A stretch of 64,000 nt of DNA, from the NCBI GenBank assembly GCA_964401385.1, contig CAYNYF010000007.1, positions 3,206 through 67,205 on the forward strand. Direction: 5' to 3'. This document shows positions 1 through 64,000 of the stretch, piece by piece. The translations under genes were made by a program, and so were the position numbers. This DNA comes from an uncultured Planctomycetaceae bacterium. GTDB lineage: Bacteria > Planctomycetota > Phycisphaerae > SM23-33. Under the pieces are notes generated by a model, which was not told the origin of the DNA, did no database searches, and saw only the letters and a list, made by a program, of their open reading frames with translations. Position 1 is the stretch's first letter. Each line of letters starts with the position of its first letter.

Positions 1-2085
1 ACCCTGGCGAGCGAGAAGCAGAGCAACTTCCAGCGGGCGATCGAGGAGGCCGCCCAGGTAGTGAAGGCCTGCCGGCCGGGAGACGCCGTCAGCGTGATCC
101 TGGGCGGGCCGGCGCCGCAGGCGATCGTGCCGTCGCCGCTGTCGGACCGCGAGGCCGTCGGTAAGGCCCTGGCCGAGCTGACCGCCCCCGGCGGGTCGAT
201 GGACACGCTGGAGGCGCTGCGGGCGGCGACGCTATCGCTGGCGGCCGGAACCAACCCCGCCAAGAAGATCGTCCTCATCACCGACGGCCAGCGGCTCGGC
301 TGGGACCTGGCCGCCTCGCAGAGGTGGCATTTCCTCGCCGAGGCCGGCGAATCGCTGCCGACCCGGCCGCTGGTGATCGCCCGCACGCTGGAGATGCCGG
401 AGAAGTGGTCCAACGCCTGCGCGGCCGGACTGAGCTTTTCCCGCGACGTGATCGGCACCGACCGGGCGGTCAAGGTCACCGCCACCGTCGCCAACACCGG
501 CGTCGGCGGTATCCAGTGCGAGGCCGTCGAGCTCTGGATCGACGAGGAGCTTATGGACAGCCGCCCGATCGACGAGATCGCCGACGGCGCCTCCAGCTCG
601 GTGGTCTTCGAGCCGCGCTTCGAGCAGCCCGGCCCGCACGTCGTCCAGGCGCGCGTCGTCTGCAAGGACGACCTGCCCGCCGACAACCGAACCACCCGCG
701 TGGTGAACGTCTTGCGCACGCTGCCGGTGCTGATCGTCCAGGGCAAGTCCTCCACGCAGCCGCTGGCCAGCGACGGCGACTTCCTCAAGATCGCCATGAC
801 CCCGCCGCCGGCGAAGGGCAACCCCTCCGGCCGGAACGAGGCGGGTGGGAACAGTCAGGACTTGATCCGGGCAGAAGTCGTCAACGCGATGGACATCGCC
901 TCGGTAAAGGATTTCTCCGGCTATCGGGTGGTGGTCCTGGCCAACGCGGCCCGGCTGCCGGCGGCTGCGGCCGGGAAGCTGGCCGAGTTCGTCCAGGCCG
1001 GCGGCGGGCTGCTGATCGCCCCCGGAAGCAAGGTCCAGAAGGACTTCTACGACAACTGGACCGCACCCGACGGAAAGCCGCTGACCGGCTGCCGCCTGGC
1101 GAAGATCCAGCAGGACCAGGCCGGCGGCGCCGGCACCGAGCGGTTCGCCCACGTCGCCGTGAACACCATCGACCATCCGGCGCTGAAGCTGCTGTCGGAC
1201 CCGTCGGTCAGCGACCTGGGGGCGGCGCGGATCAAACGCCACTGGGTGCTCGTCCCGCCCGAGAACGACGAGACGGTCGCGGTCGCCGCCCTGCTGGAGA
1301 CGGGCGACCCGTTCATGGTGCAGCGCAAGGGCAGGGACGCGCGGGGATTCGTCATCACCCTCGCCCTGCCGCTGAACACGGACTTTTCCGACCTGCCGGT
1401 GCACGAGTGCGAGTGCTTCGTGCCGATGCTGCATGAGCTGCTGTACTACCTGGCCGCCCCGTCGCAGTTGCCGCTGAACGTCGAGCCCGGCCAGCGGCTG
1501 GTTTACACCGTGCCCGGGCAGGTGCGTAAGGGCGACAAGGCCCACGTCATGGCCCCCGACGGCCGGCCGGTGGACGCGGAGCTTCAGCAGCGCAAGGGGC
1601 GGTGGCAGGCCACCTACCTGACGGTCCGCCCGGGCCTGCACCGGCTGACGATACCGGACCCGGCCCTGGGCGAGCTGGCGACGCGTCCGGCGGTGGCGGG
1701 CAAAGGCCCGGCCGGCGCCGGCGGCATTCCCTTCGTGGTGCTGGCCGATCCGGCCGAGAGCCGACTGGAAGCCCTCAGCGACGACGACTACAACCGCGCC
1801 GGGCAGTTCGTCCAGCTCGCGCGGGCCGAGAGCCTCAGCGAGCTGACCGCCGCCATCACCGGCGACGCGCCCGGCAGCGAAATCTGGCGCTACCTGGCGC
1901 TGGCGGTGCTGGTTCTGTTGGTGGTCGAGATCCTCGCCACTCGCGCCATCACCGTCCGGCGCAGGATTCACCTGGCCGCGCCCGTCGCCTTCGGCGCCAG
2001 GCAGGTCGACGCCGAGCAGTTCCGCCGGGGCGCCGGTAAGCCCGCGCCGCCGCGGCCGCAGCTCAAGGAGGCGCCGACGCCATGA
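1..2085 (+). CDS. vWA domain-containing membrane protein (BatB/aerotolerance-like), 5' partial (start upstream of window)
   Basis: The reading frame is open from nt 1 and in frame with ORF 61..2085. vWA MIDAS-type motif ...KKIVLITDGQ is present. C-terminal TM helix WRYLALAVLVLLVVEILATRAI. The stop overlaps the start of the next gene (ATGA at 2082). Confidence 0.75.
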   Translation, partial: TLASEKQSNFQRAIEEAAQVVKACRPGDAVSVILGGPAPQAIVPSPLSDREAVGKALAELTAPGGSMDTLEALRAATLSLAAGTNPAKKIVLITDGQRLGWDLAASQRWHFLAEAGESLPTRPLVIARTLEMPEKWSNACAAGLSFSRDVIGTDRAVKVTATVANTGVGGIQCEAVELWIDEELMDSRPIDEIADGASSSVVFEPRFEQPGPHVVQARVVCKDDLPADNRTTRVVNVLRTLPVLIVQGKSSTQPLASDGDFLKIAMTPPPAKGNPSGRNEAGGNSQDLIRAEVVNAMDIASVKDFSGYRVVVLANAARLPAAAAGKLAEFVQAGGGLLIAPGSKVQKDFYDNWTAPDGKPLTGCRLAKIQQDQAGGAGTERFAHVAVNTIDHPALKLLSDPSVSDLGAARIKRHWVLVPPENDETVAVAALLETGDPFMVQRKGRDARGFVITLALPLNTDFSDLPVHECECFVPMLHELLYYLAAPSQLPLNVEPGQRLVYTVPGQVRKGDKAHVMAPDGRPVDAELQQRKGRWQATYLTVRPGLHRLTIPDPALGELATRPAVAGKGPAGAGGIPFVVLADPAESRLEALSDDDYNRAGQFVQLARAESLSELTAAITGDAPGSEIWRYLALAVLVLLVVEILATRAITVRRRIHLAAPVAFGARQVDAEQFRRGAGKPAPPRPQLKEAPTP

Positions 2086-5000
2086 CCTCCCCGGCACTGG
2101 CATTTTTCGTGCTTTCGCCGGCCTGGCCGAGCTGGCTGCTGATTCTGGGCGTGGTCGCCGCCGCGGCCGTGTGGCTGTGGTCGTACGGGCTCGTGCGGCT
2201 GCTCGCGGGCGAGCCGGACGGCGGCAGGCCGGCGCTGCTGGGCAGGCTCCGCCAGGCAGGGCTGATCACCGGGCGCGTGGGGCTGGCCTTCGGCGGCATC
2301 TGGCTGGGCTTCCAGGTAGCCGGGCGAATTTTCCTGCTGGCGACCAACTGGTCGATCTGGCCGGTGGCGCTGATCGCCGCCTGCGGCGCCGAGGCCGTCA
2401 TCTGGCTGTACCGGCTGGAGCGGCAGATCGTCCCGCGGCGGACGGGCCTGCTGCTGACGGGCCTGCGGCTGGGGCTGCTGGGGCTGGTGATCCTGATGCT
2501 GGTTCAGCCGGTGTTCGTCTCTGTCCGGCGGGAGATGAGAAAGCGCGTGCTGGCGCTGCTGGTGGACACCTCCGCCTCCATGCGCATTTCCGACCGCCAG
2601 CTTCCGCCGCAGGAGAAGCTGCGCCTGGCCGAGGCGTTCTCGGTGGGCCCGGCCCGCCGGCCGTATCACCTGGAAGACAACGCCGACAGCCTGCGCGCGG
2701 TCCAGGCCGCCCTGGTGGGCGAGCTGGCTTGGCTGGACCGGCTTTCCCAGGCCGGCAGCGACGCCATCGGCGAGCAGCTCATCGCCCGGCGGAAGGAGCT
2801 GCACGAGAGGTTCAACGCCTGGGGGCAGGTGGTCGCCGAGCAGACCGACGCGGTCCAGTCGCTGCTGGATGAGTTCAAGCAGCTTCCGAAGAACCTCCAG
2901 GCGGACCTGCAAAGCGCCAAGGCCACGCTTTCGGCGCACGTCCGCCCGGGCCTGGTGGACGCGGCCGCACGCACGCACGAGGACCATGTGGACACCCTGG
3001 CGGCGGACTTCGGCCGCCTGCGGAGCGACCTGCGCCGGACGGTGAAGGAGCTGGCCAAGGCCGCCCCGCTGCTGGAGAAGGTCGGCCAAGAGCTGGACAG
3101 GTCCCTGTACGAGCAGCTCAGCGGCTCCGACCGCGCCGCCGTCGAGGCCGTGGCCGGGCTTTCCCGGCTGGAGCTGGCCAAGGCCACGCTGCTGCACCGG
3201 CCGACGCTGCCCGACAAGGACGAGCAGGAGGAGTCCCTGCTGGCCAGGCTCGCCGAGCAGTACAACCTGAAGATCTACACCTTCGCCGGCGAGCTGGCCG
3301 AGGTTGACGCGAAGGGCTGGTCCGACCCGATCCCCTCGGCCGCAGCCCACGTCGCCACCGCGCCGGCGGGAACGGGCGGAACCGCCAGGTCCGACGACCC
3401 CGCCATACAAAGGACGGACCTGGCCGGAGCCATGGGCAAGGCGCTGGCCGAGGTCGGCGCCGACCAGCTCGCCGCCATGGTGGTGCTCTCGGAGGGCCAG
3501 GACAACGGCAACCTCAAGGCCGAACCCGTCGCCCGCCAGCTCGGCGGGCAGGGCTCGGCCATGTGGGGGATCATAATGGGCGCCGAGAAGCCCCCCACCG
3601 ACGCCGCCATCATCGCCATCGAAGCCCCCGAGGCGGTCTACCTGGCCGACCGGATGTTCATCGACGCCGAGCTGAAGCTGGACGGCCTGGCGGGCAAGGA
3701 GGTGCGGGCGACGCTGTACGACGGCGACCGGCCGGTGGACTTCAAGACCATCCGCGTCGCCGGCGACGTCTACCGCACGCACATCCAACTGGCCGACGAG
3801 CCCAAGAAGGTCGGCCTGCACTCGTATCGACTGGAGCTGAGCAAGCATCCCGACGAGGTCTTCACCGACAACAACTCCTACGCCCTGACGCTGTCGGTCA
3901 CCGACGACAAGACCAAGGTGCTGCTGGTGGATTCGCGCCCGCGGTGGGAGTTCCGCTACCTCAAGAACCTCTTCACCGGCCGGGACAAGACGGTCACGCT
4001 GCAATACGTGCTGCTGCGGCCCGACCGGTTCTACGGCCAGCCCCCGCGGCCGAAGGTGCACGCCTCCGTCAGCCGCCGCCGTCGCGGCCAGGAGGAGGCG
4101 ACGCTGCTGCCCAAGGACGAGGCCGAGTGGCTCAAGTTCGACGTGATCTTCCTGGGCGACGTCGCCGAGAAGGACCTGTCCGGCGAGGACGTGGAGGCCC
4201 TGCGCCGGTTCGTCTCCGACCGCGGCGGGACGCTGATTCTGATCGCCGGCAAGGAGTCCATGCCCGGCGACCTGGCCGGGACGCCGCTGTCCGAGCTGGT
4301 CCCGGTGGAGCTGTCGGCCCCGCCCAAAGCGGCCGCCAGGCTGCCGCGCCAGGGCTTTCGCATCGCCCTCACGCCGGAAGGTGAGGACCACGTGATCCTC
4401 CGCCAAGACGTGGAGCCGGCCAAGTCCTCCCAGATCTGGGAATCGCTGCCGCCGCTGTTCTGGCGCAGCCCGTTCCTCCAGGCCAAGAAGACCGCCACCG
4501 TGCTGGCCTACGCCCTGGAGGCCGACGCCCCCAAGTGGCTGACGGGAAAGCCCCCGCCGCCGGCCACGCTGCCGGAGGACATCGCCCGGCGCCGCCAGGA
4601 GTTCCGCCGCTCCCGCGCCCTGATCGCGGTGGCCCCCTACGGGCTGGGCAAGGTGATGATGCTGAGCTTCGACCGCACCTGGCGGCTGCGGTATCGCATG
4701 GGCGACACGTATCACCACAAGTTCTGGGGCCAGGTGCTGCGGTGGGCGACGGCCGGCAAGCTGCCCGCCGGGACCGACCTGGTCAAGCTCGGCAGCGACA
4801 AGACGCGCTACGCCCCGCGCGCCCGCCCGGTCGTTCGGGCCAAGATCCTCCAGGAAGACCACGCCCCCATGACCCAGGCCAGCGCCGCCGTCAAGGTCTT
4901 CGCCGGCGAGAAGCTCATCGGGCGCGTGCCCATGAGATACGTCCAGGACTCCCCGGGCATCTACACGGCCACGCTGGAGGAGTTGCCGGCGGGGAGCTAC

Positions 5001-5339
5001 CGGCTGGAGCTCGATTGCCCGGAGGCCCAGGCCCTGCTCCAGCGCGACGGGCTGGAGAAGCTTTCCGTGGAGATCTCGGTGAACCCGGCCGCCCCGGCCG
5101 AGGAGATCGAGCTGGCCGCCAACCCCAACCTGCTGGGCCGGCTGGCCGGGCTCAGCCACGAGGGCGGCCTGCTGCGCCCGTACAAGGCGCGGCGCCTGCT
5201 GGAGAGCCTGCCGCCCGGAAAAGTGGAGCAAACGCACCGCAGGCAATTCGCCCTCTGGGACTCGTGGGTTCTGTTCGGACTGTTCTGCGCCGCCGCGACG
5301 GCGGAGTGGCTATTGCGCAAGAGGGTGGGTCTGGCATAG
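2082..5339 (+). CDS. large membrane protein with N-terminal TM helices, vWA domain and ThuA/DUF4159-like (class I glutamine amidotransferase-like) domain
   Basis: 1085-aa ORF. N-terminal hydrophobic helices. vWA MIDAS motif LVDTSASMRISD. ThuA-like segment VIFLGDVAEKDLSGEDVEALRRFVSDRGGTLILIAG. C-terminal TM helix. Translationally coupled to the upstream vWA gene. Confidence 0.75.
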   Translation: MTSPALAFFVLSPAWPSWLLILGVVAAAAVWLWSYGLVRLLAGEPDGGRPALLGRLRQAGLITGRVGLAFGGIWLGFQVAGRIFLLATNWSIWPVALIAACGAEAVIWLYRLERQIVPRRTGLLLTGLRLGLLGLVILMLVQPVFVSVRREMRKRVLALLVDTSASMRISDRQLPPQEKLRLAEAFSVGPARRPYHLEDNADSLRAVQAALVGELAWLDRLSQAGSDAIGEQLIARRKELHERFNAWGQVVAEQTDAVQSLLDEFKQLPKNLQADLQSAKATLSAHVRPGLVDAAARTHEDHVDTLAADFGRLRSDLRRTVKELAKAAPLLEKVGQELDRSLYEQLSGSDRAAVEAVAGLSRLELAKATLLHRPTLPDKDEQEESLLARLAEQYNLKIYTFAGELAEVDAKGWSDPIPSAAAHVATAPAGTGGTARSDDPAIQRTDLAGAMGKALAEVGADQLAAMVVLSEGQDNGNLKAEPVARQLGGQGSAMWGIIMGAEKPPTDAAIIAIEAPEAVYLADRMFIDAELKLDGLAGKEVRATLYDGDRPVDFKTIRVAGDVYRTHIQLADEPKKVGLHSYRLELSKHPDEVFTDNNSYALTLSVTDDKTKVLLVDSRPRWEFRYLKNLFTGRDKTVTLQYVLLRPDRFYGQPPRPKVHASVSRRRRGQEEATLLPKDEAEWLKFDVIFLGDVAEKDLSGEDVEALRRFVSDRGGTLILIAGKESMPGDLAGTPLSELVPVELSAPPKAAARLPRQGFRIALTPEGEDHVILRQDVEPAKSSQIWESLPPLFWRSPFLQAKKTATVLAYALEADAPKWLTGKPPPPATLPEDIARRRQEFRRSRALIAVAPYGLGKVMMLSFDRTWRLRYRMGDTYHHKFWGQVLRWATAGKLPAGTDLVKLGSDKTRYAPRARPVVRAKILQEDHAPMTQASAAVKVFAGEKLIGRVPMRYVQDSPGIYTATLEELPAGSYRLELDCPEAQALLQRDGLEKLSVEISVNPAAPAEEIELAANPNLLGRLAGLSHEGGLLRPYKARRLLESLPPGKVEQTHRRQFALWDSWVLFGLFCAAATAEWLLRKRVGLA

Positions 5340-5448
5340 ATCGGCGGCCGATGCGGCCGAGGGCCCCGGCGGAATTCCGCGGCAGGGGGCCCCGAAAAAG
5401 GCGGCACACGGTCAGGCGTGTGCGATCGGAACGAAGGAGGCCCAAGCC

Positions 5449-8400
5449 ATGACGCGGGCTGCGACAGAAAACGGGCAGTTGCTGGCCCCGATCGAGGCGA
5501 AGCTGCGCCGGCTGATCTGGCGGGCGCGGGCGGCCATCGCCCTCCGCGGGGCGCTGGCGACGCTGGCGGCGGCATCTCTGGCGATGCTGGTCACCGTGGT
5601 CATCGCCGTCCGATGGCCCTTCTTCGAGGCCTGGCAGCAGTATGCCCTGACTTGCCTATGGGTGGGCGCGGGCCTGGGCGCCGCGTTCGTGATGCTCGTC
5701 CGCCCCCTGGCTAGGAGCTTCTCCCTGGCCGGCATCGCCCGCGTCGTGGAGCAGCACCACCCGGAGCTGCACGAGCGCATCAGCTCCACCGTGGAACTGC
5801 TCCACAGCTCCGACGCCCCGGAAATCCGCGGCTCCGAAGCCCTCATTCACGCCCTGGCGACCGAGGCCGGACAGGACGCCCGCAGCGTCCGCCCGCGGCG
5901 CGAGGTCACCTTCCGCAGGGCGCGCCCGTTCCTGATCGCCCTGGCCGCGGTGGGCGCGGTCATCGTCGTGCTGTGCGCCACCTCCCGCGGCATGCGCAAC
6001 GAATTCGCCAAGCGGCTGCTGCCGTTCCTGAACCTGCCCAACTTCCACGCCGGCGACCTGATCATCAGCCCCGGCGTCGACCGCACGGTGCTGGCGGGCG
6101 AGCGGTTGGAGGTGACGGTCTCCCTGACCAAGGGCAAGGCCGCCAAGGCCCGCTGGGCGGAGGTGCACGTCGCCCGCCCGGAAGGCGGGCACCAGGTCGT
6201 CCGGATGAACCTGCTGCCCGGCCCCGTCGGCGGCATCGAAGGCGGGGGCGCCCGGCCGGAGAAGACCTTCGCCTACACCACGCCGCCGCTGCAGAAGTCG
6301 ATGCGCTACCGCGTCCGCGTGGGCGACGCCCGCAGCCGGTACTACCAGGCGACGGTCGAGCCGCGCCCGGCGGCGGCCGGCATCGAGGTGGCGTACGACT
6401 ACCCCGACTACCTCGGGCGGGAAGACCTGCCGCCCACGCCCGGCACGGGCCGGCTGGAGGCGCCGGTCGGGACCGTGGCGACCGTGCGCGTGCGGCTGAA
6501 CAAGCCGGTGGCCGCCGCCGAGCTGTTCGTCAACGACGGCCCCGCCGAGCTGACGCGCCTGGGCGAGAGCGAGTACAGCTTCGTGCAGGCGCTGTCCCGC
6601 CCCTCCGCCGGGAGCTGGCGGCTGGTGCTGACCGACGCCCACGGCTACACCGGCGAAGCCGGCGGCCAGATCGCCGCCATTGCCGACGCGGCGCCGGCCG
6701 CCCGCATCGTCAGCCCCGTCGAGGACAAGCTGAAGCTCAAGCCGGCCGACCGGCTGCCCATCGGCTACACCGTCTACGACGAGATCGGCCTGGACCGGGC
6801 CGAGCTGGTCGTCGCCATCGACGGCGGCGCCGAGAGGGCGATGCCCGTTCCCATGCGCAAGGCCGCCACCGGCCCCGCCGCCCACCCCGGCGAGCTGGAG
6901 ACCGTGCTGAACCTGACGGAGCTGGAGCTGTCCTCGGCACGCAAGATCACCTTCCAGCTCCGCGCCTGGGATAACCGCCCCGACGCGCTCGGCGGCGCCC
7001 AGGAGGGCGTCTCCGCGCAGAAGACCATCGAGCTGGACGTCAAGGCGCCCGGCTACGTCTTCCAGGTGCAGATGGCGCTGGACCTGCGCGTCCGCCAGAC
7101 GCTGGAGCGGATCTACCAGGAGCTGACCGAGGCCAAGAAGCTCTCCGAGCCGCTGCGGCGGTCCATGCCCGCCACGAAGAAGCTCACCGACAAGACCGTC
7201 GCCAAGATCAAGCAGATGCGGCAGCACCTGGTCACGGCCGAGCAGGACACCCGCGCCCTGGCCGAGGTCACCGCCGGCAGCGCATACCCGACACTGTCGC
7301 AGACGCTCAGCAAGCTCGCCGACGCCAACATCGCCAAGGCGGTGGACAGCTCCGAGCTGATCGTCGTCACCGACAATCAGAAGGCACGGGCCGAACAGGC
7401 CGACGAGGCCGACTTCCAGATCGACCGGGCGTTGGCGATCGTCTCCGACCTGCTGAAGAAGTTCGACGTCCTGACGGAGCTGGCCCGGCGGGCGATCGCC
7501 CTGCAAGAGCTGGCCGAGCGGCAGGAGGCGCTGGCCGCGGCCAAGCTGGCTGAGGCCACCACGCAGCCGGCGACCGCCCCGGCCGGCGGGGACGACTCGG
7601 CCGGCGCCATGAGCGGCGAGGAATGGGAAAGGGCACAGGAGCAGGTCGCCCGCGACACCGGCCAGCTTGTCCGCCAGACACCCAACGCCCTGCACGAGTC
7701 CCTCGGCCGCAACCAGCAGCGCAGCCGCGACCTGGCGGAGATGGCCGAGCGGCTCCAGCGGCGGCAGCAGGCGCTGCTCCAGCACACCGCCGCCGCCGAA
7801 GCCGTCCGGCAGACGCAGCAGCAGCTCCGGCAGCTCGCCGCGGAGCAGGCCACCCTCGCCGGGCAGATCGGCCAGCTCGCCCAGCAGGCCCGACCGGTGC
7901 CGCCGTCGGTCGAGCCCACGACACAGGCCGCCCACCAGGCGCAGGCCGCCGCCGGGGCCCTGACCACCACGCAGCCGGCGACGGCGCTTCCCATGCAGAC
8001 CGCCGCCGAGCAGGCCCTCGCCCAGACCGCCCAGCAGGCACAGGCCGAACTCCAGCGTCACGCCGCCGCCGAACTGGCCGCCGCGGCCGAGCGAATGGCC
8101 GACCAGCAGGCACAGCTCGCGCAGCGTTCCGAGTCGGCGGCGCCGCATCAGCAGACCGCCCAAGCCGCCCAGCAGGCCGCCGCCCAGGCCACCGCCCGCC
8201 AGCGCCAGGTGCTGGCGCAAGTGGGCGGGCGCCTGGCCGGGCTGGCGCGGCGTCAGGCGGCCCTGGCCCAGCGGGCAGGGCAACTCGAGCAGCCGACGAG
8301 CCCGCCGGCGCCGGCTCGCCCCGCGCAGGCCATGCAGCAGGCCGCCACGAGCCTCCGCCAGGGCGACCCCGCGTCCGCGGCCGCCCAGGCCGCCCGTGCC

Positions 8401-11400
8401 GGCGGACAGTCCCAGCAGCTAGCCGGCGAACTTGCCCGGCGCGCCGCGGCCGCCCCGCAGGCTGCGCAGCAGGCCGAACAGCGCGCCCAGCAGGCCGCCG
8501 CCCAAGCCCAACAGGCTGCCCAGCGCGCCCAGAAGGCGGCACAGGCCGCCGCCCAGGCCCAGCAGCAATCCGCCGCCGCCGCACAACGTGCCCAGCAGGC
8601 CCAGGCCACCACCCAGCAGACCGGCGCCGCCGCCGCCCAGCAGGCCGCCGCCCAAGCCCAACAGGCCGCCCAGCGCGCCCAGCAGGCCGCACAGGCCGCC
8701 CAGAAGCAATCACAGCAGGCCCAGCAGGCATCGCAGGCCGCCGCCCAAGCGGCCCAGCAGGCCCGCGGGCAGGTCCAGCCCGCACAGCAGCACTCGGCCG
8801 CCGCTGGGAAACTCGCCCAGGAGCAGGCGCAACTGGCGCGGGAGATCGCCGCGGCCGCAGCCCGCGAGGCGCCGCAGGCTGCCCAGGCCCAGGCCGCCGG
8901 ACAACAGGCCGCCGCCCAGCAGGCCCAGGCGGCCAAGCAGACTCGCCAGGCCGCCCAGCAGCTCCAAGGCGCCCCCCAGGCCCAGCAGCAGCTAGCCAAG
9001 CAGGTGCCGCAACTGAAGCGCCTGGCCGCGAAGGCCGACCGGCAGGTGCAGACGGCGATGCGGCAGCACGACCCGACGGCCGGCATGCAGCGGGCCGCCG
9101 CGGAGCTTTCCCGCAGCCGCGCCGCCCGTGCCGCCCCGTCGCAGAGGACGGCCGAGCAGCAACTCCACCGGATCGCCGAGGCCGCCCGGGAGCAGTTGGC
9201 TCGGACGGACCCCCAGCGGGCGGCCCAGCAACTGGCGGCCGCGGCCGAGCGCATGGCCCGCCGGCAGGAGCAGCTCGCCGGAGAGTCCGGCGAGGCCGTC
9301 CGGCAACAGCAGGCCGGCCAAGCCGCCCAGCGCACGTCCGAGCAGCAGCAGCAAAGGCAGCGACAGATCGTGGGACAGATCGCCGGCAGGCAGGCTCCCT
9401 TGGCGGGCCGGCAGGAGGCCCTGGCCAAGCAGGCGGGCCAGCTCGAGCAGGCGGCCGCGGCCAGCCAGCAGGCGCGTCCGGCGCGGGCAATGCAGCAGGC
9501 GGCCGAGCAACTGCGGAAGGCCAGCCCGCAGGCGGCCGCGCCCCATGCCCAGCAGGCGGCCCAGCAGGCCGAGCGCATGGCCGGAGAGTTGGCCCAGCGT
9601 TCGGCCGCGGCCGAGAAGGCGTCGCAGGGCGCGGCGGAGCGGTCGAAGGCTCAGCCGGCAGACCAGGCCGCCGCCCAGACCGCTCGCCAGGCCATGGCCC
9701 GGGCCCAGCAGGCCTCGCGTCAGGCCGATGCCGCCCGGCAGCTCGCCCGTCGGCAGGCGGAGCTGGCCAGGCAAGCCGCCCAGGCAGCCGCCGCCGAGGC
9801 GCCCCACGCCGCCCAGGCCCAACAGGCGCAGCAGCAGGCCGCCGCCGACGCCGCCCAGGCCGCCCACGCAGGCCAGCAGGCCGCGCGACAGGCGCAGGCC
9901 ACCGCCGGCCGACAGCGGCAGCTCACCGACCAGGTGGGGCAGTTGAGCCGGCTGGCCCAGCAGGCCACCCCCGCCGCCCAGGCGGCCATGCGCCAGCACA
10001 ACCCGACCGCCAACATGCAGCGGGCGGCGGGCGAGCTGGCCCAGAGCCGGCCCGCCCAGGCCCAGCCGGCCCAGCAGGCGGCGGCGCGGCAGCTTCGCCA
10101 GATCGCCCAGGCGGCCCGGCAGCAGGTCGACCCCACCCGCCCCACGGAGGCAACCCAGATCGCGCGGTCCGCGGCGTCCCTCGCCCAGCAGCAGCAGCGG
10201 CTGCGGGCGCGGGCCGCCGAGCTGACCGGCCAGCTCGCCCGCGGGCAGAACCAACTGGATCGGCAGGAGCTGACGCGCCTCCAGGCCGCCCAGCAGCAGA
10301 TCGCGCGCGAGGCGGCCGAGCTGTCCGACGACGTCCGCCAGCAGGCCCCGCAGGCCGACCGCATCGACACGCAGGCCGCCCGCGCCGCGGCGGAGGCGCT
10401 GCGTCGGCTGGGCGGGCGGCAGCTCGCGGCCGCGGCCGAGTCGGGACACCGAGCCGCCAACCTGATGAATGAAATGGAGCGGCGCCTCGGCCGGCCGGAG
10501 GAAGGCGGCGGCGAAGAGTCAGGCCAGCGTGGTGAAGAATCCGGGCAAGGTGGTGAAGAGTCCGGACACGCCGGCCAAGAGTCCGGGCACGGCGGCCAAG
10601 AGTCCGGGCACGGCGGCCAAGAGTCCGGGCACGGCGGGCAGGATTCCGGTCAGGGCTCCGGTCAGCCCGGACAGGGCCGGTCCGGACAGGTCCAGGCGGC
10701 CACGCCGTCCGGACAGGAGCCCGACCAGGTCGCCGCCGAGCAAGGGCCCACCGCCGCCGAGCGCCGGGCCGAACTAGCCGAGCAGGCCGGCGACCTCGCC
10801 GGCAGGCAGCAGCGCGTCGCCGACGAGGCCGCGGCCCTGGCCGGGCGGCGGCGAGGGCAACTGCTGGCCAGCAGGCAGCAGCAGATCGGCGAAGGCACCG
10901 CCGACCTCCAGCAGGGGGCGGAGCTGATCAACGATCACATCCGGGACCTGCTGCCGGATGCCACCGCCAGGCAACTGGCCCGGCAGGCGACCGGCGCCCT
11001 TCAGCAGGCGGCCGCCGCGCAATCGTCGGCCGAGCGGGCGATGAGCGCCGGTCAGCCGGGGCAGTCCATGCAACCGCAGCAGGGATCGGCCGCGGGCCTG
11101 GGCCGGGCCGCCGGGGCCCTCCGCCGGCTCGGGCAGCGGCTCTCCGAACAGGCCAGGCGGGCCCGGCAGCGGCCGCCGGAAGGTGAAGACGCCCTCCCCG
11201 GCGAGCTGGCCGAGGCCTACGACGCGGCCCGCTCGGCCTCCCAGAGCCGGCAGCTTTCCGACGCGGCCATGGCCGCCCGACTGATGGCACAACTGGCCGC
11301 CGGGACGATCCGCCGGGCGATGTCCATGGGGGTGATGCCGATGGCCGGCTGGCCCAACCAGAGCCCCGAGGGCATGGCGCTCAGCTCCAACGCCCGGGTG

Positions 11401-11622
11401 GGGGCGGCCCTGCCCGACCTGACCGCGCCGCAACTGGCGAAGCTGGGCATCACGCTGGAAGACTGGGCGCGGCTGCCGGGGCAGTTGCGGGACCAGGTCC
11501 TCCAGTCGGCCCGGCTGGGCGGGCCGGAGGAGTATCGCGGGCTGATCAAGCGATACTTCCAGGCCATCGCCAGACTCAGCGCCGAGAAGGAAACCTCCCC
11601 GCAGGAGCCGAAGAAGAAATGA
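5449..11622 (+). CDS. giant (2057 aa) membrane-anchored protein with beta-rich N-terminal region and about 1400 aa Gln/Ala-rich coiled-coil/low-complexity region; hypothetical
   Basis: Single long ORF. N-terminal TM segments (ALATLAAASLAMLVTVVIAV, CLWVGAGLGAAFVMLV). Extensive AQQAAQ-type repeats. Internal duplicated segments around 9000-9130 and 9930-10060 (QV.QL.RLA....Q.AMRQH.PTA.MQRAA.EL). ESGHGGQ tandem repeats. The stop overlaps the start of the downstream gene. Confidence 0.8.
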   Translation: MTRAATENGQLLAPIEAKLRRLIWRARAAIALRGALATLAAASLAMLVTVVIAVRWPFFEAWQQYALTCLWVGAGLGAAFVMLVRPLARSFSLAGIARVVEQHHPELHERISSTVELLHSSDAPEIRGSEALIHALATEAGQDARSVRPRREVTFRRARPFLIALAAVGAVIVVLCATSRGMRNEFAKRLLPFLNLPNFHAGDLIISPGVDRTVLAGERLEVTVSLTKGKAAKARWAEVHVARPEGGHQVVRMNLLPGPVGGIEGGGARPEKTFAYTTPPLQKSMRYRVRVGDARSRYYQATVEPRPAAAGIEVAYDYPDYLGREDLPPTPGTGRLEAPVGTVATVRVRLNKPVAAAELFVNDGPAELTRLGESEYSFVQALSRPSAGSWRLVLTDAHGYTGEAGGQIAAIADAAPAARIVSPVEDKLKLKPADRLPIGYTVYDEIGLDRAELVVAIDGGAERAMPVPMRKAATGPAAHPGELETVLNLTELELSSARKITFQLRAWDNRPDALGGAQEGVSAQKTIELDVKAPGYVFQVQMALDLRVRQTLERIYQELTEAKKLSEPLRRSMPATKKLTDKTVAKIKQMRQHLVTAEQDTRALAEVTAGSAYPTLSQTLSKLADANIAKAVDSSELIVVTDNQKARAEQADEADFQIDRALAIVSDLLKKFDVLTELARRAIALQELAERQEALAAAKLAEATTQPATAPAGGDDSAGAMSGEEWERAQEQVARDTGQLVRQTPNALHESLGRNQQRSRDLAEMAERLQRRQQALLQHTAAAEAVRQTQQQLRQLAAEQATLAGQIGQLAQQARPVPPSVEPTTQAAHQAQAAAGALTTTQPATALPMQTAAEQALAQTAQQAQAELQRHAAAELAAAAERMADQQAQLAQRSESAAPHQQTAQAAQQAAAQATARQRQVLAQVGGRLAGLARRQAALAQRAGQLEQPTSPPAPARPAQAMQQAATSLRQGDPASAAAQAARAGGQSQQLAGELARRAAAAPQAAQQAEQRAQQAAAQAQQAAQRAQKAAQAAAQAQQQSAAAAQRAQQAQATTQQTGAAAAQQAAAQAQQAAQRAQQAAQAAQKQSQQAQQASQAAAQAAQQARGQVQPAQQHSAAAGKLAQEQAQLAREIAAAAAREAPQAAQAQAAGQQAAAQQAQAAKQTRQAAQQLQGAPQAQQQLAKQVPQLKRLAAKADRQVQTAMRQHDPTAGMQRAAAELSRSRAARAAPSQRTAEQQLHRIAEAAREQLARTDPQRAAQQLAAAAERMARRQEQLAGESGEAVRQQQAGQAAQRTSEQQQQRQRQIVGQIAGRQAPLAGRQEALAKQAGQLEQAAAASQQARPARAMQQAAEQLRKASPQAAAPHAQQAAQQAERMAGELAQRSAAAEKASQGAAERSKAQPADQAAAQTARQAMARAQQASRQADAARQLARRQAELARQAAQAAAAEAPHAAQAQQAQQQAAADAAQAAHAGQQAARQAQATAGRQRQLTDQVGQLSRLAQQATPAAQAAMRQHNPTANMQRAAGELAQSRPAQAQPAQQAAARQLRQIAQAARQQVDPTRPTEATQIARSAASLAQQQQRLRARAAELTGQLARGQNQLDRQELTRLQAAQQQIAREAAELSDDVRQQAPQADRIDTQAARAAAEALRRLGGRQLAAAAESGHRAANLMNEMERRLGRPEEGGGEESGQRGEESGQGGEESGHAGQESGHGGQESGHGGQESGHGGQDSGQGSGQPGQGRSGQVQAATPSGQEPDQVAAEQGPTAAERRAELAEQAGDLAGRQQRVADEAAALAGRRRGQLLASRQQQIGEGTADLQQGAELINDHIRDLLPDATARQLARQATGALQQAAAAQSSAERAMSAGQPGQSMQPQQGSAAGLGRAAGALRRLGQRLSEQARRARQRPPEGEDALPGELAEAYDAARSASQSRQLSDAAMAARLMAQLAAGTIRRAMSMGVMPMAGWPNQSPEGMALSSNARVGAALPDLTAPQLAKLGITLEDWARLPGQLRDQVLQSARLGGPEEYRGLIKRYFQAIARLSAEKETSPQEPKKK
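8495..8705 (+). repeat. two near-identical about 60-bp segments 150 bp apart inside the giant gene (encode QAAAQAQQAAQRAQ.AAQAA)
   Basis: gccgcccaagcccaacaggc(t/c)gcccagcgcgcccag(aa/ca)ggc(g/c)gcacaggccgcc occurs at about 8495 and about 8645. Confidence 0.7.
10507..10650 (+). repeat. 24-bp tandem repeat array (about 6 units) encoding E-S-G-(H/Q)-G-G-(Q/E) repeats inside the giant gene
   Basis: Visible tandem units ggccaagagtccgggcacggc x3, flanked by degenerate units (gaagagtcaggccagcgtggt, gaagaatccgggcaaggtggt, ...). Confidence 0.8.
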
Positions 11623-12719
11623 CCCCCTCGCGAAAAGCGCTGGCGAGCGTCTGCTGCGGATTGACGATCGTGCTGCTGGCGGCGCCGCCGCAGGCGGCCG
11701 CCGACGAGGCGGTGGCGGTGCTGGCCAAGTACAGCCAGCCCATCGAGCAGGCGGTTAACCGGGCGCTGGCCTACCTCGCCCGCACCCAGCACAAGCAGGG
11801 CTACTGGCCCAGCGGCATCGGCAAGAACACCGCCGTCAGCTCGCTGGCGGTGATGGCCTTCCTGGCCAAGGGCTACACCCCCGGCACCGGGCCCTACGGC
11901 GAGGTGATCAACCGGGGCATCGACTTCGTCCTCAGCGCGCAGAAGCCCAACGGCCTGCTGGCGGCTAGCTCCTCCCAGGGGCCTTTCGGCTACTCCCACG
12001 CCATCTCCACGCTGATGCTCTCGGAAGTCTCCGGCATGGTCGACGCCGAGCGCCAGCAGCGGATCGACAAGGCCCTGCCGCACGCGGTCCGGCTGATTCT
12101 GACGGCCCAGAAGATCAAGCGACAGAACCGGCTGCATCAGGGCGGGTGGCGCTATCAGGCGACCAGCCGCGACGCGGACATCTCCTGCACCGGCTGGGCG
12201 CTGATGGCGCTGCGGTCGGCCCGGAACAACGGCGCGCCCGTCCCCAAAAAGGCCATCGACGACGCCGTCAAGTTCGTGCTGAGCTGCCGCGACGCCTCCG
12301 GCGGGGCCAAAGAGCCCGGCAAGGGCGTGGGGTTCTGCTACCAGCCGGGCTCGACCGCCTCCGGCCTGGCCCGGACCGGCACCGCCGTGACCTGCCTGGA
12401 GCTGTGCGGCAAGCACCGCTGCAAGGAGGCGATCGGCGGGGGAGACTGGATTCTGGCCCACCCGGCGAGGAGGTACGGGGCGAACTTCTTCTACTACGGG
12501 CTGTACTACTGCGCCCAGGGGATGTTCCAGTTGGGCGGGCGGCACTGGGAGCAGTTCGCCCCGCAGATGTACGAGATGATGCTGAAGTTCCAGCGGAAGG
12601 ACGGCTCCTGGCCGCAGGGCTCGGCCAACGAGTCCCGCGGCGGGCCCTGCTACGCCACGGCCATGGGGGTGCTGGCGATCGCCGTGAGCTATCGGCAGTT
12701 GCCGATCTATCAGCGCTAA
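11619..12719 (+). CDS. prenyltransferase/squalene-oxidase (terpene cyclase-like) repeat protein, secreted
   Basis: N-terminal signal peptide (LTIVLLAAPPQAAA). Repeated QxxxGxW-like motifs (QHKQGYWPSG, QKPNGLL, QGGWRYQ, RKDGSWPQG) typical of prenyltransferase / SQHop cyclase alpha-alpha toroid repeats. Start overlaps the giant gene stop (ATGA). Confidence 0.75.
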   Translation: MTPSRKALASVCCGLTIVLLAAPPQAAADEAVAVLAKYSQPIEQAVNRALAYLARTQHKQGYWPSGIGKNTAVSSLAVMAFLAKGYTPGTGPYGEVINRGIDFVLSAQKPNGLLAASSSQGPFGYSHAISTLMLSEVSGMVDAERQQRIDKALPHAVRLILTAQKIKRQNRLHQGGWRYQATSRDADISCTGWALMALRSARNNGAPVPKKAIDDAVKFVLSCRDASGGAKEPGKGVGFCYQPGSTASGLARTGTAVTCLELCGKHRCKEAIGGGDWILAHPARRYGANFFYYGLYYCAQGMFQLGGRHWEQFAPQMYEMMLKFQRKDGSWPQGSANESRGGPCYATAMGVLAIAVSYRQLPIYQR

Positions 12720-12740
12720 GCCGCCGGCGGGGCGCCGGCC

Positions 12741-13520
12741 TCAGCGGCGCTTGGCGTCGGGTCCGTCCGACGGCAGGGCGATGGTGAAGCAGGTGTTCTT
12801 GCCGGGCTGGCTTCGAACGCTGATCCGCCCCTTGAGCGATTGGACGATCTCCCGGCAGACGGCCAGGCCCAGGCCGGTGCCGTCGCCGTTCCTGGTGGTG
12901 AAGAAGGGCTCGAAGATGCGCTGGCGATTCTCCGGCGGGATTCCTACGCCGGTGTCGGCCACGCGAATGAACGTCTCGCCGTTGCGGCGGGAGGCGGAAA
13001 TGCTGATGCTCTGGCCCCCGCCCTTTTTCAGCACGGCCGTGCGGGCGTTGAGCAGCAGGTTCAGCAACACCTGCTTCAGCTCCACCGGGCGCGTGGTGAT
13101 CTGGAACTTCGGCGACACCTTCCGAATCAGAACGATGCCGTCCTTGGACGGGGCCCGCGCCATCGCCGCCAGGGTTTCCTCGACGAGTTGGGCGACGGGG
13201 ATGGTCTGGACCTGCTGGGGGTCGTCGCAGGTCAGATGCAGCAGCGCCTGGCAGATGGCGGCGGCGCTGTCGTAGCCCTTGCGAGCGCGGCGGAGGGAGC
13301 TCCGGCAGCTCGTCTCGTCGCCTTCATCGGCCAGGTCCAGCCGGCCGATGACGTGCGTGAGAATGTTGTTGATCTCGTGAACGATCATGCTGGTGATGGT
13401 GCCGACCGTCACCAGCCGTTGCGCCCGGCGAAGCTGATCGTCGAGGGCGCGGACCTCATCGCGAAGCTGTGCGACGAGACGGTTCCGCCCCACGACGCCG
13501 ACAGTAACAGCGCTGGTCAT
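12741..13520 (-). CDS. sensor-less histidine kinase (HisKA plus HATPase_c only)
   Basis: H-box ITSMIVHEINNILT. N-box LLNLLLNARTA. G-boxes VADTGVGI and GTGLGLAV. No TM or sensor domain. No adjacent response regulator. Confidence 0.85.
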   Translation of the reverse strand: MTSAVTVGVVGRNRLVAQLRDEVRALDDQLRRAQRLVTVGTITSMIVHEINNILTHVIGRLDLADEGDETSCRSSLRRARKGYDSAAAICQALLHLTCDDPQQVQTIPVAQLVEETLAAMARAPSKDGIVLIRKVSPKFQITTRPVELKQVLLNLLLNARTAVLKKGGGQSISISASRRNGETFIRVADTGVGIPPENRQRIFEPFFTTRNGDGTGLGLAVCREIVQSLKGRISVRSQPGKNTCFTIALPSDGPDAKRR

Positions 13521-13576
13521 GATGTGCCCGCTTACTAGAGCTGAAACTCTGACTGGTTCCGGCGATCAGTTATACT

Positions 13577-13616
13577 TATCGGAAAGGCCAGCGATAAACT
13601 TGATAGCGGAAAGGCG
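13577..13616. promoter_or_regulatory. direct repeat AT(C/A)GCGGAAAGGC ... 28 bp spacing, in the divergent promoter region upstream of the histidine kinase
   Basis: tatcggaaaggc at 13577-13588 and tagcggaaaggc at 13605-13616, 57-96 bp upstream of the HK start codon (13520, minus strand). Confidence 0.3.
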
Positions 13617-13624
13617 TCGGCGGC

Positions 13625-13894
13625 ATGGACGAGTACGGCAAATTGCGGGCGCTGCTGGATCTGGCCGAGTCCGTCGGCATCAGGATCCGGCGTGCGCCGG
13701 GCGGCGCCGACGGCGACGACGTCCACCCCGGCGGAGCCTTGGTCAGGCTGCGGGACCGGGAAATTCTCTTCCTGGACCCGACCGCCTCCGTGCCCGACCG
13801 CATCGCCGTGGTGGCGACCGCGCTCGCCGGGCGCAAGCAGATTGAGGAAACCTTCCTTCCCCCGGAAATCCGCCGGCTCATCGACGGCGCCTGA
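13625..13894 (+). CDS. hypothetical small protein (89 aa)
   Basis: ATG-initiated ORF with non-biased amino-acid composition (MDEYGKLRALLDLAESVGIRI...). The overlapping minus-strand ORF is Arg/Ser-rich, typical of a wrong frame. Confidence 0.4.
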   Translation: MDEYGKLRALLDLAESVGIRIRRAPGGADGDDVHPGGALVRLRDREILFLDPTASVPDRIAVVATALAGRKQIEETFLPPEIRRLIDGA

Positions 13895-13949
13895 GGCGGC
13901 GGGCGCGCGGGGCTTTACCCCCGGCCGCGGGGCAGTTAGCATTGGGTGC

Positions 13950-14336
13950 ATGGCTGCGTTGGCACACGGCATCGACATGGTCGACTGTGCCCGTCTGCGC
14001 GAGATGGTCGGGCGCTACGGCGATCGGTTCCTGAAGCGCGTCTTCACCCCGGTGGAGCTGGCGTACTGCCGCGGCAAGAAGCGCCAGACAGAGCACCTGG
14101 CCGGGCGGTTCGCCGCCAAGGAGGCGGTGCTGAAGGTTCTGGGAACGGGCCTTCAGCCCGGAATGCGGTGGACCGAGGTCGAGGTGAGCAACGAGCCCTC
14201 GGGCCAGCCGCGGGTGAAGCTGACCGGCCGCTGCCGACAGGTGGCCGAGCAAAAACGCCTGGGGGAAATCCTGGTCTCCATCAGCCACATCACCACGCAC
14301 GCCATCGCCTCGGCCGTGGCTTCCTCCCGTGCCTGA
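13950..14336 (+). CDS. acpS: holo-[acyl-carrier-protein] synthase (4'-phosphopantetheinyl transferase AcpS)
   Basis: GIDMVDCARL..., YCRGKKRQTEHLAGRFAAKEAVLKVLG and ...SISHIT motifs characteristic of AcpS. About 128 aa from the ATG at 13950, inside the longer ORF 13692..14336. Confidence 0.85.
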   Translation: MAALAHGIDMVDCARLREMVGRYGDRFLKRVFTPVELAYCRGKKRQTEHLAGRFAAKEAVLKVLGTGLQPGMRWTEVEVSNEPSGQPRVKLTGRCRQVAEQKRLGEILVSISHITTHAIASAVASSRA

Positions 14337-14357
14337 GCGCCCGCCGGCGTCGATGCC

Positions 14358-15638
14358 TCAGCGCCGCGACCGTTTCGAGGACTCCGCGCCGGCCTCGCTG
14401 TGCGGCCGGCCGAAGATCATTCGCCCCGCCGAGGTCTGGAGAACCGACGTGACGGTGATCTTCATTTCCCGACCGATGAACTCCCGCCCCTGCTCGGCCA
14501 CGATCATGGTGCCGTCGTCCAGGTAGCCCACCCCCTGGCCCACCTCCTCACCGGCCTTGATGATCTTCACCGTCAGCGCCTCGCCGGGAAGGAAGACCGG
14601 CTTCAGGGCGTTGGCCAGGTCGTTGATGTTGATCACCTCCACCCCGCGGAGCTGGGCGACCTTGTTGAGGTTGTAATCGTTGGTGACGACCCGCCCGTCC
14701 AGGTGCAGGGCCAGGGCCAGGAGTTTCTCGTCGACGCCGCGGGCCTCCTCGACGGACCGCACGCGGGCTTCGCTGATGCGGATCTGGATCTTGTCGTTGG
14801 ACTGAAGACGGTTGAGCATGTCCAGCCCGCGCCGCCCGCGGTTCCGCCTGAGCTTGTCGGAGGAGTCGGCGATGTCCTGAAGCTCCTCCAGCACGAACCG
14901 CGGCAGGATCATGGGACTTGCCAGGATGCGGGTGTCGGAGATGTCGGCAATCCGCCCGTCGATGATCACCGACGTGTCCAGCAGCAGCGGCCGCACCCCG
15001 CGCGTGTGCCGGGCGAACTCCACGTAGGGAATGATGAAGCGGAAGTCGTCCTTGGTCTGCATCACGAAGGAGACGCACAGGTAGATCGTGCACGCGCCCA
15101 CCAGCAGCTTGATCATCGCCACCAGCGCCGATCTGTGCCGCCAGCCGCCGGTCTCCTCGGTGCGGACCTCGCGCCGGAGATCGGCCAGCTCCTGGCGAAG
15201 GCTTTGCAGCCGACTGCTGAGAAGTCTCTCGCCCTCGTCCAGCTCCTTGCCGGGAAGGGTCGCGGGCAAGTCGCTTCGGCGCTCGACCCTGGCGGCCGTC
15301 TGCGGCGGCTCGGCGGCGACCACCGGCATCTGCTGGGGAAGGAACACGGCCGCGACGAGGTCCACCACCAGCCCCAGGATGTAGGCCAAAACCGCCCCGG
15401 CGACCACGCCGAAAAACAGCCCGCTGATGCCGCTCAGGCTCTTCCGCTCGGTGCCGACGTCCACCAGCATCAACATAACTGCTAGCGCCACCGGTATCAG
15501 AATGACCAGCGTGACCTTGGTGTCCGGGGAGAGCCCTTCCGGGCCGGAGGTCTCCCGCACCTCGGGCGTGGTGGCGTAGCTGACGGCGATGGCGAGAACG
15601 ACTACCACGAAGATGGCGCGGATGATGTGCAGTATCAT
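14358..15638 (-). CDS. PIN/TRAM domain membrane protein (YacL-like)
   Basis: N-terminal TM helices. PIN-like core ([15 protein letters not shown]...). C-terminal TRAM-like beta barrel ([29 protein letters not shown]). Confidence 0.8.
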
Positions 15639-15775
15639 GACCGCCTCCCTGGTTTATGATATCTATGTCTATGATTCGCTAAAGCTGATTGTACCCGAGC
15701 CGGAATATATTATCCATCCACTTCCTTTAACCGCCACCAGCCGGCCCCGTTGCGGCCAAAGTCCGCCCCCGCGCG

Positions 15776-15846
15776 GCTCTAAGCTGGCCACAGGAATATC
15801 TGCCCGCCTGCCTGGCGGAGGTGGGCGGGGAGGTGAGCAGGCACAG
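15776..15846. repeat. GC-rich intergenic element, copy A (related to copy B at 50505-50606)
   Basis: gctggccacaggaatatctgcccgcctgcctggcggaggtgggcggggaggtgagcagg versus copy B gctggtcacaggaatgtttgcccgcccgcctggcg...ggaagtgggcagggaggtgggcagg. Contains imperfect inverted repeats (cctgcc/ggcagg, cccgcc/ggcggg). Confidence 0.5.
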
Positions 15847-15883
15847 TGTGAGGAGGCGAGGATACGTCTGCGGGGGCGGCGGA

Positions 15884-16040
15884 ACATACCACGAATTACA
15901 CCAATTACGGCGAATTCCACGAATGGCCTCCTTTTCTTGAGGCAGCTCTGCCCAATTCGTGCAATTCGTGAGAATTCCCGCCTGCCAGGTAGCGGGCAGG
16001 CGTGTCATTCGTGTTCGCGTTCGTTGGCATGTGTGGAAAC
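15884..16040. promoter_or_regulatory. cluster of CACGAAT / ATTCGTG motifs (at least 6 copies in both orientations) in the addA-downstream / PIN-TRAM-upstream intergenic region
   Basis: ccacgaattacaccaattacggcgaattccacgaatgg ... cccaattcgtgcaattcgtgagaattc ... gtcattcgtgttcgcgttcgttgg. Confidence 0.35.
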
Positions 16041-16058
16041 CGTGGGCGGGTCCGCTGT

Positions 16059-19000
16059 TCAAACATCGCTGCGGCCCGCTTGGCTGGCGCGCCCGCACAA
16101 CCCCGCGCAGGCGCAGCCCGCACAGGGCTCCGCGCCGCCGCCGGACGGGCGGCGGGCGAACCGCCCGGTCCGCCGCGAGCGGGTGAGGTTTTTCGCCAGC
16201 TCGCCCAGGCGCCTGGCCAGGCCGGCCAGCGCCGCCCCGCCCACGGCAAAGCTGTGCCCGCGCCCCGGCCGGAGGAAGTACACCGTCGCGTCGGCGACGT
16301 TTTGCCCGAGGTGCCCGGCGGCCGCGGCCGCATACATCATCATCTGCAACTCATACCGGGCGGCGCGGGCGCCCACGTCGGCAGCGGCGAGGCGATCGGA
16401 CTTGTAGTCCACCACGTGCCAGTCGCCCCCGGCGTCCTGGTAGAGAAGATCGATCTTCCCGGAGACGTCCAGCCCGGGCCCGCGGAAGAGGAAGGACAGC
16501 TCGCGCAGCCGCCGGCCGGCGCCGCAGAGTTCGCCCAGCAGCGGATGCTCGGCCAGGCGGCCCAACATCTCGGTCAGTTCGCCGGCCAGCTCGGCCGGGT
16601 CGACGGAAAGCTCGCGCTCGGCCAGCGCCCGCCCCACCAGGGACCGGGCGTGGGCGGCGACCTCCCCCGCTCGCGGCGACCGGAGGCAGTCGAAATTCAC
16701 CAGCTCCATGCATCGATGGAAGACCGTGCCGGCGGTGGCGGCATCGAGCAGTTTTCCCGACGGCGGGCCGGCACCGCCGCCGGCAAGGACGTCCACGGGC
16801 ACGCGCAGCTCGTGGCGCCAGCGGTACAGCATGGGGCAGTGGGCGAAATCGACCAGCGCCGTCGCGGCGATCCTGCCGGCGGGGCCTGCCTCCGGCAGCG
16901 GACCGACCAGCGCCAGCTCGCCCGCCTTGCCCGCCCGGGTGAGGGCGTCGGCCAGCCGAGACGCGTCCGCCGCGGCGGCCGCCATCTTCCGCCCGATCGG
17001 CCGGCGCCGCCCTCCGCCGCGGGACGGGGCGCTCGGAGTGATGCGAGCCAGGCGGGCGAAAAAGCCGTCGCCGTAGCCGATCCGGTCCGCCCCGCGCTCC
17101 AGGGCGCCGGCGACGTCGAGCACACCGTCGAGCTGGGCGAGGTAGCTGCCCGAGTCGCGGAAGCGGCCGTCCCTGTCGCGCCAGTCGGCGCCGACCAGGA
17201 TCAGGTGGTCCTGATGGCGCGTGACGGCGACGTACAGCTTGCGGACGTCCTCGGCCGCCAGTTCGTCCCGCTCGGCCTGTTTGGCCAGGCGATACGACAG
17301 CGGCTCACCCGCGGCGTCCCCGCCGTCATCGTCCTCGACGAGACCCGGCGGCTTGTAGGCGATTCCCCAGTCCCGGCGAAACAGCAGCGGCCCGCGCGGT
17401 CCCATCCGCCCGGCGTTCAGGTCGGGAACGACCACCACCGGGAACTCCAGCCCCTTGGCCTTGTGGATGGTCATGATGCGGACGACGTCCTCGGCCTCGC
17501 CGGCGACGGCGGCCTGCTCGTAGCGCGATTCGGCCAGCACCAGCTCGCCGTAGCGCTGAACGAAATCGGCCAGCGTCATCCGCCCGGCGCTCTGCGCCGA
17601 CCGGGCCGACTCCAGCAGCCGATACACGTTGGCGAGCTTCCGCCGGCCGTGGAATTGGCTCAGCAGCGCGGCCGCGTAGCCCGTCTGGCTCAGCAGCGTC
17701 TCGATCAGGCCGGCGGCCCCGAGGGCGTCCTTGCCGCGGTGCAGCCGCCCGAGCAGGTCGCGGGCGAACCGGAGCTGCTCCCGCTGCGGCGCCGCCAGGT
17801 GGGCGAGTACCTCCGGGGCGGCAAGCCGCTGGAAGTACGGCGGGCTCGCCGCCAGGGCCACGTGCAGCAGGACGTTGTCGTTCAGCCCAAACATCGCGCT
17901 GCGGAGCGCGCCGAACAGGGCCACGTCGTCGAACGGGTTGTCGATCGCCCGCAGGGCGTTGAGGACGTCGTACACCTCCTGCTGCCGGAAGAAGCCGGTG
18001 CCGGCCACGACGTAGTAGGCGACGCCGCGCTGCCGCAGGGCGCGCTCGTAGGCCAGGCTGTTGGTCCTGCGGGCCAGCAGAATGGCGACGTCGCCGGCCC
18101 GCGCCGGCCGCCACTGCTTCTTCCCGTGGTCGAAGACGGTTCTCCCCCGCCCGATTATCTCGGCGATCCGCCCGGCCACCACGTCGGCCTGGGCGACGGC
18201 GACGGCCTCGGCGTTGGGCTGCTCGCCGGCATCGGCCAGCAAAATCTCCACGCTCGCTCCCGGCGGCAGCTCCCGCCGCGAGGAGACGATCTCCTCGTAG
18301 CCGTCGCCCATCAGCCGCGAAAAAACGTGATTGATCAGCCCCACGCCGGCACCGTGGGCCCGGAACGTCTCGGTCAGCGGGATCCGCGCCTTGCCGAACC
18401 GGCCGCACAGCCGCTCGAAAACCTCCGCCTGGGCCCCGCGGAACCGGTAGATGCTCTGCTTCACGTCGCCGACGATGAAGATCTTGCCCGGCGGGGGGCT
18501 CTCGCCGTCGGTGAGGATCCCCCAGAGCATTTCGAGCTGGTGGGGGTCGGTGTCCTGGCATTCGTCGATGAGCATCTGGGAGAACTTCTTTCGCAGGCCC
18601 GAGCGGACGGAAGCATTCTCCCGCAGCAACCTGCGCGTCCGCAGGATCAGGTCGTCGAAGTCCAGCAGGCCCTGGCCGCGCTTGGCCCGGTCGTAGCGGC
18701 CGATCGCCTCCCGCGCCAGGGCGGTCAGCGTCGCCAGGCATCGAGCGGCCTCGGCGTCGGCGCCGCCGAGGTCCTCGAACCACACCGACAGTGCCGCGAA
18801 GCGCCCCACGAAGTCGCGCAGGCGGTCGCGGAACTGCTTCCGCGCGTCCTTGCCGCCCCAGGCCTTGGCGCCGCCGATGCCGCCGGGCTTATCCTTCAAT
18901 GAAGCCACGTCCTCCGCGGCGACCGACTCCGGCCGCTGAAGCATCCTGGCGATGACGGCGAGCTTCTCCTCCCGGTAGGCCAGCAGCCTGTCGGCCGGAT

Positions 19001-19775
19001 CGCTGCAAGGATACGCGGTGAGGTAGTTCAGCTCGTCGCGGGCGGCGGCGTCGCCGCTAAGGGCGGCCAGCGCCTCTCGCCGCAGCCGCTCGCGGACGCC
19101 CCGCCAGCGGGCCAGCGTCGCGTCGGGATCGGAGCAATCCTGGTCTTCCCAGGCGATGCGGTGGGACATGAGCGTCATCACGTCGCCGACGACGCGCCGC
19201 AGCTCCGCCCGCGCCAGCAGTTCCAGCACGTCCTCGCGGCGCTCGGCCGCGGCCGCCAGGACGGCCTGATCGGCCGCGTCGGCCTGCATCTGGGCGGTCA
19301 CCAGCTCGTCGGCACAGACGGCGAAGTCCGGGTCCACGCCCGCCTCGATTGCGTGCCGCCGCAGCAGCCACGCGCAGAAACTGTGGATGGTGGAGATGTG
19401 GGCGACCGGCAGCTCCGTGATCCAGTCGGCCAGCCGCTGCCGGTCCTCGTCGCTTCGGCTCTGCCGCAGCCCTTCCAGCAGCACCTCCCGCACGCGGGCG
19501 GCCATCTCCAGCGCCGCCTTGTCGGTGAAGGTCAACGCCACGAAGCGCTCGAAGGGGCTCTGCCCGCTGCCGGCGGTCCGCATGACCAGCTCGGTGAAGC
19601 GCCGCGCCAGCACCAGCGTCTTGCCGCAGCCGGCGCCGCTGGTCAACGCCAGGCTGTCGCCGGACCGCTCGACGGCGGCCTCCGCCTGGCGCGGGGTCAG
19701 TCGCGGCAGCCTACTCATGGCCGGCCTCCGAATCCGACTCGCCCGGGCCACTCCCGCCGGTCTTGCTCCGGGCAC
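16059..19775 (-). CDS. addA: ATP-dependent helicase/nuclease subunit A (AddA-type; UvrD-like helicase plus C-terminal PD-(D/E)xK nuclease)
   Basis: Walker A GAGCGKT. UvrD-family helicase motifs (TFTDKAALEM, IHSFC). C-terminal nuclease motif VVDYKSDRL...YELQMMMY. Alternative start at M20 (19718). Overlaps or abuts the addB stop. Confidence 0.85.
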   Translation of the reverse strand: MPGARPAGVARASRIRRPAMSRLPRLTPRQAEAAVERSGDSLALTSGAGCGKTLVLARRFTELVMRTAGSGQSPFERFVALTFTDKAALEMAARVREVLLEGLRQSRSDEDRQRLADWITELPVAHISTIHSFCAWLLRRHAIEAGVDPDFAVCADELVTAQMQADAADQAVLAAAAERREDVLELLARAELRRVVGDVMTLMSHRIAWEDQDCSDPDATLARWRGVRERLRREALAALSGDAAARDELNYLTAYPCSDPADRLLAYREEKLAVIARMLQRPESVAAEDVASLKDKPGGIGGAKAWGGKDARKQFRDRLRDFVGRFAALSVWFEDLGGADAEAARCLATLTALAREAIGRYDRAKRGQGLLDFDDLILRTRRLLRENASVRSGLRKKFSQMLIDECQDTDPHQLEMLWGILTDGESPPPGKIFIVGDVKQSIYRFRGAQAEVFERLCGRFGKARIPLTETFRAHGAGVGLINHVFSRLMGDGYEEIVSSRRELPPGASVEILLADAGEQPNAEAVAVAQADVVAGRIAEIIGRGRTVFDHGKKQWRPARAGDVAILLARRTNSLAYERALRQRGVAYYVVAGTGFFRQQEVYDVLNALRAIDNPFDDVALFGALRSAMFGLNDNVLLHVALAASPPYFQRLAAPEVLAHLAAPQREQLRFARDLLGRLHRGKDALGAAGLIETLLSQTGYAAALLSQFHGRRKLANVYRLLESARSAQSAGRMTLADFVQRYGELVLAESRYEQAAVAGEAEDVVRIMTIHKAKGLEFPVVVVPDLNAGRMGPRGPLLFRRDWGIAYKPPGLVEDDDGGDAAGEPLSYRLAKQAERDELAAEDVRKLYVAVTRHQDHLILVGADWRDRDGRFRDSGSYLAQLDGVLDVAGALERGADRIGYGDGFFARLARITPSAPSRGGGRRRPIGRKMAAAAADASRLADALTRAGKAGELALVGPLPEAGPAGRIAATALVDFAHCPMLYRWRHELRVPVDVLAGGGAGPPSGKLLDAATAGTVFHRCMELVNFDCLRSPRAGEVAAHARSLVGRALAERELSVDPAELAGELTEMLGRLAEHPLLGELCGAGRRLRELSFLFRGPGLDVSGKIDLLYQDAGGDWHVVDYKSDRLAAADVGARAARYELQMMMYAAAAAGHLGQNVADATVYFLRPGRGHSFAVGGAALAGLARRLGELAKNLTRSRRTGRFARRPSGGGAEPCAGCACAGLCGRASQAGRSDV

Positions 19776-22700
19776 GGTGCTTGGCGTAGTGGCAGATCTG
19801 GCGATACGGGCACCACTTCGGGCAGTCGCCGCCCGGCAGGGCGTCGAACCGCCCGGCCCGCATGCCCTGCACGCATCGCCCGACGGCGTTCATCGCAAAG
19901 GCCAGCTTCTCGGGGTATTCCGCATCCTCCTTAATCCGCCCGCGGGACACTCCGACACTGGCGAAATAGCGCTGGGCGTTCTCGCGCACGCCGTGATACG
20001 CCCCGCCGGCGCACGCCCGATCGAAGATCGCCTCCAGTGCCTCGGCGTACAGGGCAAGCTGGAGGTCGCGCCCGCTGAGGATGTCCTTGCCGGCCGGCAA
20101 GCGCCCGGACTTGTAGTCCACCGCCAGCAGGGCCGCGTCCGGTGCGACCTGATCGACGCGGTCGATCTTTCCTTCCAGGCGGATCCGCTCGCCGCCGGCG
20201 TCCAGCTCGACCGGCTCGGGCCTGCTGGCCGGGTCCATCCGCCCGGCCCGCCGCTGGGTGAGGCCGAAGCCCAGCTCGAAGCAGACCGCCTCGGTCGGCA
20301 AGACCGCCTGCCGCTGATCGGCCAGGTACGCCCACAGCATTTCCCGCCAGAATCCGGTCTGGACGTCCCACAAGGCCGAGTACATCGCCCTGTCGGCCAG
20401 CCGGCGCCTCTCGGCCTCGACGGCCTCGGCCAGCAGGGCCCGCAGCTCGCCCTCGTCGGTCTCGGCGAGCTTCACCGGCCCGCCGGCCCGCTCGCGCAGC
20501 GAGGTCATCACCCGCCACAGCACCGCGTGGCAGAAGCTGCCCATCGCCGCCGGCGTCATCCGCGCCTCCGGCTCCACCAGCGGCTCCAGGTGCAGCAGAT
20601 GCCGGGCGAAAAACTGCCAGGGGCAGCGGGCGTAGCTGTTGAGCTGGCTGGCGGAGAAGGTCCACTTGGCGGGAATTCGCTCGCCAAGCCCGGCCAGCAG
20701 CTTCGGATCGTCCAGCCGCCCGTCGAAGGCGTCGACCTCGCCCGCCCGCCAGCGGCGGTCGGCGGCGAAGATGCCGAAGCTGGCGCGGCGCAGCCATTCA
20801 GGGCGGTGCCGCCGGGCCCAGCCCAACAGCGCCGCCGGGCGATACTTGGCCTCCGCCTCGTCGCTGAAGGCGGCGAAGACGGCGGCGTTGAAGGCGTCGG
20901 CCGGCGAGGAAAGCTCATCCGGCGGCGGCACGAACTCGCCCGGGCCGATCCGCTCGCGCCGGCAGGGGGCGCCTTGGCGCTCGCCGGTGGAGGCCAGTTC
21001 CTCCAGGAAGCTGCTGGCGGCATGCGGCCGGCCGGACGCCTCGGCCGTCAGGAAGCTGACGGTCAGGGCCTCGTCGGCCCGCGTCGCCGCCAGGTAGAAC
21101 AGCAGCATCTCCCGGGCGATCAGGTCGCTGCGGCTATCCAAAGCCACGCCGCGGGCGGCCCACGCCAACCGGTCGGACTCGGCGATGAAGCACGTCTCCT
21201 GCGCCAGCCGCGGAAACGCCCGCTCGTTCACCCCGAGCAGATACACCCGCCGGAAGCGCAGCGACCGCCCGTCCAGCACGTCCAGGACTTCGGCAAGCGA
21301 TTCGGCGCGGGCCGGCGGGCAGACGGCCGCCTCGGCCAGGCGCGAGACCAGCTCGGTCAGCTCCTCCGCGCGGCTTCGCCCGGCCGGGGAGAGCGGGGCC
21401 TCCGTCAGGTCCTCCAGCAGCTCGTCGAACGCCCGCAGGGCCCGGAGGTCCGCGGCCACGGACGCGTCGTCCTCGACACCGACCGCGGGCGACTCATCCG
21501 AAATTCGGAGCCTTTCCACCACGGCCGCGGGGAGCTGTAGCTCGCCGATCAGCTCGCGGACGGCCCGGACGTACGCGCCGACGTCCTCGGGCGCGGCCAG
21601 CCGATCCAGCCGCGCCATCAGTGCCGCCAGCATCGCCCCGGCCCGCTCGATGGCTTCGGCGTCGGCGGACAGCGGACCCAAGGCCACCGTCTCCTCGTCC
21701 TCGGCGAACTCCTCGCCGCCGCTTCGCGCGCGATCGGCCAGCCGCCGGAACGCCCGCGAATACTCCGTCCGCCCGCCCAGGACGTTGGCCGTGCGGATGG
21801 CCATCTCCGCCGTCGCCACCGTTGCCGCGTCCAGGCCGGCTCCCAGAGCGCCCGGGCGGAAGTAGCTGTTCCGGATCACCGCCAGCACGTCGTGGAACGC
21901 ATACGCCGGCGGCAGCGACAGCAGCCGCAGGATGAACCGCACCACCCCGCAGGCGTCCAGCCGCGTCGGGCGCGAGGCGACGGGCACGTCGTGGGCGGCA
22001 AAGATCCGCCGAATCGGCTCTTCGTAGCCGCTCAGGTCCCGCGCCATCACCGCGACGGACCCGGGCTCGGCGCCGCCGGCCAGATCGGCCTTGACCGCGC
22101 GGGCGACGGCGCGGACCTCGGCCTCCACGTCGGCTGCGGCCAGGACGGTCACCGAAATCGCGGGCCCGCCCGTCGCGGCCGCGGCGCTTGCCGGCTCGGA
22201 GGCACGCGCTCGCCCTTTCTTGCCGCCGGGCAGGTCAAAGAGGCTCTCGAACGGATCGCCGCCGGGCTCGGCGGCCGTGACTTCCGAGCCGGGAATCGCC
22301 CGGCGAATCCGCTGGAGCGTCCGCTCCGTCCAGAACCACATGCGCCGGCGCCGCGGCTGGGCGGCGAACGGCAGCGTGATGAGCATGCTGTCCACGCGCC
22401 GGGCCAGCAGCGAGAGGATCTCCAACTGCGTCGGGGTGAAGTCGGTGAAGCCGTCGACGCCCACGGCCGCGATGGCGGGATAGCCCAACGGGGCGCCCTC
22501 GTCGCGGGCGAGCACGTCGCGGGCCAGCCACATCAGCCCCTCTACGTCGAAGCGCTCGGCCTTCCGCAGTTGGTCCTGATAGCGCCGATACACGCTCAGC
22601 AGGTCGGCGTCCTTGCCGCTGGACGGGTCGATGGCCTTTGCCAGCGCCTCCGGCTCCACGGCCGCCCGCTTGAGTTCGGCGATGGCCGCGTCCAACGCCG

Positions 22701-23211
22701 TCACCAGCCCCGGGGCGTCGCTCAGCGGCCCCAGGGCCCGCAGCCCGCCGGCGGCAGTGGGGCGGTTGACGATGCTCCAGAGCAGCAGCCGGCGGTGCAC
22801 AGTATTAAGGATGCGGGCGGGCCGGCCCGCGGCAGACAGAATGCCGGCAGCCAGGCCGGCGAAGGTCGTCACCGCCGGCGCGATCAGCACGCCCGTCTCC
22901 GACAGCTCCAGCAGCCGCTGCCGCATGTGGGCGGCGGCCGGGACGTTGGGCACGATCAGAAGGCATCCCGCCCGCCCGAGCTCGTCCATGCGCCGCCGGT
23001 ACAGCTCCAGCACGGCCGTCGTCTTGCCGCACCGGGCCGGGCCGGTCAGTATCGTCACTGACGCCGCGCCCGCGCGCGTCGCTGGCGAAGGCTCCAGATG
23101 CTTTCCCCTGTCCGGCACGCCGATATTGTGGCAGCCCGGCCGGCGTTCCACAAGCCGGCGGAGCGCGGCGGCGGCTTGGGGGTGGATGCGAAAGGCAGTT
23201 GACAATACCAT
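19711..23211 (-). CDS. addB: ATP-dependent helicase/nuclease subunit B (AddB-type, inactivated-helicase plus nuclease with Fe-S cluster)
   Basis: Walker A-like GPARCGKT. C-terminal RecB-family nuclease motif VDYKSGRL...LQLALYA. Four-Cys Fe-S staple (CPWQFF ... GGDCPKWCPYRQIC). Immediately upstream of and overlapping addA. Confidence 0.8.
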   Translation of the reverse strand: MVLSTAFRIHPQAAAALRRLVERRPGCHNIGVPDRGKHLEPSPATRAGAASVTILTGPARCGKTTAVLELYRRRMDELGRAGCLLIVPNVPAAAHMRQRLLELSETGVLIAPAVTTFAGLAAGILSAAGRPARILNTVHRRLLLWSIVNRPTAAGGLRALGPLSDAPGLVTALDAAIAELKRAAVEPEALAKAIDPSSGKDADLLSVYRRYQDQLRKAERFDVEGLMWLARDVLARDEGAPLGYPAIAAVGVDGFTDFTPTQLEILSLLARRVDSMLITLPFAAQPRRRRMWFWTERTLQRIRRAIPGSEVTAAEPGGDPFESLFDLPGGKKGRARASEPASAAAATGGPAISVTVLAAADVEAEVRAVARAVKADLAGGAEPGSVAVMARDLSGYEEPIRRIFAAHDVPVASRPTRLDACGVVRFILRLLSLPPAYAFHDVLAVIRNSYFRPGALGAGLDAATVATAEMAIRTANVLGGRTEYSRAFRRLADRARSGGEEFAEDEETVALGPLSADAEAIERAGAMLAALMARLDRLAAPEDVGAYVRAVRELIGELQLPAAVVERLRISDESPAVGVEDDASVAADLRALRAFDELLEDLTEAPLSPAGRSRAEELTELVSRLAEAAVCPPARAESLAEVLDVLDGRSLRFRRVYLLGVNERAFPRLAQETCFIAESDRLAWAARGVALDSRSDLIAREMLLFYLAATRADEALTVSFLTAEASGRPHAASSFLEELASTGERQGAPCRRERIGPGEFVPPPDELSSPADAFNAAVFAAFSDEAEAKYRPAALLGWARRHRPEWLRRASFGIFAADRRWRAGEVDAFDGRLDDPKLLAGLGERIPAKWTFSASQLNSYARCPWQFFARHLLHLEPLVEPEARMTPAAMGSFCHAVLWRVMTSLRERAGGPVKLAETDEGELRALLAEAVEAERRRLADRAMYSALWDVQTGFWREMLWAYLADQRQAVLPTEAVCFELGFGLTQRRAGRMDPASRPEPVELDAGGERIRLEGKIDRVDQVAPDAALLAVDYKSGRLPAGKDILSGRDLQLALYAEALEAIFDRACAGGAYHGVRENAQRYFASVGVSRGRIKEDAEYPEKLAFAMNAVGRCVQGMRAGRFDALPGGDCPKWCPYRQICHYAKHRARSKTGGSGPGESDSEAGHE

Positions 23212-23276
23212 TGCCGCCCGCGTGCCGATAAAGACAACAACGGCTTTGCGGCCCGCCGGCCGGTAGGAGACAGTGC

Positions 23277-25943
23277 GTGCCCGTTGCGTATTCCGTCGAG
23301 ACCTGCCGGGCGCTGGCCCGGGCCTTCGAGAAGGCCCGGGTGCTGCGCCCGATGCGGATCGGCCGATACGATCCGGGCACGGAGCTCGCGCTGGAAGTGG
23401 CCGGCGTGGCCCCGCGGCGGCGGGCGCGGGTGCGCCTGCGGCTGGAGGAGTTCGTCGGCGGGGGCTTCGCCGGGCAGGTGTACCGGGTGAGAGTCCTCTC
23501 GGCCGAGGGCGAGCACATCGACGGCCTGGAGGTCGACGCCCGCTGCGCCGTGAAGATCCTGCTGCCGCCGTCGTCGGCCAAGCGCAGGTTCCGCGACGCG
23601 CTGTTCCGGGCGGGCTTCCAGGGGGCGTTCGCCCCCCAGGTCAACCCCGCGGCCGCCCGGGCCGGGGCCATCTGGCAGAAGCTCATCCGAAGGGGCGCCC
23701 GGATTGGCCTCGGCGGCGAACGCGCCGTCGTGGACGTGCTGGCGACGTTCTTCGATCCCGGCCTGGGAAGCTGCGGCGAGATCAGCGAGTGGGTCGACGG
23801 GCGGGACTGGCGCTTCGAGGCCGACGACCGCCTGGACGACCGCAAGCGCTGGCTGCGGGGTAAGTCCGTCCCGCCGGAGCGGCTGGGCTCGGCGGAGTAT
23901 CGGGCGAAGCGGGCGTTCATGCAGCGGCTGACGGCGCTGCTGCACGAGATGGGCGCCGGCGAGCTGGCCCGCCAGTACGAATGGTGGACGGCCAAGAGCC
24001 AGCCCAACGTGCTCAAGCGCCGCGGCGACGAAGCCGACCCCGCCGCCGCCCTGACGGCGGTGGACTTCCGCGCCGGGCTGGCGCTGCTGCCGCTGCTGCC
24101 GATGAGTCCGGCCGACGTGAAGCTCATCGGCAAGGGAATCGCCCGCGGATCGCTGGTGCAGTTCGACCGCGGCGACATGGGCAAGCTCCAGCGGTTCGTG
24201 GACGCCCACGCCGCCGACTTCGCCGACCTGGGCGACGCCCTGGACGAGCTGAAGGTCCTGGAGCGGGAGTATCGCGAATCGCTGCCGGACGTGGCCCACC
24301 ATCACGTCCGGCTGCTGTACAGCGGGCGGCTGTGGTCGGGCATTCTACGCGGCATGGTGACGGGCTGGCGGTCCCGCGGCATCGTTGACGACCGCGCCGC
24401 CGACCGCCTGCGGGCAAGCCGCTTCGGCACGATACTCTTTGCCCTGCTCGGCCTGGCGCCGCTGGCGTCGCTGGCGGGCGCCGCGGGCGTGCTGATCTGG
24501 TTCTTGGCGGCGGGCAGGCTGAGCTGGTCCCTGGCCGGCCTGGCCGCGGGCGCGGGCATCGGCCTTGCCCTCATCGCCACGCTGGGGCGGCGGCTGTGGG
24601 GGCGAGCGGACCTGCGCCGGCATTACGGGCGGATGCTGGCAAGCCCCGGCTATTTCCGCCGGGCCGTGCGGGCGCTGGCGGCCGAAATGCTCACCGACTG
24701 GCACCGGGGCGGGCGCGTCAGCGCCGAGCGGGCAATGAAGCTGCTGGGCAGCCCCGTGAGAATCTTCGCCCACACGGTCCTGCTCGCCTGGATGCCGGCG
24801 AGGCTGCATCGCTTCTTGACGGATCGGCGTTTCGCCTGGTCGGCGGTCAAGCGGCTCGTGGCCCGGCCGGTGCGGCTGTACTTCAACCCCGCCCTGCGCG
24901 AGCAGTGGCTGCGCGAGATGGTGGCCGAGGGCCGCGCCAACGGCATGCTCACCGACCAGGAAGCCGACCACATCACCGCCCGCATCCGGGAGCCCTTCAT
25001 CCAGAAATATCTCAAGAGCCTGGCCGTCCACGTCTGCACGCTGCCGGTCACGCAGATCGTCTCGGTGGCGGTGGCGATCACCTACGTGCTGCAACACCCG
25101 GAGCTTTCCTTCTCCGAGGCGACGATCCGGGCGGGGTTGATCCTGGGAGCCTTCCAGGTAACGCCCATCTCGCCGGGCTCGCTGGTCCGCGGGCTGTACG
25201 TGGTCGGCCTGGTGCTGCGCGAGCGGAACTTCAAGGACTACAACATCGCGGTCTTCCTGGGCTTTTTCAAATACATCGGGTACCTGGCCTTCCCAGTGCA
25301 GATGGCGTATCGGTACCCGGCGCTGGCGCGGTTCATGGCCGGGCGGTGGGCGACGGGGGCGGCCCACGTCGTGCCCGTCTTCGGCGAGCGCGGGGCGCTG
25401 CTGGAGCACGGCGTCTTCGACGCCTTCTACAACCGCCTGCTGACGCTGCGGCGGCGGTTTCGGGAAAAGGACGAGGCCCGCCGCGGCCGAAGGCCCAGGC
25501 TTTGGCATCTTCCCCTGTGCGTGCTGGTCGGGCTGGGTGCGTTCGTGCTGATCGAAGTGCTGTTTATGCTGTCCCGCGGCCACGTGCCGGCGCCCGGGGC
25601 GATGTGGTGGCTGGCGGTGTGGCCGCCGCTTCTAGCGGGAGCGGTCGCGGCCGGGGCCGGCGGAGGCGCCGCCGTCAGCAAGCGCATCCTGATGGGCTTG
25701 GGCGTCGGGGTCGCCATGGCGATCGTCTACGGGATTGCCAACACGACCCTGGGCGTGCTCGCGGCGGCCGGACACTCCCGGCCGGGAGGGGCGGGCATCG
25801 TCGAGGCCGGCAGGCTCCTCTGGCCGTTCCTGGTCGGAAGTCTGTGGCGGCTCTTTCTGCTGCCGATCCTGTCCACGCTCGGGGCGTTCCTGGCCGAGAC
25901 GAGGCTCCCCCCGCCGAGGAGATCGCCCGTTCCGGGCGGTTAG
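23277..25943 (+). CDS. membrane protein with N-terminal UbiB/ABC1-like atypical protein-kinase-fold domain (catalytic Asp apparently substituted) fused to C-terminal polytopic membrane domain
   Basis: Gly-rich loop GGGFAGQVYRV. VAIK-like CAVKIL. Hinge VLATFFDPG...EWVDG, compare ABC1 VLVMEWIDG. Catalytic-loop analogue WTAKSQPNVL, compare HADPHPGN. DFG-like VDFRAG. At least 8 predicted TM helices follow in the C-terminal half. Confidence 0.6.
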   Translation: MPVAYSVETCRALARAFEKARVLRPMRIGRYDPGTELALEVAGVAPRRRARVRLRLEEFVGGGFAGQVYRVRVLSAEGEHIDGLEVDARCAVKILLPPSSAKRRFRDALFRAGFQGAFAPQVNPAAARAGAIWQKLIRRGARIGLGGERAVVDVLATFFDPGLGSCGEISEWVDGRDWRFEADDRLDDRKRWLRGKSVPPERLGSAEYRAKRAFMQRLTALLHEMGAGELARQYEWWTAKSQPNVLKRRGDEADPAAALTAVDFRAGLALLPLLPMSPADVKLIGKGIARGSLVQFDRGDMGKLQRFVDAHAADFADLGDALDELKVLEREYRESLPDVAHHHVRLLYSGRLWSGILRGMVTGWRSRGIVDDRAADRLRASRFGTILFALLGLAPLASLAGAAGVLIWFLAAGRLSWSLAGLAAGAGIGLALIATLGRRLWGRADLRRHYGRMLASPGYFRRAVRALAAEMLTDWHRGGRVSAERAMKLLGSPVRIFAHTVLLAWMPARLHRFLTDRRFAWSAVKRLVARPVRLYFNPALREQWLREMVAEGRANGMLTDQEADHITARIREPFIQKYLKSLAVHVCTLPVTQIVSVAVAITYVLQHPELSFSEATIRAGLILGAFQVTPISPGSLVRGLYVVGLVLRERNFKDYNIAVFLGFFKYIGYLAFPVQMAYRYPALARFMAGRWATGAAHVVPVFGERGALLEHGVFDAFYNRLLTLRRRFREKDEARRGRRPRLWHLPLCVLVGLGAFVLIEVLFMLSRGHVPAPGAMWWLAVWPPLLAGAVAAGAGGGAAVSKRILMGLGVGVAMAIVYGIANTTLGVLAAAGHSRPGGAGIVEAGRLLWPFLVGSLWRLFLLPILSTLGAFLAETRLPPPRRSPVPGG

Positions 25944-25956
25944 GCGGAAGAGTTTC

Positions 25957-26442
25957 CTACCATCGCAGCAGGACTCTCAGGAATAGTTGGCAGGCGATGT
26001 TGGCGTATGCGCCGGCGACGAGGTCGTCGGTGAGTATCCCCCAGCCCGCCGGGAGCTTCTCGAGCCCGCGGGCCGGCGGGGGCTTGAGCACGTCCAGGAT
26101 GCGGAACGCGACAAAGGCAGCGGCCGCGACGATGAACACGCCGGAAATGCCCCCCCGAATCGGCAGGAAGCACAAGGCCACCGCCTGGCCGGCCCATTCG
26201 TCTATGGTGCACTGGGAGGGATCTTTCCGGCCGAAGGCGCTCTCGGCGAACTTGCCCCAGGCCAAGCAGGCGGCCGAGGACAAGACGGCCAGCACGATCA
26301 TCGCCGCCCCAATGGCATAGACGTTCGCCCGAGTCAGCCAGGCTGCCACAAGGAACACACCCACCGCCGCCGCCGAGCCCCAGCTACCCGGGGCCACCGG
26401 CAGGTAACCCGTGCCAAATCCCGTCAGAATCAGCTTCCGCAC
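25957..26442 (-). CDS. pgpA: phosphatidylglycerophosphatase A
   Basis: GFGTGYLPVAPGSWGS..., ...DEWAGQ... and ...ILDVLKPPP motifs typical of PgpA. 161 aa. Confidence 0.85.
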   Translation of the reverse strand: MRKLILTGFGTGYLPVAPGSWGSAAAVGVFLVAAWLTRANVYAIGAAMIVLAVLSSAACLAWGKFAESAFGRKDPSQCTIDEWAGQAVALCFLPIRGGISGVFIVAAAAFVAFRILDVLKPPPARGLEKLPAGWGILTDDLVAGAYANIACQLFLRVLLRW

Positions 26443-26466
26443 CGAAGCAGATCTCCCGGCGCCGTA

Positions 26467-27183
26467 TCATGCCTCCGGAGCATCGTCTCCGTCCTCGCGG
26501 CGGTCCGGCGGAGGCGCCGGCGGCCTGTCCGAGGCCCGCTCCGGGGCCAGCAGCCCCCGGGCCCTGTTTACGTAAGCCAGCCCGCTAAATACGGTTACGA
26601 TCACCGCTAGCCACACCAGAAACAGCCTCACGCTCACCGCCCACGGGGTCTTCGGCAGATTGGCAAGCTGGAAGAGCACCGCGCAAATGGCCATCGACTG
26701 GGCGGTGATCTTCAGCTTGCCCCAGACGGAGGCCTCGAACTTCTGGCCGATCGCCTCGCTGTAGCCGCGAATCCCGGAGACGACGAATTCCCGCGCCACC
26801 ACCGCCACCACCATCCAGGCCTGGACGCCGCTGGCCATGTTGCCGGTCAGCCAGGGCGGCAGGCCGCTCTCGAACCGCCCGACCAGCCCCTCTCTCAGGG
26901 CGAAGCTGAAATTGCTGCCGGTCAGAAGGGTAAAGGCCCCGCAGACCAGCACCTTGTCCACGAACGGGTCGGTGACGCGCCCAAAGGCGGTGATCCGGTT
27001 CCACTTCCGCGCCAAGTACCCGTCCAGCACGTCGGTGATGCTGGCCACGACGTACAGGGCGAAGCAGACGTTCAGGAGGTGGCTGGCGTCGCCGGGCAAT
27101 TCGTACATCGCCAGCAGGACGAAGAAGACGCCCGACACGGCCAGTCGCCCCACGGTAAGCCGATTCGGCAGGTTCCAATCCAT
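26467..27183 (-). CDS. pgsA: CDP-diacylglycerol--glycerol-3-phosphate 3-phosphatidyltransferase
   Basis: CDP-alcohol phosphatidyltransferase motif DVLDGYLAR...GRVTDPFVDK. Start placed at the internal Met (MDWNLPNRLT). The upstream extension to 27216 is likely not translated. Confidence 0.85.
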   Translation of the reverse strand: MDWNLPNRLTVGRLAVSGVFFVLLAMYELPGDASHLLNVCFALYVVASITDVLDGYLARKWNRITAFGRVTDPFVDKVLVCGAFTLLTGSNFSFALREGLVGRFESGLPPWLTGNMASGVQAWMVVAVVAREFVVSGIRGYSEAIGQKFEASVWGKLKITAQSMAICAVLFQLANLPKTPWAVSVRLFLVWLAVIVTVFSGLAYVNRARGLLAPERASDRPPAPPPDRREDGDDAPEA

Positions 27184-27259
27184 GCAATTCTCACTACGGC
27201 GGCTGGACGGGCGCACGCGGCGGACGCCCGCACATCCGCGCGACCTTCGACAAGACAGA

Positions 27260-28696
27260 CTATCCGTTTACGACGTCCGCCGCTCCGGCGTCGACTTTCA
27301 CGATAAGGTCATAGTCGTCGAAGTCCACGACTTTCCCTTCGACAATCCTGCCGACAGGCGGGGCGGCGGCCCCCGAAGCCGGCCGATCAACCCCGGCCCC
27401 TGCCGGCCTGAGGATGCACAAGCTGTCCACCTCCGGGGCCTGCCCGGCGTGCCGCCCGACGCAGCGCCCGGCCGGGTCGATCCCGTCCACCAGCACCGCC
27501 ACCTTCGAGCCGACGCGGGCGGCGTTGGCGGCGAAGGCAATCTCCTGCTGCGCCTGCATCAGCAGCTCCCGCCGACGGGTCTTCACCTGCCGGCTGACTT
27601 GCCCACGCAGTCCGGCCGCCGTCGTGCCCGGCTCGGGCCAGTACGTGAACACGCCCATAGCCTCGAAACGGGCGGCCCTGACGAACTCCAGCAGTTCCTG
27701 GAACTGCCCGGGGCTCTCCTGCGGGAAGCCCACCAGGAAGGTCGTCCGCAGGCTGATCCCGGGGACGCGCCGGCGCAGGGTCGCCAGCAGGCTCTCGGCG
27801 CGCACCCGATCGTATCGCCGGCGCATCAGTTTCAGGATTTTGTCCGAGATGTGCTGGAGCGGCAGGTCGAGGTAGTTCACGATTCGCGGGCATTCGGCGA
27901 TGGCGTCGATGATCGGCTCGGTCAGCCTGCCGGCGTTGGCGTACATCAGCCGCAGCCAGCGCAGCCCCGGCAGCGCATCCAGTCGCCGCAGCAACGTTTC
28001 CAGGTTGGTTCCGTCGTCGAAGTCGCTGCCGTAAGCGGTCGTATTCTGGGCGATCAGAACGAGTTCAATGGCGCCGTCGGCGATCAGCTCGGCCGCCTCG
28101 TCGAGCACGATGTCCATCGGCTTGGACCGCAGCGGCCCGCGAATGCCGGGGATCGAGCAGAAGCTGCAACCGGTGCTGCAACCTTCGGCGATGCGGAGGT
28201 AGGCGGTGTGCCGGGGGGTGAGGCGCAGCCGACCGCGGTCGTCGGGGCAGTCTTTCCGGCCGATTCGGCCGACGCGGATGAAAGGGCTCTGCCGGGAGGT
28301 CACGGCCGAGACGATCTCGTCGCGATGGAACAGGCCGACGATCGCGTCGACCTCGGGGACGGCCGAAAGCAGCTTCCCACCCTCGCGCTGCGGCAGGCAG
28401 CCGGTCACCACCACCCGCCGGACGCGCCCCTGGCGCTTCTTCTCCAGGGCCTCCCGGATCGCCTCCATGGCCTCCTCCCGGGCCGGCGGGATGAAGGCGC
28501 AGGTGTTGATCAGGATGACGTCCGCCTGGTCGGTGGGCGCGCCGACCAGGCAGCCCGCCTCGGCCAGCAAGGCAAGCATCTTCTCACTGTCGATCAGCGC
28601 CTTGGGACAGCCCAAAGAGACCACCGCGATACGCAAGGGACCGCTCGCCGGCATGACCGCCATGATAAAGCTCAAAGCGAGACGGTAAAAGCCCAA
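27260..28696 (-). CDS. rimO: ribosomal protein S12 methylthiotransferase RimO (MiaB-family radical SAM plus TRAM)
   Basis: N-terminal MTTase Cys (GCPKA, NTCAF). Radical SAM CSTGCSFCSIP. C-terminal TRAM (GRIVEGKVVDFDDYDLIVKV). True start may be the internal Met at 28663. Confidence 0.8.
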   Translation of the reverse strand: MGFYRLALSFIMAVMPASGPLRIAVVSLGCPKALIDSEKMLALLAEAGCLVGAPTDQADVILINTCAFIPPAREEAMEAIREALEKKRQGRVRRVVVTGCLPQREGGKLLSAVPEVDAIVGLFHRDEIVSAVTSRQSPFIRVGRIGRKDCPDDRGRLRLTPRHTAYLRIAEGCSTGCSFCSIPGIRGPLRSKPMDIVLDEAAELIADGAIELVLIAQNTTAYGSDFDDGTNLETLLRRLDALPGLRWLRLMYANAGRLTEPIIDAIAECPRIVNYLDLPLQHISDKILKLMRRRYDRVRAESLLATLRRRVPGISLRTTFLVGFPQESPGQFQELLEFVRAARFEAMGVFTYWPEPGTTAAGLRGQVSRQVKTRRRELLMQAQQEIAFAANAARVGSKVAVLVDGIDPAGRCVGRHAGQAPEVDSLCILRPAGAGVDRPASGAAAPPVGRIVEGKVVDFDDYDLIVKVDAGAADVVNG

Positions 28697-28882
28697 ACCC
28701 GCGGGCCGCTCCGCCGACGGGCAGGCGGCTCTGGATAACCGGCGCCGGAACCATTACGATGGGGCCACAGGATCAGCGTTTCGGGCGCGCGGGCCCGGAG
28801 GTTTCGGGGCAGTTGCCACGGCGACCCGTCAGGAACTCGGCGGCCCGTGACGCCGAATCAGCAAGCGGAAGGGAACCGGATC

Positions 28883-30337
28883 ATGAAACTGCGACCCGTA
28901 TTGTATTGCCTGTTGGCTCATCTGGTGGCGCTGCCCGCGGCCGGGCACGCCCAGACGGCATACTACGCCGTCCTCATGGATGGCAAGAAGGTCGGCCACG
29001 GCACCCACAGCCGCATCGTCGCCGCCGGCAGGGTAACCACCACCGACGTCATGAAGATGACGCTGAGCAGAGCCGGCATGCCCCTGACCATTCGCCAGGA
29101 GGAAATCCACGTCGAAACCGTCGACGGCAAGCCGCTGAGCTTCAAGAGCGTCCAGGACATGGCCATCATGGCCATGGAAATCGCCGGGACCGTGGACAAG
29201 ACCGGCAAGTTGCACATCAAGATCTCCTCCGGCCAGAACAAACAGGAACGAACGATGGACTGGCCCGAGGGGGCGCTGATGAGCGAAGGCCTGCTCCGGC
29301 TACAGAAGGAAAAGGGCATGGCGGAGGGAACCAGCTACACCGTCAAGATGTTCGCCGGGGCGCTGCTGGGGTCGCTGACGGGCCAGGTGCAAGTCGGCCC
29401 GACGCAGGACGTGGACCTGCTCGGGCGCGTCGTGAAGCTCACGGAGGTCAAGACGATCATCCAGGCGCCCACCGGCCAGATGACCTCCACCAGTTACGTG
29501 AACAAGGACTACAAAGCCTTGAAGACGGTCGTGCCCGTTGTCGGCATGAAGGTCGAAGTGATCGCCTGTAGCAAGCAGGCCGCCCTGAGCAAGCCGGAGG
29601 CCTTCGAGGCGTTCGACAAGCTGACGCTGGCCAGCCCCGTCCCGCTGAAGGACGTGCGGTCGGCCAAGTCGATCACCTACCACCTGGCCCCGATCGGCGG
29701 AAAGAAGATCTCCCTGCCCGCCACCGACAGCCAGACGGTTCGGCCGGGGGAGAACGGGACGCTGATCGTGACCGTCCGCTCGATCGCGGCGCCGGCGGGG
29801 TCGAAGTTCCCATACAAGGGCAGCGACGAGGCCGCCCTGGAAGCGCTCAAGCCGACGCGGTTCCTGCAAAGCGACAACCGGAAGGTCATCGCTCTGAGCC
29901 GCAAGGCCGTCGGCGACGCCACCGACGCCGCCGAGGCCGTCAAGCGGATCGAGACCTTCGTCCGCAAATACGTCAGCAAGAAGAGCCTTTCCATCGGCTA
30001 CGCCACCGCCGCCGAGGTCGTCGAGAGCAAGCAGGGAGACTGCTCCGAGCACGCCGTCCTGCTGGCGGCCATGTGCCGGGCGCTGGGCATCCCCGCCCAG
30101 GTGGTCATGGGCATGGCGTACGTGGAGGAGTTCGGCGGGCTGCGGCACGTCTTCGGCGGGCACGCCTGGGCGCGGGCATTCGTCGGCGGAAAGTGGGTCG
30201 ATCTGGACGGGGCGATGAACGGCTTCGAGCCCGGACACATCACACTGGCCGTCGGCAACGGCAACCCGGAGAGCTTCTTCCAGATGCTCACCAGCCTGGG
30301 CTACTTCAGGATCGCCAAGGTCGAGGTCCGGAAATAG
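28883..30337 (+). CDS. secreted transglutaminase-like domain protein
   Basis: Signal peptide MKLRPVLYCLLAHLVALPAAGHA. C-terminal transglutaminase core with Cys (KQGDCSEHAVLLAAMCRALG), His and Asp (FGGHAWARAFVGGKWVDLD). Confidence 0.75.
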   Translation: MKLRPVLYCLLAHLVALPAAGHAQTAYYAVLMDGKKVGHGTHSRIVAAGRVTTTDVMKMTLSRAGMPLTIRQEEIHVETVDGKPLSFKSVQDMAIMAMEIAGTVDKTGKLHIKISSGQNKQERTMDWPEGALMSEGLLRLQKEKGMAEGTSYTVKMFAGALLGSLTGQVQVGPTQDVDLLGRVVKLTEVKTIIQAPTGQMTSTSYVNKDYKALKTVVPVVGMKVEVIACSKQAALSKPEAFEAFDKLTLASPVPLKDVRSAKSITYHLAPIGGKKISLPATDSQTVRPGENGTLIVTVRSIAAPAGSKFPYKGSDEAALEALKPTRFLQSDNRKVIALSRKAVGDATDAAEAVKRIETFVRKYVSKKSLSIGYATAAEVVESKQGDCSEHAVLLAAMCRALGIPAQVVMGMAYVEEFGGLRHVFGGHAWARAFVGGKWVDLDGAMNGFEPGHITLAVGNGNPESFFQMLTSLGYFRIAKVEVRK

Positions 30338-30436
30338 CGCCGGCGCAAGTCCGGGCGGCCCATCGAGATCGCGCCGTTCGGGCGGGGCGGGCGGAAAGTA
30401 TCGCCGCAGCCTGATAGACTTACATGAGGCAAGAGC

Positions 30437-31657
30437 GTGTTTGGGCTGCGGAGCCGCGGCATGGGCAGATTCGGCTGGCCAAAGGACGACGACGAGCTGC
30501 TGGCGCAACTCGCCGAGCAGCGCGGCCGCTACGAAAAACTGGTCAACAACATGTCCGACCTGCTGATGCTGATCGAGCCGGAGGGGGTGGTGTCCTTTTC
30601 CAACAAGGGCTCGCAGCTTCCGCCGCGGGCGGCGGCGTATCCGGGCGTGGGAACCCACGCGGCCGATTCCGTCGTCGAGGCCGACCGCCAGGCCGTCCTG
30701 GATGCCATGCAGGACGTGCTAAGCCGGCGCGCGGCGGTGAGGGAGCTGCTGTTCCGCATCCGCGACGGGGCCGGGGGCGAGAGGGTCATCGAGGGAAGGA
30801 TCACGCCCGTCGTCGAAGGCGGCGAAGTGGCCCAGCTTGAGTTTCTCGGGCGCGACGTGACCGAGCGCGAGCGGGCGGCCGAGGCCCTGCGGACGGCCAA
30901 CCAGGCGCTTCAGAAACGTCAGGCCGATCTCCAGCGCGACCTGAACGTCGCCGCCACCATCCACGCCTCGCTGCTGCCGGCGCCGCTTCTCACCGAGCGC
31001 ATCCTGATCGACCTGAAGCACGTCTCGCTCATCGGCGTCGGCGGGGACTACGTCTACATTCATCGCAAGGATCCGCTGCGGCCGGGATTGACCGTCTTCG
31101 ACGTCTCCGGCCACGGCGTCGGTTCGGCCCTGGTAGCCAGTCGGGTCCACTCGGCCGCGTACGCCATCATCAATCAGGGCGCCCCGCCCACAGAGATGAT
31201 CGAGAGGCTCAATCGTTTCATCTACCAGAGCTTCTCGGACCTGGGTATTTTCGTGACGCTGTTCGGCATGCAGTTCGACCTGCTGGCGGGCACGGTCTGC
31301 TACTGCGGCGCCGGGCATCCCCCCGCCCTGCTGCGGAAGGCCGGCACGGGCGAGATCGTCCAGCTCCGGAGCGCCCACCTGCCGATCGGGGTGGAGGCCA
31401 ACGTCTTCATGGGCGAGCCGATGAATCACGTGGACATCGCCCGCGGTGACACCCTCTGGCTCTACACCGACGGCCTGGTCGAGATGCGAAACCGGGCCGG
31501 CCAGATGCTGGGCACCAAGGGGCTGGTCGAACGACTGGCTTCCTTCCGCATCACCGACCCCAAGGCCGGCGTGGCCGAACGCTGCCTCCAGGAAATCCTC
31601 GACGAGCAGGATCCGCCCGAGGACGACGTCACCCTCGTGCTGGCGGCGATCAAATAG
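30437..31657 (+). CDS. PAS domain-containing PP2C/SpoIIE-family serine phosphatase (RsbU-like)
   Basis: N-terminal PAS-like segment. C-terminal PP2C motifs GVGGDYVYI, VFDVSGHGVGSALVAS and LYTDGLVE. Confidence 0.8.
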   Translation: MFGLRSRGMGRFGWPKDDDELLAQLAEQRGRYEKLVNNMSDLLMLIEPEGVVSFSNKGSQLPPRAAAYPGVGTHAADSVVEADRQAVLDAMQDVLSRRAAVRELLFRIRDGAGGERVIEGRITPVVEGGEVAQLEFLGRDVTERERAAEALRTANQALQKRQADLQRDLNVAATIHASLLPAPLLTERILIDLKHVSLIGVGGDYVYIHRKDPLRPGLTVFDVSGHGVGSALVASRVHSAAYAIINQGAPPTEMIERLNRFIYQSFSDLGIFVTLFGMQFDLLAGTVCYCGAGHPPALLRKAGTGEIVQLRSAHLPIGVEANVFMGEPMNHVDIARGDTLWLYTDGLVEMRNRAGQMLGTKGLVERLASFRITDPKAGVAERCLQEILDEQDPPEDDVTLVLAAIK

Positions 31658-31760
31658 CCGGCTCTTGCGGCGGCCGCGAGCCTGCCACGCCGCCGGCAAA
31701 GCGATCTCGGGGGATACCTGAAAAACCGGAAACAAACTCCGTCCTTACACGTCTGAATGC

Positions 31761-31780
31761 GGGAGAGTATAATCTACGCG
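31761..31780 (+). promoter_or_regulatory. candidate -10 promoter element GGGAGAGTATAATCTA about 80 bp upstream of paralog gene 1
   Basis: TATAAT hexamer at 31768-31773. Closely related 14-mer GGGAGTATAATCTA at 62455-62468 upstream of the DUF4160 gene. Confidence 0.3.
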
Positions 31781-31854
31781 CGCTGGGGAACCGGCCGGGC
31801 CGTGGTGCTGGGCAAATAACTTACGGCGAGGCCCCTGTAGAGGAAGGGCCGGCA

Positions 31855-33942
31855 ATGTGCAAGAGCTGTACGTTGAGGCTGCCGTCGCAATCCGCCGAGT
31901 CCGGGCGCACCTGCCCACGCCCGAAGCGCCGCATCCGCCGCGCCGGTCCGCTCCGAGGGTGGGCAGCGCTGGCGCTGCCGCTGCTGGCCGCCTCGGCGGC
32001 CCCGGCACAGCGCCCCGCGCGCAGCGCCCTGCACATCCCGCAGGGCAGGCGGGTCAACTTCACCACCTATCTCAACGACGGCGCCGGATACCGGTGGGAC
32101 ATTCAGTACTACCTCAGCATCGGGCAGGGCACCAACTACATCTATAGCGGCGGGCTGTACTGCCGCATCAGCGGCTCGAACGTCTCCTCCAACGGGCGCG
32201 GCTGGATGAACGCCGCCGGCGACGAAATCGAAATCGGACCCTACAACCGCAACAACTGCCAGATCTACCGTCGATGCAAGGTCTACCGCGATCGGGGGCT
32301 GGCCCGCTGGCTGGACATCTTCGTCAACACCACCGGCTCGGCCCAGACCATCCCCGTCGAGATCTACACTTCCGTCAACGGCAGCGTCTCGGGGGTCATC
32401 AGCTCCTCGGGAGCGGGCAGTTACTCCCCGAAGGACTGGGCCTTCATCACCGAGCACCAACGGGGCCGACCGTCCCTGCTGCACATCGTCTCCGGCCCGC
32501 GGAGCAAGCTGCGCCCGAGTGTTGTTACCCAGGGCTCCAGCATCCGGGTGCGCTATTCGCTGACCGTGCCCGCCCGCGGCACGGTGGTGCTGTGCTACTT
32601 CGAGGGCCAGGGCCGCACCACGGAGGAATTGAAGCGGCTCATGAAGAAGTTCCGCGCCTCCGAGGCCCTGAAAGACCTCTCCCCGGCCGTGCGAAAGCTG
32701 ATCGTTAACTTCCGCACGGGACAAGAGCTGGAAAACGTCGAGCTGGAGCGCAGCGGCACCTCGGACGTGGTCATTCTGAAAAACGGCGACGCCGTCTTCG
32801 GGCGCATGACCAACGAGGGATTCGTGCTGGAGGCCTTCTACGGCAGGCTGATTCTGCCGGCGGGCCAGGTGGTAGGCTTCGCCTGCGTTCCCGGTCAGGA
32901 GGAGCTGGTCCAGGCCGTTCTGGTCGGCGGGCAGGTACTCAGTGGCAAGCTGCAAGAGCGGCTGCTGCACTTCGCCCTGCCCACCGGCGGGGACTTGAAG
33001 ATCCCATTCTCCCGGATCAAGCAGTGCTCCTACCGCATCAGCAAGGAAAAGCCCGCGGAATGGTCGATGATCGACCCGCTGCTGCTGCTGCGAACGGGCG
33101 ACCGGCTGGCCTTCGACCCGGAGCTGCTGAAGTGCACCTTCCAGACCCGCCACGGCACCGTCCCGCTGGACAGCAAGCAGCTTCTGGAGGTCCGCCTTCA
33201 CCAGGGCGGGCACGGCGTCCACAGGGCGGTGTTCCTGAACGGCTCCAAGCTGGCCGGGCTGCTCGGTCCGGAGCAGATCATCCTGCCGCTCAAGCTCGGA
33301 CCGAAGCTGAACATCTCCCGCGACATGGTGCTTGGCATCCGCTTCGCCGCCGAGACCAAGGAAAACCCGGACCTCGCCTGCGCCAGGCTGTCCAACGAGG
33401 ACGAGCTGTACGGGCGGCTCTCGGACGAGGCGTACGTCGTGGTGACGGACTTCGGCACGGTGAACGTCAAGCCGAAGAACGTGGCCGCGATGAGCTTCGA
33501 CGAGGTGGACCCGACGCGGATAGCCATCACGCTGTGGGACGGCTCGAGGCTGCGCGGCCACATTCAACAGGAGGCGCTGCACTTCGAGATCGAGCCCGGT
33601 CCGGTGCTGGACCTGCACGTCGGGCAGATCGTCGCCCTAACCTCGCCGAGAGCCCTGCCGCCGGACGACGTCGTCAAGCGCGTCGAGAAGTACGTGGCCA
33701 TGCTGTCCGCGGCCAGCTACAAGGACCGCGAAGAGGCGCAGCGGCTGCTGGTGGAGATGGGCGGCAAGATCGTGCCGCTGCTGAAGAAATACCTCACCGA
33801 CGCCGACCCCGAGATCCGCCAGCGCATCACCGTGATCCTGGAGCGCATCGGGTCGGAGACGCCAGCCGGGTCCGCGGGCGGCCCGCTTCCGGGGGCATTT
33901 GGACCCCCGATGCCGGGCCCCCGCCAGGTCCTGCTGCGGTGA
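31855..33942 (+). CDS. secreted hypothetical protein, paralog 1 of tandem pair (C-terminal HEAT-like repeat)
   Basis: 695-aa ORF with signal-peptide-like N-terminus (WAALALPLLAASAAPA). Shares about 600 aa of collinear similarity with the next gene (YRWDI, EIEIGP..IYRR, RW.DIF.N, KDW..T, LC.FE.Q.R, L.NGD...G, LHRAVF.NGS.LAGLLG...LKLGP). Ends with LLKKYLTDADPEIRQRITVILERIG. Confidence 0.75.
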   Translation: MCKSCTLRLPSQSAESGRTCPRPKRRIRRAGPLRGWAALALPLLAASAAPAQRPARSALHIPQGRRVNFTTYLNDGAGYRWDIQYYLSIGQGTNYIYSGGLYCRISGSNVSSNGRGWMNAAGDEIEIGPYNRNNCQIYRRCKVYRDRGLARWLDIFVNTTGSAQTIPVEIYTSVNGSVSGVISSSGAGSYSPKDWAFITEHQRGRPSLLHIVSGPRSKLRPSVVTQGSSIRVRYSLTVPARGTVVLCYFEGQGRTTEELKRLMKKFRASEALKDLSPAVRKLIVNFRTGQELENVELERSGTSDVVILKNGDAVFGRMTNEGFVLEAFYGRLILPAGQVVGFACVPGQEELVQAVLVGGQVLSGKLQERLLHFALPTGGDLKIPFSRIKQCSYRISKEKPAEWSMIDPLLLLRTGDRLAFDPELLKCTFQTRHGTVPLDSKQLLEVRLHQGGHGVHRAVFLNGSKLAGLLGPEQIILPLKLGPKLNISRDMVLGIRFAAETKENPDLACARLSNEDELYGRLSDEAYVVVTDFGTVNVKPKNVAAMSFDEVDPTRIAITLWDGSRLRGHIQQEALHFEIEPGPVLDLHVGQIVALTSPRALPPDDVVKRVEKYVAMLSAASYKDREEAQRLLVEMGGKIVPLLKKYLTDADPEIRQRITVILERIGSETPAGSAGGPLPGAFGPPMPGPRQVLLR

Positions 33943-33998
33943 CCGATCTGCCGCCGCCAAAGCGCTGCGGGCTACAACAGGGAAGAATTGCAGAAACC

Positions 33999-36110
33999 AT
34001 GAAACCGACACCCGCACTGAGATTCGCCTTGGCCGTCGCCGTCGCTCTGACGGCGGCGATCGACCCGGCTTCAGGGCAGCGGCCCCCGATGAGCCGGCCG
34101 GCGGCAGCCATTGTAGCTGGCAGTCCTTCCGCCGGCGGCGGCATCCACATCGCCTCGGGGCGGACGACCTCCTTCATGTGGGTCCTGACCGACGCCTCCG
34201 GCTACCGCTGGGACATCTCCAGCAACGGCACCATCTCCGACGGCACCAGCGACGCCTACGACACCGGCATGCAATTGCAGGTCGACGGCGCCAGCTTTCC
34301 CGGCTACAGCACCGGCAAGCTCAGCCAGGACGGCGCCGAAGTCGAGATCGGACCCTGGAAACAAGCCGGACTGGCCATCTACCGCCGCGTCTGCATCAAC
34401 GTCCAGGCCGGCTACTGCCGCTGGATCGACATTTTCGAGAACAGCAGCTCGGACAAGGACGTGACGGCCTCCCTGAAGTACTACTTCAACATGGGCGAAT
34501 CCACCCGCCAGACGTACACCAGCTCCGGCGCGGCGGAGCTGACCGACAAGGACTGGGGCATCGTCACCGCGGGCTCCTCGAGAACTTCCTCGCGCCCGGC
34601 GATCGTGCACGTCTTCGGCTCGCCCGGGGCCAAGTTCAAACCGGCCTTCCAGTTCGACCGCAGCAACGACAACATTTACTATCACGCCAGTATAAAGGTC
34701 CCCGCCGGAAAGACCGTGGCCATATGCTTCTTCGAGGCCCAGAGACGGCCTTACGAATCGGCCGTGAAGTTTCTCAAGGACTTCAAGCCCAGGCGCGAAC
34801 TGGCGCTGGTTCCGGCGCCCCTGCGGAAAATCCTGCTGAACATGACCGGGGCGTCGCTGCTGCTGGGGGAGATCGAGCTGAAGCGCAGCGACAAGTACGA
34901 TCTGGTGAGCCTGCGCAACGGCGACGAGATCCGCGGGCAGATCACCACCGCCAAGTACGCGCTGCGGACCGGCTTCGGGGCGATCGAGGTTCCGGCGGGC
35001 GAGGTGATCGGGCTGGTGAGCCGCTCGGCCGAGAAGGACCTGGTCAAGCTGGTGCTGGCCGGCGGGCAGGTGGTCGCCGGGGAGCTGACCAACGGCCCGC
35101 TCGCCATCCGCCTGCCCGGGGGAACCGAGCTGAAGGTCCCGCCCAGGGGCATTCGCCAGGCGGCCTACAAGATCTCGGAGAAAAGGCCCGAGCAGGTGCG
35201 GACGACCGATTCGCTGGTGCTGCTGCGGCGGGGCGAGCGGCTGGCGTTCGACGACTCCGGGCTGCGCTTTGCGTTCCTGACCTCGCACGGGGCGCTGGAC
35301 CTGGCGGCGGAGGATCTATCCGCCATCGAAATGGACACACCCGGCGGCGGCCTGCACCGGGCCGTCTTCCGCAACGGCTCGCTGCTGGCGGGGCTGCTCG
35401 GGGCTGAGCGGATCGGCCTGAAGCTGAAGCTCGGGCCGTCGGCGGAGCTGCCCAGATGGCAGCTTGGGCGAATCCTCTTCGCCGCCGAGGAACTGGAGCC
35501 GGCGGGCCTGTCCAAGCTCACTCTCCGCAACGGCGACGTCCTGTACGGGACGTTCTCCGACAAGAAATGGGCCATCCAGACCAAGCTCGGCAAGGTGGAA
35601 GTGGTGCCGGCGGACGTTGCCTCCGGCCAGTCCAGCGCCAATTCCCTCGGACACGTCCAGCTCGTCCTTCGCACCGGCACCAAGATCGGGGGCAAGCTCG
35701 CCGACGACTACGTGGGCTTTCAGGTCAAGCCGGGTCCGGCCATGAAGATCTTCGTCGGCAAGATCGGCGCGTTCGTCGGCGCGGAGCCGGCAAAGCCCGC
35801 CACCTCTGAGGAAGCGACCTCCAGCCCCAGCACCCGGACGGGCGCTGCCGACGGCAGCTCCGAAGCGCCCGCCATCGCGGGCAAGGGGCTGCCCGAGCTG
35901 GAGAAACTGCTCAGAGACCGCACGGTGAGGATGGCAGCGACTCAAAGGGCGCTCGCCGAGGTGAAAGCGAAGCTGGCGGCCGTCAACGAAGCCGGCCTGC
36001 GGGAGCAGTTGGCCAAGCAGGCCGGATCGCTCATGGCAGAGCTGAACAAGCTCCAAGCGACTATCGCGCAGATCCGGAAGCAGAAGGCCGTTCTGACCCA
36101 GCGCGGTTAG
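33999..36110 (+). CDS. secreted hypothetical protein, paralog 2 of tandem pair (C-terminal coiled coil)
   Basis: Start at MKPTPALRFALAVAVALTAAIDPASG (signal peptide) inside ORF 33024..36110. Collinear homology with 31855..33942. C-terminal heptad-like region (LEKLLRDRTVRMAATQRALAEVKAKLAAVNEAGLREQLAKQ...). Confidence 0.75.
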   Translation: MKPTPALRFALAVAVALTAAIDPASGQRPPMSRPAAAIVAGSPSAGGGIHIASGRTTSFMWVLTDASGYRWDISSNGTISDGTSDAYDTGMQLQVDGASFPGYSTGKLSQDGAEVEIGPWKQAGLAIYRRVCINVQAGYCRWIDIFENSSSDKDVTASLKYYFNMGESTRQTYTSSGAAELTDKDWGIVTAGSSRTSSRPAIVHVFGSPGAKFKPAFQFDRSNDNIYYHASIKVPAGKTVAICFFEAQRRPYESAVKFLKDFKPRRELALVPAPLRKILLNMTGASLLLGEIELKRSDKYDLVSLRNGDEIRGQITTAKYALRTGFGAIEVPAGEVIGLVSRSAEKDLVKLVLAGGQVVAGELTNGPLAIRLPGGTELKVPPRGIRQAAYKISEKRPEQVRTTDSLVLLRRGERLAFDDSGLRFAFLTSHGALDLAAEDLSAIEMDTPGGGLHRAVFRNGSLLAGLLGAERIGLKLKLGPSAELPRWQLGRILFAAEELEPAGLSKLTLRNGDVLYGTFSDKKWAIQTKLGKVEVVPADVASGQSSANSLGHVQLVLRTGTKIGGKLADDYVGFQVKPGPAMKIFVGKIGAFVGAEPAKPATSEEATSSPSTRTGAADGSSEAPAIAGKGLPELEKLLRDRTVRMAATQRALAEVKAKLAAVNEAGLREQLAKQAGSLMAELNKLQATIAQIRKQKAVLTQRG

Positions 36111-37537
36111 CGCCGGGCGGGGAACGGCCGGTCAAAAAGCTCTTGCATCACGCCGGGGATGTCCTCGCTGCGCAGGGGGCCTTGGATCCGGCCGGCGGTC
36201 GACATGATGAAGGTGGCCGAGTTCCGCCAGTTCAGCCCGCCGTGGGTCGAGGCCATCGTCACCGCCCCGGCGAAGAAGCCCGAGCCGTTGTAGTAGCGGT
36301 CGTCCAGGCTGACGATCACGTCCGGGACATTCTCCGCCCCGGCGAAGTGGGCCCGCCACAGCCGGTACAGGGCGTCGGGATACGGATGCCTGCCGTCGGA
36401 AGTGGCTTTCAGCAGCGACCTGCCGTCGACGCCGCCGGAAGCCAGCTCGGCGAGCTTCAGCGGGTCGCCCTCGATCGGGTCGTACTGGAAGGTCTCACCG
36501 TCGGCGGAGCGGATCCGCGCCTGCCCGTCGCGGCTGGCGACGACCACCGCGTCGCCCTCGGCGTAGCTGACCAGCTCGACGGCATCGGACTCCAGCAGAT
36601 CGGCGGCGAGCCTGGCTACGTTGCGGGCGTTGAAGGCCGCGTACGTCACCAAGCCGAACTTGACCATCGCCACGTCGTTGTCGCCGCGGACGCGGCCGAC
36701 CAGCCGCCAGCCCTTCTCTTTCAAGTGCTTCTCCAAGCCGGCGGGCTTGCAGGGGACGTTGGTCTGGCCGTGGTCGGCGAAGAAGGTGAACTTCACCAGG
36801 CCCCCGCTCTCGTACAGGATCTGAAGCGCCAGCCGCTGGCACTGGCGCAGGGCGTATAGCTGGCCTTCCTTTCCCATGCGCGAGCCCAGGCCGGCGGTGG
36901 AGACCAGATACGTCACCACCTCCATGCGGTCGCGCCGGTCCCACAGGCGCTTGATCTTGTCCAGCTCGACCCGGAACAGCCGCTTCGGGCGCAGATACAC
37001 CAGGGCGTCGTCCAGGGTCGGGCCGCGGTAGTCGATAATGCTCGCGAACGGCTCGTTCTTTCCGCCCAGGTAGTCCCCCGTCCCGCCGACAATTGTCTTC
37101 CTGCTGTGACTGTAGTACTTGGCCTCGTATCCGGCGCACGGCATGTAGCCGAAGGCGTCTTCCAGGGCCAGGTCGGTCATCACCGGATACGGGGGGATGA
37201 CCACGGCCGGAGGGTCGAACAGCCGGAGCTGGCCGGACTCGTAGAACTCCTTGACCACGTCGAAGGGGATTCCGTCCAGCACCACCACCAGGTGCCGGCA
37301 CCGCCGCGGGTCGAGGGCGCGGAGGTGGACGATCCGATCGGGCTGGCCGTCGCCGTCGCGGTCGTATCCGATGCGGTCGATCCTTCCGGACTGATCGAAC
37401 AGGCAGAAGAAGTCCGCCGCCGAGTCACCGTCGGTGTCGTAGCCGGCGAGGGCGGGACTCGTCACGATCGGCTCTTCCGGAAACGTCACCGCCCCCCCGC
37501 AGCCGTGCAGCAGAAACGAAATGATCGGAAGTCCCAT
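36107..37537 (-). CDS. alkaline phosphatase superfamily lipoprotein (type I phosphodiesterase / nucleotide pyrophosphatase-like)
   Basis: Lipobox LLHGCGG after the Met at 37537. Metal-ligand-like motifs FFADHGQTN and ASTHGGLN. Its stop overlaps the paralog-2 stop (TTAG). Confidence 0.75.
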   Translation of the reverse strand: MGLPIISFLLHGCGGAVTFPEEPIVTSPALAGYDTDGDSAADFFCLFDQSGRIDRIGYDRDGDGQPDRIVHLRALDPRRCRHLVVVLDGIPFDVVKEFYESGQLRLFDPPAVVIPPYPVMTDLALEDAFGYMPCAGYEAKYYSHSRKTIVGGTGDYLGGKNEPFASIIDYRGPTLDDALVYLRPKRLFRVELDKIKRLWDRRDRMEVVTYLVSTAGLGSRMGKEGQLYALRQCQRLALQILYESGGLVKFTFFADHGQTNVPCKPAGLEKHLKEKGWRLVGRVRGDNDVAMVKFGLVTYAAFNARNVARLAADLLESDAVELVSYAEGDAVVVASRDGQARIRSADGETFQYDPIEGDPLKLAELASGGVDGRSLLKATSDGRHPYPDALYRLWRAHFAGAENVPDVIVSLDDRYYNGSGFFAGAVTMASTHGGLNWRNSATFIMSTAGRIQGPLRSEDIPGVMQELFDRPFPARR

Positions 37538-37768
37538 CAGCACCCATCCCTTCCATCGAAGCCTCCGAACGGGCCGGCTCCCGCCAGAAACGATCTTGTC
37601 GGCCCTTCCGGCCGGGCCAGCCGGGCGGGCCTCAGGCCGCGATGTCCTGCCGTTACGCATCGGGAGCGTCTCCTCTCCTGAAAGTTCGCCGGATCATCCT
37701 ACCTGCCGCCGCAACCCGTGGCAAAATCATCTTCCCAGCGGTCCGGCCCGCCTGTATTTGTATTCGCC

Positions 37769-39067
37769 ATGAAGGCTTTAGTCTACGGTGTCAACCCCGT
37801 CGGCTGGGCGACCTGCCTGTGGTTGAAGCACCTCTGGCGCGGATGCGTGCTGAGCCGGCTGAACGGGCTGCGTCTGCGAGAGCTGCCCGTTCCGCCGCTT
37901 CCCGCCGACGACTGGGTCCGCTGCCGGACCGTCCTGGGCGGCATCTGCGGCTCGGACTTGGCCATCCTGATGCAGCGGCAGCCGCCGAACTCCTTCCTGC
38001 AATCGTTCACCACGCTGCCGGCGACGCTGGGGCACGAGAACGTCGCCGTGGTCGAGCAGGTCGGCCCGGGGGCGGATTCGCACTGGTTGGGCAAGCGCGT
38101 CTGCGTCGATCCGGGCTTGCCCTGCCGCGCTCGCGGGATCGACCCGCCCTGCCAAGCCTGTGCGGCCGGGCGTTTCGGCGCCTGCGAGAATTTCTCCGCC
38201 GACGGGGACGGGGCATCGGCCCTTCCGCCGGGCACGTCTTTGGGCTACTGCGGGCCGGTGGGCGGCTCGTGGAGCAAGTGGTTCGTCGCCCACGTCTCCC
38301 AGTTGGTGGAGGTGCCGCCGGGGCTGACCGACGAGCAGGCCGTCCTCACCGACCCGTTGGCGTGCAGCGTCCACGCCGTCAACAGGGCCGACGTGTCGGC
38401 CGCCGAGAAGGTGCTGGTCTACGGCGCCGGCGTGCTGGGGCTGGGCGTGGTCTGGGCGCTGCGGGCGATGGGCTACCGCGGCGGCATCGACGTCATCGCC
38501 CGCCACCGGCACCAGGCGGAGCTGGCCCGGCGATTCGGCGCAAGTGAAGCGCTCCAACTTCCCCGCCGCCCCCGTGAGCGGTTCGAGGGGATTTCCCGGC
38601 GCACGGGCGGGCGCGTGGTGCGAGCGCGATTCGGCAATTACATGCTCTCGGGCGGCTACGACCTGGTCTTCGAGTGCGTCGGCAGCGGGGATGCCATCGA
38701 GGAGGTCCTGAAATGGGCCAGGTCCGGCGGGCAGGTCGTTATGGTCGGCACGGGCCACGGCCGCGGGGCGGACATGACGCCCGTCTGGTTCAGCGAGCTG
38801 AACGTAGTTGGCTCCTGCGGCCGCGGGGAGGAGGACCGCCAGGGACGAAAGCTCCACACCTACCGCCTGGTCCAGGAGCTGATGCTCTCCGGCGCCGCGG
38901 ACGTCAGTTGCCTGCTGACGCACACCTTTGACCTGTCGCAGTACAAGCGCGCCTTGACGGCCGCCATCGACAAGGGCGCCCACCGGTCCGTCAAGGTGGC
39001 GTTTCGGTTTGGTGCCGCCGGCGCCGCCGGGCAGGGCTCCGGGTCGGGAAAGGGACAGGGCACGTGA
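37769..39067 (+). CDS. zinc-dependent medium-chain dehydrogenase/reductase (alcohol dehydrogenase family)
   Basis: Catalytic Zn motif GICGSD...GHE. Structural Zn Cys cluster (CRARGIDPPCQACAAGRFGAC). Rossmann VYGAGVLG. Start at MKALVYG (37769). Confidence 0.75.
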   Translation: MKALVYGVNPVGWATCLWLKHLWRGCVLSRLNGLRLRELPVPPLPADDWVRCRTVLGGICGSDLAILMQRQPPNSFLQSFTTLPATLGHENVAVVEQVGPGADSHWLGKRVCVDPGLPCRARGIDPPCQACAAGRFGACENFSADGDGASALPPGTSLGYCGPVGGSWSKWFVAHVSQLVEVPPGLTDEQAVLTDPLACSVHAVNRADVSAAEKVLVYGAGVLGLGVVWALRAMGYRGGIDVIARHRHQAELARRFGASEALQLPRRPRERFEGISRRTGGRVVRARFGNYMLSGGYDLVFECVGSGDAIEEVLKWARSGGQVVMVGTGHGRGADMTPVWFSELNVVGSCGRGEEDRQGRKLHTYRLVQELMLSGAADVSCLLTHTFDLSQYKRALTAAIDKGAHRSVKVAFRFGAAGAAGQGSGSGKGQGT

Positions 39068-40176
39068 GCCCCGCCGAGCGAATGTGGGCGGCCGTCCGGG
39101 GCGAGCCGGCCGATCGGCTCCCGTTCGCCACCTACAACTGTCACGGGTTTTCCTGGGGCGGGCACGCCGCCTGCCCGGAGTACGCCCCGATACTGGAGGC
39201 GATTCGGCGCACCGGCGCGGGAATGCTCTGCAAGCTCCGGGCAAGACGCGCCGGCGGCATGCCGGCCCCGCAAGTGGCCCGCGCGGTCGAGGGCGACCAG
39301 GAGCTGACCACGGAGACCCTGGCGACTCCAGGAGGCACCCTGCGCCGCGTGTTCCGCAATCGCCGCGGGCAGCCCGCCCGGTGCGTCGAGCACTACCTCA
39401 AGACCGACGCGGACGTCGAGAGTTTCCTCTCGCTGCGGCCGGAGCCGGTTCGCTGGGAGATCGACGAGCTGCTGGCGATGGTGGGCGAGATCGGCCGGGC
39501 CGGGGTGGCGTACCTGGACTATCGCGACCCGTTCGGCAGCGTCGCCGGCCTCTTCGACCAGGAGGATTTCCTGATCCGCATTCACACCGACCCGGCCCCG
39601 GTCATGGCGCTGATCGAGCGCGCATTCAGGACAACCCGCGACGAGCTGCACGCCCTGCTGGAGGTGCTTTCCGGGCCGCGCCCCAACGTGCTCTTCTACA
39701 CCTGCGGGCCGGAGTGGGCCACGCCGCCGCTGATGCGCCCGGAACTGTTCGCCAGGGTCGTCACGCCGTACCAATCGCCGCTGGTGGCGATGATCCACGA
39801 GCATGGCTTCCCCGTATCGCTGCACTGCCACGGGCGGGTGCGGCTGGCCCTGCCGGAGATCCTCAAGTGCCGCTTCGACGTGCTGGAGCCCATCGAGCCG
39901 CCGTCACAGGGAGACATCGACCTGGGCGAGCTTCGCGCGGCCGTCGGCGACCAAATGGCGCTGATGGGCTACGTCCAGGACCAGGACTTCTTCACGGCCA
40001 CGCCGCAGCGGATGCGAGACCATGTCGCCCGCATCGTCGCCGCCATCGGGCGGGGGGCAGCGGCGAGGCGATACATCGCCACGCCCACGTGCACGCCGTT
40101 CGCCTTTCCCCCGCCGCCGCAGTACGTGGCCAACTACGTGGCCTTCCTGGAAGCGGCGGCCGAGCTTGGCGCGTAG
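39064..40176 (+). CDS. uroporphyrinogen decarboxylase (URO-D)-like / MtaA-CmuA-type family protein
   Basis: 370-aa ORF with GTG start overlapping the upstream stop. TIM-barrel URO-D-like composition (conserved-looking HCHG, DVLEPIEP segments). Confidence 0.6.
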   Translation: MSPAERMWAAVRGEPADRLPFATYNCHGFSWGGHAACPEYAPILEAIRRTGAGMLCKLRARRAGGMPAPQVARAVEGDQELTTETLATPGGTLRRVFRNRRGQPARCVEHYLKTDADVESFLSLRPEPVRWEIDELLAMVGEIGRAGVAYLDYRDPFGSVAGLFDQEDFLIRIHTDPAPVMALIERAFRTTRDELHALLEVLSGPRPNVLFYTCGPEWATPPLMRPELFARVVTPYQSPLVAMIHEHGFPVSLHCHGRVRLALPEILKCRFDVLEPIEPPSQGDIDLGELRAAVGDQMALMGYVQDQDFFTATPQRMRDHVARIVAAIGRGAAARRYIATPTCTPFAFPPPPQYVANYVAFLEAAAELGA

Positions 40177-40248
40177 AGCCGGATCGGACATACTGATGGA
40201 CCTGGAGCGTCCCGGCTTTCGGCCGAGCGGACGAAAACGAGGACTAGA

Positions 40249-40764
40249 ATGACTCAGGCAAAGCCCCTCGTCGGCGTGTTGATGGGATCCGACAGTGATT
40301 GGGCGGTCATGCAGCGAGGCGTCGAGCAGCTCGGACATTTCGGCATCGAATGCGAAGCCCGGGTGCTCAGCGCGCACCGCAGCCCGGGGGCAGTGGACGA
40401 GTACGCCGCCTCCGCGGCCGACCGCGGCATCCGGGTCATCATTGCCGCCGCCGGCATGAGCGCCGCCCTGGCCGGGGCGGTGGCGGCGCGGACGCAACTG
40501 CCGGTAATCGGCGTGGCGGTTTCCTCCGGCCCGCTGGCGGGCGTCGACGCCCTGGTTTCGACGGTTCAGATGCCGCCCGGCGTGCCGGTCGGATGCACCG
40601 GACTGGACGCGGCCGGCGCGATCAACGCCGCCATCTACGCCGCCGAGATCCTTGCCCTTTCCGACGCTTCCCTGGCCGAGAAGCTCAAGCAGCACAAGTC
40701 CGCCCAGGCCGAAAAGACCCTGGAAAAGGACCGGAAGCTTCAGGAAAAGCCGGGCACCGGCTGA
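40249..40764 (+). CDS. purE: N5-carboxyaminoimidazole ribonucleotide mutase
   Basis: VGVLMGSDSDW...SAHRSP...VIIAAAGMSAALAGAVAARTQLPVIGV... is the canonical PurE sequence. Confidence 0.9.
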   Translation: MTQAKPLVGVLMGSDSDWAVMQRGVEQLGHFGIECEARVLSAHRSPGAVDEYAASAADRGIRVIIAAAGMSAALAGAVAARTQLPVIGVAVSSGPLAGVDALVSTVQMPPGVPVGCTGLDAAGAINAAIYAAEILALSDASLAEKLKQHKSAQAEKTLEKDRKLQEKPGTG

Positions 40765-40860
40765 AAAACTTTCAGAAAATACTGGCCTGCCGCATCTTGG
40801 AGGTTAGTATTCTCGCCCCGATGGGCACCGGCTGCGGCTGCGGCGGTCCGGCGGCGACCC

Positions 40861-43173
40861 ATGAGTAACAGGCTGGTGATGTCTGTCCGCCGTTCGGCAT
40901 TACTAAACCGCCAACTCCCAGAGGAGCTGGCTGAGCTCTTGCGGCAGGAGGGAGTCGATCCTTCAAAGGCTTGGCTGTCCGCCGAGGCCGATCTGAACCT
41001 CTCCGGCGCATACGAGCGGGTCTTCCTGCTGGCCGAGTCGGATCGGCTGCTCACCGTCGCCCACCCGCGGGATGGATTTCCCAGGCCGATCCGCCTGGAC
41101 ATCCCCCGCCAGGCCCTCAAGGAAATCCGCACCCGCCGGGGCGTCGGCGGGGGGTTCCTGGAAGCCCTGGTCGAGGGCATCTACGTCGAGATCCTGGCCT
41201 ATTCCAACGCCCAGGCGGACACCTTTCACAAGGTCTCCAAGAAACTCCAGGACTGGCTGGCCGGCAAGGAGGCTTCCACCGGTCCGGAGGACGACTACGA
41301 CCCGCGCAAGTGCCCCATCTGCGGCATGACCCTGCGCTTCAAGGGCGACACCTGCCCGCGGTGCGTGGATCGCGGCGCGATCTTGACGCGGGTGCTGCGG
41401 CTGATGAAGCCCTACACCGGTTGGGCGATCCTGATGTTCGCCCTGCTGATGGTCGTCGTCGCCCTGCAAATGATTCCCCCTCGCCTTCAGAAGCTGCTGG
41501 TGGACAAGGCCCTGCTGACCCCGGCAGAGCCGATCCCCCTGGCCACGCGAGAGATGTGGCTGTTCTGGCTGGTGCTGGCGTGGCTGGGCGTGCGCGTGCT
41601 GGCGAGCATCGGCCGCATGGTCAACGGGCGGCTGTCCAGCTTCGTCGCCACGCAGATCACCCACGACATGCGCAACTCCGTGCTGAGCCGGCTGACCAAC
41701 CTGAGCGTGAACTACCACGACAATAACAGCGTCGGCCGGCTCATCAGCCGGGTCAGCTACGACACGGAGGTCTTCGGACAGTTCGTCCGCCAGGTCACCC
41801 AGGGCTTCCTCGCGCAGATCGTCATGCTCACCGTCACCGGGGTGATGCTGTTCAGCATCTCCTGGAAGCTGGCGATGTGGACGCTGCTGCCGGCCCCGTT
41901 CGTTCTGCTGGCCAGCTCCTTCTACTGGCGCAGGCTATATCCGCGCTACCACCGGGTGTGGGACTCGCGCAGCCGGATGACCGGCTCGCTCAGCTCGATC
42001 CTCTCCGGCATCCGCGTGGTCAAGGCCTTCGGGCAGGAGCACAGGGAGCAGCAGCGATTCAGCCGCTCCAGTGGGTATTACCGCAACTCCTCCCGGAACG
42101 TGGCGTACGCCACCAGCATCTTCAACCCCTCCATGGCGTTTCTGTTCCAGGTCGGCGGGCTGGTCGCCTGGTACGTCGGCGGCGGGGAAATCATCCGGCA
42201 GGAGGGGCTCACGCTGGGCGGCCTGGTGGGCTTCTCGGCCTACCTGGGCATGTTCTACGCACCGCTGACGAACCTGACGCAACTGACCGACTGGCTGACG
42301 CGCTTCTTCACCGCCTCGCAGAGGACGTTCGAAATCATCGACACCGCGCCAGAGATCGTCGAGTCGGAAAACCCCAAGCCGCTGCCGGCGCCCCGCGGCG
42401 GCGTGGTCTTCGAGAACGTCACCTTCGGCTACAGCCGTCACGACCCGGTGATCAAGAACGTCTCCTTCGAGATCCGCCCCGGCGAGTACGTCGGCATCGT
42501 CGGCAAGAGCGGCTCGGGCAAGACCACGCTGGTCAACCTGCTGGCCCGCTTCTACGACGTGGATGAGGGGCGGGTGCTCATCGACGGCGTGGACGTGCGC
42601 GAGCTGGACATCGAGGACGTGCGCAAGAGCATCGGCGTGGTTCTCCAGGAGCCTTTCCTGTTCCGCGGCACGATCTACGCGAACATCACCTACGGCCGGC
42701 GGGAGGCCACGCCCGAGCAGGTGATCGCCGCCGCCAAGGTCGCCAACTCCCACGACTTCATCTTGCGCCAGCCGCTCGGCTACGACACCTGGGTCGGCGA
42801 GCGCGGAGCGGGGCTTTCCGGCGGCGAAAAGCAGAGGGTCTCCATCGCCCGGGCGCTGCTGTACGACCCGAAGATCCTCGTCCTCGACGAGGCCACCAGC
42901 AACGTCGACACCGAGAGCGAGCAGCTCATCCAGAAGGCCCTGGGGCGGGTCACGACCGGGCGAACCACCATCGCCATCGCCCATCGCCTCAGCACGCTGA
43001 AAAGCGCAAACCACATCCTCGTCGTGGACGGCGGGCAAATCGTCGAGCAAGGCAGCCATGAGGAACTCATGGAACGGGGGGGACTGTACCACCGCCTGGT
43101 GAAGATCCAGACGGAGCTTTCCCGCGAGCCCACGGTGGACCGCCTGGCCGAAGAGGACCGGCGAAAGAAATGA
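40861..43173 (+). CDS. ABC transporter permease/ATP-binding protein (type I exporter) with about 190-aa N-terminal cytoplasmic extension containing a zinc ribbon
   Basis: CPICGMTLRFKGDTCPRC before six TM helices. Walker A GKSGSGKTT. Signature LSGGEKQR. Walker B ILVLDEATS. H-loop IAHRLST. Confidence 0.85.
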   Translation: MSNRLVMSVRRSALLNRQLPEELAELLRQEGVDPSKAWLSAEADLNLSGAYERVFLLAESDRLLTVAHPRDGFPRPIRLDIPRQALKEIRTRRGVGGGFLEALVEGIYVEILAYSNAQADTFHKVSKKLQDWLAGKEASTGPEDDYDPRKCPICGMTLRFKGDTCPRCVDRGAILTRVLRLMKPYTGWAILMFALLMVVVALQMIPPRLQKLLVDKALLTPAEPIPLATREMWLFWLVLAWLGVRVLASIGRMVNGRLSSFVATQITHDMRNSVLSRLTNLSVNYHDNNSVGRLISRVSYDTEVFGQFVRQVTQGFLAQIVMLTVTGVMLFSISWKLAMWTLLPAPFVLLASSFYWRRLYPRYHRVWDSRSRMTGSLSSILSGIRVVKAFGQEHREQQRFSRSSGYYRNSSRNVAYATSIFNPSMAFLFQVGGLVAWYVGGGEIIRQEGLTLGGLVGFSAYLGMFYAPLTNLTQLTDWLTRFFTASQRTFEIIDTAPEIVESENPKPLPAPRGGVVFENVTFGYSRHDPVIKNVSFEIRPGEYVGIVGKSGSGKTTLVNLLARFYDVDEGRVLIDGVDVRELDIEDVRKSIGVVLQEPFLFRGTIYANITYGRREATPEQVIAAAKVANSHDFILRQPLGYDTWVGERGAGLSGGEKQRVSIARALLYDPKILVLDEATSNVDTESEQLIQKALGRVTTGRTTIAIAHRLSTLKSANHILVVDGGQIVEQGSHEELMERGGLYHRLVKIQTELSREPTVDRLAEEDRRKK

Positions 43174-43721
43174 CCGAGCCCAACCAAAATCCCGACGCCG
43201 GCACGCCCGACCCGACGCAGGTGCGCTTCCTCACGCCGGAACTCTGCCGCATCCACCTCGGCAGCCACGGCGCCCTGCACGTGACCGTCAAGGACGAGCG
43301 AATCTACGGCGGCGTCTACGCGGTCCATGGCTTTCCCGTCGGCTACCCCCAGGGGTACATCTCGCTGATCTACACCGGCGGCGAAGCCGGCGACATTGAA
43401 ATCGGAATCATCCGCGACCTGGGCGAGTTCCCGCCGGACGACGCCGAGCTGATCCGCGAGGCCCTGCGCCGCCGGTTCTTCGTCCACACCATCACCAGGA
43501 TCCGCCACATCGGATGGAAGTACGGCTACATCAACATGGAGGTGGACACCGACAAGGGGCCGGTGAGCTTCATGATGCGAGGGCGGCACAACAACGCCGT
43601 GGATTTCGGCCCAAAGGGAAAGGTCCTCATCGACGTCGACGACAACCGCTACCTCATCCCCGACGTGGAACAACTCCCCACCCGACAGAAGCACGACTTC
43701 CGGCGCTACATCTACTGGTGA
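43170..43721 (+). CDS. DUF1854-like protein translationally coupled to the ABC exporter
   Basis: 183-aa ORF overlapping the ABC gene stop (ATGA). DUF1854-family proteins characteristically sit next to ABC ATPase genes. The family assignment is from memory. Confidence 0.55.
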   Translation: MTEPNQNPDAGTPDPTQVRFLTPELCRIHLGSHGALHVTVKDERIYGGVYAVHGFPVGYPQGYISLIYTGGEAGDIEIGIIRDLGEFPPDDAELIREALRRRFFVHTITRIRHIGWKYGYINMEVDTDKGPVSFMMRGRHNNAVDFGPKGKVLIDVDDNRYLIPDVEQLPTRQKHDFRRYIYW

Positions 43722-43831
43722 CACAAGCTCGTGGATCGGTTAATCAGTGGATCGCCGCCCGCCTCTGGCAGGGGCTCTGGCCGCGCCGCAACAGGCAAGA
43801 GGGTCCAGCCCGTCGAGACCGGCCGGAAGTG

Positions 43832-46744
43832 ATGCAAAGGAGCATCGTCACGATGGACGAAAGCAGGAGCATTCAGTTGCGGCGCGACCTGGCAAATCTC
43901 ACCTCCCGCAGGAGCCACATGGCCGAGAGGTTCCTGGCCGAGATGGAATTCGCCGAGGCCCTTGCCAGGTTGCAGCCCCGCAAGGCCGCCGCCTGGGAAA
44001 AGCTGATGGACCGGGCCTGGCGGACGGTGGCCGAGGCCGTCGCCTCCGGGCGGCTCAACCGCCTCAACAAGGCGGTGCGTACGGCCGAGGAGACCCTCGC
44101 CCCTCTCGGCGAGGCCGCCAAGACCTACACCGTCCACTGCGTCGGGCACGCCCACATCGACATGAACTGGATGTGGTCTTGGCCGGAAACCGTCGCCGTC
44201 ACTAACGACACGTTCGTCACCGTGCTGAAGCTGATGGAGGAGTTCCCGGAGTTCTGCTTCTCCCAGAGCCAAGCCTCCGTCTACGCCATTGTGTGCGACT
44301 ACGCCCCGGAGCTGCTGGAGCCCATTCGCCGCCGCGTGGCCGAGGGCCGCTGGGAGGTCACGGCCGTGCACTGGGTGGAGGGCGACAAGAACCTCGCCTG
44401 CGGCGAAAGCCTCGCCCGCCACATGCTCTACGCCCGGCGCTCCATGAAGGAGCTGTTCGCCCTGGAGCCCGAGGACGTGCCGCTGGACTGGGAGTGCGAC
44501 ACGTTCGGCCACGCCCATACGATCCCGACGATCATCACGGGCGGGGCGGCGCGCAGGTACTACATGTGCCGGGCGGGCATGCCGGAGAGGCCGCCGGTGT
44601 TCTGGTGGCAGGGGCCCGACGGGGCGCGCGTCCTGGTCTACTTCGACCGAACCGGCTACAACGGGCAGATCGACCCGCAGGTCATCGGGCACATGATCGA
44701 CTTCTGCGCCAAGACCGGCATCAACGACTACATGTGGGTCTACGGCGTGGGCGATCACGGCGGCGGCCCCACCCGGCGCGACATCCTGCGGGCGCGCGAG
44801 ATGAACTCCTGGCCGATCTGGCCGAACTTCCGCCTGGGCACCGCCGGCAAGTTTTACGAGATCCTGGAGGCCCGCGGGCGGAAGTGGCCGGTGCTGGACG
44901 AGGAGATCAATTTCGAGTTCACCGGCTGCTACACCAGTCAGTCGGCGATCAAGCAGGCCAACCGGCTCGGCGAGAACTACTGCCTCGAGGCCGAGTCCGC
45001 CGCCGCCCTCGCCCTCAGCGCCGTCGGACGCGACTACCCCGCCGAGGCCCTGCGCCAGGCCTGGGTGGACGTCCTGTTCGGGCAGTTCCACGACATCCTG
45101 CCGGGCTCGGGGGTGCACTGGACCCGACAGTATCAGGTGGGGCTCTTCCAGAAGGTCGCGGCCGCCACCAGCATGATCAAGACCCACTCGTACCGCGCCC
45201 TGGCGGCGGCGGTGGACACCTCCTTCGCCCAGGCCGAGCTGCCCGCGCCCCCGCCGGGCCGGGAGAGCACGGCCATGGGCGCCGGCGCCGGTCGCGGCGC
45301 CATGGTCGGGGGGCTCTCCCAGGCCGCCCACGTCAGCGACGGCCCCCGGCCGCTGGTCATCTTCAATCCGACGGCGTGGCAGCGGAGGGAAGTGGTCCAG
45401 GCGACGGTATGGGACGTGGACGACGGCCGCTCGCCCGGCCGGACCGGCGGCAAGAGCTTCGTCGTCCGCGGGCGCGACGGCAAGGTCATCGGCGCCCAGA
45501 GAATCGGCGCCGGCGACTACTGGGGGCACAAGTTCGTGGAGCTGGCCTTCCCCGCCGCCGTGGACGCCCTCGGCCACGCCGCCTATGCCGTCGAGACCGG
45601 ATCGGCCGGAGACGTGACCGGCGCCGTCAGCACCTACGAGGTGCCCATCCGCCACGAGCCGCACGCCCCGACCGCCCCGGCCATGGCTAACGAACTGCTG
45701 GCCGTGGAGTTCGACTCCCTCACCGGCGGCGTGGTGAAGCTGCTGGACAAGACCACCGGAAAGGACCTGGCCGACAAGGCAAGCCCGCTGGGCGTGCTGG
45801 AATACATCCTGGAACGGCCGAGGGGGATGTCGGCCTGGACGATCAGCCAGACGCAGACGCGGCTGTACCCGCTGGCGGTTCAGAGCCTTCAATGGGTCCA
45901 GCGGGGCCCGCGCGTGGCCAGCCTCGCCGCCAGGGCGAGGGTGCGGTCCTCCGACGTGACCGTGACCTATACGCTCAAGGCCGGCCAGCCGTGGCTGGAG
46001 ATCACCGTCGAAACCATGTGGCTCGAGCGCGGCGATCGCAGCATCGGCACGCCCTCGCTGCGAATGCGCTTTCCCCTGGCCCTGTCGCAGGCGAAGGGGC
46101 GCTACGAGATTCCGTTCGGCTCGATCGAGCGCGACCTCATCGCCGGGCAGGAGGTGCCCGCCCTGCGCTGGGCCGACGTGGTCGGAAACAACGGTCCGCA
46201 GACGGCCGGCTGCGCCCTCCTCAACGACAGCAAGTACGGGCACTCGCTGGAGGGATCGACCCTCCGGCTGACGCTCATCCGCTCCAGCTACGAGCCCGAC
46301 CCGCTGCCGGAGATTCGCGAGCACACCATTCGCATGGCGGTGCTCCCGCACGGCAAGCCCCTGCCGACCGGCGACCTCGTGCGGCTGGGGGCGAGCTTCA
46401 ACCACCCGCTCCAGGTCGTCAGCACCGACGCTCACAAGGGCCGCCTGCCGGCGGCGGGTGCGGCGGTTTCGTCCATCCGGCCGGCCAACATCGTCCTCTC
46501 GTCGGTCAAGAAGGCCGAGGCAGACGACGCCGTGGTCTTCCGGCTGTACGAAACCGACGGCCGGGCCGCCAACGCCAGGGTGGTCGTGGACGAAACCCTG
46601 TGGGGAAGGCCCGCGGAGGCCGTGCAGGTCGACCTGCTCGAAAGACCGGTGAAGAATTCAACGGCCAAGGCGGGCAAGAACGCCTTCAGCGTGGCCGTCC
46701 CCGCCCACGGGATCGCGAGTGTGAAGGTGCACTTCGAGCGATAG
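43832..46744 (+). CDS. glycoside hydrolase family 38 alpha-mannosidase
   Basis: GH38 N-terminal metal-binding motif CVGHAHIDMNWMW. Length about 970 aa. Start taken at MQRSIVTMD (43832). Later Met codons are possible. Confidence 0.8.
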   Translation: MQRSIVTMDESRSIQLRRDLANLTSRRSHMAERFLAEMEFAEALARLQPRKAAAWEKLMDRAWRTVAEAVASGRLNRLNKAVRTAEETLAPLGEAAKTYTVHCVGHAHIDMNWMWSWPETVAVTNDTFVTVLKLMEEFPEFCFSQSQASVYAIVCDYAPELLEPIRRRVAEGRWEVTAVHWVEGDKNLACGESLARHMLYARRSMKELFALEPEDVPLDWECDTFGHAHTIPTIITGGAARRYYMCRAGMPERPPVFWWQGPDGARVLVYFDRTGYNGQIDPQVIGHMIDFCAKTGINDYMWVYGVGDHGGGPTRRDILRAREMNSWPIWPNFRLGTAGKFYEILEARGRKWPVLDEEINFEFTGCYTSQSAIKQANRLGENYCLEAESAAALALSAVGRDYPAEALRQAWVDVLFGQFHDILPGSGVHWTRQYQVGLFQKVAAATSMIKTHSYRALAAAVDTSFAQAELPAPPPGRESTAMGAGAGRGAMVGGLSQAAHVSDGPRPLVIFNPTAWQRREVVQATVWDVDDGRSPGRTGGKSFVVRGRDGKVIGAQRIGAGDYWGHKFVELAFPAAVDALGHAAYAVETGSAGDVTGAVSTYEVPIRHEPHAPTAPAMANELLAVEFDSLTGGVVKLLDKTTGKDLADKASPLGVLEYILERPRGMSAWTISQTQTRLYPLAVQSLQWVQRGPRVASLAARARVRSSDVTVTYTLKAGQPWLEITVETMWLERGDRSIGTPSLRMRFPLALSQAKGRYEIPFGSIERDLIAGQEVPALRWADVVGNNGPQTAGCALLNDSKYGHSLEGSTLRLTLIRSSYEPDPLPEIREHTIRMAVLPHGKPLPTGDLVRLGASFNHPLQVVSTDAHKGRLPAAGAAVSSIRPANIVLSSVKKAEADDAVVFRLYETDGRAANARVVVDETLWGRPAEAVQVDLLERPVKNSTAKAGKNAFSVAVPAHGIASVKVHFER

Positions 46745-46774
46745 CGCCATTGATTGAATTGGGGGAAGTGAAAG

Positions 46775-47605
46775 ATGGGCAGGAACAGCGCGGAGCTGCC
46801 AACGTTGCCGCCGCTGGGGCCGCCCCCGCTCCCCTGGGCCGACGCCCCATCCGTCACCGCCGCTTGGCTGCGCCGCGTCAGCCGCGCGCTGGTGATCGGG
46901 ATAGTTCTCATTCTAGCAACGATGGGGATCTGGGTTGCGTGGGTCGTCTCGGGGGCAATGGCGTCACGCGCGGCGTGGACCATGCTGGCGTCGATCGCCC
47001 AGGCAGTGAGCATTTGGCTGTTGACCTGCCCGGAGCCGGGCAGGCGCGGCTGGCTTCAACGCCTACGATGGCTCTGCCGCCTGACCATGCTCGGCAGCGC
47101 GGGCGGGTATGTCCTGCTCGCTGCGCGGTCCTTTCGCCCAGACGCACTACCGATGGACACGACGACGCTCTCCACCATCACTCATGCCTGCAGGACCCTC
47201 GCGGCGATCAGCGCTGCCGCCGGCGCCCGGTATTGCGAGCTGCTCGCCCGGCGCCTGGGCGATCCGACACTGGGTAAGCATTTCCGCTGGATGAGAATCC
47301 TTTGCATCATCTTACTGGCGCTGGCGATCCTACCGTTGCTTCGGGCGCTCGGCATTTCCGGCGGCCTACTGAAGCCAAGGCCGCGTAGCTCGAGCCAGGC
47401 CACCCAAACCACAGAGCCAAGCCATACCACGCAGCCCTCGCCGACGAGCTGGAATGCCCGTCTCCCCTGCTTCGGCCTGCTCGTACTGCCCCTTAGCCTC
47501 TGGTCATTCTGGATGGCATGGCGCTTGTTCCGGCTGCTGCGCACGACGGGGGCTCGGTTGGAGGCCGAGTACATCCAAGCCCGGGGGCCGCCAGAACTTC
47601 TCTGA
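46775..47605 (+). CDS. hypothetical membrane protein
   Basis: 276-aa ORF with about 5 hydrophobic helices. No recognisable motif. Confidence 0.5.
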   Translation: MGRNSAELPTLPPLGPPPLPWADAPSVTAAWLRRVSRALVIGIVLILATMGIWVAWVVSGAMASRAAWTMLASIAQAVSIWLLTCPEPGRRGWLQRLRWLCRLTMLGSAGGYVLLAARSFRPDALPMDTTTLSTITHACRTLAAISAAAGARYCELLARRLGDPTLGKHFRWMRILCIILLALAILPLLRALGISGGLLKPRPRSSSQATQTTEPSHTTQPSPTSWNARLPCFGLLVLPLSLWSFWMAWRLFRLLRTTGARLEAEYIQARGPPELL

Positions 47606-47642
47606 TCGCGCCCGGTCAACGGATCCACCGGCCAAGTGATCA

Positions 47643-47960
47643 ACGCCCGCGGTTGACAACGGTGTCCGGCGGGGAGAGGTAGATGTAGTATCCCGAGCCG
47701 TGCTGGCTGCGATCGTGTCGGTACCAGAAATGCTCATACGGTGAATGCCCGCGGCGGCTGCAGACGGTGGGGTTGACCAGCACGATCAGCCGGTTGTGCT
47801 AGGTTTGGCGCATGCCGGCGTCCATGGCGCCGTACTCCTGCCGGGCGCCCCGGCCGAGAGCCGCGACGTCGGCTTGGGGGCAGCGACCGGCCTGGGGTGC
47901 CTGCTTTTGCCCTTGCCCGTCGAGGCAGGCGCCGATATGGTGCGGCCGAAGCTTGGCCAG
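47643..47960 (-). pseudogene. possible gene remnant with in-frame stop (…GRCPQADVAALGRGARQEYGAMDAGMRQT*HNRLIVLVNPTVCSRRGHSPYEHFWYRHDRSQHGSGYYIYLSPPDTVVNRGR)
   Basis: Minus-strand frame is open across about 300 bp except for one TAG at about 47800. Amino-acid composition is not typical wrong-frame Arg/Ala/Pro. No family recognised. Confidence 0.2.
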
Positions 47961-48919
47961 GAGAGGAATTGAGCAGAGCAGTGCGAAAAGGGGCCGCTGG
48001 AACCGCTTGCCTATTCTGCTGTGCTTTGCTTGCGGCCGGCTGCAACGGCCCCGAGCGACTTCATCCGGCGCATCAGATTCTCCAAGCCCCCGCCGAGACG
48101 ATCAGCATCTACCAGCTCGCCGGCCGGCTGAAGCTGCGCCTGGCCGAGCAGAGCGAGCACCGCGCCACGCTGCGGGACAGCGCCAACGCCGTGACGATCT
48201 TCGCCGACCCGGGCGGAGCGGTCTTCCTCAACGGCGCCCGGCTCGCCCACCACGGACCGATCGTCAAAGTCAATGGAATGCTGTTCGTGCCCGGCTCGAT
48301 CGCGCCGACGATCCGCCCGCTCCTCCGCCCGGCCCGTCCCGGCATTGCACGCCGCAGGCCGCCGCCGGTCAAACGGCCTTCCCTGGGCACGGTCGTTCTG
48401 GATCCCGGGCACGGGGGGCGAGACCCCGGCGCCATCGGCTGCAACGGGATGTTCGAGAAGGAATGCGTGCTGGCGGTGGCCCTCCTGGTCCGGCGGCAAC
48501 TGTCGGTCTCCAACGTCAAAGTCATCATGACCCGCCGGGACGACCGCTTCATCTCGCTGGAACGGCGGGCCGAGATCGCCAACCAGGCCGGGCCGGACCT
48601 GTTCGTGTCCATCCACGCCGACTCGGCCCCCAGCCGGGCCGCCCACGGGCATACCCTGTATCTGGCCGGCGGGGCGTCGGGGGAGTCCAAGGCGCTCGCC
48701 CGCTGCATTGACCGGCGGCTGACTGAAAAACGCATCAGCTCGCGCGGCGTCCGCCGGGCCAACTTCCGCGTGCTGGTGCAGACGACGTGCCCGGCCGTGC
48801 TAGTGGAGATCGGATATCTCTCCAATGATTCCGAGGCACGCCGGCTGGCGACGGGCGGACACCGCCAGGACGTCGCGGACGCCATCGCCGGCGGCATCAT
48901 CGACGCGCTGCGGCAATAG
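47897..48919 (+). CDS. N-acetylmuramoyl-L-alanine amidase (Amidase_3, AmiC-like) lipoprotein
   Basis: Lipobox LLAAGCNG. Amidase_3 motifs VVLDPGHGGRDPGA and VSIHADS. Start uncertain (TTG 47969 or GTG 47981 are alternatives). Confidence 0.8.
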   Translation: MPAFALARRGRRRYGAAEAWPGEELSRAVRKGAAGTACLFCCALLAAGCNGPERLHPAHQILQAPAETISIYQLAGRLKLRLAEQSEHRATLRDSANAVTIFADPGGAVFLNGARLAHHGPIVKVNGMLFVPGSIAPTIRPLLRPARPGIARRRPPPVKRPSLGTVVLDPGHGGRDPGAIGCNGMFEKECVLAVALLVRRQLSVSNVKVIMTRRDDRFISLERRAEIANQAGPDLFVSIHADSAPSRAAHGHTLYLAGGASGESKALARCIDRRLTEKRISSRGVRRANFRVLVQTTCPAVLVEIGYLSNDSEARRLATGGHRQDVADAIAGGIIDALRQ

Positions 48920-48990
48920 CGCGCATGCGCGAAATCCCAAGCAGCAAATCTCAAACACATCAAACCACGAGAGCGCGGACTCCGCGCCTA
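48920..48990. terminator. two GC-rich palindromes between convergent genes (candidate bidirectional terminator)
   Basis: cgcgcatgcgcg (perfect palindrome) directly after the amidase stop. gcgcggactccgcgc hairpin at about 48973-48988 followed by tatatgtt. Confidence 0.35.
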
Positions 48991-49042
48991 TATGTTCGGT
49001 CCTTGCCGCAAGCGCGGCCGGCGCGCTCGGAGACACAGCGCT

Positions 49043-50059
49043 CTAGAGGTCAATGAAGACCTTCATCGTCTTCGGGCCGGCCTGGTCGATGTGCCGGTAC
49101 GCGCCGAGAAAGTCCGCGAAGTCGAAGTGTCTGCTCACCAGCGGATCGGTGACGATCCTGCCGGCCTCGATTGCGGCCACGGCGCCTTCGTAATCTTCCT
49201 TCTTGTACATCAACGTGCCGATGAGCGTCAGTTCGTGGTCTTGCACGAGGGCGAGGTCCACCGTCGGCTTCTCGCCGAACACGCCCACGACGACGATCGT
49301 GCCGCCTTTGCTGACGTTCTCGACGGCCGCGGAGATCGCCTGCTCGGCGCCGGCGCACTCGAACGCCACGTCGAAGCCGTCCTTGCCGAAAACGCGCCCG
49401 GCGGCGGCGCCCAGCGATTCGGCGCCGGCGTTGGCGGTGCTGGCGATGCCGCAGCTTCGCGCCACCTCCAGTCGATACTCGCTCAAGTCTGTGATCAGCA
49501 CGTTGGCCCCGGCGGCGCGGGCGGCTTGGGCGGTGAGGTTGCCGATCGGCCCGGCCCCCAGCACGGCCACGTTCCGCCCCACGACCTCGCCGGCGCGGCC
49601 GACGGCGTGAACGGCCACGGAAACCGGCTCGACCAGCGCCCCCTGCTCGAAGCTGAACGAGGCCGGCAGCGGGATGACCTTCTCAACCCCGGTCACGAAC
49701 AGCTCTTGCGCCACTCCGTCTGCCTGAAAGCCCTGGACTTTGAGCTTCTCGCAGATGTGGTAGTCGCCGCGCCGGCACGGCCGGCAGGTGCCGCAGACGA
49801 TCTGCGGCATGGCGGTGACCTTCTGCCCGGCCCGAAGGCCCGTCACGCCCGCCCCGACGGCCTCGACCACGGCGGCGAACTCGTGCCCCTGGATGACCGG
49901 ATACGAGGTGTACGGGTGCCGACCGTGCCAGACGTGCACGTCCGAGCCGCAGATGCCGATCCGCTTGATCCGCAGTAGCACCTCGCCCGCGCCCGGGACG
50001 GGCGCATCGGCGGCGCGGAATTCAATTTTCCCCGGCGCGACCATGACGGCCTGCTTCAT
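49043..50059 (-). CDS. zinc-dependent dehydrogenase (sorbitol/threonine dehydrogenase-like MDR family)
   Basis: GICGSDVHVW...GHE. Structural Zn Cys cluster (CGTCRPCRRGDYHIC). Rossmann VLGAGPIG. Start at MKQAVMVAP. ORF-track arithmetic used for coordinates. Confidence 0.8.
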   Translation of the reverse strand: MKQAVMVAPGKIEFRAADAPVPGAGEVLLRIKRIGICGSDVHVWHGRHPYTSYPVIQGHEFAAVVEAVGAGVTGLRAGQKVTAMPQIVCGTCRPCRRGDYHICEKLKVQGFQADGVAQELFVTGVEKVIPLPASFSFEQGALVEPVSVAVHAVGRAGEVVGRNVAVLGAGPIGNLTAQAARAAGANVLITDLSEYRLEVARSCGIASTANAGAESLGAAAGRVFGKDGFDVAFECAGAEQAISAAVENVSKGGTIVVVGVFGEKPTVDLALVQDHELTLIGTLMYKKEDYEGAVAAIEAGRIVTDPLVSRHFDFADFLGAYRHIDQAGPKTMKVFIDL

Positions 50060-50276
50060 TGCGATTTCCTCCTCGCGACAATTCATTATTCTTCGGCGCG
50101 GCCGCCGGCACAACCCCGCCGCGGCGCAAAGAGATGCCCGCTTCGCCGCGCCGGCCACCCATTTTTGCCATATCGAAATGCAAATCGTAGAGTTTTCAAG
50201 GAAAAGCGTCAGCCTCCATCGACCGATGTAACGCCTGTTGATGTTCCGCCAACGGAGGATCCGTGGAGACGGTCAA

Positions 50277-50461
50277 TGAAGTATCGCGTGCATTATTCCG
50301 TGGCAAACGAGCGCCGCACGGCCGAAGTTGAGGCCGGATCGCCCCACGAAGCCATCATCAAGTTTCGGCACACACGCAGCGACTACAACGATCGCCGGGG
50401 GCGACCTTCGCAAGTTCTCAGCGTCTCACCCGAGCCGAACCTGGAAGAACTCACGCGTTGA
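50277..50461 (+). CDS. hypothetical small protein (61 aa)
   Basis: ATG preceded by GGAGACGG. Balanced composition (MKYRVHYSVANERRTAEVEAGSPHEAIIKFRH...). Confidence 0.35.
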
Positions 50462-50504
50462 GTCGCCGCCGCCCGCCGTCCGTTAACCCGCCAGAAAAAA
50501 TTCC

Positions 50505-50606
50505 GCGCTAGGCTGGTCACAGGAATGTTTGCCCGCCCGCCTGGCGCCCGCCTGGCGCCCGCCTGCCTTCCGGAAGTGGGCAGGGAGGTGGGCAGGTCCA
50601 TTGTTC
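50505..50606. repeat. GC-rich intergenic element, copy B (contains internal duplication cccgcctggcg x2)
   Basis: See copy A at 15776-15846. Located just downstream of the minus-strand gene ending at 50626. Confidence 0.5.
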
Positions 50607-50625
50607 GAACATTGTTGCAGTCCGC

Positions 50626-50850
50626 TCAGGGCGCGCCCACGATGCCACAGGTCACCAGGAAGGCCAGCCAACCCAGGAAGATGAGGGCAAGAACGACGTA
50701 GGCCCACAGCGGGCGGGACGCGCTGCGGTCCGGAATTCCACTTACCACGTCCACCGGCTCGGGCGCGCGCGTTTCCGGACGAGGGCCCTTCTGCCGGGCT
50801 TGGCCGGACCGGGCGCGACTGCCTGAAGCTTTCCTCGCTCCGCGGGCCAT
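50626..50850 (-). CDS. hypothetical small membrane protein (74 aa, one TM helix)
   Basis: C-terminal hydrophobic helix LWAYVVLALIFLGWLAFLVTCGIV. Lies at the end of the metG operon. Confidence 0.4.
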   Translation of the reverse strand: MARGARKASGSRARSGQARQKGPRPETRAPEPVDVVSGIPDRSASRPLWAYVVLALIFLGWLAFLVTCGIVGAP

Positions 50851-50858
50851 CGGCGTTC

Positions 50859-51263
50859 CTATTCCTTGAGGATCTCCCCCGTCCCGAAGGCTTCGTCGAA
50901 GTCGAAGACGTCGCGGAAGTCTTCCAGGCTGTCCTCTTCGGTCTTGCCCATGAGTTCGTTCTCAACGAGCAGATACACCATGTTCCCGAAGTCCACGGTG
51001 GCGTGAATGCGCCACTTGGCCAGAACCGTCTTCGCCAGCAGTCCCCATCTTTCCATCGCCTCTTCGCGCAGGGCGTGGCAGAGCTGCTGGCCGGTAACGT
51101 GGCGAGGCCGGCCGGCCTTCCCGGCCTCGCCGTGAACCTCCTTCGCCGCCCGAGCCAGGCCCTCGTACAGGAAGGCGAACGCATCCAGCGGATACCGCCC
51201 ATCCGCGCGAACGACTTCGAGCAGCAGCTTCTCGGGAGGCTTCTTTCCGGATTTCTCAGTCAT
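50859..51263 (-). CDS. hypothetical conserved cytoplasmic protein (134 aa) translationally coupled to metG
   Basis: Start overlaps the metG stop (ATGA). Balanced composition. Confidence 0.6.
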   Translation of the reverse strand: MTEKSGKKPPEKLLLEVVRADGRYPLDAFAFLYEGLARAAKEVHGEAGKAGRPRHVTGQQLCHALREEAMERWGLLAKTVLAKWRIHATVDFGNMVYLLVENELMGKTEEDSLEDFRDVFDFDEAFGTGEILKE

Positions 51264-52858
51264 TGCTTTCTGGGGAACAGCACGTCCGCCTTGACAACGG
51301 GCGTGCCGGGCTCGAGCCGGCCGAACCTGGCTCGCTCAGACAAGGCCGCCGGATCGGCCGCCGTCAGGCCGAGCTGGGCCAATCCCTCGCCGGCCTTTTC
51401 CGGCATGAACGGCTCCAGGCAGCTCAGCACGATTCTGACCACCTCGGCGCAGGTGTAAAGGATCGTTCCCAGCCGGTCGCGCCGGGCGGGGTCCTTGGCC
51501 AGCCGGAACGGCTCGGTGGCGTCGATGTAACGGTTCGCCCCCGTGGCCAGCGCCAACACGGCCCGCAGGTACTCGCTGAACTGACAGCCCGCCATGGCCG
51601 CGGGACCGTCCTCTTGCAGCCGCTTCAGCGGGCCCGCGATGGACGCATTCTCGGCCTCGCCCGCAAGCTCGCGGGTCAAGCCTTCCGGCGAGCCCGGCAG
51701 GACTTTCTGCTGCGTTGGGGGGATTCGGCCCTCGAAGTACCGCCCGATCATGTTGACCGTTCGGCTCAGGAGGTTGCCGACGTCGTTGGCCAGCTCGGTG
51801 TTGTACCGGCCCTTCACGGCCTCGCGCGAGAAGTCCCCGTCCAGCCCGAACGGCACCTCCCGCAGCAGAAAGTACCGCAGCACGTCGCGCGAGTACTCCG
51901 CGCAGAGCTCGGCGATGACCTCGCGCGAGACGAAGTTGCCCAGGCTCTTGGACATCTTCTTGCCCTCGGCAGTCCACCAGCCGTGGGCGAAGACGGTTCG
52001 CGGCAGCGGCAGGTCCAGCGCCAGCAGCATGCAAGGCCAGTACACCGCGTGGAACCAGAGGATGTCCTTGCCGATCAGTTGCACGTCCGCCGGCCAATAC
52101 TTCCAGCGGGCGCCGTCCTCGCCGTCGCCGACCGGCGGATGGCCCAGGGCGGTAATGTAATTGCTCAGGGCGTCGATCCAGACGTAGACGCGGTGATCCG
52201 CGTCGTTGGGCATCTCGATGCCCCAGCTCAGCGTACAGCGGGAGATGCTCAAATCGCCCACGCCGGCGGCGATCTTGCTGACGACCTCGTTTAGCCGCGA
52301 CTCCGGCCGGATGAACTCCGGGTGGGCCTCGACGTGGCGCAGCAGCTTGTCGGTCCATTGGCTCAGGCGGAAGAAGTAGCTCGGCTCGGTATACCGCACC
52401 AGGGGCTTCCCGGAAATCGGCGATTTGTAATCGTTCTCGCGGGCGGCGGTCTCGGTGACGAACTCTTCCTGCCCCTGGTCGTACCAGCCCTCGTACTTGC
52501 CCAGGTAGATCTGCCCGCGCTTCTCCAGCATCTTGATGATTTTCTGGACGCGTTTCGTGTGTCGCGGCTCGGTGGTGCGGATGAAGTCGTCGTAGGCGAT
52601 GTTGAGATCGCGCCAGAGGTTTCGGTAGTGCACGACGAACTCGTCGCAGTGCTGCTGCGGATCGACGCCCCGCTCAGCCGCGGCCGCGGCCACCTTCGAG
52701 GCGTTCTCGTCCGTGCCCGTGAGGAAGTGCACGTCGCGGCCCATGGCGCGGTGGTAGCGGGCCAGCACGTCGGCCGCGACGGTCGTGTAGGCGTGACCGA
52801 TGTGCGGAGAGTCGTTCACGTAATAAATCGGCGTCGTGATGTAGAACTTCTCGGCCAT
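51260..52858 (-). CDS. metG: methionine--tRNA ligase (short form)
   Basis: Class I HIGH motif PHIGHAYTT. KMSKS motif KMSKSLGN. Anticodon-binding C-terminal region. 532 aa. Confidence 0.9.
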   Translation of the reverse strand: MAEKFYITTPIYYVNDSPHIGHAYTTVAADVLARYHRAMGRDVHFLTGTDENASKVAAAAAERGVDPQQHCDEFVVHYRNLWRDLNIAYDDFIRTTEPRHTKRVQKIIKMLEKRGQIYLGKYEGWYDQGQEEFVTETAARENDYKSPISGKPLVRYTEPSYFFRLSQWTDKLLRHVEAHPEFIRPESRLNEVVSKIAAGVGDLSISRCTLSWGIEMPNDADHRVYVWIDALSNYITALGHPPVGDGEDGARWKYWPADVQLIGKDILWFHAVYWPCMLLALDLPLPRTVFAHGWWTAEGKKMSKSLGNFVSREVIAELCAEYSRDVLRYFLLREVPFGLDGDFSREAVKGRYNTELANDVGNLLSRTVNMIGRYFEGRIPPTQQKVLPGSPEGLTRELAGEAENASIAGPLKRLQEDGPAAMAGCQFSEYLRAVLALATGANRYIDATEPFRLAKDPARRDRLGTILYTCAEVVRIVLSCLEPFMPEKAGEGLAQLGLTAADPAALSERARFGRLEPGTPVVKADVLFPRKQ

Positions 52859-53131
52859 GCTCTCGCCACCTCGCTGATACGATCCGCTTCACAGCATCGC
52901 CGCCGGCGGGCAAATGTCAAGACTCGGAGAAGCTCAGCCGCCCATCGGGCACGCTCAGCTTCGGCGCCGAGCGCCGAGGCCGGCGGCAGGGCGAGATTCC
53001 CCTGTGCAACCTACGACGGAGAAGGCGGTCTTCGGGTCGCATACTCCCCACGGACCCGCCTGGGGCGAAAGGTCGAGGTGAAGAAGGTCGCGGCCGCCGG
53101 CAAGTCAGCGGCCCGCTCGGGCGGATTCTCC

Positions 53132-54454
53132 CTATGGCTGCGGTCCGGGCCCGGAGGGCTTGCTGCCGCCGGGTCTTTTCCTTCGTCTGCGGCGGCGCTT
53201 CTTGCCGGGGCTATTGCCGGCCGACTGTGCCTGCGGCGGCTTGCCGGAGGGCGGCGTCGCCGGCTGCGAGGACGCCGAGGGCGCTTCACGGCGCTGGCCC
53301 CTGTTCTTTCGCGGGCGCCGGCGGCGACGACGCCCGGACGACTTGCCGGCGGAGGCGGGTTGCTCCGCGCTGCGCCCGCCTTCCGGCGGACCGGCCTCCT
53401 CGGGCGCATCCGGCTCGGCCGAACCGGAATCGCCCGTCGGCTCCCACTCCTCGACCGGCTGCGGCGGCTTCTTCGCCATCGCCGCGGCCGCGGCCCTGCG
53501 CTCAGCGAGCGTCGGCGGCCCGGTCGGCTCGGGAACGTCGCGCTCGACGATGTCCTCATTGGCGACGACGACCTGCGCCTGGTCCGGCAGCCCCAGGCGA
53601 ACCAGTTGCGCGAGGATCTGCACCTCCAGGACCTTGCCCACCACGCCGTCGCCGGTGCGGATCCAGGTTTTCTTTTTCGGCAGCCTGGCCTGCAACTCCT
53701 CGTACGTTCGATCTTCGTACCGAAGGCAGCACATCAGCCGGCCGCAACGACCGGAGATCTTGGCCGGGTCCAACGTCGCCTTCTGCGACTTGGCCATCCG
53801 CATCGAGACCGGTTTGAGCAGCTTGAGAAACTTCTGGCAGCAGCACTGTCGGCCGCAACGCTCGTAGTCGGCGAGCAGCCGGGCCTCGTCTCGCGCCCCC
53901 ACCTGCCGCATCTCTATCCGCGTGTGGTAGCGCTCAGCCAGCTCCCGGACCAGCTCCCGGAAGTCCACGCGCTGCTCGGCCACGAAGTAGAAGACGATGC
54001 GCTCGCCGCCCAACAGGTGCTCGACGAAGATCAGCTTCATCTCCAGGCGGAGCTGCCCGATCCGCTGGCGGCAGAAGGCGGCCTCTTCGCTGGCGGAGTG
54101 GTCAAGGTGCTGCTGATCGTTGAGGTCCTGGGCGGTGGCGACGCGCAGAATTCTTCCGCCGCGGCTGAGGGGATATTCCCGCCCGCTGGCCTGGAGGTAC
54201 CTGCCGAGTGATTCGTCGCTAATAGACCACGGCCCCGACTCGCCGCCCAGGTGAATCAGCACCTGAGCCAGTTCGGCCCCGCGCTCGCTTCGAACCACCA
54301 CTCTCGAGCCCGTCGGCGGCGGATCCATCTCATGGCCGAATATTCCTATATGCCCCATCCGGCCGTACCGCGCCACGACGCACCGCCCCTCTCGATCGCC
54401 CTCTCCCAGTTCCACGGGAGACCCCAAAGATGACTCGGCTTGGTCCGACATCAA
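53132..54454 (-). CDS. PSP1 C-terminal domain protein (RicT/YaaT-like) with highly basic Arg/Lys-rich C-terminal tail
   Basis: PSP1 Cys cluster ERCGRQCCCQKFL...GRCGRLMCCLRYE. Tail ...SSGRRRRRRPRKNRGQRR...GKKRRRRRRKRPGG. Confidence 0.8.
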   Translation of the reverse strand: MMSDQAESSLGSPVELGEGDREGRCVVARYGRMGHIGIFGHEMDPPPTGSRVVVRSERGAELAQVLIHLGGESGPWSISDESLGRYLQASGREYPLSRGGRILRVATAQDLNDQQHLDHSASEEAAFCRQRIGQLRLEMKLIFVEHLLGGERIVFYFVAEQRVDFRELVRELAERYHTRIEMRQVGARDEARLLADYERCGRQCCCQKFLKLLKPVSMRMAKSQKATLDPAKISGRCGRLMCCLRYEDRTYEELQARLPKKKTWIRTGDGVVGKVLEVQILAQLVRLGLPDQAQVVVANEDIVERDVPEPTGPPTLAERRAAAAAMAKKPPQPVEEWEPTGDSGSAEPDAPEEAGPPEGGRSAEQPASAGKSSGRRRRRRPRKNRGQRREAPSASSQPATPPSGKPPQAQSAGNSPGKKRRRRRRKRPGGSKPSGPGPQP

Positions 54455-54634
54455 AAGCTTCCCTAAAATTCTTCCAAAGGTGATTATATCACGCCCCGCC
54501 GAGACAACCCAAGCGGCTTCTGCCCCGCCGGCGGCCCCACCGGCGTCGGCCCGCGGCGAAAGTGCAATTACGAAAGAATCGCTCGCCGTCTGGCCGATAG
54601 CTCAATAGGATCATCGGTCACGCAGACCAAAGGA

Positions 54635-55318
54635 GTGAGGATGCCTCGCGTGTGGGTGGTGTATGTGGCTGCGCTTGCCCTATTGGCTCTCGCCGGCTGC
54701 CAGACCGGCGCCCGTGTGGTCGTTCCGGACTTGCCGTCCGATTCGATCTTCGTTGGCCGGCCCGCGCGGCCCGCGCCGAAGGTCAAGCTTACGAAGGCGC
54801 CCCCGCCGAGAGCCTCCGGGAGCGTGCCGCGCTCGTGGATTCCGGGCGTGTATGAGCGCCCGTGGCGATGGATCGTGATTCACCACAGCGCCAGCGACGC
54901 GGGCTCGGCCGAAATCTTCGACCGCTGGCACCGGGCGAGGGGATGGGATGAGCTGGGCTACCATTTCGTCATCACCAACGGACACGGGGGCAGGGACGGG
55001 CAGGTCGAGGTCGGCTCCCGATGGCGCAAGCAGAAGTGGGGCGCCCACTGCGGCGGAACCCCCCACAACGACTACAACAACTACGGCATCGGCGTCTGCC
55101 TGGTCGGGGACTTCAGCGAGAAACTGCCGTCCCAGGCCCAACTGCGGTCGCTGAAGAAGCTGGTGACTTTTCTGGCCCGGCGGTACGCGATCGATCCCCT
55201 GCACGTAATCGGTCACCGGGACGCCCCCAACGCCGCGACGGCGTGTCCGGGCGATGCCCTGCACCGCTACATCAGAACAGACCTTCGCCCGTCGCTGCGG
55301 CAAATGGCGAGCCGTTAA
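54635..55318 (+). CDS. N-acetylmuramoyl-L-alanine amidase (Amidase_2 / PGRP domain) lipoprotein
   Basis: Lipobox LALAGCQ. Amidase_2 motifs IVIHHSAS, GYHFVI, HCGG...NYGIGVCLVGDF, IGHRD...TACPG. Confidence 0.8.
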   Translation: MRMPRVWVVYVAALALLALAGCQTGARVVVPDLPSDSIFVGRPARPAPKVKLTKAPPPRASGSVPRSWIPGVYERPWRWIVIHHSASDAGSAEIFDRWHRARGWDELGYHFVITNGHGGRDGQVEVGSRWRKQKWGAHCGGTPHNDYNNYGIGVCLVGDFSEKLPSQAQLRSLKKLVTFLARRYAIDPLHVIGHRDAPNAATACPGDALHRYIRTDLRPSLRQMASR

Positions 55319-55409
55319 GGCCGATCCGCTCAAACCAACGCATGGAGCAAGCTGCAACTGGCCCGTTTCGCGATCGGTCGCGTGCTCGCCGAAGTGACGC
55401 CCTTACGGC

Positions 55410-56888
55410 CTATTCGTATTCCTTCGGATTTACCCCCGGTCTTGATGACGGCTTGGTGGTGGGCCCGGCCACGGGCAGCCCGGTCGCCGGCAGCGACTCT
55501 GCCGAATCGCCAGTCTTCGGCGATTCCTGGACGTCCGGCTTGGTGGGCTTGGGCTTGACCGGCTTAACCACCTCAACCTTGGGGGCAGGCACGGTGGTCG
55601 GGGTTAGCACGACGACCGAGATCGTCTCGGCCGTCGCGGCCGGCTGGGTGGTAACAGCCGGCTGGGTGGTAGCCGCCGGCCGGGTGGTGGCAGCGGGTCG
55701 AGTGGTGGCAGCGGGTCGGGTGGTGGGACCCGGCCGGGTCGTGGTGGGGCGCGGGTGAGGCGCGGGAGTCTTCAGCACGACGATCTGCTCGACCTCGACG
55801 ACGTACAAGCCGCTGCCGGCATCGAGCTGCGGAGTGCCAACGACGCCGACGTACGACCCCTCGTATTTGTCAAGCTCCACCACGCCCGTGGTACACTGAA
55901 GGTAGGCGTGGATCAGCGCCCTGTCAGGATCGCGCAGGACGTAGCGCTTGGGCCCGGTCGCCCCGCCGCGGAAAAGGCCGCTGGGGGCCAGCACGCCCTC
56001 CACCGCGTACACCCTTCGCCGCCGGACCTTGGGGATTTCCGCCTGGATCTTTTCGCGTTCGGCCGCCCATTTCGCCCGCGTGGTCTCTGTCTCGCGGATA
56101 AGCTGCTCGACGATCTTGGCATCGGCGGCCTGGGCAATCTCGTCCTGGAGATACTGCAACCGGGCCTTCACCCAGGGCATCAGCGGGCTGTCGGGGGAGA
56201 CTTCGATCGCCTTGTACTTGTCCACCAGGGCCGCCAGATTCCTCTGGGCCGCGGGCTTCTCGAACTCTTTGTTCAGCTCCCGCTCGGCCGCCTGGAACTG
56301 CGCCCGCTCCTCGGCCAGCACGTCCATGACGGGGGCAGGCAGGACGACGGTCGTGGTCGGCGTGGTCGGCGGCGCTGCCGGCTGTGTGGGCATGGTGGTG
56401 AGCGACTCGGCCCCGGATGCCTTGACGTAGTCGGCGGCGATCCACAGGTGCACGCCCGCCAGCGGCACGATCTTGTAGAAATCGCCCAGCTCGCCCAGGA
56501 TGGTGACCTTGTCTCCGACGTTGAGGCGTCCCTGAATTCTGTCGGTTCGAGCGGGCGTGACCGCGCTGCCGGCGCGGACGCGGACATGGGTACCGGTGAC
56601 GGTGCCCTCGTTGCCGTCGCGCCGAACGTAGTCCTTGGAGATCAGGCTGAAGCAGATCCGCGGCGGACGCACCTCGACCCAGCCGTTCGCCTCGCCGACC
56701 ACCCGCACCTTGGCGGGATACGACAGCTTCGCGCAGGCATAGTAGGCCTGCCCCGGACCGGAGCGGACGTAAACGTCCTTGCCGGCAACCACGCCCGTGT
56801 ACGGGAACTTTGACACTGCGATGGTCTGGGCCAAGAGCCCGGCGGCCACCAGGACCACCAATGTTCCAAAGACCGTTCTCGAGAACAT
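55410..56888 (-). CDS. secreted SH3b domain protein with coiled-coil middle and Pro/Thr-rich C-terminal tandem repeats
   Basis: Signal peptide MFSRTVFGTLVVLVAAGLLA. Two SH3_3-like segments (GKDVYVRSGPGQAYYACAKLSYPAKVRVVGEANGWVEV; THVRVRAGSAVTP...GDKVTILGELGDFYKI). TTRPAA x5 repeats. Confidence 0.75.
   Translation of the reverse strand: MFSRTVFGTLVVLVAAGLLAQTIAVSKFPYTGVVAGKDVYVRSGPGQAYYACAKLSYPAKVRVVGEANGWVEVRPPRICFSLISKDYVRRDGNEGTVTGTHVRVRAGSAVTPARTDRIQGRLNVGDKVTILGELGDFYKIVPLAGVHLWIAADYVKASGAESLTTMPTQPAAPPTTPTTTVVLPAPVMDVLAEERAQFQAAERELNKEFEKPAAQRNLAALVDKYKAIEVSPDSPLMPWVKARLQYLQDEIAQAADAKIVEQLIRETETTRAKWAAEREKIQAEIPKVRRRRVYAVEGVLAPSGLFRGGATGPKRYVLRDPDRALIHAYLQCTTGVVELDKYEGSYVGVVGTPQLDAGSGLYVVEVEQIVVLKTPAPHPRPTTTRPGPTTRPAATTRPAATTRPAATTQPAVTTQPAATAETISVVVLTPTTVPAPKVEVVKPVKPKPTKPDVQESPKTGDSAESLPATGLPVAGPTTKPSSRPGVNPKEYE
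55636..55745 (-). repeat. 18-bp tandem repeats (about 6 units) encoding (A/T)TTRPA repeats in the SH3 protein C-terminus
   Basis: acagccggctgggtggta / gccgccggccgggtggtg / gcagcgggtcgagtggtg / gcagcgggtcgggtggtg ... Confidence 0.7.
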
Positions 56889-57045
56889 GATCAGCTCCTT
56901 CGTGCCAATCAAACCGACTTCCACAGCCCTCCCTAGCACGCCTCCGGGGCCATGTCAACTCCGCTGCCGCCGGGCATTTGGCCGGCCGGACAGTTCGCCG
57001 GCTTCGGCGAAGCACGCTTGCCTGCCGCCGCCCACGCCGGATATA

Positions 57046-57603
57046 GTGATCTCCGTGGGTGAGCCCTCGCACAACGCAGAGAGAAAGATCAACATTCACG
57101 CCCCCTGGCGAATCGAATACATCCGCACCCTCGACGATCGGCAGGACGGGTGCTTCCTCTGCCGCGCCCGCGACGAGACCGACCGGGAGGAGGACAACCT
57201 CCTGCTCTGGCGGACCGGCAAGTGCCTGGTGGTGATGAACAAATTCCCTTACACCGGCGGGCACCTGCTGATCGCCCCGTCCGAGCACGTCGGCTCCATG
57301 GACCACCTCGACGGGGAGGTGATGCGGGAGTTGATGGAACTCACGCGCGACTGCCTGAAGCTGCTGAGCCGCACCATCCGCGCCGGGGGCTTCAACATCG
57401 GCATCAACATCGGGCGCTGTGCCGGGGCGGGGCTGCCGGATCACCTGCACCTGCACGTCGTGCCGCGATGGAGCGGCGACACGAACTTCATGGCCGTGCT
57501 CGGGGACGTGCGGATTATTCCTCAAAGCCTGAAAGACTTGCGCCGACAACTGCTCCGGGCCGGCCAGGAACTGAAACTGCCGAGCGCAGTGTATGGCCGA
57601 TGA
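57046..57603 (+). CDS. HIT family hydrolase (histidine triad protein)
   Basis: APWRIEYI N-terminal motif, CFLC, and histidine triad HLHLHVVPR. GTG start at 57046 (or 57055) chosen because the upstream part of the ORF overlaps the SH3 gene. Stop overlaps the dgt start. Confidence 0.7.
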   Translation: MISVGEPSHNAERKINIHAPWRIEYIRTLDDRQDGCFLCRARDETDREEDNLLLWRTGKCLVVMNKFPYTGGHLLIAPSEHVGSMDHLDGEVMRELMELTRDCLKLLSRTIRAGGFNIGINIGRCAGAGLPDHLHLHVVPRWSGDTNFMAVLGDVRIIPQSLKDLRRQLLRAGQELKLPSAVYGR

Positions 57604-58744
57604 GATTTCAAGAGACCCTCTCGCCGGTCAGGAAAGCCAACTGATCGGCTGCGCCCTGCGCGTGGCCGACAGCGGCGGCCGGAAGCACCCCGAGGCCGAG
57701 CACCCCTACCGAAGCTGCTACCAGCGCGACCGCGACCGGATCATACACTGCTCCGCCTTCCGCCGGCTGGACTACAAGACGCAGGTCTTCGTCCCGCACG
57801 AGGACGACCATCACCGCACGCGGCTGACCCACACCCTGGAGGTCGCCCAGATCGGCCGGACCCTGGCGCGGGCGATCGGCGCCAACGAAGACGTGGCCGA
57901 GGCGGTCGCGCTGGCGCACGACCTGGGGCACCCGCCCTTCGGCCATGCCGGCGAGGCGGCCCTGGATAAGCTGATGGCCGATCACGGGCGCTTCGAGCAC
58001 AACCTTCAGACGCTGCGGGTGGTGGACTACCTGGAGCGGCCCTACCCCGACTTTCACGGCCTGAACCTGACAAACGCCGTCCGCTGCTGCCTGGAGCGGC
58101 GCGGGAGGCGACCGGACGGGCCGGCGGCCGCGGCCGCCGACAACGCCCCCCAGGCGCCGCTGGAGGGCCAATTGGTCGAGCTGGCCGACGACATTGCCTA
58201 CACCTCGGCCGACCTGTACGACGCCCTGGCGGCGGGGTGGATCGACCTCGACCAGCTCGGCGAGCTGCCGCTGTGGCGGCGGGCGTGGGAGATGGCGGCG
58301 GCGGCGATGCCGTCGGCCCACACGATCCACAAACGCATCCGGGCCTGCCGCAACGTCCTGGCCGTCGCCTGCGACGACGTGATCGACCAGACGCGCCGGC
58401 AGATCGGGGAGATGCGGCTCGCCTCCCCGGCCGACGTGCAGTCGGCGGCTCGACGATGCGCCGCCTTCAGCCCCGAGCTGGCGCCGCAGGTCGACCAAAT
58501 GGGGCGGTTCCTGCTGGAGAAAGTCTACCGCCACCCGGTCGCGCTGGGCCACGACGCCGAGGCGGGGCGGATCATCGCCGACCTGTTCGGGGCGTATCTG
58601 GCCTCGCCGTCACTGCTGCCCGCCCGCTATCGCCGCCGGATCGACAGCGAAGGGCCCCACCGCGTCGCCTGCGACTACATCGCCGGCATGACCGACCGCT
58701 TTTGCCGAAAGGAACTTGCCCGCATAGCCGCGGACCGGCCATAG
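57593..58744 (+). CDS. dgt: deoxyguanosinetriphosphate triphosphohydrolase-like protein (HD domain)
   Basis: HD motif HTLEV...AHDLGHPPFGHAGE. DDIAYTSADL. C-terminal DYIAGMTDRF. 383 aa. Confidence 0.85.
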   Translation: MADEISRDPLAGQESQLIGCALRVADSGGRKHPEAEHPYRSCYQRDRDRIIHCSAFRRLDYKTQVFVPHEDDHHRTRLTHTLEVAQIGRTLARAIGANEDVAEAVALAHDLGHPPFGHAGEAALDKLMADHGRFEHNLQTLRVVDYLERPYPDFHGLNLTNAVRCCLERRGRRPDGPAAAAADNAPQAPLEGQLVELADDIAYTSADLYDALAAGWIDLDQLGELPLWRRAWEMAAAAMPSAHTIHKRIRACRNVLAVACDDVIDQTRRQIGEMRLASPADVQSAARRCAAFSPELAPQVDQMGRFLLEKVYRHPVALGHDAEAGRIIADLFGAYLASPSLLPARYRRRIDSEGPHRVACDYIAGMTDRFCRKELARIAADRP

Positions 58745-59541
58745 CCGGCGAGGCGGCCCTGGATAAGCTGATGGCCGATCACGGGCGCTTCGAGCACAAC
58801 CTTCAGACGCTGCGGGTGGTGGACTACCTGGAGCGGCCCTACCCCGACTTTCACGGCCTGAACCTGACAAACGCCGTCCGCTGCTGCCTGGAGCGGCGCG
58901 GGAGGCGACCGGACGGGCCGGCGGCCGCGGCCGCCGACAACGCCCCCCAGGCGCCGCTGGAGGGCCAATTGGTCGAGCTGGCCGACGACATTGCCTACAC
59001 CTCGGCCGACCTGTACGACGCCCTGGCGGCGGGGTGGATCGACCTCGACCAGCTCGGCGAGCTGCCGCTGTGGCGGCGGGCGTGGGAGATGGCGGCGGCG
59101 GCGATGCCGTCGGCCCACACGATCCACAAACGCATCCGGGCCTGCCGCAACGTCCTGGCCGTCGCCTGCGACGACGTGATCGACCAGACGCGCCGGCAGA
59201 TCGGGGAGATGCGGCTCGCCTCCCCGGCCGACGTGCAGTCGGCGGCTCGACGATGCGCCGCCTTCAGCCCCGAGCTGGCGCCGCAGGTCGACCAAATGGG
59301 GCGGTTCCTGCTGGAGAAAGTCTACCGCCACCCGGTCGCGCTGGGCCACGACGCCGAGGCGGGGCGGATCATCGCCGACCTGTTCGGGGCGTATCTGGCC
59401 TCGCCGTCACTGCTGCCCGCCCGCTATCGCCGCCGGATCGACAGCGAAGGGCCCCACCGCGTCGCCTGCGACTACATCGCCGGCATGACCGACCGCTTTT
59501 GCCGAAAGGAACTTGCCCGCATAGCCGCGGACCGGCCATAG
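58745..59541 (+). pseudogene. exact tandem duplicate of the 3' 797 bp of dgt (C-terminal 265 codons, no start, different frame)
   Basis: nt 57947-58743 are repeated identically at 58744-59540. Identical ORF fragments appear twice in the six-frame track (for example 57608..58552 and 58675..59349 minus; 58194..58382 and 58991..59179 plus). Confidence 0.6.
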
Positions 59542-59623
59542 CCGGCACGCCCGAGCCCGCGCAAAAGAACGCGGCGGCCCATGACGGACCGCCGCGGAAG
59601 ACGTCGCTGCCGGCCAAGCCGGC

Positions 59624-61441
59624 TTATTCGGATTTCTTCTCGCCGCCTTCTTCCTCGCCAGGCTCTTCCTCGGCCGGCGCTTCTTCGGCCGGCGCTTCTT
59701 CGGCGGGCGCTTCTTCGGCCGGTTGCTCCTCGGGGGGCGCTTCGGCCTCTTCGATCTCTTCAACGTAGACGTCGTCCAGGTCCGTGGCGTCGACCTTCTG
59801 ACGCAGGATGAAGTAGATGTTCGTGGCGGCCGAGAAGACAAAGCACGCCAGGAACGCCAACACCACCGCGCTGACCAGATACACCCACAACATCAGGATC
59901 GTCGCAGCGACCGCCTCGGAGCCGTTCATGGCCTCCCACTGCATCGGCCCATGGAACTGGCTGAAGGTCGGCTGGGCCCACATGACGTCCAGCTTGCCGC
60001 CCCCGGTGGCGTACTCCGGCCGGGCGTCGGCCCGCATCCACCATCCCGCCCAGTGATGAACCGTCCGCAGCGAGATGAAGGCGAACAGCCGCACGAACAG
60101 GTAGCAGATCGTCCCGTATACCGCCGCCGCCAGCCAGTAAAACCCGTAGCGGAACGGCCGGGCGAAGACGTAGCTGAAGGACCGGCTCAAGGCGTCGAAG
60201 CCGTCGGAGCCCTCCACCGCGATGGTCGGCCACATCAGCGGCGACCCGCCGACCAGGCCGATCGTCAGGAACGCGCAGATCAGCCCGGCCAGCAACGGCA
60301 GGAAGAACAGGAGGGCGAACAGCCACTCGCCCACCCATGGAATGGCCCCGACCAGGCCGGCCAGGGCGATGCAGAAGCCCAGGAATATGATGAATCCGAG
60401 CGGCAGCAGCGGCGCCCCGAAGAAGCTCAGGAACTTGGAAAGGCTGAACTTCACCGCCGCCACCATCGAGATCTTTTCCTCGCGAGCGGCGTGCAAGGCG
60501 GCAATGCGGCAGATCGCCCCGCCCAGCAGCGCCCACAGCGCCAGGGCAACCACAACGTAGATGATCGTATACACCGGGTACATCCAGAACATCCAGGATA
60601 CGCCCCAGGCCATCAGCATCAGCCAAGCCAGCAGCCCGTACCTCTCCGGATCCTGGACGGCCCCGGCCTCGACGAAGTCGGGCCGATTCTGCCTGGCCCG
60701 CGCGCCGTATCCGACCGGCGTCATCGAGCCGTGATTCCGATACAGAAGCCCGACCCCGGCCGTGAACCGTGCCCGCGTCACCGCGGAGAAGGCATTGGCA
60801 AGGCAATACCCCTGCCAATCCAGGAAGCTGGCGAAGATCCGCCCCCCCCGGATCCCGCTCAGACTGGCCTTGCGCTGGATATATTCGGTCAGCGCGGTCC
60901 GCTTACCCGCCAGCAGGACCTCCTTGGCCTCTTCCTTCTTCTCCTCCCGGGTTTTGGCGGCCGCATCCTCCTTTCCAATCTGCTTTACCCGCTCCGAGTA
61001 GGCCTTATCGGCGTCCTCGACGGCGGCTTCGTAAGCCTTGCGGCTGCCTTCGCCGACCAGCTCGAAGACCTCCTCAAAGTCCTTCTTGGCCGTCATCCCC
61101 TCCTCCAGCTTCACGAAGTCCGTGAGCTGCCCAACCATTCCCTGCAACGCGAAGACTCGGGTTTCCTCGCGCCAAGTCTTTTTGGCTTCCAGGAATGCGC
61201 TCCGGCTGGGGGCAGTCCACAGGGCCCAGGCCTCGTTCCTCGGCACACGGTTGGTCTCGGAGGCGCCCGACCATATCGGGTCCATGACGACCCGCCCTAT
61301 GGCCCAGGTCAGGGCGATCGCCAGCAAGGCCAGCAGCAGCTTGCTGGGATGGACCGCCATTTTGAAGCTCTTGAAGATCTGAGGAAAACTGAAGACCTCG
61401 TTCCAGCTAACCTTTCGCAACGCCTGCTGTTCGTCGGCCAT
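59624..61441 (-). CDS. polytopic integral membrane protein with acidic Glu/Ala/Pro-rich C-terminal tail; hypothetical
   Basis: 605 aa, at least 8 hydrophobic helices. Amphipathic or coiled N-terminal region. C-terminal EEAPAEEAPAEEAPAEEEPGEEEGGEKKSE. Confidence 0.7.
   Translation of the reverse strand: MADEQQALRKVSWNEVFSFPQIFKSFKMAVHPSKLLLALLAIALTWAIGRVVMDPIWSGASETNRVPRNEAWALWTAPSRSAFLEAKKTWREETRVFALQGMVGQLTDFVKLEEGMTAKKDFEEVFELVGEGSRKAYEAAVEDADKAYSERVKQIGKEDAAAKTREEKKEEAKEVLLAGKRTALTEYIQRKASLSGIRGGRIFASFLDWQGYCLANAFSAVTRARFTAGVGLLYRNHGSMTPVGYGARARQNRPDFVEAGAVQDPERYGLLAWLMLMAWGVSWMFWMYPVYTIIYVVVALALWALLGGAICRIAALHAAREEKISMVAAVKFSLSKFLSFFGAPLLPLGFIIFLGFCIALAGLVGAIPWVGEWLFALLFFLPLLAGLICAFLTIGLVGGSPLMWPTIAVEGSDGFDALSRSFSYVFARPFRYGFYWLAAAVYGTICYLFVRLFAFISLRTVHHWAGWWMRADARPEYATGGGKLDVMWAQPTFSQFHGPMQWEAMNGSEAVAATILMLWVYLVSAVVLAFLACFVFSAATNIYFILRQKVDATDLDDVYVEEIEEAEAPPEEQPAEEAPAEEAPAEEAPAEEEPGEEEGGEKKSE
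59671..59730 (-). repeat. 15-bp tandem repeats (x4) encoding EEAPA repeats
   Basis: cggccggcgcttctt x2, cggcgggcgcttctt, cggccggttgctcct. Confidence 0.7.
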
Positions 61442-61813
61442 GACAATTCCTTTCGATTGCGATTCAGCCGGCCGGGGAGCCCGCTCCTCATAACAAGCCC
61501 CACGCCACCCCTCGATGTTGGCGGAGGCAAGCCACCTTATGATCGCCGCGAATTATAGCCTTTCTCGGACGGCATGCAATCAATTTTCGAATGAAAGTCG
61601 CCGCCGGACAGACACCTAAGTACTACAACGCCACGAAGGCTCAAGAGAATCTATGCCGCAAGCCGGTGGCGTCTTCCAGGAACCCGATTCCTGGAAGGAG
61701 ACAAGGCGTGGACGCCAACACGATTCTCAAGGTTAGCAGCCCGTGGAGAAAGGCCTCTTGAGACGCACGGTATGGTAATCCTTGAAGCGGTCAAGGAGGA
61801 CGCGCACGTGGCG

Positions 61814-62250
61814 ATGGGCAAGCGGGCGAGGGAACGGCAGCCGGAGCTGTGGGTGGCGGTAACCGAGATGCCCCAGGCCCCGGGGCATCCTTTCTGTCGG
61901 AAGCTGAATGGACTGCCGGGAGAGCACGGCTTCGACGGGTTTGTGGAGGGGGCCGTGTCAGCCGTTCTGCCACGATTGACCGGCCCGGCCGAGCATTCCG
62001 CCTGGGGTGTACTTCCGCATGCTGCTGATCGGCTACTTCGAGGGGATCGACTCGGAGCGTGGGATCGCCTGGGGTTGCACGGATAGTCTGACGCTTCGGG
62101 AGTTCCCGGGCTGCGGCCTGAAGGAATCGACCCCCGACCATTGCAGCCTGAGCAGGATCCGTCAGCGTCTGGCCGTGGAGACGCACGAGGAGGTCTTCAC
62201 CTGGGTTCTCAAGCGTCTGGCCGAGACGGGCCTGAACCTCCGCGGCCTCT
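61814..62250 (+). mobile_element. IS5/IS1182-family transposase remnant (N-terminal about 150 aa, frameshifted and 3'-truncated; DUF772-type N-terminal domain)
   Basis: MGKRARERQPELWVAVTEMPQAPGHPFCRKLNGLPGEHGFDGFVE (frame A), then after a frameshift near 62000, YFRMLLIGYFEGIDSERGIAWGCTDSLTLREF (frame B). This is the hallmark N-terminus of IS5-group transposases. No DDE domain follows. Confidence 0.65.
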
Positions 62251-62255
62251 CGGCA

Positions 62256-62335
62256 CACGTCCTGCCCGGGAAGTTCACGCTCTACCTCGCCCTGCACTCC
62301 GCCGCCGAGGCCAACAAGGCCGTGAAGGCGATGTG
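62256..62335. repeat. direct repeat R1 (about 80 bp), left flank of DUF4160/DUF2442 module
   Basis: cacgtcctgcccgggaagttcacgctctacctcgccctgcactccgccgccgaggccaacaaggccgtgaaggcgatgtg. About 88 percent identical to R2. Confidence 0.6.
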
Positions 62336-62454
62336 ACGGCGCCGCTTTCGCGCCTGTTTGCCCCGAGCGCTGCTGGCCCTCACCCTCAGGGGCGAACGGA
62401 GTGGAGCAAGACCCACGCCGTTGGCAAGGCTTTCGGTTGTCGGGTAGCCGACGC

Positions 62455-62468
62455 GGGAGTATAATCTA
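62455..62468 (+). promoter_or_regulatory. GGGAGTATAATCTA (-10-like) immediately upstream of the DUF4160 GTG start
   Basis: TATAAT at 62460-62465. Same 14-mer as upstream of paralog gene 1. Confidence 0.3.
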
Positions 62469-62471
62469 TCT

Positions 62472-62708
62472 GTGCCCACGGCCTTCAGAGCAAAGGGCTA
62501 CCGGTTCTTCTTTTTCAGCTTGGAAGGATCGGAACGCCTCCACGTTCACGTCGAGAAGGCGGGGGCGTACGCCAAGTTTTGGCTGGAGCCGGTGTCGCTG
62601 GCAAGAAACCGGGGCTTCCGCAGCCACGAGTTGACCGAGATCAGGAAACTCGTCGAGGCGAACCGGGCGATGCTTGAGGAGAAGTGGGATGAGCATCTCG
62701 GACATTAG
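62472..62708 (+). CDS. DUF4160 family protein (toxin-antitoxin-like pair, first gene)
   Basis: 78 aa, GTG start. YRFFFFSLEGSERLHVHVEKAG...AKFWLEP is characteristic of DUF4160. Overlaps the downstream DUF2442 gene. Confidence 0.7.
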   Translation: MPTAFRAKGYRFFFFSLEGSERLHVHVEKAGAYAKFWLEPVSLARNRGFRSHELTEIRKLVEANRAMLEEKWDEHLGH

Positions 62709-62931
62709 GATAGAGCCGCTCGCCACGAGCGTGTCTTTCTCTGCCGATTCCCTCACTGTGGTTCTGGCCGACGGGCGTGAGATCACTGCGCCCCTGGAGT
62801 GGTTCCCGCGTCTCCGCGACGCCGACAATGAGCAGCGGCAGCAGTGGCGCCTGATCGGCGGCGGCGTGGGGATTCATTGGGAGGCCGTTGACGAAGATAT
62901 CTCCGTCGAAAGCCTGCTGTCCTTGGGATGA
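62689..62931 (+). CDS. DUF2442 family protein (second gene of pair)
   Basis: MSISDIRIEPLATSVSFSADSLTVVLADGREITAPLEWFPRLRDA...WRLIGGGVGIHWEAVDEDISVESLL is characteristic of DUF2442. 20-bp overlap with the DUF4160 gene. Confidence 0.7.
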   Translation: MSISDIRIEPLATSVSFSADSLTVVLADGREITAPLEWFPRLRDADNEQRQQWRLIGGGVGIHWEAVDEDISVESLLSLG

Positions 62932-62944
62932 CGGGTCGCCGGGG

Positions 62945-63033
62945 CCTGATCGCCCACGTCCTCGGCGGGAAGTTCACACTCTACCTCGCCCTGGACCCCG
63001 CCGCCGAGGCCAACAAGGCCGTAAAGCCGATGT
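62945..63033. repeat. direct repeat R2 (about 89 bp), right flank of DUF4160/DUF2442 module
   Basis: cacgtcctcggcgggaagttcacactctacctcgccctggaccccgccgccgaggccaacaaggccgtaaagccgatgtgg. Confidence 0.6.
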
Positions 63034-63196
63034 GGCGACGGCTCCCCCGCGCAACGTAGGGCGGGTACGCCTGCCCGCGGAGCCGTAGGGCAGGGAGACT
63101 TCCCTGCCCAATGCGCCCGGATGTTGGCTTCCGTGCCGGGCGCTCACGCAGACAAGGCGGGTGGCAGGCATTTTCCCCACCCTTTGAAGAGAGTCT

Positions 63197-64000
63197 TCAC
63201 TTCATCTTCCCTTGGGTTACCTCAAGACCGTCTCTGTAGACGAAGGGTATCGTGTAACTTTTCGAGCCGTTGCGCTTCACCTCCAGGCTCAGAACACCAA
63301 CCGACACTAGGTCATCGACGACAGATTGCCAGTTCGTTCCGAGAATTGCGCCCATTGCACTTGCAGTGTACTCCGCCTTGCCCTTGACGAACTTCTTAAT
63401 GAACGTCCACAGGTGCGGGAACTCTGCTTCCAGGTACGTCTCCCGCTTACGCTTTGAAAGTTCTTTCAGCCCGTATCGGATAGCTGCAGCTCCGATTATT
63501 TCAGCAGAGGTGCCCGACGGGTTAGCGTTGAAATCGTCCTGCTGGCGCTGCTTCGCCTTGGTGAGCAAATCTATGACGTCGCGCGGGGTGACAACTCCCT
63601 TTCCGTCTTGGGTGTGGGTGTAGATCCAGCGCAGCGTGGGGCTCTGGCGTGACCCACGGTGAACTGTCTTCGGGAAGACTCGGTAGAAGAGCTCCTCGCG
63701 GTAGGCTTGATTAGCCTCCAGTCGTGCTGTCTCAACGCTCAGGTACGAGGCTAAATCGCGGCACGCGAATAGTCTCTTTACAATCATCGTCAAGATTTGG
63801 TTTTCGGACCATTTCAGGGTGTCAGCCTGCCTCGCCGTGACGTGCGTCAGGGCGGTAAATCCGTTCCCTTCGGCAACTATTTGCTCAAGTATGTCATCGC
63901 GCAAGAATACTTTGACTCTTATCTGCTTCGATTCAAATATGCGCAGTGTCCTGAGAAGAGCGCGGAGGGCACGGGTCTCAACAGCGGAACGACGTGGGAA
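63197..64000 (-). CDS. hypothetical protein, low-GC (about 50 percent), 5' end beyond window edge
   Basis: The minus-strand frame is open from 63197 to the end of the window. The TTG called as start at 63904 is internal. Composition differs markedly from the rest of the window. No family recognised. Confidence 0.6.
   Translation of the reverse strand, partial: FPRRSAVETRALRALLRTLRIFESKQIRVKVFLRDDILEQIVAEGNGFTALTHVTARQADTLKWSENQILTMIVKRLFACRDLASYLSVETARLEANQAYREELFYRVFPKTVHRGSRQSPTLRWIYTHTQDGKGVVTPRDVIDLLTKAKQRQQDDFNANPSGTSAEIIGAAAIRYGLKELSKRKRETYLEAEFPHLWTFIKKFVKGKAEYTASAMGAILGTNWQSVVDDLVSVGVLSLEVKRNGSKSYTIPFVYRDGLEVTQGKMK

What the first reader, a model, noticed from the sequence alone, without database searches (positions are those of the whole stretch)
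23277..25943. UbiB/ABC1-like kinase-fold domain with altered catalytic loop fused to a large polytopic membrane domain, next to phospholipid-synthesis genes
The N-terminal 250 aa carry a Gly-rich loop (GGGFAGQVY), VAIK-like Lys (AVKIL), hinge (EWVDG) and DFG-like (VDFRAG) in ABC1 order. The position of the ABC1 catalytic HADPHPGN is occupied by WTAKSQPN, with Asp replaced. The C-terminal half is at least 8 TM helices. The gene is divergently transcribed from addBA and sits directly beside pgpA-pgsA. UbiB-family proteins are implicated in lipid/quinone handling. A membrane-embedded, possibly pseudo-kinase version is unusual.
Basis: inference. Interest (0 to 1): 0.6.

Follow-up and report, generated by a model that had tools for sequence, protein, structure and literature searches.

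The report
Kinase-like membrane protein partnered with PgpA
This gene belongs to a large, unnamed bacterial protein family that joins a kinase-shaped, apparently ATP-binding domain lacking the usual catalytic residue to a membrane module with no known structural relative; in Planctomycetota the family is repeatedly fused to, or sits in an operon-like position beside, PgpA, the enzyme that completes synthesis of the membrane lipid phosphatidylglycerol, which suggests an undescribed step or control in lipid synthesis.

Summary
Structure prediction plus Foldseek confirm that the N-terminal ~345 residues have a protein-kinase-like fold. It is not UbiB/ABC1: there is no Pfam hit even at E<=10, hhalign against UbiB gives 4%, and the KxGQ extension, Ala-rich loop and HxDxHPGN loop are absent. 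Across 246 full-length relatives the Gly-rich loop, Lys93, Asn244 and Asp263 are about 99% conserved. The catalytic-base position is never acidic among the commonest residues (Cys/Met/Ala/Leu/Trp/Phe). The remainder comprises a hydrophobic hairpin, a K/R-rich cytoplasmic helical domain, a small conserved membrane core (PxSPGSxxRG, VPVFGERGALLEH) and a clade-specific four-helix tail. It has no Pfam match and no structural relative in the PDB. The family is large (>=2,893 clusters at 90% identity, >=585 species genomes), is annotated 'hypothetical', and I found no description of it. The main new result is a link to PgpA in three arrangements: convergent neighbour (this window), same-strand operon-like pair with 1-40 nt gaps (24 loci), and C-terminal fusion (35 clusters). 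It most likely acts as an ATP-dependent partner of PgpA on phosphatidylglycerophosphate or phosphatidylglycerol; that mechanism is inferred, not shown.

The parts
23277..25943 (+). Whole gene, 888 aa, GTG start; member of an unnamed family of kinase-fold membrane proteins
   Evidence: ORF. At least 2,893 homologues at 53-93% identity over the full length, none with a Pfam domain. N-terminus aligns with those of homologues.
23382..24311 (+). Protein-kinase-like (PKL) domain, residues ~36-345, preceded by a short N-terminal extension (residues 1-35, one helix)
   Evidence: AF2 gives a beta-rich N-lobe and a helical C-lobe, with pLDDT 86-96 in the N-lobe and 53-71 around the catalytic and activation segments. 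The Foldseek PDB top 50 are all protein kinases (GSK3b, CK2a, STRAD complex) at probability 1.00, E 1e-3 to 6e-3, 212-252 aligned columns in all but one hit.
23457..23483 (+). Gly-rich loop GGGFAGQVY (residues 61-69), matching GxGxxGxV
   Evidence: G61 245/246, G63 243/246, G66 242/246, V68 244/246. Aligned to the kinase G-loop of CLK2 by HMMER.
23553..23555 (+). Lys93, equivalent to the VAIK lysine (AVKIL)
   Evidence: K in 243/246 and R in 3. Aligned to the VAIK Lys of CLK2.
23985..24008 (+). Altered catalytic loop WTAKSQPN (residues 237-244). Asn244 is kept; the catalytic-base position 239 is Ala. It is preceded by invariant R232-Q233 and W236.
   Evidence: N244 243/246. Position 239: C142, M52, A20, L16, W8, F5 as the six commonest residues, none acidic. 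R232 and Q233 are each 244/246. S241 is 241/246 and Q242 is 242/246.
24063..24077 (+). DFG-like DFRAG (residues 263-267)
   Evidence: D263 243/246, G267 244/246. Followed by a low-confidence segment at 266-271.
24414..24602 (+). Hydrophobic hairpin (residues 380-442). It is two long helices in this clade and a single 21-residue Pro/Gly-broken stretch in most relatives.
   Evidence: Hydropathy. AF2 helices 382-411 and 417-442. Present as an insertion relative to Aminicenantes members.
24603..24992 (+). K/R-rich helical domain (residues 443-572), inferred to be cytoplasmic
   Evidence: In the window protein the stretch between the flanking hydrophobic segments has 28 K+R against 12 D+E; in P0042 it is 30 against 12. 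AF2 predicts all-helical structure. Y459 and W475 are invariant.
24993..25481 (+). Conserved membrane core (residues 573-735): a long helix, then a helix-break-helix carrying PISPGSLVRG (630-639, nt 25164-25193), FPxQM, LARFMA, and the invariant loop VPVFGERGALLEH (699-711, nt 25371-25409)
   Evidence: R638 243/246, P700/G703/G706 244/246, E710 243/246. This core is retained even in short variants whose kinase motifs are degenerate. No Pfam hit. No PDB fold match: best E 2.3, probability <=0.14.
25482..25940 (+). Clade-specific C-terminal tail of four hydrophobic helices (residues 736-888). It is absent from divergent members and replaced by a PgpA domain in the fusion clade.
   Evidence: Divergent members of 680-720 aa end at about profile position 695. 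Fusions carry PgpA at this position. The tail itself is not PgpA-like: hhalign probability 0.2%.
25957..26442 (-). pgpA (phosphatidylglycerophosphatase A), convergent neighbour 13 nt from the stop codon; the family's recurrent genomic partner
   Evidence: Pfam PgpA 7.3e-34. PgpA lies next to family members in 35 of 87 loci, on the same strand with 1-40 nt gaps in 24 loci, and is fused in 35 clusters.
26467..27216 (-). pgsA (CDP-diacylglycerol--glycerol-3-phosphate 3-phosphatidyltransferase), which makes the substrate of PgpA
   Evidence: TIGR00560 pgsA 4.1e-34, 118.7 bits, above the cut-off of 109.1. Pfam CDP-OH_P_transf 7e-31. Adjacent only in the window's own clade.
16059..23211 (-). addA (16059-19775) and addB (19711-23211), divergently transcribed; context only
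   Evidence: Pfam UvrD-helicase, UvrD_C, PDDEXK_1 and ADDB_N. The synteny is limited to Phycisphaerae-like relatives.

Best explanation
The gene encodes a member of an undescribed, widespread family of inner-membrane proteins. Shown here: an N-terminal protein-kinase-like domain keeps every residue needed to hold Mg-ATP (Gly-rich loop, Lys93, Asn244, Asp263) but has no catalytic-base Asp and no conserved acidic residue within the predicted alphaC helix. After it come a hydrophobic hairpin, a K/R-rich helical domain and a small, extremely conserved membrane core with no recognisable relative. In Planctomycetota the family is tied to PgpA by gene fusion, by tight same-strand gene pairs and by adjacency. 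Inferred: the kinase-like and helical domains lie on the cytoplasmic face, and the protein works together with PgpA on the last step of phosphatidylglycerol synthesis. The most likely mechanism is that ATP binding or hydrolysis by the kinase-fold domain drives or gates the membrane core, which holds the phosphorylated head group of phosphatidylglycerophosphate (or a related anionic lipid), possibly through the invariant Arg638 in the PxSPGSxxRG hairpin. The lipid would then be presented to PgpA, or PgpA's activity would be controlled. This resembles how the COQ8/UbiB ATPases chaperone lipid intermediates. It does not act as a protein kinase.
For: Fold: AF2 pLDDT 81.6, pTM 0.75; the top 50 Foldseek PDB hits are all protein kinases at probability 1.00. 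Selection on the nucleotide pocket: G61/G63/G66/K93/N244/D263 are conserved in 242-245 of 246 members drawn from several phyla, whereas purely scaffolding pseudokinases such as the MviN domain have lost these residues (PMC12599244). No catalytic base: position 239 shows only C/M/A/L/W/F among its six commonest residues. PgpA link in three independent arrangements: 35 fusion clusters (P0143 plus P0130 and 33 further clusters from its search), 845-915 aa, 51-65% identical to P0130, on contigs up to 218 kb, with 31-32 retaining PgpA acidic motifs; pgpA upstream on the same strand in 25 loci, with gaps of 1-40 nt in 24; convergent adjacency in 9 loci including the window. PgpA is the top cluster in an unbiased neighbour clustering. 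The membrane core is the most conserved part and survives in variants whose kinase motifs have decayed, which suggests the kinase-fold domain is the accessory or energising part. Positive-inside rule: the helical domain has 28-30 K+R against 12 D+E. Precedent for a kinase-fold ATPase that hands lipid intermediates to enzymes: COQ8 (PMC13418538).
Against: There is no biochemical evidence of any kind. The PgpA link was detected only in Planctomycetota; Aminicenantes and Desulfobacterales copies have unrelated neighbours. In the window itself pgpA is on the opposite strand, so it is not co-transcribed. COQ8 needs its active-site Asp for ATPase activity, and this family lacks the equivalent residue, so hydrolysis would need other residues; the invariant R232/Q233 are candidates, but their geometry could not be inspected. 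The catalytic-loop and activation segments of the model have only pLDDT 53-71. Foldseek E-values for the kinase fold are modest (about 1e-3) with rmsd 7-9 A.
Confidence: 0.42

Rival explanations
1. It is a catalytically active but atypical transferase. The kinase-fold domain would transfer phosphate or AMP from ATP to an acceptor that is already anionic, such as the phosphate of phosphatidic acid, PGP or a polyprenyl phosphate, or a carboxylate. No catalytic base would then be needed. The product would be a new or transient lipid species that PgpA processes.
For: All Mg-ATP-binding residues are about 99% conserved while the base position is never acidic among the commonest residues; that pattern fits acceptors that need no deprotonation. 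The invariant Arg638 in a PxSPGSxxRG helix-break-helix and the invariant loop VPVFGERGALLEH could form a binding site for a lipid phosphate. The protein is coupled to a lipid-phosphate phosphatase. A kinase-fold putative lipid kinase paired with a lipid phosphatase has been proposed elsewhere (bioRxiv 10.64898/2026.09.18.752743). From general knowledge, kinase-fold proteins without canonical residues can carry out other chemistry (SelO AMPylation, SidJ glutamylation).
Against: A kinase permanently fused to a phosphatase acting on the same head group would form a futile cycle. Short family variants have lost the Gly-rich loop and Asn244 but keep the membrane core, which argues that the kinase-fold pocket is not the essential catalytic centre. 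No product or substrate is known.
Confidence: 0.2
2. It is a non-catalytic pseudokinase scaffold or sensor. The domain would bind nucleotide, or nothing, purely as a structural or allosteric element that anchors or regulates PgpA or other envelope enzymes, without turning over ATP.
For: Two of the five canonical catalytic elements are missing: the HRD Asp and a conserved acidic residue within the predicted alphaC helix. Precedent exists in the MviN/MurJ pseudokinase domain, which regulates an envelope-lipid transporter (PMC12599244). A subfamily has fully degenerate kinase motifs.
Against: The near-total conservation of Gly-loop, Lys, Asn and Asp across phyla differs from scaffolding pseudokinases such as MviN, which have lost VAIK and DFG and do not bind ATP. 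It implies at least functional Mg-nucleotide binding.
Confidence: 0.2
3. The PgpA association is only lineage-specific synteny plus a single fusion event, and the protein works in an unrelated membrane process such as transport or envelope sugar/LPS metabolism.
For: No PgpA lies near the gene in Aminicenantes or Desulfobacterales. Aminicenantes copies follow a same-strand block of KdsA/KdsD/KdsC-like, PMM and ManC-like genes. The window's pgpA is convergent.
Against: Three different physical arrangements with the same partner (fusion, tight same-strand pair, convergent pair) occur in different Planctomycetota clades, which is hard to explain by inherited synteny alone. The fusion clade has diversified to 51-65% identity while 31-32 of 35 clusters keep PgpA motifs. 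No other neighbour recurs across clades.
Confidence: 0.1
4. It is a divergent member of the UbiB/ABC1 family acting on quinone or lipid intermediates.
For: The Gly-loop-to-Lys segment (AGQVY...A[VL]K[IV]L.P) and the hinge (EWVDG) resemble UbiB's IAQVH...VIKVIRP, and hhalign aligns the N-lobes co-linearly over 91 columns. Both are membrane-associated kinase-fold proteins.
Against: No Pfam ABC1 hit at E<=10, against 2.4e-77 for E. coli UbiB. Only 1 of 26 members hits ABC1, at E=0.13, the same level as Pkinase. hhalign probability is 2.9-4.1%. KxGQ occurs in 2 of 246 members, and the N-terminal extension has a median of 57 aa. The loop is Gly-rich rather than Ala-rich, and HxDxHPGN is replaced. 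The top 50 Foldseek hits are eukaryotic-type kinases, with no ADCK3/COQ8 entry among them. There is no quinone gene context.
Confidence: 0.03
5. It is a conventional membrane-bound Ser/Thr protein kinase used for signalling.
For: The best structural matches are eukaryotic-type protein kinases.
Against: The catalytic Asp is absent in the whole family. There is no Pfam Pkinase hit. No extracytoplasmic sensor domain is present. The housekeeping-like, apparently single-gene distribution with lipid-enzyme partners does not fit a signalling kinase.
Confidence: 0.03

Closest known systems
UbiB / ABC1 / COQ8 (ADCK3) atypical kinase-like ATPases (Pfam PF03109)
   Same: Both have a protein-kinase-like fold attached to the membrane and are associated with lipid-pathway enzymes. 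Short local resemblance exists in the Gly-loop-to-Lys segment and the hinge. The proposed mode of action, a kinase-fold nucleotide engine handling a membrane lipid for partner enzymes, is modelled on COQ8 (PMC13418538).
   Different: It is not a sequence member. It lacks the long N-terminal extension with KxGQ. Its loop is Gly-rich rather than Ala-rich, and it lacks the catalytic Asp of HxDxHPGN. The non-kinase part is much larger and unrelated, and the partner is PgpA rather than quinone enzymes.
MviN/MurJ C-terminal pseudokinase domain of Actinobacteria (ActPs3 family; PDB 3UQC)
   Same: Both are kinase-fold domains that lack catalytic residues and are covalently joined to a membrane protein handling an envelope lipid (PMC12599244).
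   Different: In MviN the pseudokinase follows a 14-helix MurJ transporter, has lost VAIK Lys and DFG, and cannot bind ATP or Mg. Here the domain is N-terminal and keeps Lys, Asn, Asp and the Gly-loop at about 99%. The membrane part is not MurJ-like: the weak PDB hit 6cc4 is inflated by a chance match to the BRIL-MurJ junction, and Foldseek finds nothing.
Eukaryotic-type protein kinases (Pkinase, PF00069), e.g. GSK3-beta and CK2-alpha
   Same: They are the best structural matches (probability 1.00, 212-252 aligned columns in 49 of the top 50). The GxGxxGxV loop, Lys, catalytic-loop Asn and DFG Asp occur in the canonical order.
   Different: Only 9-16% identity, rmsd 7-9 A, E about 1e-3. No Pfam hit. 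No HRD Asp and no conserved acidic residue within the predicted alphaC helix.
Kinase-fold putative lipid kinase paired with a PAP2 lipid phosphatase (SEAE1 module, bioRxiv 10.64898/2026.09.18.752743)
   Same: A previously undescribed kinase-fold protein is genomically coupled to a membrane lipid-phosphate phosphatase and is interpreted as a phospholipid-homeostasis module.
   Different: SEAE1 keeps an intact catalytic core and occurs in a single genus. Its phosphatase belongs to the PAP2 family, not PgpA. No homology with the present family was tested.
PgpA (PF04608), phosphatidylglycerophosphatase A
   Same: It is the recurrent partner. Sources name the fusion relatives 'phosphatidylglycerophosphatase A' because PgpA is their only recognised domain.
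   Different: The window protein contains no PgpA domain. PgpA makes up only the last ~150 residues of the fusion proteins.

Membership tests
UbiB/ABC1 (PF03109) | Significant match to the Pfam ABC1 profile | tested here: not met
   There is no hit for the whole protein at E<=1 or for residues 1-345 at E<=10. The positive control, E. coli UbiB, scores 2.4e-77. Only 1 of 26 diverse members hits, at E=0.13.
UbiB/ABC1 (PF03109) | Long N-terminal extension carrying the KxGQ motif that covers the substrate site | tested here: not met
   K.GQ occurs upstream of the Gly-loop in 2 of 246 members, and the extension has a median length of 57 aa with one predicted helix. The role of the extension is taken from PMC13418538; the KxGQ motif itself comes from general knowledge and is visible in E. 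coli UbiB (K70-x-G72-Q73).
UbiB/ABC1 (PF03109) | Ala-rich nucleotide loop and HxDxHPGN catalytic loop | tested here: not met
   The family has GGGFAGQVY (Gly 242-245 of 246) and WT[CMA]KSQPN. UbiB has ASASIAQVH and HADMHPGN.
UbiB/ABC1 (PF03109) | Profile-profile similarity to UbiB | tested here: not met
   hhalign gives probability 2.9% against E. coli UbiB and 4.1% against a 15-sequence UbiB alignment. Caveat: the UbiB alignment has low diversity (81-96% identity to E. coli UbiB).
Protein-kinase-like (PKL) fold superfamily | Bilobal fold with a beta-rich N-lobe and helical C-lobe, structurally similar to kinases | tested here: met
   AF2 model. The Foldseek PDB top 50 are all protein kinases at probability 1.00, and 301 matches have E<=10.
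Protein-kinase-like (PKL) fold superfamily | Nucleotide/Mg-binding residues: Gly-rich loop, VAIK Lys, catalytic-loop Asn, DFG Asp | tested here: met
   Conserved in 242-245 of 246 members.
Catalytically competent protein kinase | Catalytic-base Asp (HRD) five residues before the Asn | tested here: not met
   Position 239: C142, M52, A20, L16, W8, F5 as the six commonest residues, none acidic.
Catalytically competent protein kinase | AlphaC Glu forming a salt bridge with the VAIK Lys | tested here: inconclusive
   No conserved acidic residue lies between residues 95 and 147. E148 (86% D/E) lies after the predicted helix. Model coordinates could not be inspected.
Pseudokinase (sequence definition: at least one of VAIK Lys, HRD Asp, DFG Asp missing) | Absence of at least one of the three residues | tested here: met
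   The HRD Asp is absent, while Lys and the DFG Asp are present. Whether the protein is catalytically dead is not testable with these tools.
PgpA (PF04608) | PgpA domain present in the protein itself | tested here: not met
   The window protein has no Pfam hit. Its tail against a PgpA profile gives hhalign probability 0.2%. Thirty-five related clusters do carry the domain.
MurJ/MOP flippase | Sequence or fold similarity of the membrane part to MurJ | tested here: not met
   The only hit is the chimera 6cc4 at E=0.028, driven by 'YIQKYLKSLA' spanning the BRIL-MurJ junction. Foldseek on residues 346-888 returns no MurJ: best E is 2.3, to ABCD1.
Anti-phage defence proteins (PADLOC) | Match to a defence-system model | tested here: not met
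   Zero families at E<=0.01 for the window protein and three relatives.

The most novel reading that the evidence does not exclude
The family is a catalytically active, membrane-embedded enzyme of a new kind. A kinase-fold domain without a catalytic base would use ATP to phosphorylate or adenylylate the head-group phosphate of an anionic phospholipid held by a membrane module of novel fold. This would define an undescribed reaction in bacterial phospholipid metabolism, upstream or downstream of PgpA, that is widespread in anaerobic sediment bacteria (Planctomycetota, Aminicenantes, Desulfobacterales).
Probability: 0.2. Interest if true: 0.85.

Novelty: new variant of a known kind. Interest (0 to 1): 0.62.

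Why it matters
Three reasons. First, the family is large: at least 2,893 clusters at 90% identity and at least 585 species-level genomes. It is unusually conserved (over 50% identity across phyla) and has no Pfam, NCBIfam or PDB relative and no description in the searched literature, so it is a real gap in annotation. Second, kinase-fold proteins that keep the ATP pocket but lack the catalytic base have repeatedly turned out to perform unexpected chemistry or lipid chaperoning; a version built into the membrane and fused to a lipid phosphatase is a new architecture with a directly testable partner. Third, the last step of phosphatidylglycerol synthesis is still being worked out in many bacteria (for example PgpP, described in 2025, PMC11804483). 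An obligate PgpA partner in Planctomycetota would change how that step is understood. It would also correct the annotation 'phosphatidylglycerophosphatase A' now given to ~860-aa fusion proteins in which about 700 residues are unexplained.

Tried and rejected
Sequence and profile searches that found nothing:
- Pfam, NCBIfam and PADLOC scans of the whole protein, of each half and of diverse members gave nothing significant.
- PDB sequence and profile searches gave only noise. The MurJ chimera hit was rejected because it rests on a coincidental match to the engineered BRIL-MurJ junction.

UbiB tests:
- hhalign against UbiB gave 3-4%.
- The homologue search seeded with E. coli UbiB returned only enterobacterial sequences (81-100% identity), so the UbiB profile is shallow.
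- No ABC1 homologue was found in the ~1 Mb of fetched loci to widen it.

Structure searches:
- Foldseek of residues 346-888 alone found no relative.

Other ideas tested and rejected:
- The four-helix tail is not a decayed PgpA domain (probability 0.2%).
- No conserved lipid-gene context exists outside Planctomycetota. Aminicenantes show clade synteny with Kdo/sugar-nucleotide genes, and Desulfobacterales show mixed neighbours such as acyl-CoA dehydrogenase-rubredoxin, PMM and formyltransferase.
- Literature searches for the family, for PgpA fusions and for surveys of new kinase-like families found no description.
- The JGI label 'GNAT superfamily N-acetyltransferase' on two relatives has no domain support.

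Full report
**Observation.** The window contains an 888-codon ORF at 23277-25943 on the + strand with a GTG start. Its N-terminus (MPVAYSVETCR...) aligns with the N-termini of homologues. The neighbours are as stated: AddB (19711-23211, -) and AddA (16059-19775, -) are divergent, and PgpA (25957-26442, -), PgsA (26467-27216, -) and RimO (27260-28696, -) lie downstream on the other strand. The window is about 70% G+C, so the long antisense ORFs that overlap the gene are expected artefacts. The thousands of full-length homologues show that the + strand ORF is the real gene.

**A large, conserved, unnamed family.** The homologue search returned at least 2,893 clusters at 90% identity. The best 120 are 51-93% identical over the whole length; none has a Pfam domain, and the few named by a source are all called 'hypothetical protein' apart from two JGI 'GNAT' labels. 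They come from Phycisphaerae and other Planctomycetota and from Aminicenantes/Acidobacteriota. A scan of one genome per species found relatives in at least 585 genomes, also including Desulfobacterales and a few others. All but one of the top 80 are metagenome-assembled genomes; the exception is the Candidatus Aminicenans sakinawicola JGI record. An exhaustive profile search of 1.84 billion representatives found only 564 clusters at 50% identity, so the family is compact. More divergent members of 680-720 aa stop at about profile position 695 and therefore lack the last four helices. Pfam, NCBIfam, PADLOC and PDB sequence searches give nothing significant.

**The N-terminal domain has a kinase fold.** An AlphaFold2 model built on 38 sequences has mean pLDDT 81.6 and pTM 0.75. 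Residues ~36-345 form a beta-rich lobe followed by a helical lobe. Confidence is lower (53-71) around the catalytic and activation segments. All 50 listed Foldseek PDB matches are protein kinases (GSK3-beta, CK2-alpha, the LKB1-STRAD complex) at probability 1.00, with E of 1e-3 to 6e-3 and 212-252 aligned columns in 49 of 50. Identity is only 9-16% and rmsd mostly 7-9 A. HMMER independently aligns the Gly-rich loop and Lys93 with those of CLK2 and CDK13. The relationship is therefore real but distant.

**What is kept and what is lost.** In 246 full-length members the counts are as follows:
- Gly-rich loop G61/G63/G66: 245/243/242.
- Lys93: 243, with 3 Arg.
- Asn244: 243.
- Asp263: 243.
- Position 239, five residues before Asn244, where kinases carry the catalytic base: Cys 142, Met 52, Ala 20, Leu 16, Trp 8, Phe 5 as the six commonest residues, none acidic.
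- Residues 95-147, which should hold the alphaC helix: no conserved acidic residue.
- Family-specific invariants next to the loop: R232, Q233, W236, T238, S241, Q242.

By the sequence definition this is a pseudokinase. However, unlike scaffolding pseudokinases such as the MviN domain, which have lost the Lys and DFG and do not bind ATP (PMC12599244), the whole Mg-ATP pocket is under strong selection.

**It is not UbiB/ABC1.** E. coli UbiB, taken from the annotated genome, hits Pfam ABC1 at 2.4e-77, whereas residues 1-345 of the window protein have no ABC1 hit at E<=10. Of 26 diverse members, one gives ABC1 at E=0.13 and one gives Pkinase at E=0.1. hhalign probabilities are 2.9% against UbiB and 4.1% against a UbiB alignment. 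The aligned stretch is a co-linear N-lobe, as expected for any two kinase-fold proteins. KxGQ occurs in 2 of 246 members, and the extension before the Gly-loop has a median of 57 residues. The loop is Gly-rich rather than Ala-rich, and HxDxHPGN is absent. One caveat applies: my UbiB profile is shallow, because the search returned only enterobacterial sequences.

**The rest of the protein.** Hydropathy, the model and charge counts divide residues 346-888 into four parts:
- A hydrophobic hairpin (380-442). In most relatives this is a single 21-residue stretch broken by Pro/Gly. The next ~140 residues are strongly basic (28-30 K+R against 12 D+E), so by the positive-inside rule they are cytoplasmic like the kinase domain. 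The stretch is therefore a re-entrant anchor rather than a membrane crossing.
- A helical K/R-rich domain (443-572).
- A conserved core (573-735) with a long helix, a helix-break-helix carrying PISPGSLVRG (R638 in 243 of 246), FPxQM, LARFMA, and the invariant but low-confidence loop VPVFGERGALLEH.
- A four-helix tail (736-888) present only in some clades.

A separate model of residues 346-888 (pLDDT 80.9) has no meaningful PDB match: best E is 2.3 and probability is at most 0.14. A weak profile hit to a MurJ chimera (E=0.028) is inflated because the family motif FIQKYLKSLA happens to match the engineered BRIL-MurJ junction. Short variants of ~480-530 aa have lost the Gly-loop and Asn244 and lack the middle domain, yet keep the membrane core almost intact. 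This suggests the core is the primary functional unit.

**The PgpA link.** Scanning diverse members against Pfam showed that two 50%-identity clusters (P0130, P0143) end in a PgpA domain (E 1.3e-25 and 2e-15) exactly where the window protein has its tail. Searching with P0130 found 33 further clusters with the same architecture (34 with P0130, 35 with P0143). They are 845-915 aa, only 51-65% identical to P0130, lie on contigs up to 218 kb, and are named 'phosphatidylglycerophosphatase A' by their sources. Of the 35 fusion clusters, 31-32 retain PgpA's acidic motifs. Across 87 loci, PgpA lies next to the gene in 35, and it is the largest cluster in an unbiased neighbour clustering. In 25 loci (MAGs labelled Sedimentisphaerales, Phycisphaerales or 'Pirellulales') pgpA lies immediately upstream on the same strand, with stop-to-start gaps of 1-40 nt in 24. 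In 9 loci of the window's clade it is the convergent downstream neighbour, in most of them together with pgsA and in several with rimO. The window's tail is not a decayed PgpA (hhalign 0.2%). No PgpA was found near the gene in Aminicenantes or Desulfobacterales, whose neighbours are unrelated or reflect clade synteny.

**Interpretation.** Three things are shown: the architecture, the conservation pattern and the genomic coupling to PgpA. The rest is inferred. I propose that the protein sits on the cytoplasmic face of the inner membrane and works with PgpA on phosphatidylglycerophosphate or phosphatidylglycerol. The kinase-fold domain would act as a nucleotide-driven engine or switch for the conserved membrane core, as COQ8/UbiB ATPases chaperone lipid intermediates for their partner enzymes (PMC13418538). 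A fusion of a lipid-presenting or regulatory module with the phosphatase is natural, whereas a true kinase fused to a phosphatase acting on the same head group would cycle futilely. The main rivals are an atypical transferase acting on an already anionic acceptor, which would explain the missing base, and a non-catalytic scaffold. These cannot be separated without biochemistry or access to model coordinates.

**Comparison and novelty.** The domain belongs to the protein-kinase-like superfamily but to none of its described families. The remaining ~540 residues have no recognisable relative. I found no paper describing the family. The nearest concepts are COQ8/UbiB (which it may work like, but of which it is not a member), the MviN pseudokinase (a kinase-fold domain on an envelope-lipid membrane protein, but one that does not bind ATP), and a recently proposed kinase-fold lipid kinase plus PAP2 phosphatase module. 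I rate it a new variant of a known kind, with interest 0.62.

Noticed in passing
window 5449-11622 (+): A 2,057-aa ORF whose central ~1,000 residues are almost entirely Ala and Gln (for example 113 Ala and 89 Gln in one 300-residue block), with degenerate 21- and 51-nt repeats. This explains the local 78% G+C and AT skew of 0.54. The only domain signal is a weak DUF4175 hit (7.5e-05, below the cut-off).
   Followed up: partly
proteins P0167, P0177, P0178, P0186, P0189, P0226: These short family variants (446-532 aa) have lost the Gly-rich loop; in the three read (P0167, P0177, P0186) the Asn244 position is Arg, and all six lack the middle helical domain. They still keep the membrane core motifs (PxSPGSxxRGLYV, FPxQM, PALARF, GxPGxLLEH) almost unchanged. 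Their genomic context could not be looked up.
   Followed up: partly
protein P0144 (1,216 aa): This divergent member has a ~500-residue C-terminal extension. One A2 member gave a weak Pfam GDSL-lipase hit (E=0.02), and P0144 is the likely source because of its extension. Nothing passes E<=0.01.
   Followed up: partly
loci L028, L037, L042, L043, L050-L052, L056, L061 and others: In MAGs labelled Sedimentisphaerales and related Phycisphaerae the gene order is pgpA, this gene, then same-strand conserved hypothetical proteins of ~291 aa (22 loci) and ~202 aa (16 loci). In 13-14 loci these are followed by proteins that look like adenylosuccinate synthase and undecaprenyl-diphosphate synthase (UppS), as read from their sequences. 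The L050 291-aa and neighbouring 170-aa ORFs have no Pfam match, and L050 has a radical-SAM gene in between.
   Followed up: partly
loci L006, L011, L012, L019, L025, L034 and others: In Aminicenantes the gene follows a same-strand block: CTP synthase, KdsA-like, SIS-CBS (KdsD-like), HAD phosphatase (KdsC-like), phosphomannomutase and a ManC-like nucleotidyltransferase. This is envelope sugar metabolism and may simply be clade synteny.
   Followed up: no
window 23212-23276: Only 65 nt separate the annotated start of addB (- strand) from the GTG start of this gene (+ strand), so the two divergent promoters would have to overlap, unless the addB start lies further downstream.
   Followed up: no
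PDB 6cc4 vs family residues ~573-583: The family motif FIQKYLKSLA matches by chance the junction of the engineered cytochrome b562 (…AYIQKYL) and E. coli MurJ (KSLAAV…). This produces a spurious sub-threshold 'MurJ' hit, which is a trap for automated annotation.
   Followed up: yes
window 11619-12719 (+) and 12741-13520 (-): A 366-aa ORF has weak squalene-hopene-cyclase/prenyltransferase alpha-alpha-toroid repeats (7.6e-11, with no single stretch passing). Beside it lies a 259-aa histidine-kinase-type ATPase domain protein (HATPase_c 3.8e-28).
   Followed up: no
proteins P0035 and P0052: JGI names these two family members 'GNAT superfamily N-acetyltransferase', but no acetyltransferase domain is detectable in the family (P0035 is in alignment A1).
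   Followed up: partly

Follow-up and report, generated by a model that had tools for sequence, protein, structure and literature searches.

A conserved pair of paralogous proteins with export signals in Planctomycetota, built from a beta-supersandwich head and an array of six small beta-barrels

Introduction

Several described systems share a part with the two proteins studied here, A and B. Phosphorylases of families GH65 and GH94, as well as the phosphorylase domain of cyclic beta-1,2-glucan synthase (7fe3, 8ho7, 8rfe), contain a region with the fold of B residues ~50-280, helical linker included. Foldseek matches to the GH65/GH94 N-domains, among which are also 3qde, 1v7v and 1h54, span 245-337 aligned columns. 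In these enzymes the catalytic acid and the phosphate site belong to an (alpha/alpha)6 barrel, whereas A and B lack such a barrel, residues 285-595 of B being all-beta in two confident models. Neither protein has a Glyco_hydro_65 or GH94 Pfam match at E<=1.

A similar fold is found in the P1 domain of E. coli YidC (3blc, 3bs6, 3wvf), a beta-supersandwich located beyond the inner membrane, for whose cleft a role in binding periplasmic molecules has been suggested (PMC4252904). The N-terminal head of B matches P1 in Foldseek with E values of 3e-5 to 6e-4 and TM-scores of 0.43-0.47, normalised to the P1 chain. P1 is an insert between TM1 and a five-helix membrane core, whereas A and B are devoid of a membrane core and start with a signal peptide that looks cleavable; searches in Pfam, NCBIfam and PDB gave no sequence match between them and YidC.

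Giant TSP3-repeat proteins, whose calcium-binding thrombospondin type 3 repeats resemble those of CglD and MtsD, have the same head as A and B, with the same core residues. They differ by their TSP3, VWA, Big_7 and Glucodextran_B domains and by the absence of the six-barrel array; TSP3_bac is present in P0189, P0229 and P0257, and absent from A and B. The array is related to that of secreted Laminin_G_3 proteins, with or without HEAT repeats, encoded in the same MAGs (L032, L046, P0226), whose C-terminal six-barrel module is 25-31% identical. Like A/B, these proteins have an N-terminal hydrophobic stretch, and HEAT repeats, which the tail of A resembles, occur in them. However, their head consists of one or two ConA-like lectin domains, and their HEAT repeats are numerous and N-terminal.

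Finally, the single barrels recall the small barrels of SH3, Sm and Tudor proteins: by inspection of the strand pattern, the A/B units are ~45 aa long and five-stranded, with a 3-10 turn preceding the final strand, and they come in pairs. In Foldseek, the array resembled the double Tudor domain of KDM4A only locally and weakly (5d6y, prob 0.85, E 0.08), and comparison of the units with small-barrel families yielded no Pfam match and no significant fold match.

Results

Two adjacent paralogous genes

The window, which is the whole 64,000-nucleotide stretch of DNA analysed, contains the following features at the start of the locus:

31744..31773, + strand: candidate sigma-70-like promoter, CTTACA-18 nt-TATAAT (10/12 consensus match)
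31855..33942, + strand: gene A, the A-type paralogue with a HEAT-like tail (695 aa)
31960..32007, + strand: hydrophobic core of the A export signal, aa 36-51, WAALALPLLAASAAPA, after an Arg-rich stretch
33999..36110, + strand: gene B, the B-type paralogue with a coiled-coil tail (703 aa)
33999..34076, + strand: B signal peptide, aa 1-26, MKPTPALRFALAVAVALTAAIDPASG, with an equivalent in 56/57 B-type relatives

The original prediction described a tandem pair of paralogous genes, sharing about 600 aa. The two genes are indeed on the same strand, and BLASTP aligned 613 aa of A and B with 34% identity and 52% positives (E 2e-115), far beyond chance, and the motifs then listed (YRWDI, EIGP..IYRR, RW.DIF.N, KDW, C.FE.Q.R, LHRAVF.NGS.LAGLLG) correspond to columns that are invariant or nearly so among 60 family members. 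Gene B starts at ATG 33999, inside a longer stop-to-stop frame, and stops at TAG 36108-36110; its database copy, P0001, is 100% identical, with a start called 10 aa shorter. The true start of A may lie further downstream than 31855, as the called versions of some orthologues have 24 aa fewer.

The TATAAT noted about 80 bp upstream of A is found at 31768-31773, 82 bp before the gene, and belongs to the sole sigma-70-like match in 31400-36400; shuffled sequence has a mean of 0.3 matches, and by consensus match alone it is a candidate promoter. Signal peptides had also been proposed for both proteins, and both N-termini are signal-like; 52/53 A-type as well as 56/57 B-type relatives have a basic segment followed by a hydrophobic one.

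According to the whole-protein AlphaFold2 model of B (pLDDT 87.6), a signal peptide is followed by a supersandwich with a helical linker, six small beta-barrels and a tail. Domain boundaries in A were taken from its alignment to modelled B.

In Pfam and NCBIfam scans of A, B and the isolated heads, the shared region had no match even at E<=10, and two heads taken from giant proteins had none either. PDB sequence searches, made with A alone or with a 60-sequence profile, returned only spurious coiled-coil matches, a broad literature search on the family gave no relevant match, and no Rfam RNA family was found in the window. The 205 relatives of A all come from MAGs and are labelled 'hypothetical' or 'HEAT repeat domain-containing'; among the 163 relatives of B, none (0/163) has a Pfam domain. 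Every family member derives from a MAG. A and B are an uncharacterised, previously undescribed protein family assembled from known folds. The earlier statement that they fit no named family is correct at the level of sequence (Pfam, NCBIfam, PDB), and has to be amended at the level of fold, where the N-domain is a supersandwich of the GH65N/GH94N/YidC-P1 kind. No confident placement in a characterised enzyme family emerged.

The ordered pair is old

Among 60 related loci, 47 have an A-type gene with a B-type gene immediately behind it, and the exceptions are mostly contig ends; the median intergenic gap is 45 bp. The ordered pair is present in about 50 uncultured Planctomycetota genomes, mostly Phycisphaerae. 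Tandem pairing is however not universal: solo B-like copies exist in four MAGs, so that the B-type is apparently able to stand alone. The solo copies and the loci with three copies comprise L002 and L028 on one side, and L032, L034, L039 and L046 on the other. The 57 B-types form one clade devoid of any A, and 52/53 A-types form another, which makes the duplication an old one.

A different lineage has two such units joined in one chain of 1,302 aa, found on two contigs. This protein may be counted in favour of A and B acting together. However, its identity to A and B is only 24-26%, and that between its own halves 33%, so it may stem from an independent duplication rather than from an A+B fusion. 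The 603-aa gene after the fused protein (L062) and the 683-aa ORF before a solo copy (L039) were considered as well, and are unrelated to the family.

A and B might be independent proteins, parallel or redundant, that form no complex and are adjacent by inheritance of a tandem duplication. This would agree with the full set of conserved head residues found in both, and with the solo B-like copies and three-copy loci. We nevertheless regard it as unlikely, for order and adjacency are still kept across lineages where within-type identity goes down to about 42-44%, while the other neighbours change. Moreover, the separate clades, the type-specific tails and the type-specific head loop (see below) fit a division of labour better than redundancy.

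A supersandwich head also found in giant proteins

The head and its linker occupy the following segments:

32029..32616, + strand: A beta-supersandwich, aa 59-254 (aligns with the modelled B domain)
32617..32712, + strand: A short helical linker, aa 255-286 (alignment to B helices 252-276)
34146..34748, + strand: B beta-supersandwich, aa 50-250 (AF2, pLDDT mostly >90; Foldseek)
34752..34841, + strand: B helical linker, aa 252-281 (AF2 helices 252-261, 264-268, 273-276)

Foldseek matched the B head with the N-domains of GH65, GH94 and cyclic-glucan-synthase proteins and with YidC P1 (E 2e-6 to 1e-4), a likeness of fold at 8-14% identity only. Seven polar or aromatic residues (D65, W71, R129, R141, N148, D185, Q248) are common to A, B and 40 copies from giant proteins. 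A loop of the head differs between the two types: the A head is a derived version, in which the three Asp of loop 80-92 are missing and the conserved residues are retained.

Giant TSP3-repeat proteins of 2,100-6,000 aa contain 3-8 copies each of the same head, alternating with TSP3 repeats, and VWA and Ig-like domains are also present there. Representative proteins bearing the head number roughly 2,900, giant adhesin-like ones included. As it is also found in giant TSP3 proteins, one of them from Thermoanaerobaculia, the head is not lineage-specific. Many-fold repetition of a domain in giant proteins is typical of binding modules. From these repeats, from the lectin-headed sister proteins and from the conserved polar and aromatic residues, we infer that the head is a binding module rather than an enzyme.

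The opposite view, that A and B are carbohydrate-active enzymes whose head is either catalytic, in a galactose mutarotase-like manner, or a remnant of a GH65/GH94-type phosphorylase, draws on the match of the fold with N-domains of GH65, GH94, GH116, GH149 and GH161, and on the invariance of acidic, basic and aromatic head residues. However, the N-terminal supersandwich of GH65/GH94 enzymes is a non-catalytic domain, which counts against this view, and in the model six small beta-barrels stand in place of the (alpha/alpha)6 catalytic barrel. Glycoside-hydrolase Pfam models did not match even at E<=10, and the presence of up to 8 heads in giant TSP3 proteins is binding-module-like. An enzymatic role is, in our opinion, decidedly unlikely.

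An array of six small barrels

32725..33645, + strand: A six small beta-barrel units, aa 291-597 (alignment to the B array)
34851..35783, + strand: B six small beta-barrel units, aa 285-595 (sub-model)

The sub-model of the B array has a pLDDT of 93.2 and a pTM of 0.86. Comparison of the units by hhalign (odd-odd prob 95-98, even-even 93-94) indicates that the array consists of three copies of a two-barrel unit. Foldseek gave 0 matches to PDB and BFVD at E<=1e-3 for the six-barrel sub-model, and low-TM matches to beta-propellers, MORN or Tudor proteins were judged meaningless. As a whole, the six-unit array is without a solved counterpart. In the sister proteins, the module is placed behind the lectin-like Laminin_G_3 domains; a homologue search made with the six-barrel module of a LamG protein returned a single match.

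Different tails

33655..33852, + strand: A HEAT-like tail, aa 601-666 (...SYKDREEAQ..L..MG..IVPLLKKYL...DPEIRQRI..ILERIG)
33853..33939, + strand: A Pro/Gly-rich end with a short hydrophobic-basic finish, QVLLR (tail comparison)
35784..35888, + strand: B low-complexity disordered linker, aa 596-630 (pLDDT <50 at residues 606-625)
35889..36107, + strand: B coiled-coil-like helices, aa 631-703 (AF2 helices 631-661, 665-702)

The C-termini differ, in agreement with the original prediction. In A, residues 614-668 match HEAT_2 weakly (E 3.2e-4, 21.4 bits, under the 27.7 cut-off), and the tail has the length of about one and a half HEAT repeats. Its motif is kept in nearly all A-type relatives, and PF13646 is precomputed in 7 among the 120 A-type matches listed, one of which is named 'HEAT repeat domain-containing'. 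A short hydrophobic-basic terminus like that of A, which is a loose pattern, ends 25 of the 36 long A-type tails. In B, long helices are modelled (631-702). About two thirds of the B-type relatives have an Ala/Lys/Glu-rich helical tail whose sequence is not conserved, and Pro/Thr-rich linkers occur in relatives at the position of B 596-630.

Surface proteins often contain Pro/Thr-rich linkers and coiled coils. Such B-type tails, together with a head found also in adhesin-type giant TSP3/VWA/Ig-like proteins, would suit extracellular adhesins or components of a surface matrix, rather than a periplasmic scaffold. However, Pfam, NCBIfam and the model revealed neither a recognised surface-anchor or sorting domain in A or B, nor a lipobox or an outer-membrane barrel. 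Usual adhesin loci are variable and multi-copy, whereas this pair, with proteins of about 700 aa, usually occurs once and amid housekeeping genes. We consider an adhesin function as improbable as an enzymatic one.

Neighbouring genes

36107-37660, - strand: convergent gene for a 517-aa protein, overlapping the 3' end of gene B by 4 bp

The 4-bp overlap with a convergent gene was as predicted, the TAG of B occupying 36108-36110 and the TAA of the minus-strand gene being the complement of 36107-36109. In contrast, nothing in the sequence supports its assignment to the alkaline-phosphatase family: no match was found in Pfam (E<=5), NCBIfam (E<=1) or PDB, and its orthologues in L001 and L002 have no Pfam match on record.

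Gene-neighbourhood clustering across 60 loci showed variable housekeeping genes (HAD phosphatase, hisC, ClpB, ADH, URO-D) around the pair, and context therefore offers no functional anchor. A conserved partner gene was rejected on the same clustering, in which only housekeeping genes recurred. It is highly improbable that the pair forms, together with the transglutaminase-like protein encoded upstream and the 517-aa protein, a larger secreted module: the transglutaminase-like gene, A/B, the 517-aa homologue and ADH keep the same order in the closest relatives (L001, L002, L004, L010), and the translations of both neighbours, inspected by eye, start with a basic segment and then a hydrophobic one, but this synteny is missing from the other ~45 loci with an A/B pair, and therefore looks like the inherited gene order of close relatives.

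The locus had been viewed as a possible lineage-specific system. In line with this view, all full-length pairs found come from Planctomycetota MAGs, most of them labelled Phycisphaerae. Its head domain is spread more widely, and the word 'system' is unproven, because the A-then-B pair is the sole conserved unit and the flanks are kept only in the closest relatives.

Discussion

The reading that we put forward, tentatively and as a plausible rather than an established one, is that A and B form an exported hetero-complex of ligand-binding envelope proteins acting together, encoded by a two-gene operon. The adjacency of A and B, their separate clades, and their type-specific tails and head loop argue for it. 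A and B would associate into a hetero-oligomer beyond the cytoplasmic membrane, in the periplasm or at the surface. Binding of a ligand, most probably a glycan or some other polymer of the envelope, would fall to the supersandwich heads, and the barrel array would provide a rigid spacer or an assembly module. The coiled-coil tail of B would serve for oligomerisation, while the tail of A would dock to a conserved partner.

A bolder form of this hetero-complex proposal is a long shot. A and B might constitute a lineage-defining, heteromeric envelope scaffold spanning the periplasm, in which the heads would grip the cell wall or an envelope glycan, and the array would be a novel assembly module shared with the lectin-headed partners.

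The analysis defines two unnamed modules, the supersandwich head and the six-barrel array. The ordered pair has been kept through long Planctomycetota evolution while its surroundings changed, which makes it a good candidate for a core component of the envelope in these mostly uncultured bacteria, whose cell biology is poorly known. If the scaffold reading were true, a structural job such as tethering, spacing or a division-related function, done elsewhere by unrelated proteins, would be carried out in these organisms by the A/B pair.

Organisation and history of the pair

Two tandem paralogous genes, A and B, and a candidate promoter occupy the following positions:

31744-31773: sigma-70-like site CTTACA-18-TATAAT, 82 bp upstream of A, the sole such match in 5 kb
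31855-33942, same strand as B: gene A, 695 aa
33999 (ATG)-36110, same strand as A: gene B, 703 aa

The proteins were 34% identical (52% positives) across 613 aa in BLASTP (E 2e-115), which confirmed the tandem paralogy of the original prediction. The 4-bp overlap proposed between B and its convergent minus-strand neighbour is real, as the B stop codon is the TAG at 36108-36110 and that of the neighbour the TAA on 36107-36109. Because the G+C content of the window is 65-78%, long antisense ORFs are expected across the A/B stretch, and these were disregarded.

When one genome per species was scanned, 59 loci were found, every one of them in a Planctomycetota MAG; loci were typed by tBLASTn and ORF classification. 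In a set of 60, two of them context loci retrieved by exact protein match, an A-type gene was directly followed by a B-type gene on the same strand at 47 loci, the exceptions being mostly at contig ends. The median gap between the two genes was 45 bp (range -25 to 239), and two of the 47 loci carried an extra A-like copy. Three tandem family genes (A, A-like, B) were seen at L002 (3691-9998) and L028 (5788-11764); the middle copy of L002, just upstream of which lies an IS200-like Y1 transposase gene, was placed beside the B clade and not within the A clade in the tree described next.

Neighbour-joining of 110 core sequences put all 57 B-types in one clade free of A-types, and 52 of the 53 A-types in a separate one, so that the duplication is older than the sampled lineages. 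Identity was 42-44% within a type and 32% between types.

Family status and export

Each protein is predicted to consist of an N-terminal beta-supersandwich domain (the head), six small beta-barrel units (the array) and a C-terminal tail. No Pfam or NCBIfam match was found for the 600 aa shared by A and B, the heads searched in isolation matched nothing even at E<=10, and PDB sequence searches with A or with a 60-sequence profile returned coiled-coil noise only. The A tail gave a sub-threshold HEAT_2 match in Pfam (E 3.2e-4, 21.4 bits for a cut-off of 27.7), and the B tail had no meaningful Pfam or NCBIfam match. Homologue searches returned 163 proteins with B as query and 205 with A. Among the matches listed, the sources were without exception metagenomes or MAGs with the label Phycisphaerae, Planctomycetales or Planctomycetota; the names were "hypothetical", "PT domain-containing" or "HEAT repeat domain-containing", and the sole Pfam domain was an occasional PF13646.

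A basic stretch and then a hydrophobic 12-mer preceded the head in 52 of 53 A-type and 56 of 57 B-type relatives, as judged by a home-made rule (mean Kyte-Doolittle value of the 12-mer of at least 1.8) rather than a signal-peptide predictor. Pfam, NCBIfam and the B model showed no lipobox, membrane core or known sorting domain in A or B. The earlier description of lineage-specific secreted proteins outside any named family was largely right, but the head is widely distributed and its fold is known. A and B belong to a new, uncharacterised family whose building blocks are of known fold types.

Predicted architecture

B was modelled with AlphaFold2 from a 60-sequence alignment (mean pLDDT 87.6).

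Layout of B in the AlphaFold2 model (residues)
1-45: disordered, signal peptide included
50-250: all-beta domain
252-276: three short helices
285-593: long all-beta region
606-625: disordered
631-702: two long helices

The B head resembled the N-terminal supersandwich of GH65, GH94, GH116, GH149 and GH161 enzymes, the phosphorylase part of cyclic beta-1,2-glucan synthase, and the periplasmic P1 domain of YidC (E 2e-6 to 1e-3, 8-14% identity, 245-337 columns). The supersandwich is a non-catalytic domain in GH65/GH94-type enzymes. In the YidC sandwich a cleft corresponds in position to the galactose mutarotase sugar pocket, and binding of periplasmic molecules in the P1 cleft has been proposed (PMC4252904).

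Modelled separately, residues 283-600 reached a pLDDT of 93.2 and a pTM of 0.86, and the array is therefore predicted to be one rigid body. Its six units in the model are about 45 aa long, and each consists of four strands, then a 3-10 turn, then a last strand. Units 1, 3 and 5 were mutually similar in profile-profile comparison (probability 95-98%), as were units 2, 4 and 6 (93-94%), so that the array is a two-unit module in three copies. No fold match at E<=1e-3 was found for the array in PDB or BFVD; the sole suggestive one was a local match to the KDM4A double Tudor domain (prob 0.85, E 0.08). The resemblance of the units to small SH3/Sm/Tudor-type barrels is one of strand pattern.

Differences between A and B

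Head residues kept in both types are D65, W71, Y87, E114, R129, R130, R141, W142, N148, D185, H204, C243 and Q248. One head loop is type-specific, reading [NS]DGTNDAYDGGMQL in B, a form also found in many giant-protein copies (see below), and GQGTNYAYSGGLYC in A, where three Asp are lost; DGTNDAYD in the B loop corresponds to QGTNYAYS in the A loop. Positions 132-140 also depend on type.

A-type tails have a well-conserved motif of about 65 aa, LPP...V.KLV..LGAESYKDRQ.A...L..MG..I.PLL.K.L...DPEVRQRI...LE.LG. Beyond this HEAT motif (window 33853-33939 in A), most A-type proteins have a Pro/Gly-rich stretch, and 25 of 36 long tails finish in a short hydrophobic-basic end (QVLLR, RLVR, MIIRR or RFGCKG, for example), a loose pattern that could be a docking strand or a sorting cue. 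In B-type tails a Pro/Thr-rich linker comes first; roughly two thirds of relatives then have a coiled coil rich in Ala, Lys and Glu, the sequence of which is not conserved.

Reuse of the head and the array

Among 1.84 billion representative proteins searched with a profile, 2,912 matched at E<=1e-3, of which 683 also at E<=1e-30. The top matches include proteins of 2,100-6,000 aa bearing three to eight heads and no array, one such giant TSP3 protein being from Thermoanaerobaculia. Three giant proteins were scanned; in these, heads and bacterial TSP3 repeats follow each other in alternation, accompanied by VWA, Big_7 or Glucodextran_B domains. Across 40 giant-protein copies of the head, R129, R141 and N148 were invariant and D65, D185 and W71 conserved at 90-97%. 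Conversely, the array alone forms the C-terminus of some proteins with an N-terminal hydrophobic stretch and Laminin_G_3 lectin-like heads, of which some have about eight HEAT repeats and others none.

Two contigs encode a 1,302-aa protein in which two complete units of head plus array are fused, with the A-type HEAT motif at the C-terminus. At one of these loci (P0250 in L062, 6001-9909), it is preceded by an ECF sigma factor gene and followed by genes for an unrelated 603-aa protein, a MoxR-type AAA+ ATPase and a large TPR/PQQ-repeat protein.

Four MAGs have a second locus (L032 8504-20807; L046 9923-15585; equivalent in L034 and L039), where a solo B-like copy adjoins ClpB and is followed by a protein of about 284 aa whose C-terminal domain weakly resembles ExbD/TolR (E 5e-5, just short of the cut-off). 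Array-bearing LamG or HEAT+LamG proteins cluster with the solo copy in L032 and L046, and L032 also has a separate HEAT-repeat protein.

Neighbouring genes

Other features of the window are:

5083-11622, +: very long ORF, about 2,000 aa from the first plausible start
19711-23640, -: stop-to-stop ORF of 1,309 aa
20830-20907, +: tRNA-Phe (GAA), called by ARAGORN
28847-30337, +: transglutaminase-core protein (PF01841, E 5e-21) with an N-terminal hydrophobic stretch
30437-31657: PAS-SpoIIE phosphatase gene
36107-37660, -: convergent 517-aa protein, possible lipobox LLHGC

Genes recurring around the pair were housekeeping only (HAD phosphatase at 16 loci, hisC at 10, ClpB at 5), and the window order (transglutaminase-like, pair, 517-aa gene, ADH, URO-D) was retained in the four closest relatives only. 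The "system" first suggested does not extend beyond the pair: the conserved unit is the two genes alone, and a larger module with the transglutaminase-like and 517-aa proteins is very improbable.

The transglutaminase-core gene also lies upstream of the pair in L001, L002 and L010; in the window the PAS-SpoIIE gene is inserted between it and A. The 517-aa protein, labelled an alkaline-phosphatase-family lipoprotein from the sequence alone, had no Pfam, NCBIfam or PDB sequence match, which leaves that label without sequence support; its orthologues, 63-68% identical, occupy the equivalent position in L001, L002 and L004.

The long ORF at 5083-11622 starts with hydrophobic segments that look membrane-spanning and contains a short (GEESGQG/GQESGHG)n repeat and over 1,000 aa of Gln/Ala-rich low complexity (AAQQAQ...). 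This ORF explains why the window at 6-12 kb has 73-78% G+C and a strong skew of A over T. The tRNA-Phe call is overlapped by the minus-strand ORF, and Rfam at gathering threshold gave nothing at 20830-20907; either the call is false or the ORF is not wholly coding.

Discussion

As the favoured reading, we infer, tentatively, that A and B are exported and form a hetero-complex that may bind a glycan or another envelope polymer. Strict, ancient and ordered pairing, type-specific tails and the existence of a fused version point to A and B functioning as a single assembly, and the ordered pairing and type-specific tails also make it unlikely that they are paralogues working independently of each other. 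The head occurs in many copies in giant TSP3/VWA proteins, and lectin domains can take its place; a role in binding is therefore much more probable for it than catalysis, and its conserved polar and aromatic residues would fit a ligand site. That A and B are enzymes is, on the same grounds, improbable despite the likeness of the head to parts of GH65/GH94-type proteins, and we also doubt that they act as a surface adhesin or matrix protein.

The A/B pair is a candidate for a core component of the envelope in Planctomycetota that are mostly uncultured.

Follow-up and report, generated by a model that had tools for sequence, protein, structure and literature searches.

Probable decayed accessory DNA in a planctomycete combines a transposase remnant, a predicted DhiTA-type toxin–antitoxin pair and part of a putative Sll1717-family ATPase gene

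Overview of the region

We analyzed a 64,000-nt stretch of DNA (the window), which has a mean GC content of 68.9%. Its last 2.5 kb form a patch with an insertion sequence (IS) remnant, a toxin–antitoxin (TA) pair and a low-GC ATPase gene (Table 1). This patch is probably decayed, horizontally acquired DNA, made up of three unrelated modules that are individually known. As a whole it is ordinary accessory DNA from known families, and no new kind of system. The accessory, mobile-element-associated character that had been proposed for the region is upheld, since an IS pseudogene, a TA cassette and a gene of foreign composition, the last from a family linked to defense candidates, are all present. 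Atypical composition and mobility genes, both hallmarks of genomic islands, are seen here in the ATPase gene (3.9 SD low in GC) and the IS remnant. The 64-kb window was also searched for a tRNA or att site bounded by direct repeats, as expected where an island has inserted, with a negative result: no such site flanks the region, the only tRNA (Phe, 20830–20907) lies 40 kb away, and the direct repeats that are present consist of transposase coding sequence.

The original prediction had a membrane-protein gene ending at 61441. The boundary at 61441 stands, but the gene is on the minus strand and this position is its start codon. The 330-bp lower-GC spacer said to follow is there, and an Rfam search of it gave no match. 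The membrane-protein gene has only one retrievable relative, in a Phycisphaerae MAG, at 40% identity. On the corresponding side, this MAG carries band-7-like, dnaJ-like, grpE-like and zinc-ribbon genes (assigned from N-terminal translations), all of which are absent from the window.

Table 1. Features at the end of the window
Feature	Position	Strand	Remarks
Membrane-protein gene	59624-61441	-	Start codon at 61441
Lower-GC spacer	61442-61771		330 nt, 56.7% GC; between membrane-protein gene start and transposase remnant
IS1182/IS5-like transposase pseudogene	61814-62336	+	Pfam DUF772, NCBIfam IS1182, tblastn
Direct repeat copy A	62240-62353	+	3' end of transposase remnant; codes for ...RGLSAHVLPGKFTLYLALHSAAEANKAVKAM-stop-RR
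Promoter-like site	62437-62465	+	TTGTCG-17-TATAAT; consensus match only (10/12); putative function
DUF4160 gene, predicted DhiT-type toxin	62472-62708	+	78 aa, GTG start; PF13711
DUF2442 gene, predicted DhiA-type antitoxin	62689-62931	+	80 aa, ATG start; PF10387
Direct repeat copy B	62939-63052	+	Isolated fragment of same transposase segment (RGLIAHVLGGKFTLYLALDPAAEANKAVKPMWRR)
Perfect 9-bp GC-rich hairpin	63088-63109		GGGCAGGGA-GACT-TCCCTGCCC; between convergent antitoxin and ATPase genes
Putative Sll1717-family P-loop ATPase gene, 3' 804 nt	63197-64000	-	267 codons + stop; NF047389

The transposase gene is reduced to its N-terminal third

A frameshifted and truncated N-terminus of an IS5/IS1182-type transposase had been predicted next to the spacer, and this was borne out by Pfam, NCBIfam and tblastn searches. 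The remnant matches Pfam DUF772 (1.1e-13) and positions 57–133 of the 488-position NCBIfam IS1182 model, the latter with 43.8 bits versus a cut-off of 270. For comparison we used the 451-aa transposase of S. magneticus pDMC1 and ten metagenomic relatives. Tblastn against the full-length 451-aa reference placed transposase residues 5–46 in frame +2 (61823–61948) and residues 49 to ~161 in frame +3 (61956 to ~62340), with one frameshift between 61948 and 61956. Two in-frame stops are also present (61977–61979 and 62334–62336), and everything past ~residue 161 of ~451 is gone. The intact ORF with a DDE catalytic domain that marks a functional member of the IS1182/IS5 family is absent, and no terminal inverted repeats were identified for the remnant. 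An IS1182/IS5-like element would have inserted beside the membrane-protein gene and then died, acquiring the frameshift and stop codons and losing the rest of its transposase gene.

The DUF4160/DUF2442 pair belongs to a validated toxin–antitoxin family

Both domains of the predicted DUF4160/DUF2442 gene pair were found far above the Pfam cut-offs. The toxin matches PF13711 with 65.7 bits (cut-off 23; E = 4.4e-18) over profile positions 1–64 of 65, and the antitoxin matches PF10387 with 75.7 bits (cut-off 23.9; E = 3.2e-21). The genes form a toxin-first operon, on the same strand and with a 20-nt overlap. Overlap and layout are identical in loci L015–L019 and near-identical in L009–L014. The closest relatives of the cassette (~70% identity) keep the gene order, the gene lengths and the 20-nt overlap; they sit among unrelated housekeeping genes, and similarity is limited to the coding sequence. 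Proteins identical to the toxin and the antitoxin are on record from the source contig. Judged by its sequence, the pair is an intact type II TA system of the known DhiTA type. The cassette, earlier described as TA-like, is indeed of the toxin–antitoxin type, and its family was already known and experimentally validated (PMC8198452; PMC12724237).

For DhiTA, toxicity, neutralization and co-repression have been demonstrated in Dickeya and E. coli, and the reversed gene order, with the toxin gene first, has been described (PMC8198452). In Thermus, a DUF4160/DUF2442 pair gives plasmid stabilization (PMC12724237). By analogy with DhiTA, the pair in the window may be an addiction or stress module: the toxin would arrest growth, the antitoxin would neutralize it by binding, and the complex would repress its own promoter. 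The promoter-like site ends 7 nt ahead of the toxin start codon, and its spacer contains a small palindrome, TCGGGTAGCCGA. On the far side of the cassette, the hairpin appears in the centroid fold of both strands and has no T-run; it may act as a bidirectional terminator.

The low-GC gene encodes part of a putative Sll1717-family ATPase

The gene that runs off the window end had been called unrecognized. This does not hold. In an HMM search, the fragment scores above the curated threshold for NCBIfam NF047389 (81.1 bits versus 75; model positions 207–436 of 454), and it matches the PADLOC model PDC-M28C. Full-length relatives score 97–130 bits against NF047389 over nearly the whole model. Alignment to a 513-aa relative (P0121) equates the fragment with residues 249–511. 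By homology, then, the low-GC gene is assigned as the C-terminal 267 residues of a ~513-residue Sll1717-family P-loop ATPase. Its stop codon lies at 63197–63199. In full-length relatives, the Walker A motif reads GTKGSGKS and the Walker B motif hhhhDRLDE, and the fragment starts directly after the Walker B position (DRLDEI/FPRRS in relatives, with the slash at the junction), which places both motifs beyond the window end. At 50% identity, the Sll1717 family falls into ~880 clusters; its architecture is uniform (~500 aa). Our literature search found no paper that mentions it.

We identified 222 homologues of the fragment, the best being 65% identical. It is unlikely, albeit a reading to be taken seriously, that the ATPase gene is a dead remnant and that the whole stretch is non-functional except for the TA pair. 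The gene adjoins a clearly decayed IS. Moreover, the protein collection includes the TA proteins, the transposase ORF and the membrane protein of the source contig, yet among these source-contig proteins nothing matches the fragment, even with its four neighbors recorded, and the collection has no protein >65% identical to it. In the source, the gene may thus be interrupted or have escaped gene calling. Against decay, its reading frame is uninterrupted for 267 codons up to the window end. It aligns end to end with intact relatives at 57–65% identity, with one gap of 1 residue, and retains all 37 family-invariant residues and nearly all near-invariant ones.

The low GC content of this gene is real, as predicted, but the gene lies on the minus strand and its GC content is 54.4% rather than ~50%, which is 14.5 rather than 18 points under the window mean. 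It is the lowest-GC 804-nt stretch in the window. Third-position GC is 0.65, versus 0.86 for a neighboring core gene. In tetranucleotide usage the gene deviates as well: its distance to the remainder of the window is 0.62, compared with 0.34 ± 0.07 for same-size stretches. Homologous genes show the same tendency, being 4–13 GC points under their own locus in five of five other loci. At these five loci, the relatives are solitary genes in varied surroundings. Neighbors differ from locus to locus, with no conserved partner on either side; among them are an Mrr-like nuclease, a type II methyltransferase and transposases, and at two of the five loci housekeeping genes make up most of the flanks. 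In the window, the ATPase gene, probably acquired laterally, converges on the TA cassette.

A role for the ATPase in defense is doubtful

An AlphaFold model of one relative (P0033) has pLDDT >89 across most of the C-terminal 200 residues. The domain order of the ~513-residue protein would be NTPase core, helical lid and C-terminal winged helix; no effector domain is visible. The fragment itself has no Pfam match, the STAND domain nSTAND1 (PF20703) included. Against PF20703 (cut-off 27.1), full-length relatives score 15–20 bits, with the single exception of P0101, which narrowly attains the threshold (27.4). The resemblance to the STAND fold is real but distant.

Such a protein could work as a solitary NTP-dependent switch of the conflict or defense type, binding nucleic acid through its winged helix. 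More specifically, it might be a stand-alone, single-gene anti-phage NTPase, that is, a STAND/Orc1-like switch pared down to ~510 residues, which has a winged helix but no recognizable effector or sensor-repeat domain. Taken as one joint reading, this is improbable. The family was not found in the viral contigs searched. If the reading were true, the mechanism would be new for STAND-type defenses, such as an assembly on invading nucleic acid that is driven by NTP. A defense role, if proven, would make the family an exceptionally minimal STAND-like system.

Alternatively, a larger defense island could continue past nt 64000, and the ATPase gene would then close a multi-gene system that is not yet described, such as a PDC-M28-like A/B/C system. 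The fragment matches PDC-M28C at 1.1e-14; PDC candidates are by definition genes found inside BREX, DISARM or type I RM loci (bioRxiv 10.1101/2024.01.29.577857); IS remnants and TA cassettes commonly accompany defense genes; and the GC content of the ATPase gene is foreign. Yet the match covers just ~40% of the model (positions 193–377 of 480), the five close-homologue loci have no conserved neighbor, and neither PDC-M28A nor PDC-M28B was found among the nine neighbors scanned. The uniform architecture of the family fits a stand-alone gene, and the source contig exceeds the window in length by only ~7.7 kb. We consider a continuing island quite improbable.

The direct repeats are transposase debris

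Direct repeats of ~85 bp, said to be near-identical, had been reported on both sides of the TA pair. Repeats are present and enclose those coordinates, but they measure 114 nt and are 81.6% identical (E = 5e-27). The window contains exactly two occurrences of a 53-nt core, versus zero expected by chance. The two repeats are diverged copies of one transposase ORF segment: copy A is traversed by a single piece of the tblastn alignment, copy B translates to the same peptide, and both align to the GL-LKGKTLGIDATTLEANAAMRSIVRR region of the ten transposase relatives. Copies A and B also have in common an extra ~10 codons found in none of these ten. We considered att-like or target-site repeats and rejected them, as both copies are internal transposase coding sequence.

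At 82% identity, the repeats have diverged too far to stem from a recent duplication, but they share their end nucleotide. Neither two independent IS copies nor a fresh target duplication cleanly accounts for them. Very improbable is a ~700-bp mobile unit, made up of the DhiTA cassette plus one 114-nt copy and integrated as a small circle by recombination with the transposase segment (a Campbell-type single crossover): the A-X-A' geometry (spacing 699 nt), the sharp and identical right-hand boundaries, the start of copy B 8 nt past the antitoxin stop codon and the derived features that A and B share to the exclusion of database relatives all fit it, and the common end point would follow from such an insertion, but it leaves the 18% divergence between copies without explanation, no recombinase is present, cassette relatives elsewhere lack an adjoining transposase fragment or conserved flanks, and a search of metagenome contigs did not turn up the repeat pattern.

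We favor a more general scheme, in which the DhiTA-type cassette lies within the wreck of the transposase gene and arrived, or was fixed, through duplication or recombination involving the 114-nt segment. This step is suggested by the flanking repeats being copies of the same coding piece. For new biology the region has little significance: the family of the TA pair has been validated before, the IS is defunct, and the ATPase family already has a name from NCBI and a place near a candidate in PADLOC. The useful result is a clarification, namely that the bracketing repeats are transposase debris and that the 'unrecognized' gene carries a family name.

Comparison with known systems

Among defense candidates, PADLOC PDC-M28C is matched significantly by HMM (1.1e-14 for the fragment; 2.8e-16 for a full-length relative), with matches limited to model positions about 160–400 of 480; the likeness is distant, and PDC-M28 is itself only a candidate system. 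In fold, the Sll1717-family ATPase is similar to STAND and Orc1/Cdc6-type AAA+ NTPases (compared here: NB-ARC, Apaf-1/CED-4, archaeal ATPase SSO1545, RdrA of RADAR and BrxC of BREX), and it ends in a winged helix. The NF047389 cut-off is passed even by the half-protein present in the window.

The remnant shares the DUF772 N-terminal domain with IS1182/IS5-family elements, being 50–66% identical to full-length relatives over their N-terminal third. It differs from them in being a pseudogene, with a frameshift, stops and no DDE domain, and in the presence, 699 nt downstream, of a second, isolated piece (~100 nt) of this transposase region.

The TA pair has its closest known counterparts in DhiTA of Dickeya dadantii 3937 and the 'persistence-enhancing module' of a Thermus thermophilus plasmid. 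Unlike these, the cassette in the window belongs to a Phycisphaerae-like planctomycete and sits between two transposase-gene fragments, and its sequence kinship with them is at the family level only. Both Pfam domains are shared, however, as are the toxin-first order, the gene overlap and the approximate protein sizes (78 and 80 aa), and the promoter-like site immediately upstream is likewise DhiTA-like.

Composition and gene content of the accessory segment

By its composition and gene content, the segment from 61441 to 64000 is accessory DNA. Every part of it belongs to a known family: a dead IS, a toxin–antitoxin pair of the DhiTA type, and an ATPase of the Sll1717 family. The original prediction, made from the sequence alone, placed the edge of an island here. 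Its sequence elements were confirmed (Table) and its interpretation was supported in part; the direct repeats are not att sites and the ATPase family has already been named.

Features of the accessory segment and the gene beside it
Feature	Position	Strand	Details
Membrane-protein gene	59624–61441	minus	605 codons; start codon at 61441
Direct repeat, copy A	62240–62353		81.6% identity to copy B over 114 nt, ungapped, E 5e-27
DUF4160 gene	62472–62708		78 aa; GTG start; Pfam 65.7 bits (cut-off 23)
DUF2442 gene	62689–62931		80 aa; ATG start; Pfam 75.7 bits (cut-off 23.9)
Direct repeat, copy B	62939–63052		114 nt, aligned with copy A
ATPase gene	stop codon 63197–63199	minus	267 open codons to window end

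A membrane-protein gene is present at 61441 as predicted, but this is where the gene starts, not where it ends. The 330-nt spacer claimed to follow it does have a lower GC content (56.7%, versus a window mean of 68.9%). A search of 61300–64000 against Rfam gave no match, and no tRNA or att site was found near 61441–64000; the source contig exceeds the window by just ∼7.7 kb. Among GTDB representative genomes, the membrane protein has only one relative, in a Phycisphaerae MAG (locus L007, 16–5007). There, judging from N-terminal translations, it is preceded by band-7-like, dnaJ-like, grpE-like and zinc-ribbon genes, none of which lies within the window. This fits a break in gene order beside the membrane-protein gene, although with a relative so distant (40% identity) the evidence is weak. 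The 605-aa protein itself has no Pfam family, and its C-terminal end consists of acidic PAEEA repeats. Homologues at least 90% identical to it (P0513–P0516) lie on four short metagenome contigs (3.8–9.7 kb).

Two other regions of the window had unusual features. An ORF of 2057 codons (5449–11622, plus strand) reaches 78% GC, with an AT skew of +0.54 at 8–10 kb. It carries degenerate tandem repeats with units of 21 and 51 nt (8451–8925 and 10506–10807), and its sole Pfam match is a sub-threshold one to DUF4175. In a dGTPase-like region (57593–59768, plus strand), ORFs 58237..59541 and 59034..59768 are listed with identical N-terminal translations despite their different frames, and HD_assoc is matched at two positions, in two overlapping ORFs of different frame.

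A dead transposase gene and two repeats of its coding sequence

A transposase-like reading frame starts at 61814. ORF 62007–62336 contains the Pfam transposase domain DUF772 (1.1e-13) and aligns with positions 57–133 of the 488 in the NCBIfam IS1182 model, far under the full-protein cut-off. To trace the remnant by tblastn, we used the full-length 451-aa transposase of Solidesulfovibrio magneticus plasmid pDMC1 as query. Residues 5–46 mapped to frame +2 (61823–61948) and residues 49 to ∼161 to frame +3 (61956 to ∼62340), with in-frame stops at 61977 and 62334. The other 290 residues left no trace across the whole window. The change of frame, the two stops and the C-terminal loss bear out the prediction of a frameshifted and truncated IS5/IS1182-type transposase, and the remnant is a dead IS1182/IS5-like element.

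The predicted direct repeats on both sides of the cassette are real, extending over 114 nt at 81.6% identity. Few mismatches fall within the central ∼70 nt, and a 53-nt core occurs twice in the 64 kb, versus no occurrence expected by chance. Copy A is the final part of the transposase remnant (one tblastn piece spans it) and encodes RGLSAHVLPGKFTLYLALHSAAEANKAVKAM; copy B, in frame, encodes RGLIAHVLGGKFTLYLALDPAAEANKAVKPMWRR. Both align with the conserved GL-LKGKTLGIDATTLEANAAMRSIVRR region in ten transposase relatives; we read the aspartate in this region as the DDE domain's first catalytic residue. The copies have in common ∼10 extra codons and an AAEANKAVK variant, found in none of the ten relatives, and are thus each other's closest relatives. 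Similarity between them stops at an identical right-hand nucleotide, and copy B begins 8 nt past the antitoxin stop codon. The cassette thus lies within a transposase-gene segment that has been duplicated.

This arrangement may stem from two copies of a single IS lineage that recombined, from a long duplication upon insertion, or from integration of a small circle through a single crossover. The 18% divergence between copies A and B argues against a recent event. Other readings of the repeat were rejected. It is not the C-terminal end of the transposase, left by internal deletion of an IS, because the alignments place it at residues ∼137–163, contiguous with the N-terminal part. Nor is it an attachment site, as both copies are transposase coding sequence. 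A genome-wide REP- or MITE-like element is at odds with the presence of just two copies in 64 kb, and continuation of the transposase past copy B fails for want of similarity in any frame. The 50-nt repeat pattern was absent from metagenome contigs.

The cassette resembles DhiTA

The predicted toxin–antitoxin-like DUF4160/DUF2442 pair is present, with both Pfam scores above their cut-offs, and the exact 78- and 80-aa sequences are called proteins on record from an NCBI contig of 71,717 nt, evidently the one from which the window derives. The closest relatives (∼70% identical) have both genes at the lengths found here, and five of their loci (L015–L019) also share the 20-nt overlap. DNA similarity between the cassette and its relatives begins at the start codon and ends at the stop codon. 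The relatives' cassettes lie amid unrelated housekeeping genes, some beside an isocitrate-dehydrogenase-type gene, others between two Mur ligase genes, next to a HicB-like/DUF4258 pair. At four loci (L009–L012, 3092–4460), this pair and a 75-aa ORF are followed directly by the DhiTA-like cassette, so that the toxin–antitoxin modules form a small cluster wedged between the ligase genes.

For the DUF4160/DUF2442 pair DhiTA of Dickeya dadantii, toxicity, neutralization, co-transcription and promoter co-repression have been demonstrated (PMC8198452). A Thermus thermophilus pair stabilizes plasmids, and its first gene is tolerated only with the second (PMC12724237). DUF4160 has also been listed in a comparative study as an effector domain, usually with DUF2442 after it (PMC12065111). 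Together with the two Pfam domains and the layout of the relatives, these published pairs indicate that 62472–62931 is an intact member of the DhiTA toxin–antitoxin family. Upstream, a TTGTCG-17-TATAAT site, its last base 7 nt before the toxin start, is a putative promoter.

The low-GC gene encodes an Sll1717-family ATPase

The gene running off the window has 54.4% GC, the lowest of any 804-nt stretch in the window and 3.9 SD under the mean; its third-position GC is 0.65, versus 0.86 for a neighbouring core gene. Its predicted low GC is therefore real, but 'about 50%' and '18 points' below average were somewhat overstated. The gene is also not 'unrecognised'. The encoded fragment had no Pfam match; it scored 81.1 bits against NCBIfam NF047389, 'P-loop ATPase, Sll1717 family' (curated cut-off 75). 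It also matched, over part of the model length, PADLOC PDC-M28C (1.1e-14), component C of phage-defence candidate PDC-M28. PDC systems are untested candidates, taken from genes that lie within BREX, DISARM and type I RM loci (bioRxiv 10.1101/2024.01.29.577857). A weak NCBIfam match to DS41_1_antiphage, with E 0.034 and 13 bits where the cut-off is 370, was set aside. Our literature search found no papers mentioning Sll1717 or PDC-M28.

For the fragment, 222 homologues were found, almost all metagenomic, with identities of up to 65%; when a relative served as query across the library, the hits formed 877 clusters at 50% identity. With few exceptions, complete members are 490–530 aa long, with the P-loop from about residue 45. 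Since the fragment aligns with residues 249–511 of a 513-aa relative, ∼248 codons should lie beyond the window end. Relatives carry the motifs GTKGSGKS and LWLMxDRLDE; the fragment starts right after the latter and retains all 37 residues invariant in a 47-sequence alignment. Four proteins are on record from the source contig (DUF4160, DUF2442, a transposase fragment and the membrane protein), and the same protein collection holds none >65% identical to the fragment, so past the window end the ATPase gene may be interrupted, or gene calling may have missed it. An exact 61-mer of the gene was absent from genome and metagenome contig collections.

Across five loci with close homologues, no neighbour was conserved, and the idea of a conserved partner gene was rejected. 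Encoded around the homologues are, among others, transposases, an Mrr-like nuclease, a type II methyltransferase, a trypsin-like protease and housekeeping genes. At L001, the Mrr_cat gene near the homologue (6047–7264) matches PDC-M58A and LmuA; at L004, the trypsin-like gene directly upstream (4826–5485) matches PADLOC RT-Protease_XI and PDC-M35A. At all five loci examined for composition (L001–L004 and L006), the homologue is 4–13 GC points under the rest of the locus, at any host GC. No family relatives were found in viral contigs. We infer that a role in conflict or defence is plausible.

Searching PDB sequences with a full-length relative gave no match. The AlphaFold model of one relative, P0033 (mean pLDDT 76, >89 across most of the last 200 residues), has a P-loop core and a helical region, with a winged helix at the C-terminus. 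A Foldseek search of the PDB returned only weak matches (all E >1e-3), with Orc1/Cdc6, other AAA+ proteins, Apaf-1/CED-4 and BrxC at the top, and Pfam nSTAND1 was under threshold in all relatives except one. These comparisons suggest that the ATPase, with its winged helix, would work in the manner of a small STAND/Orc1-type NTPase, though they do not place it in the STAND family.
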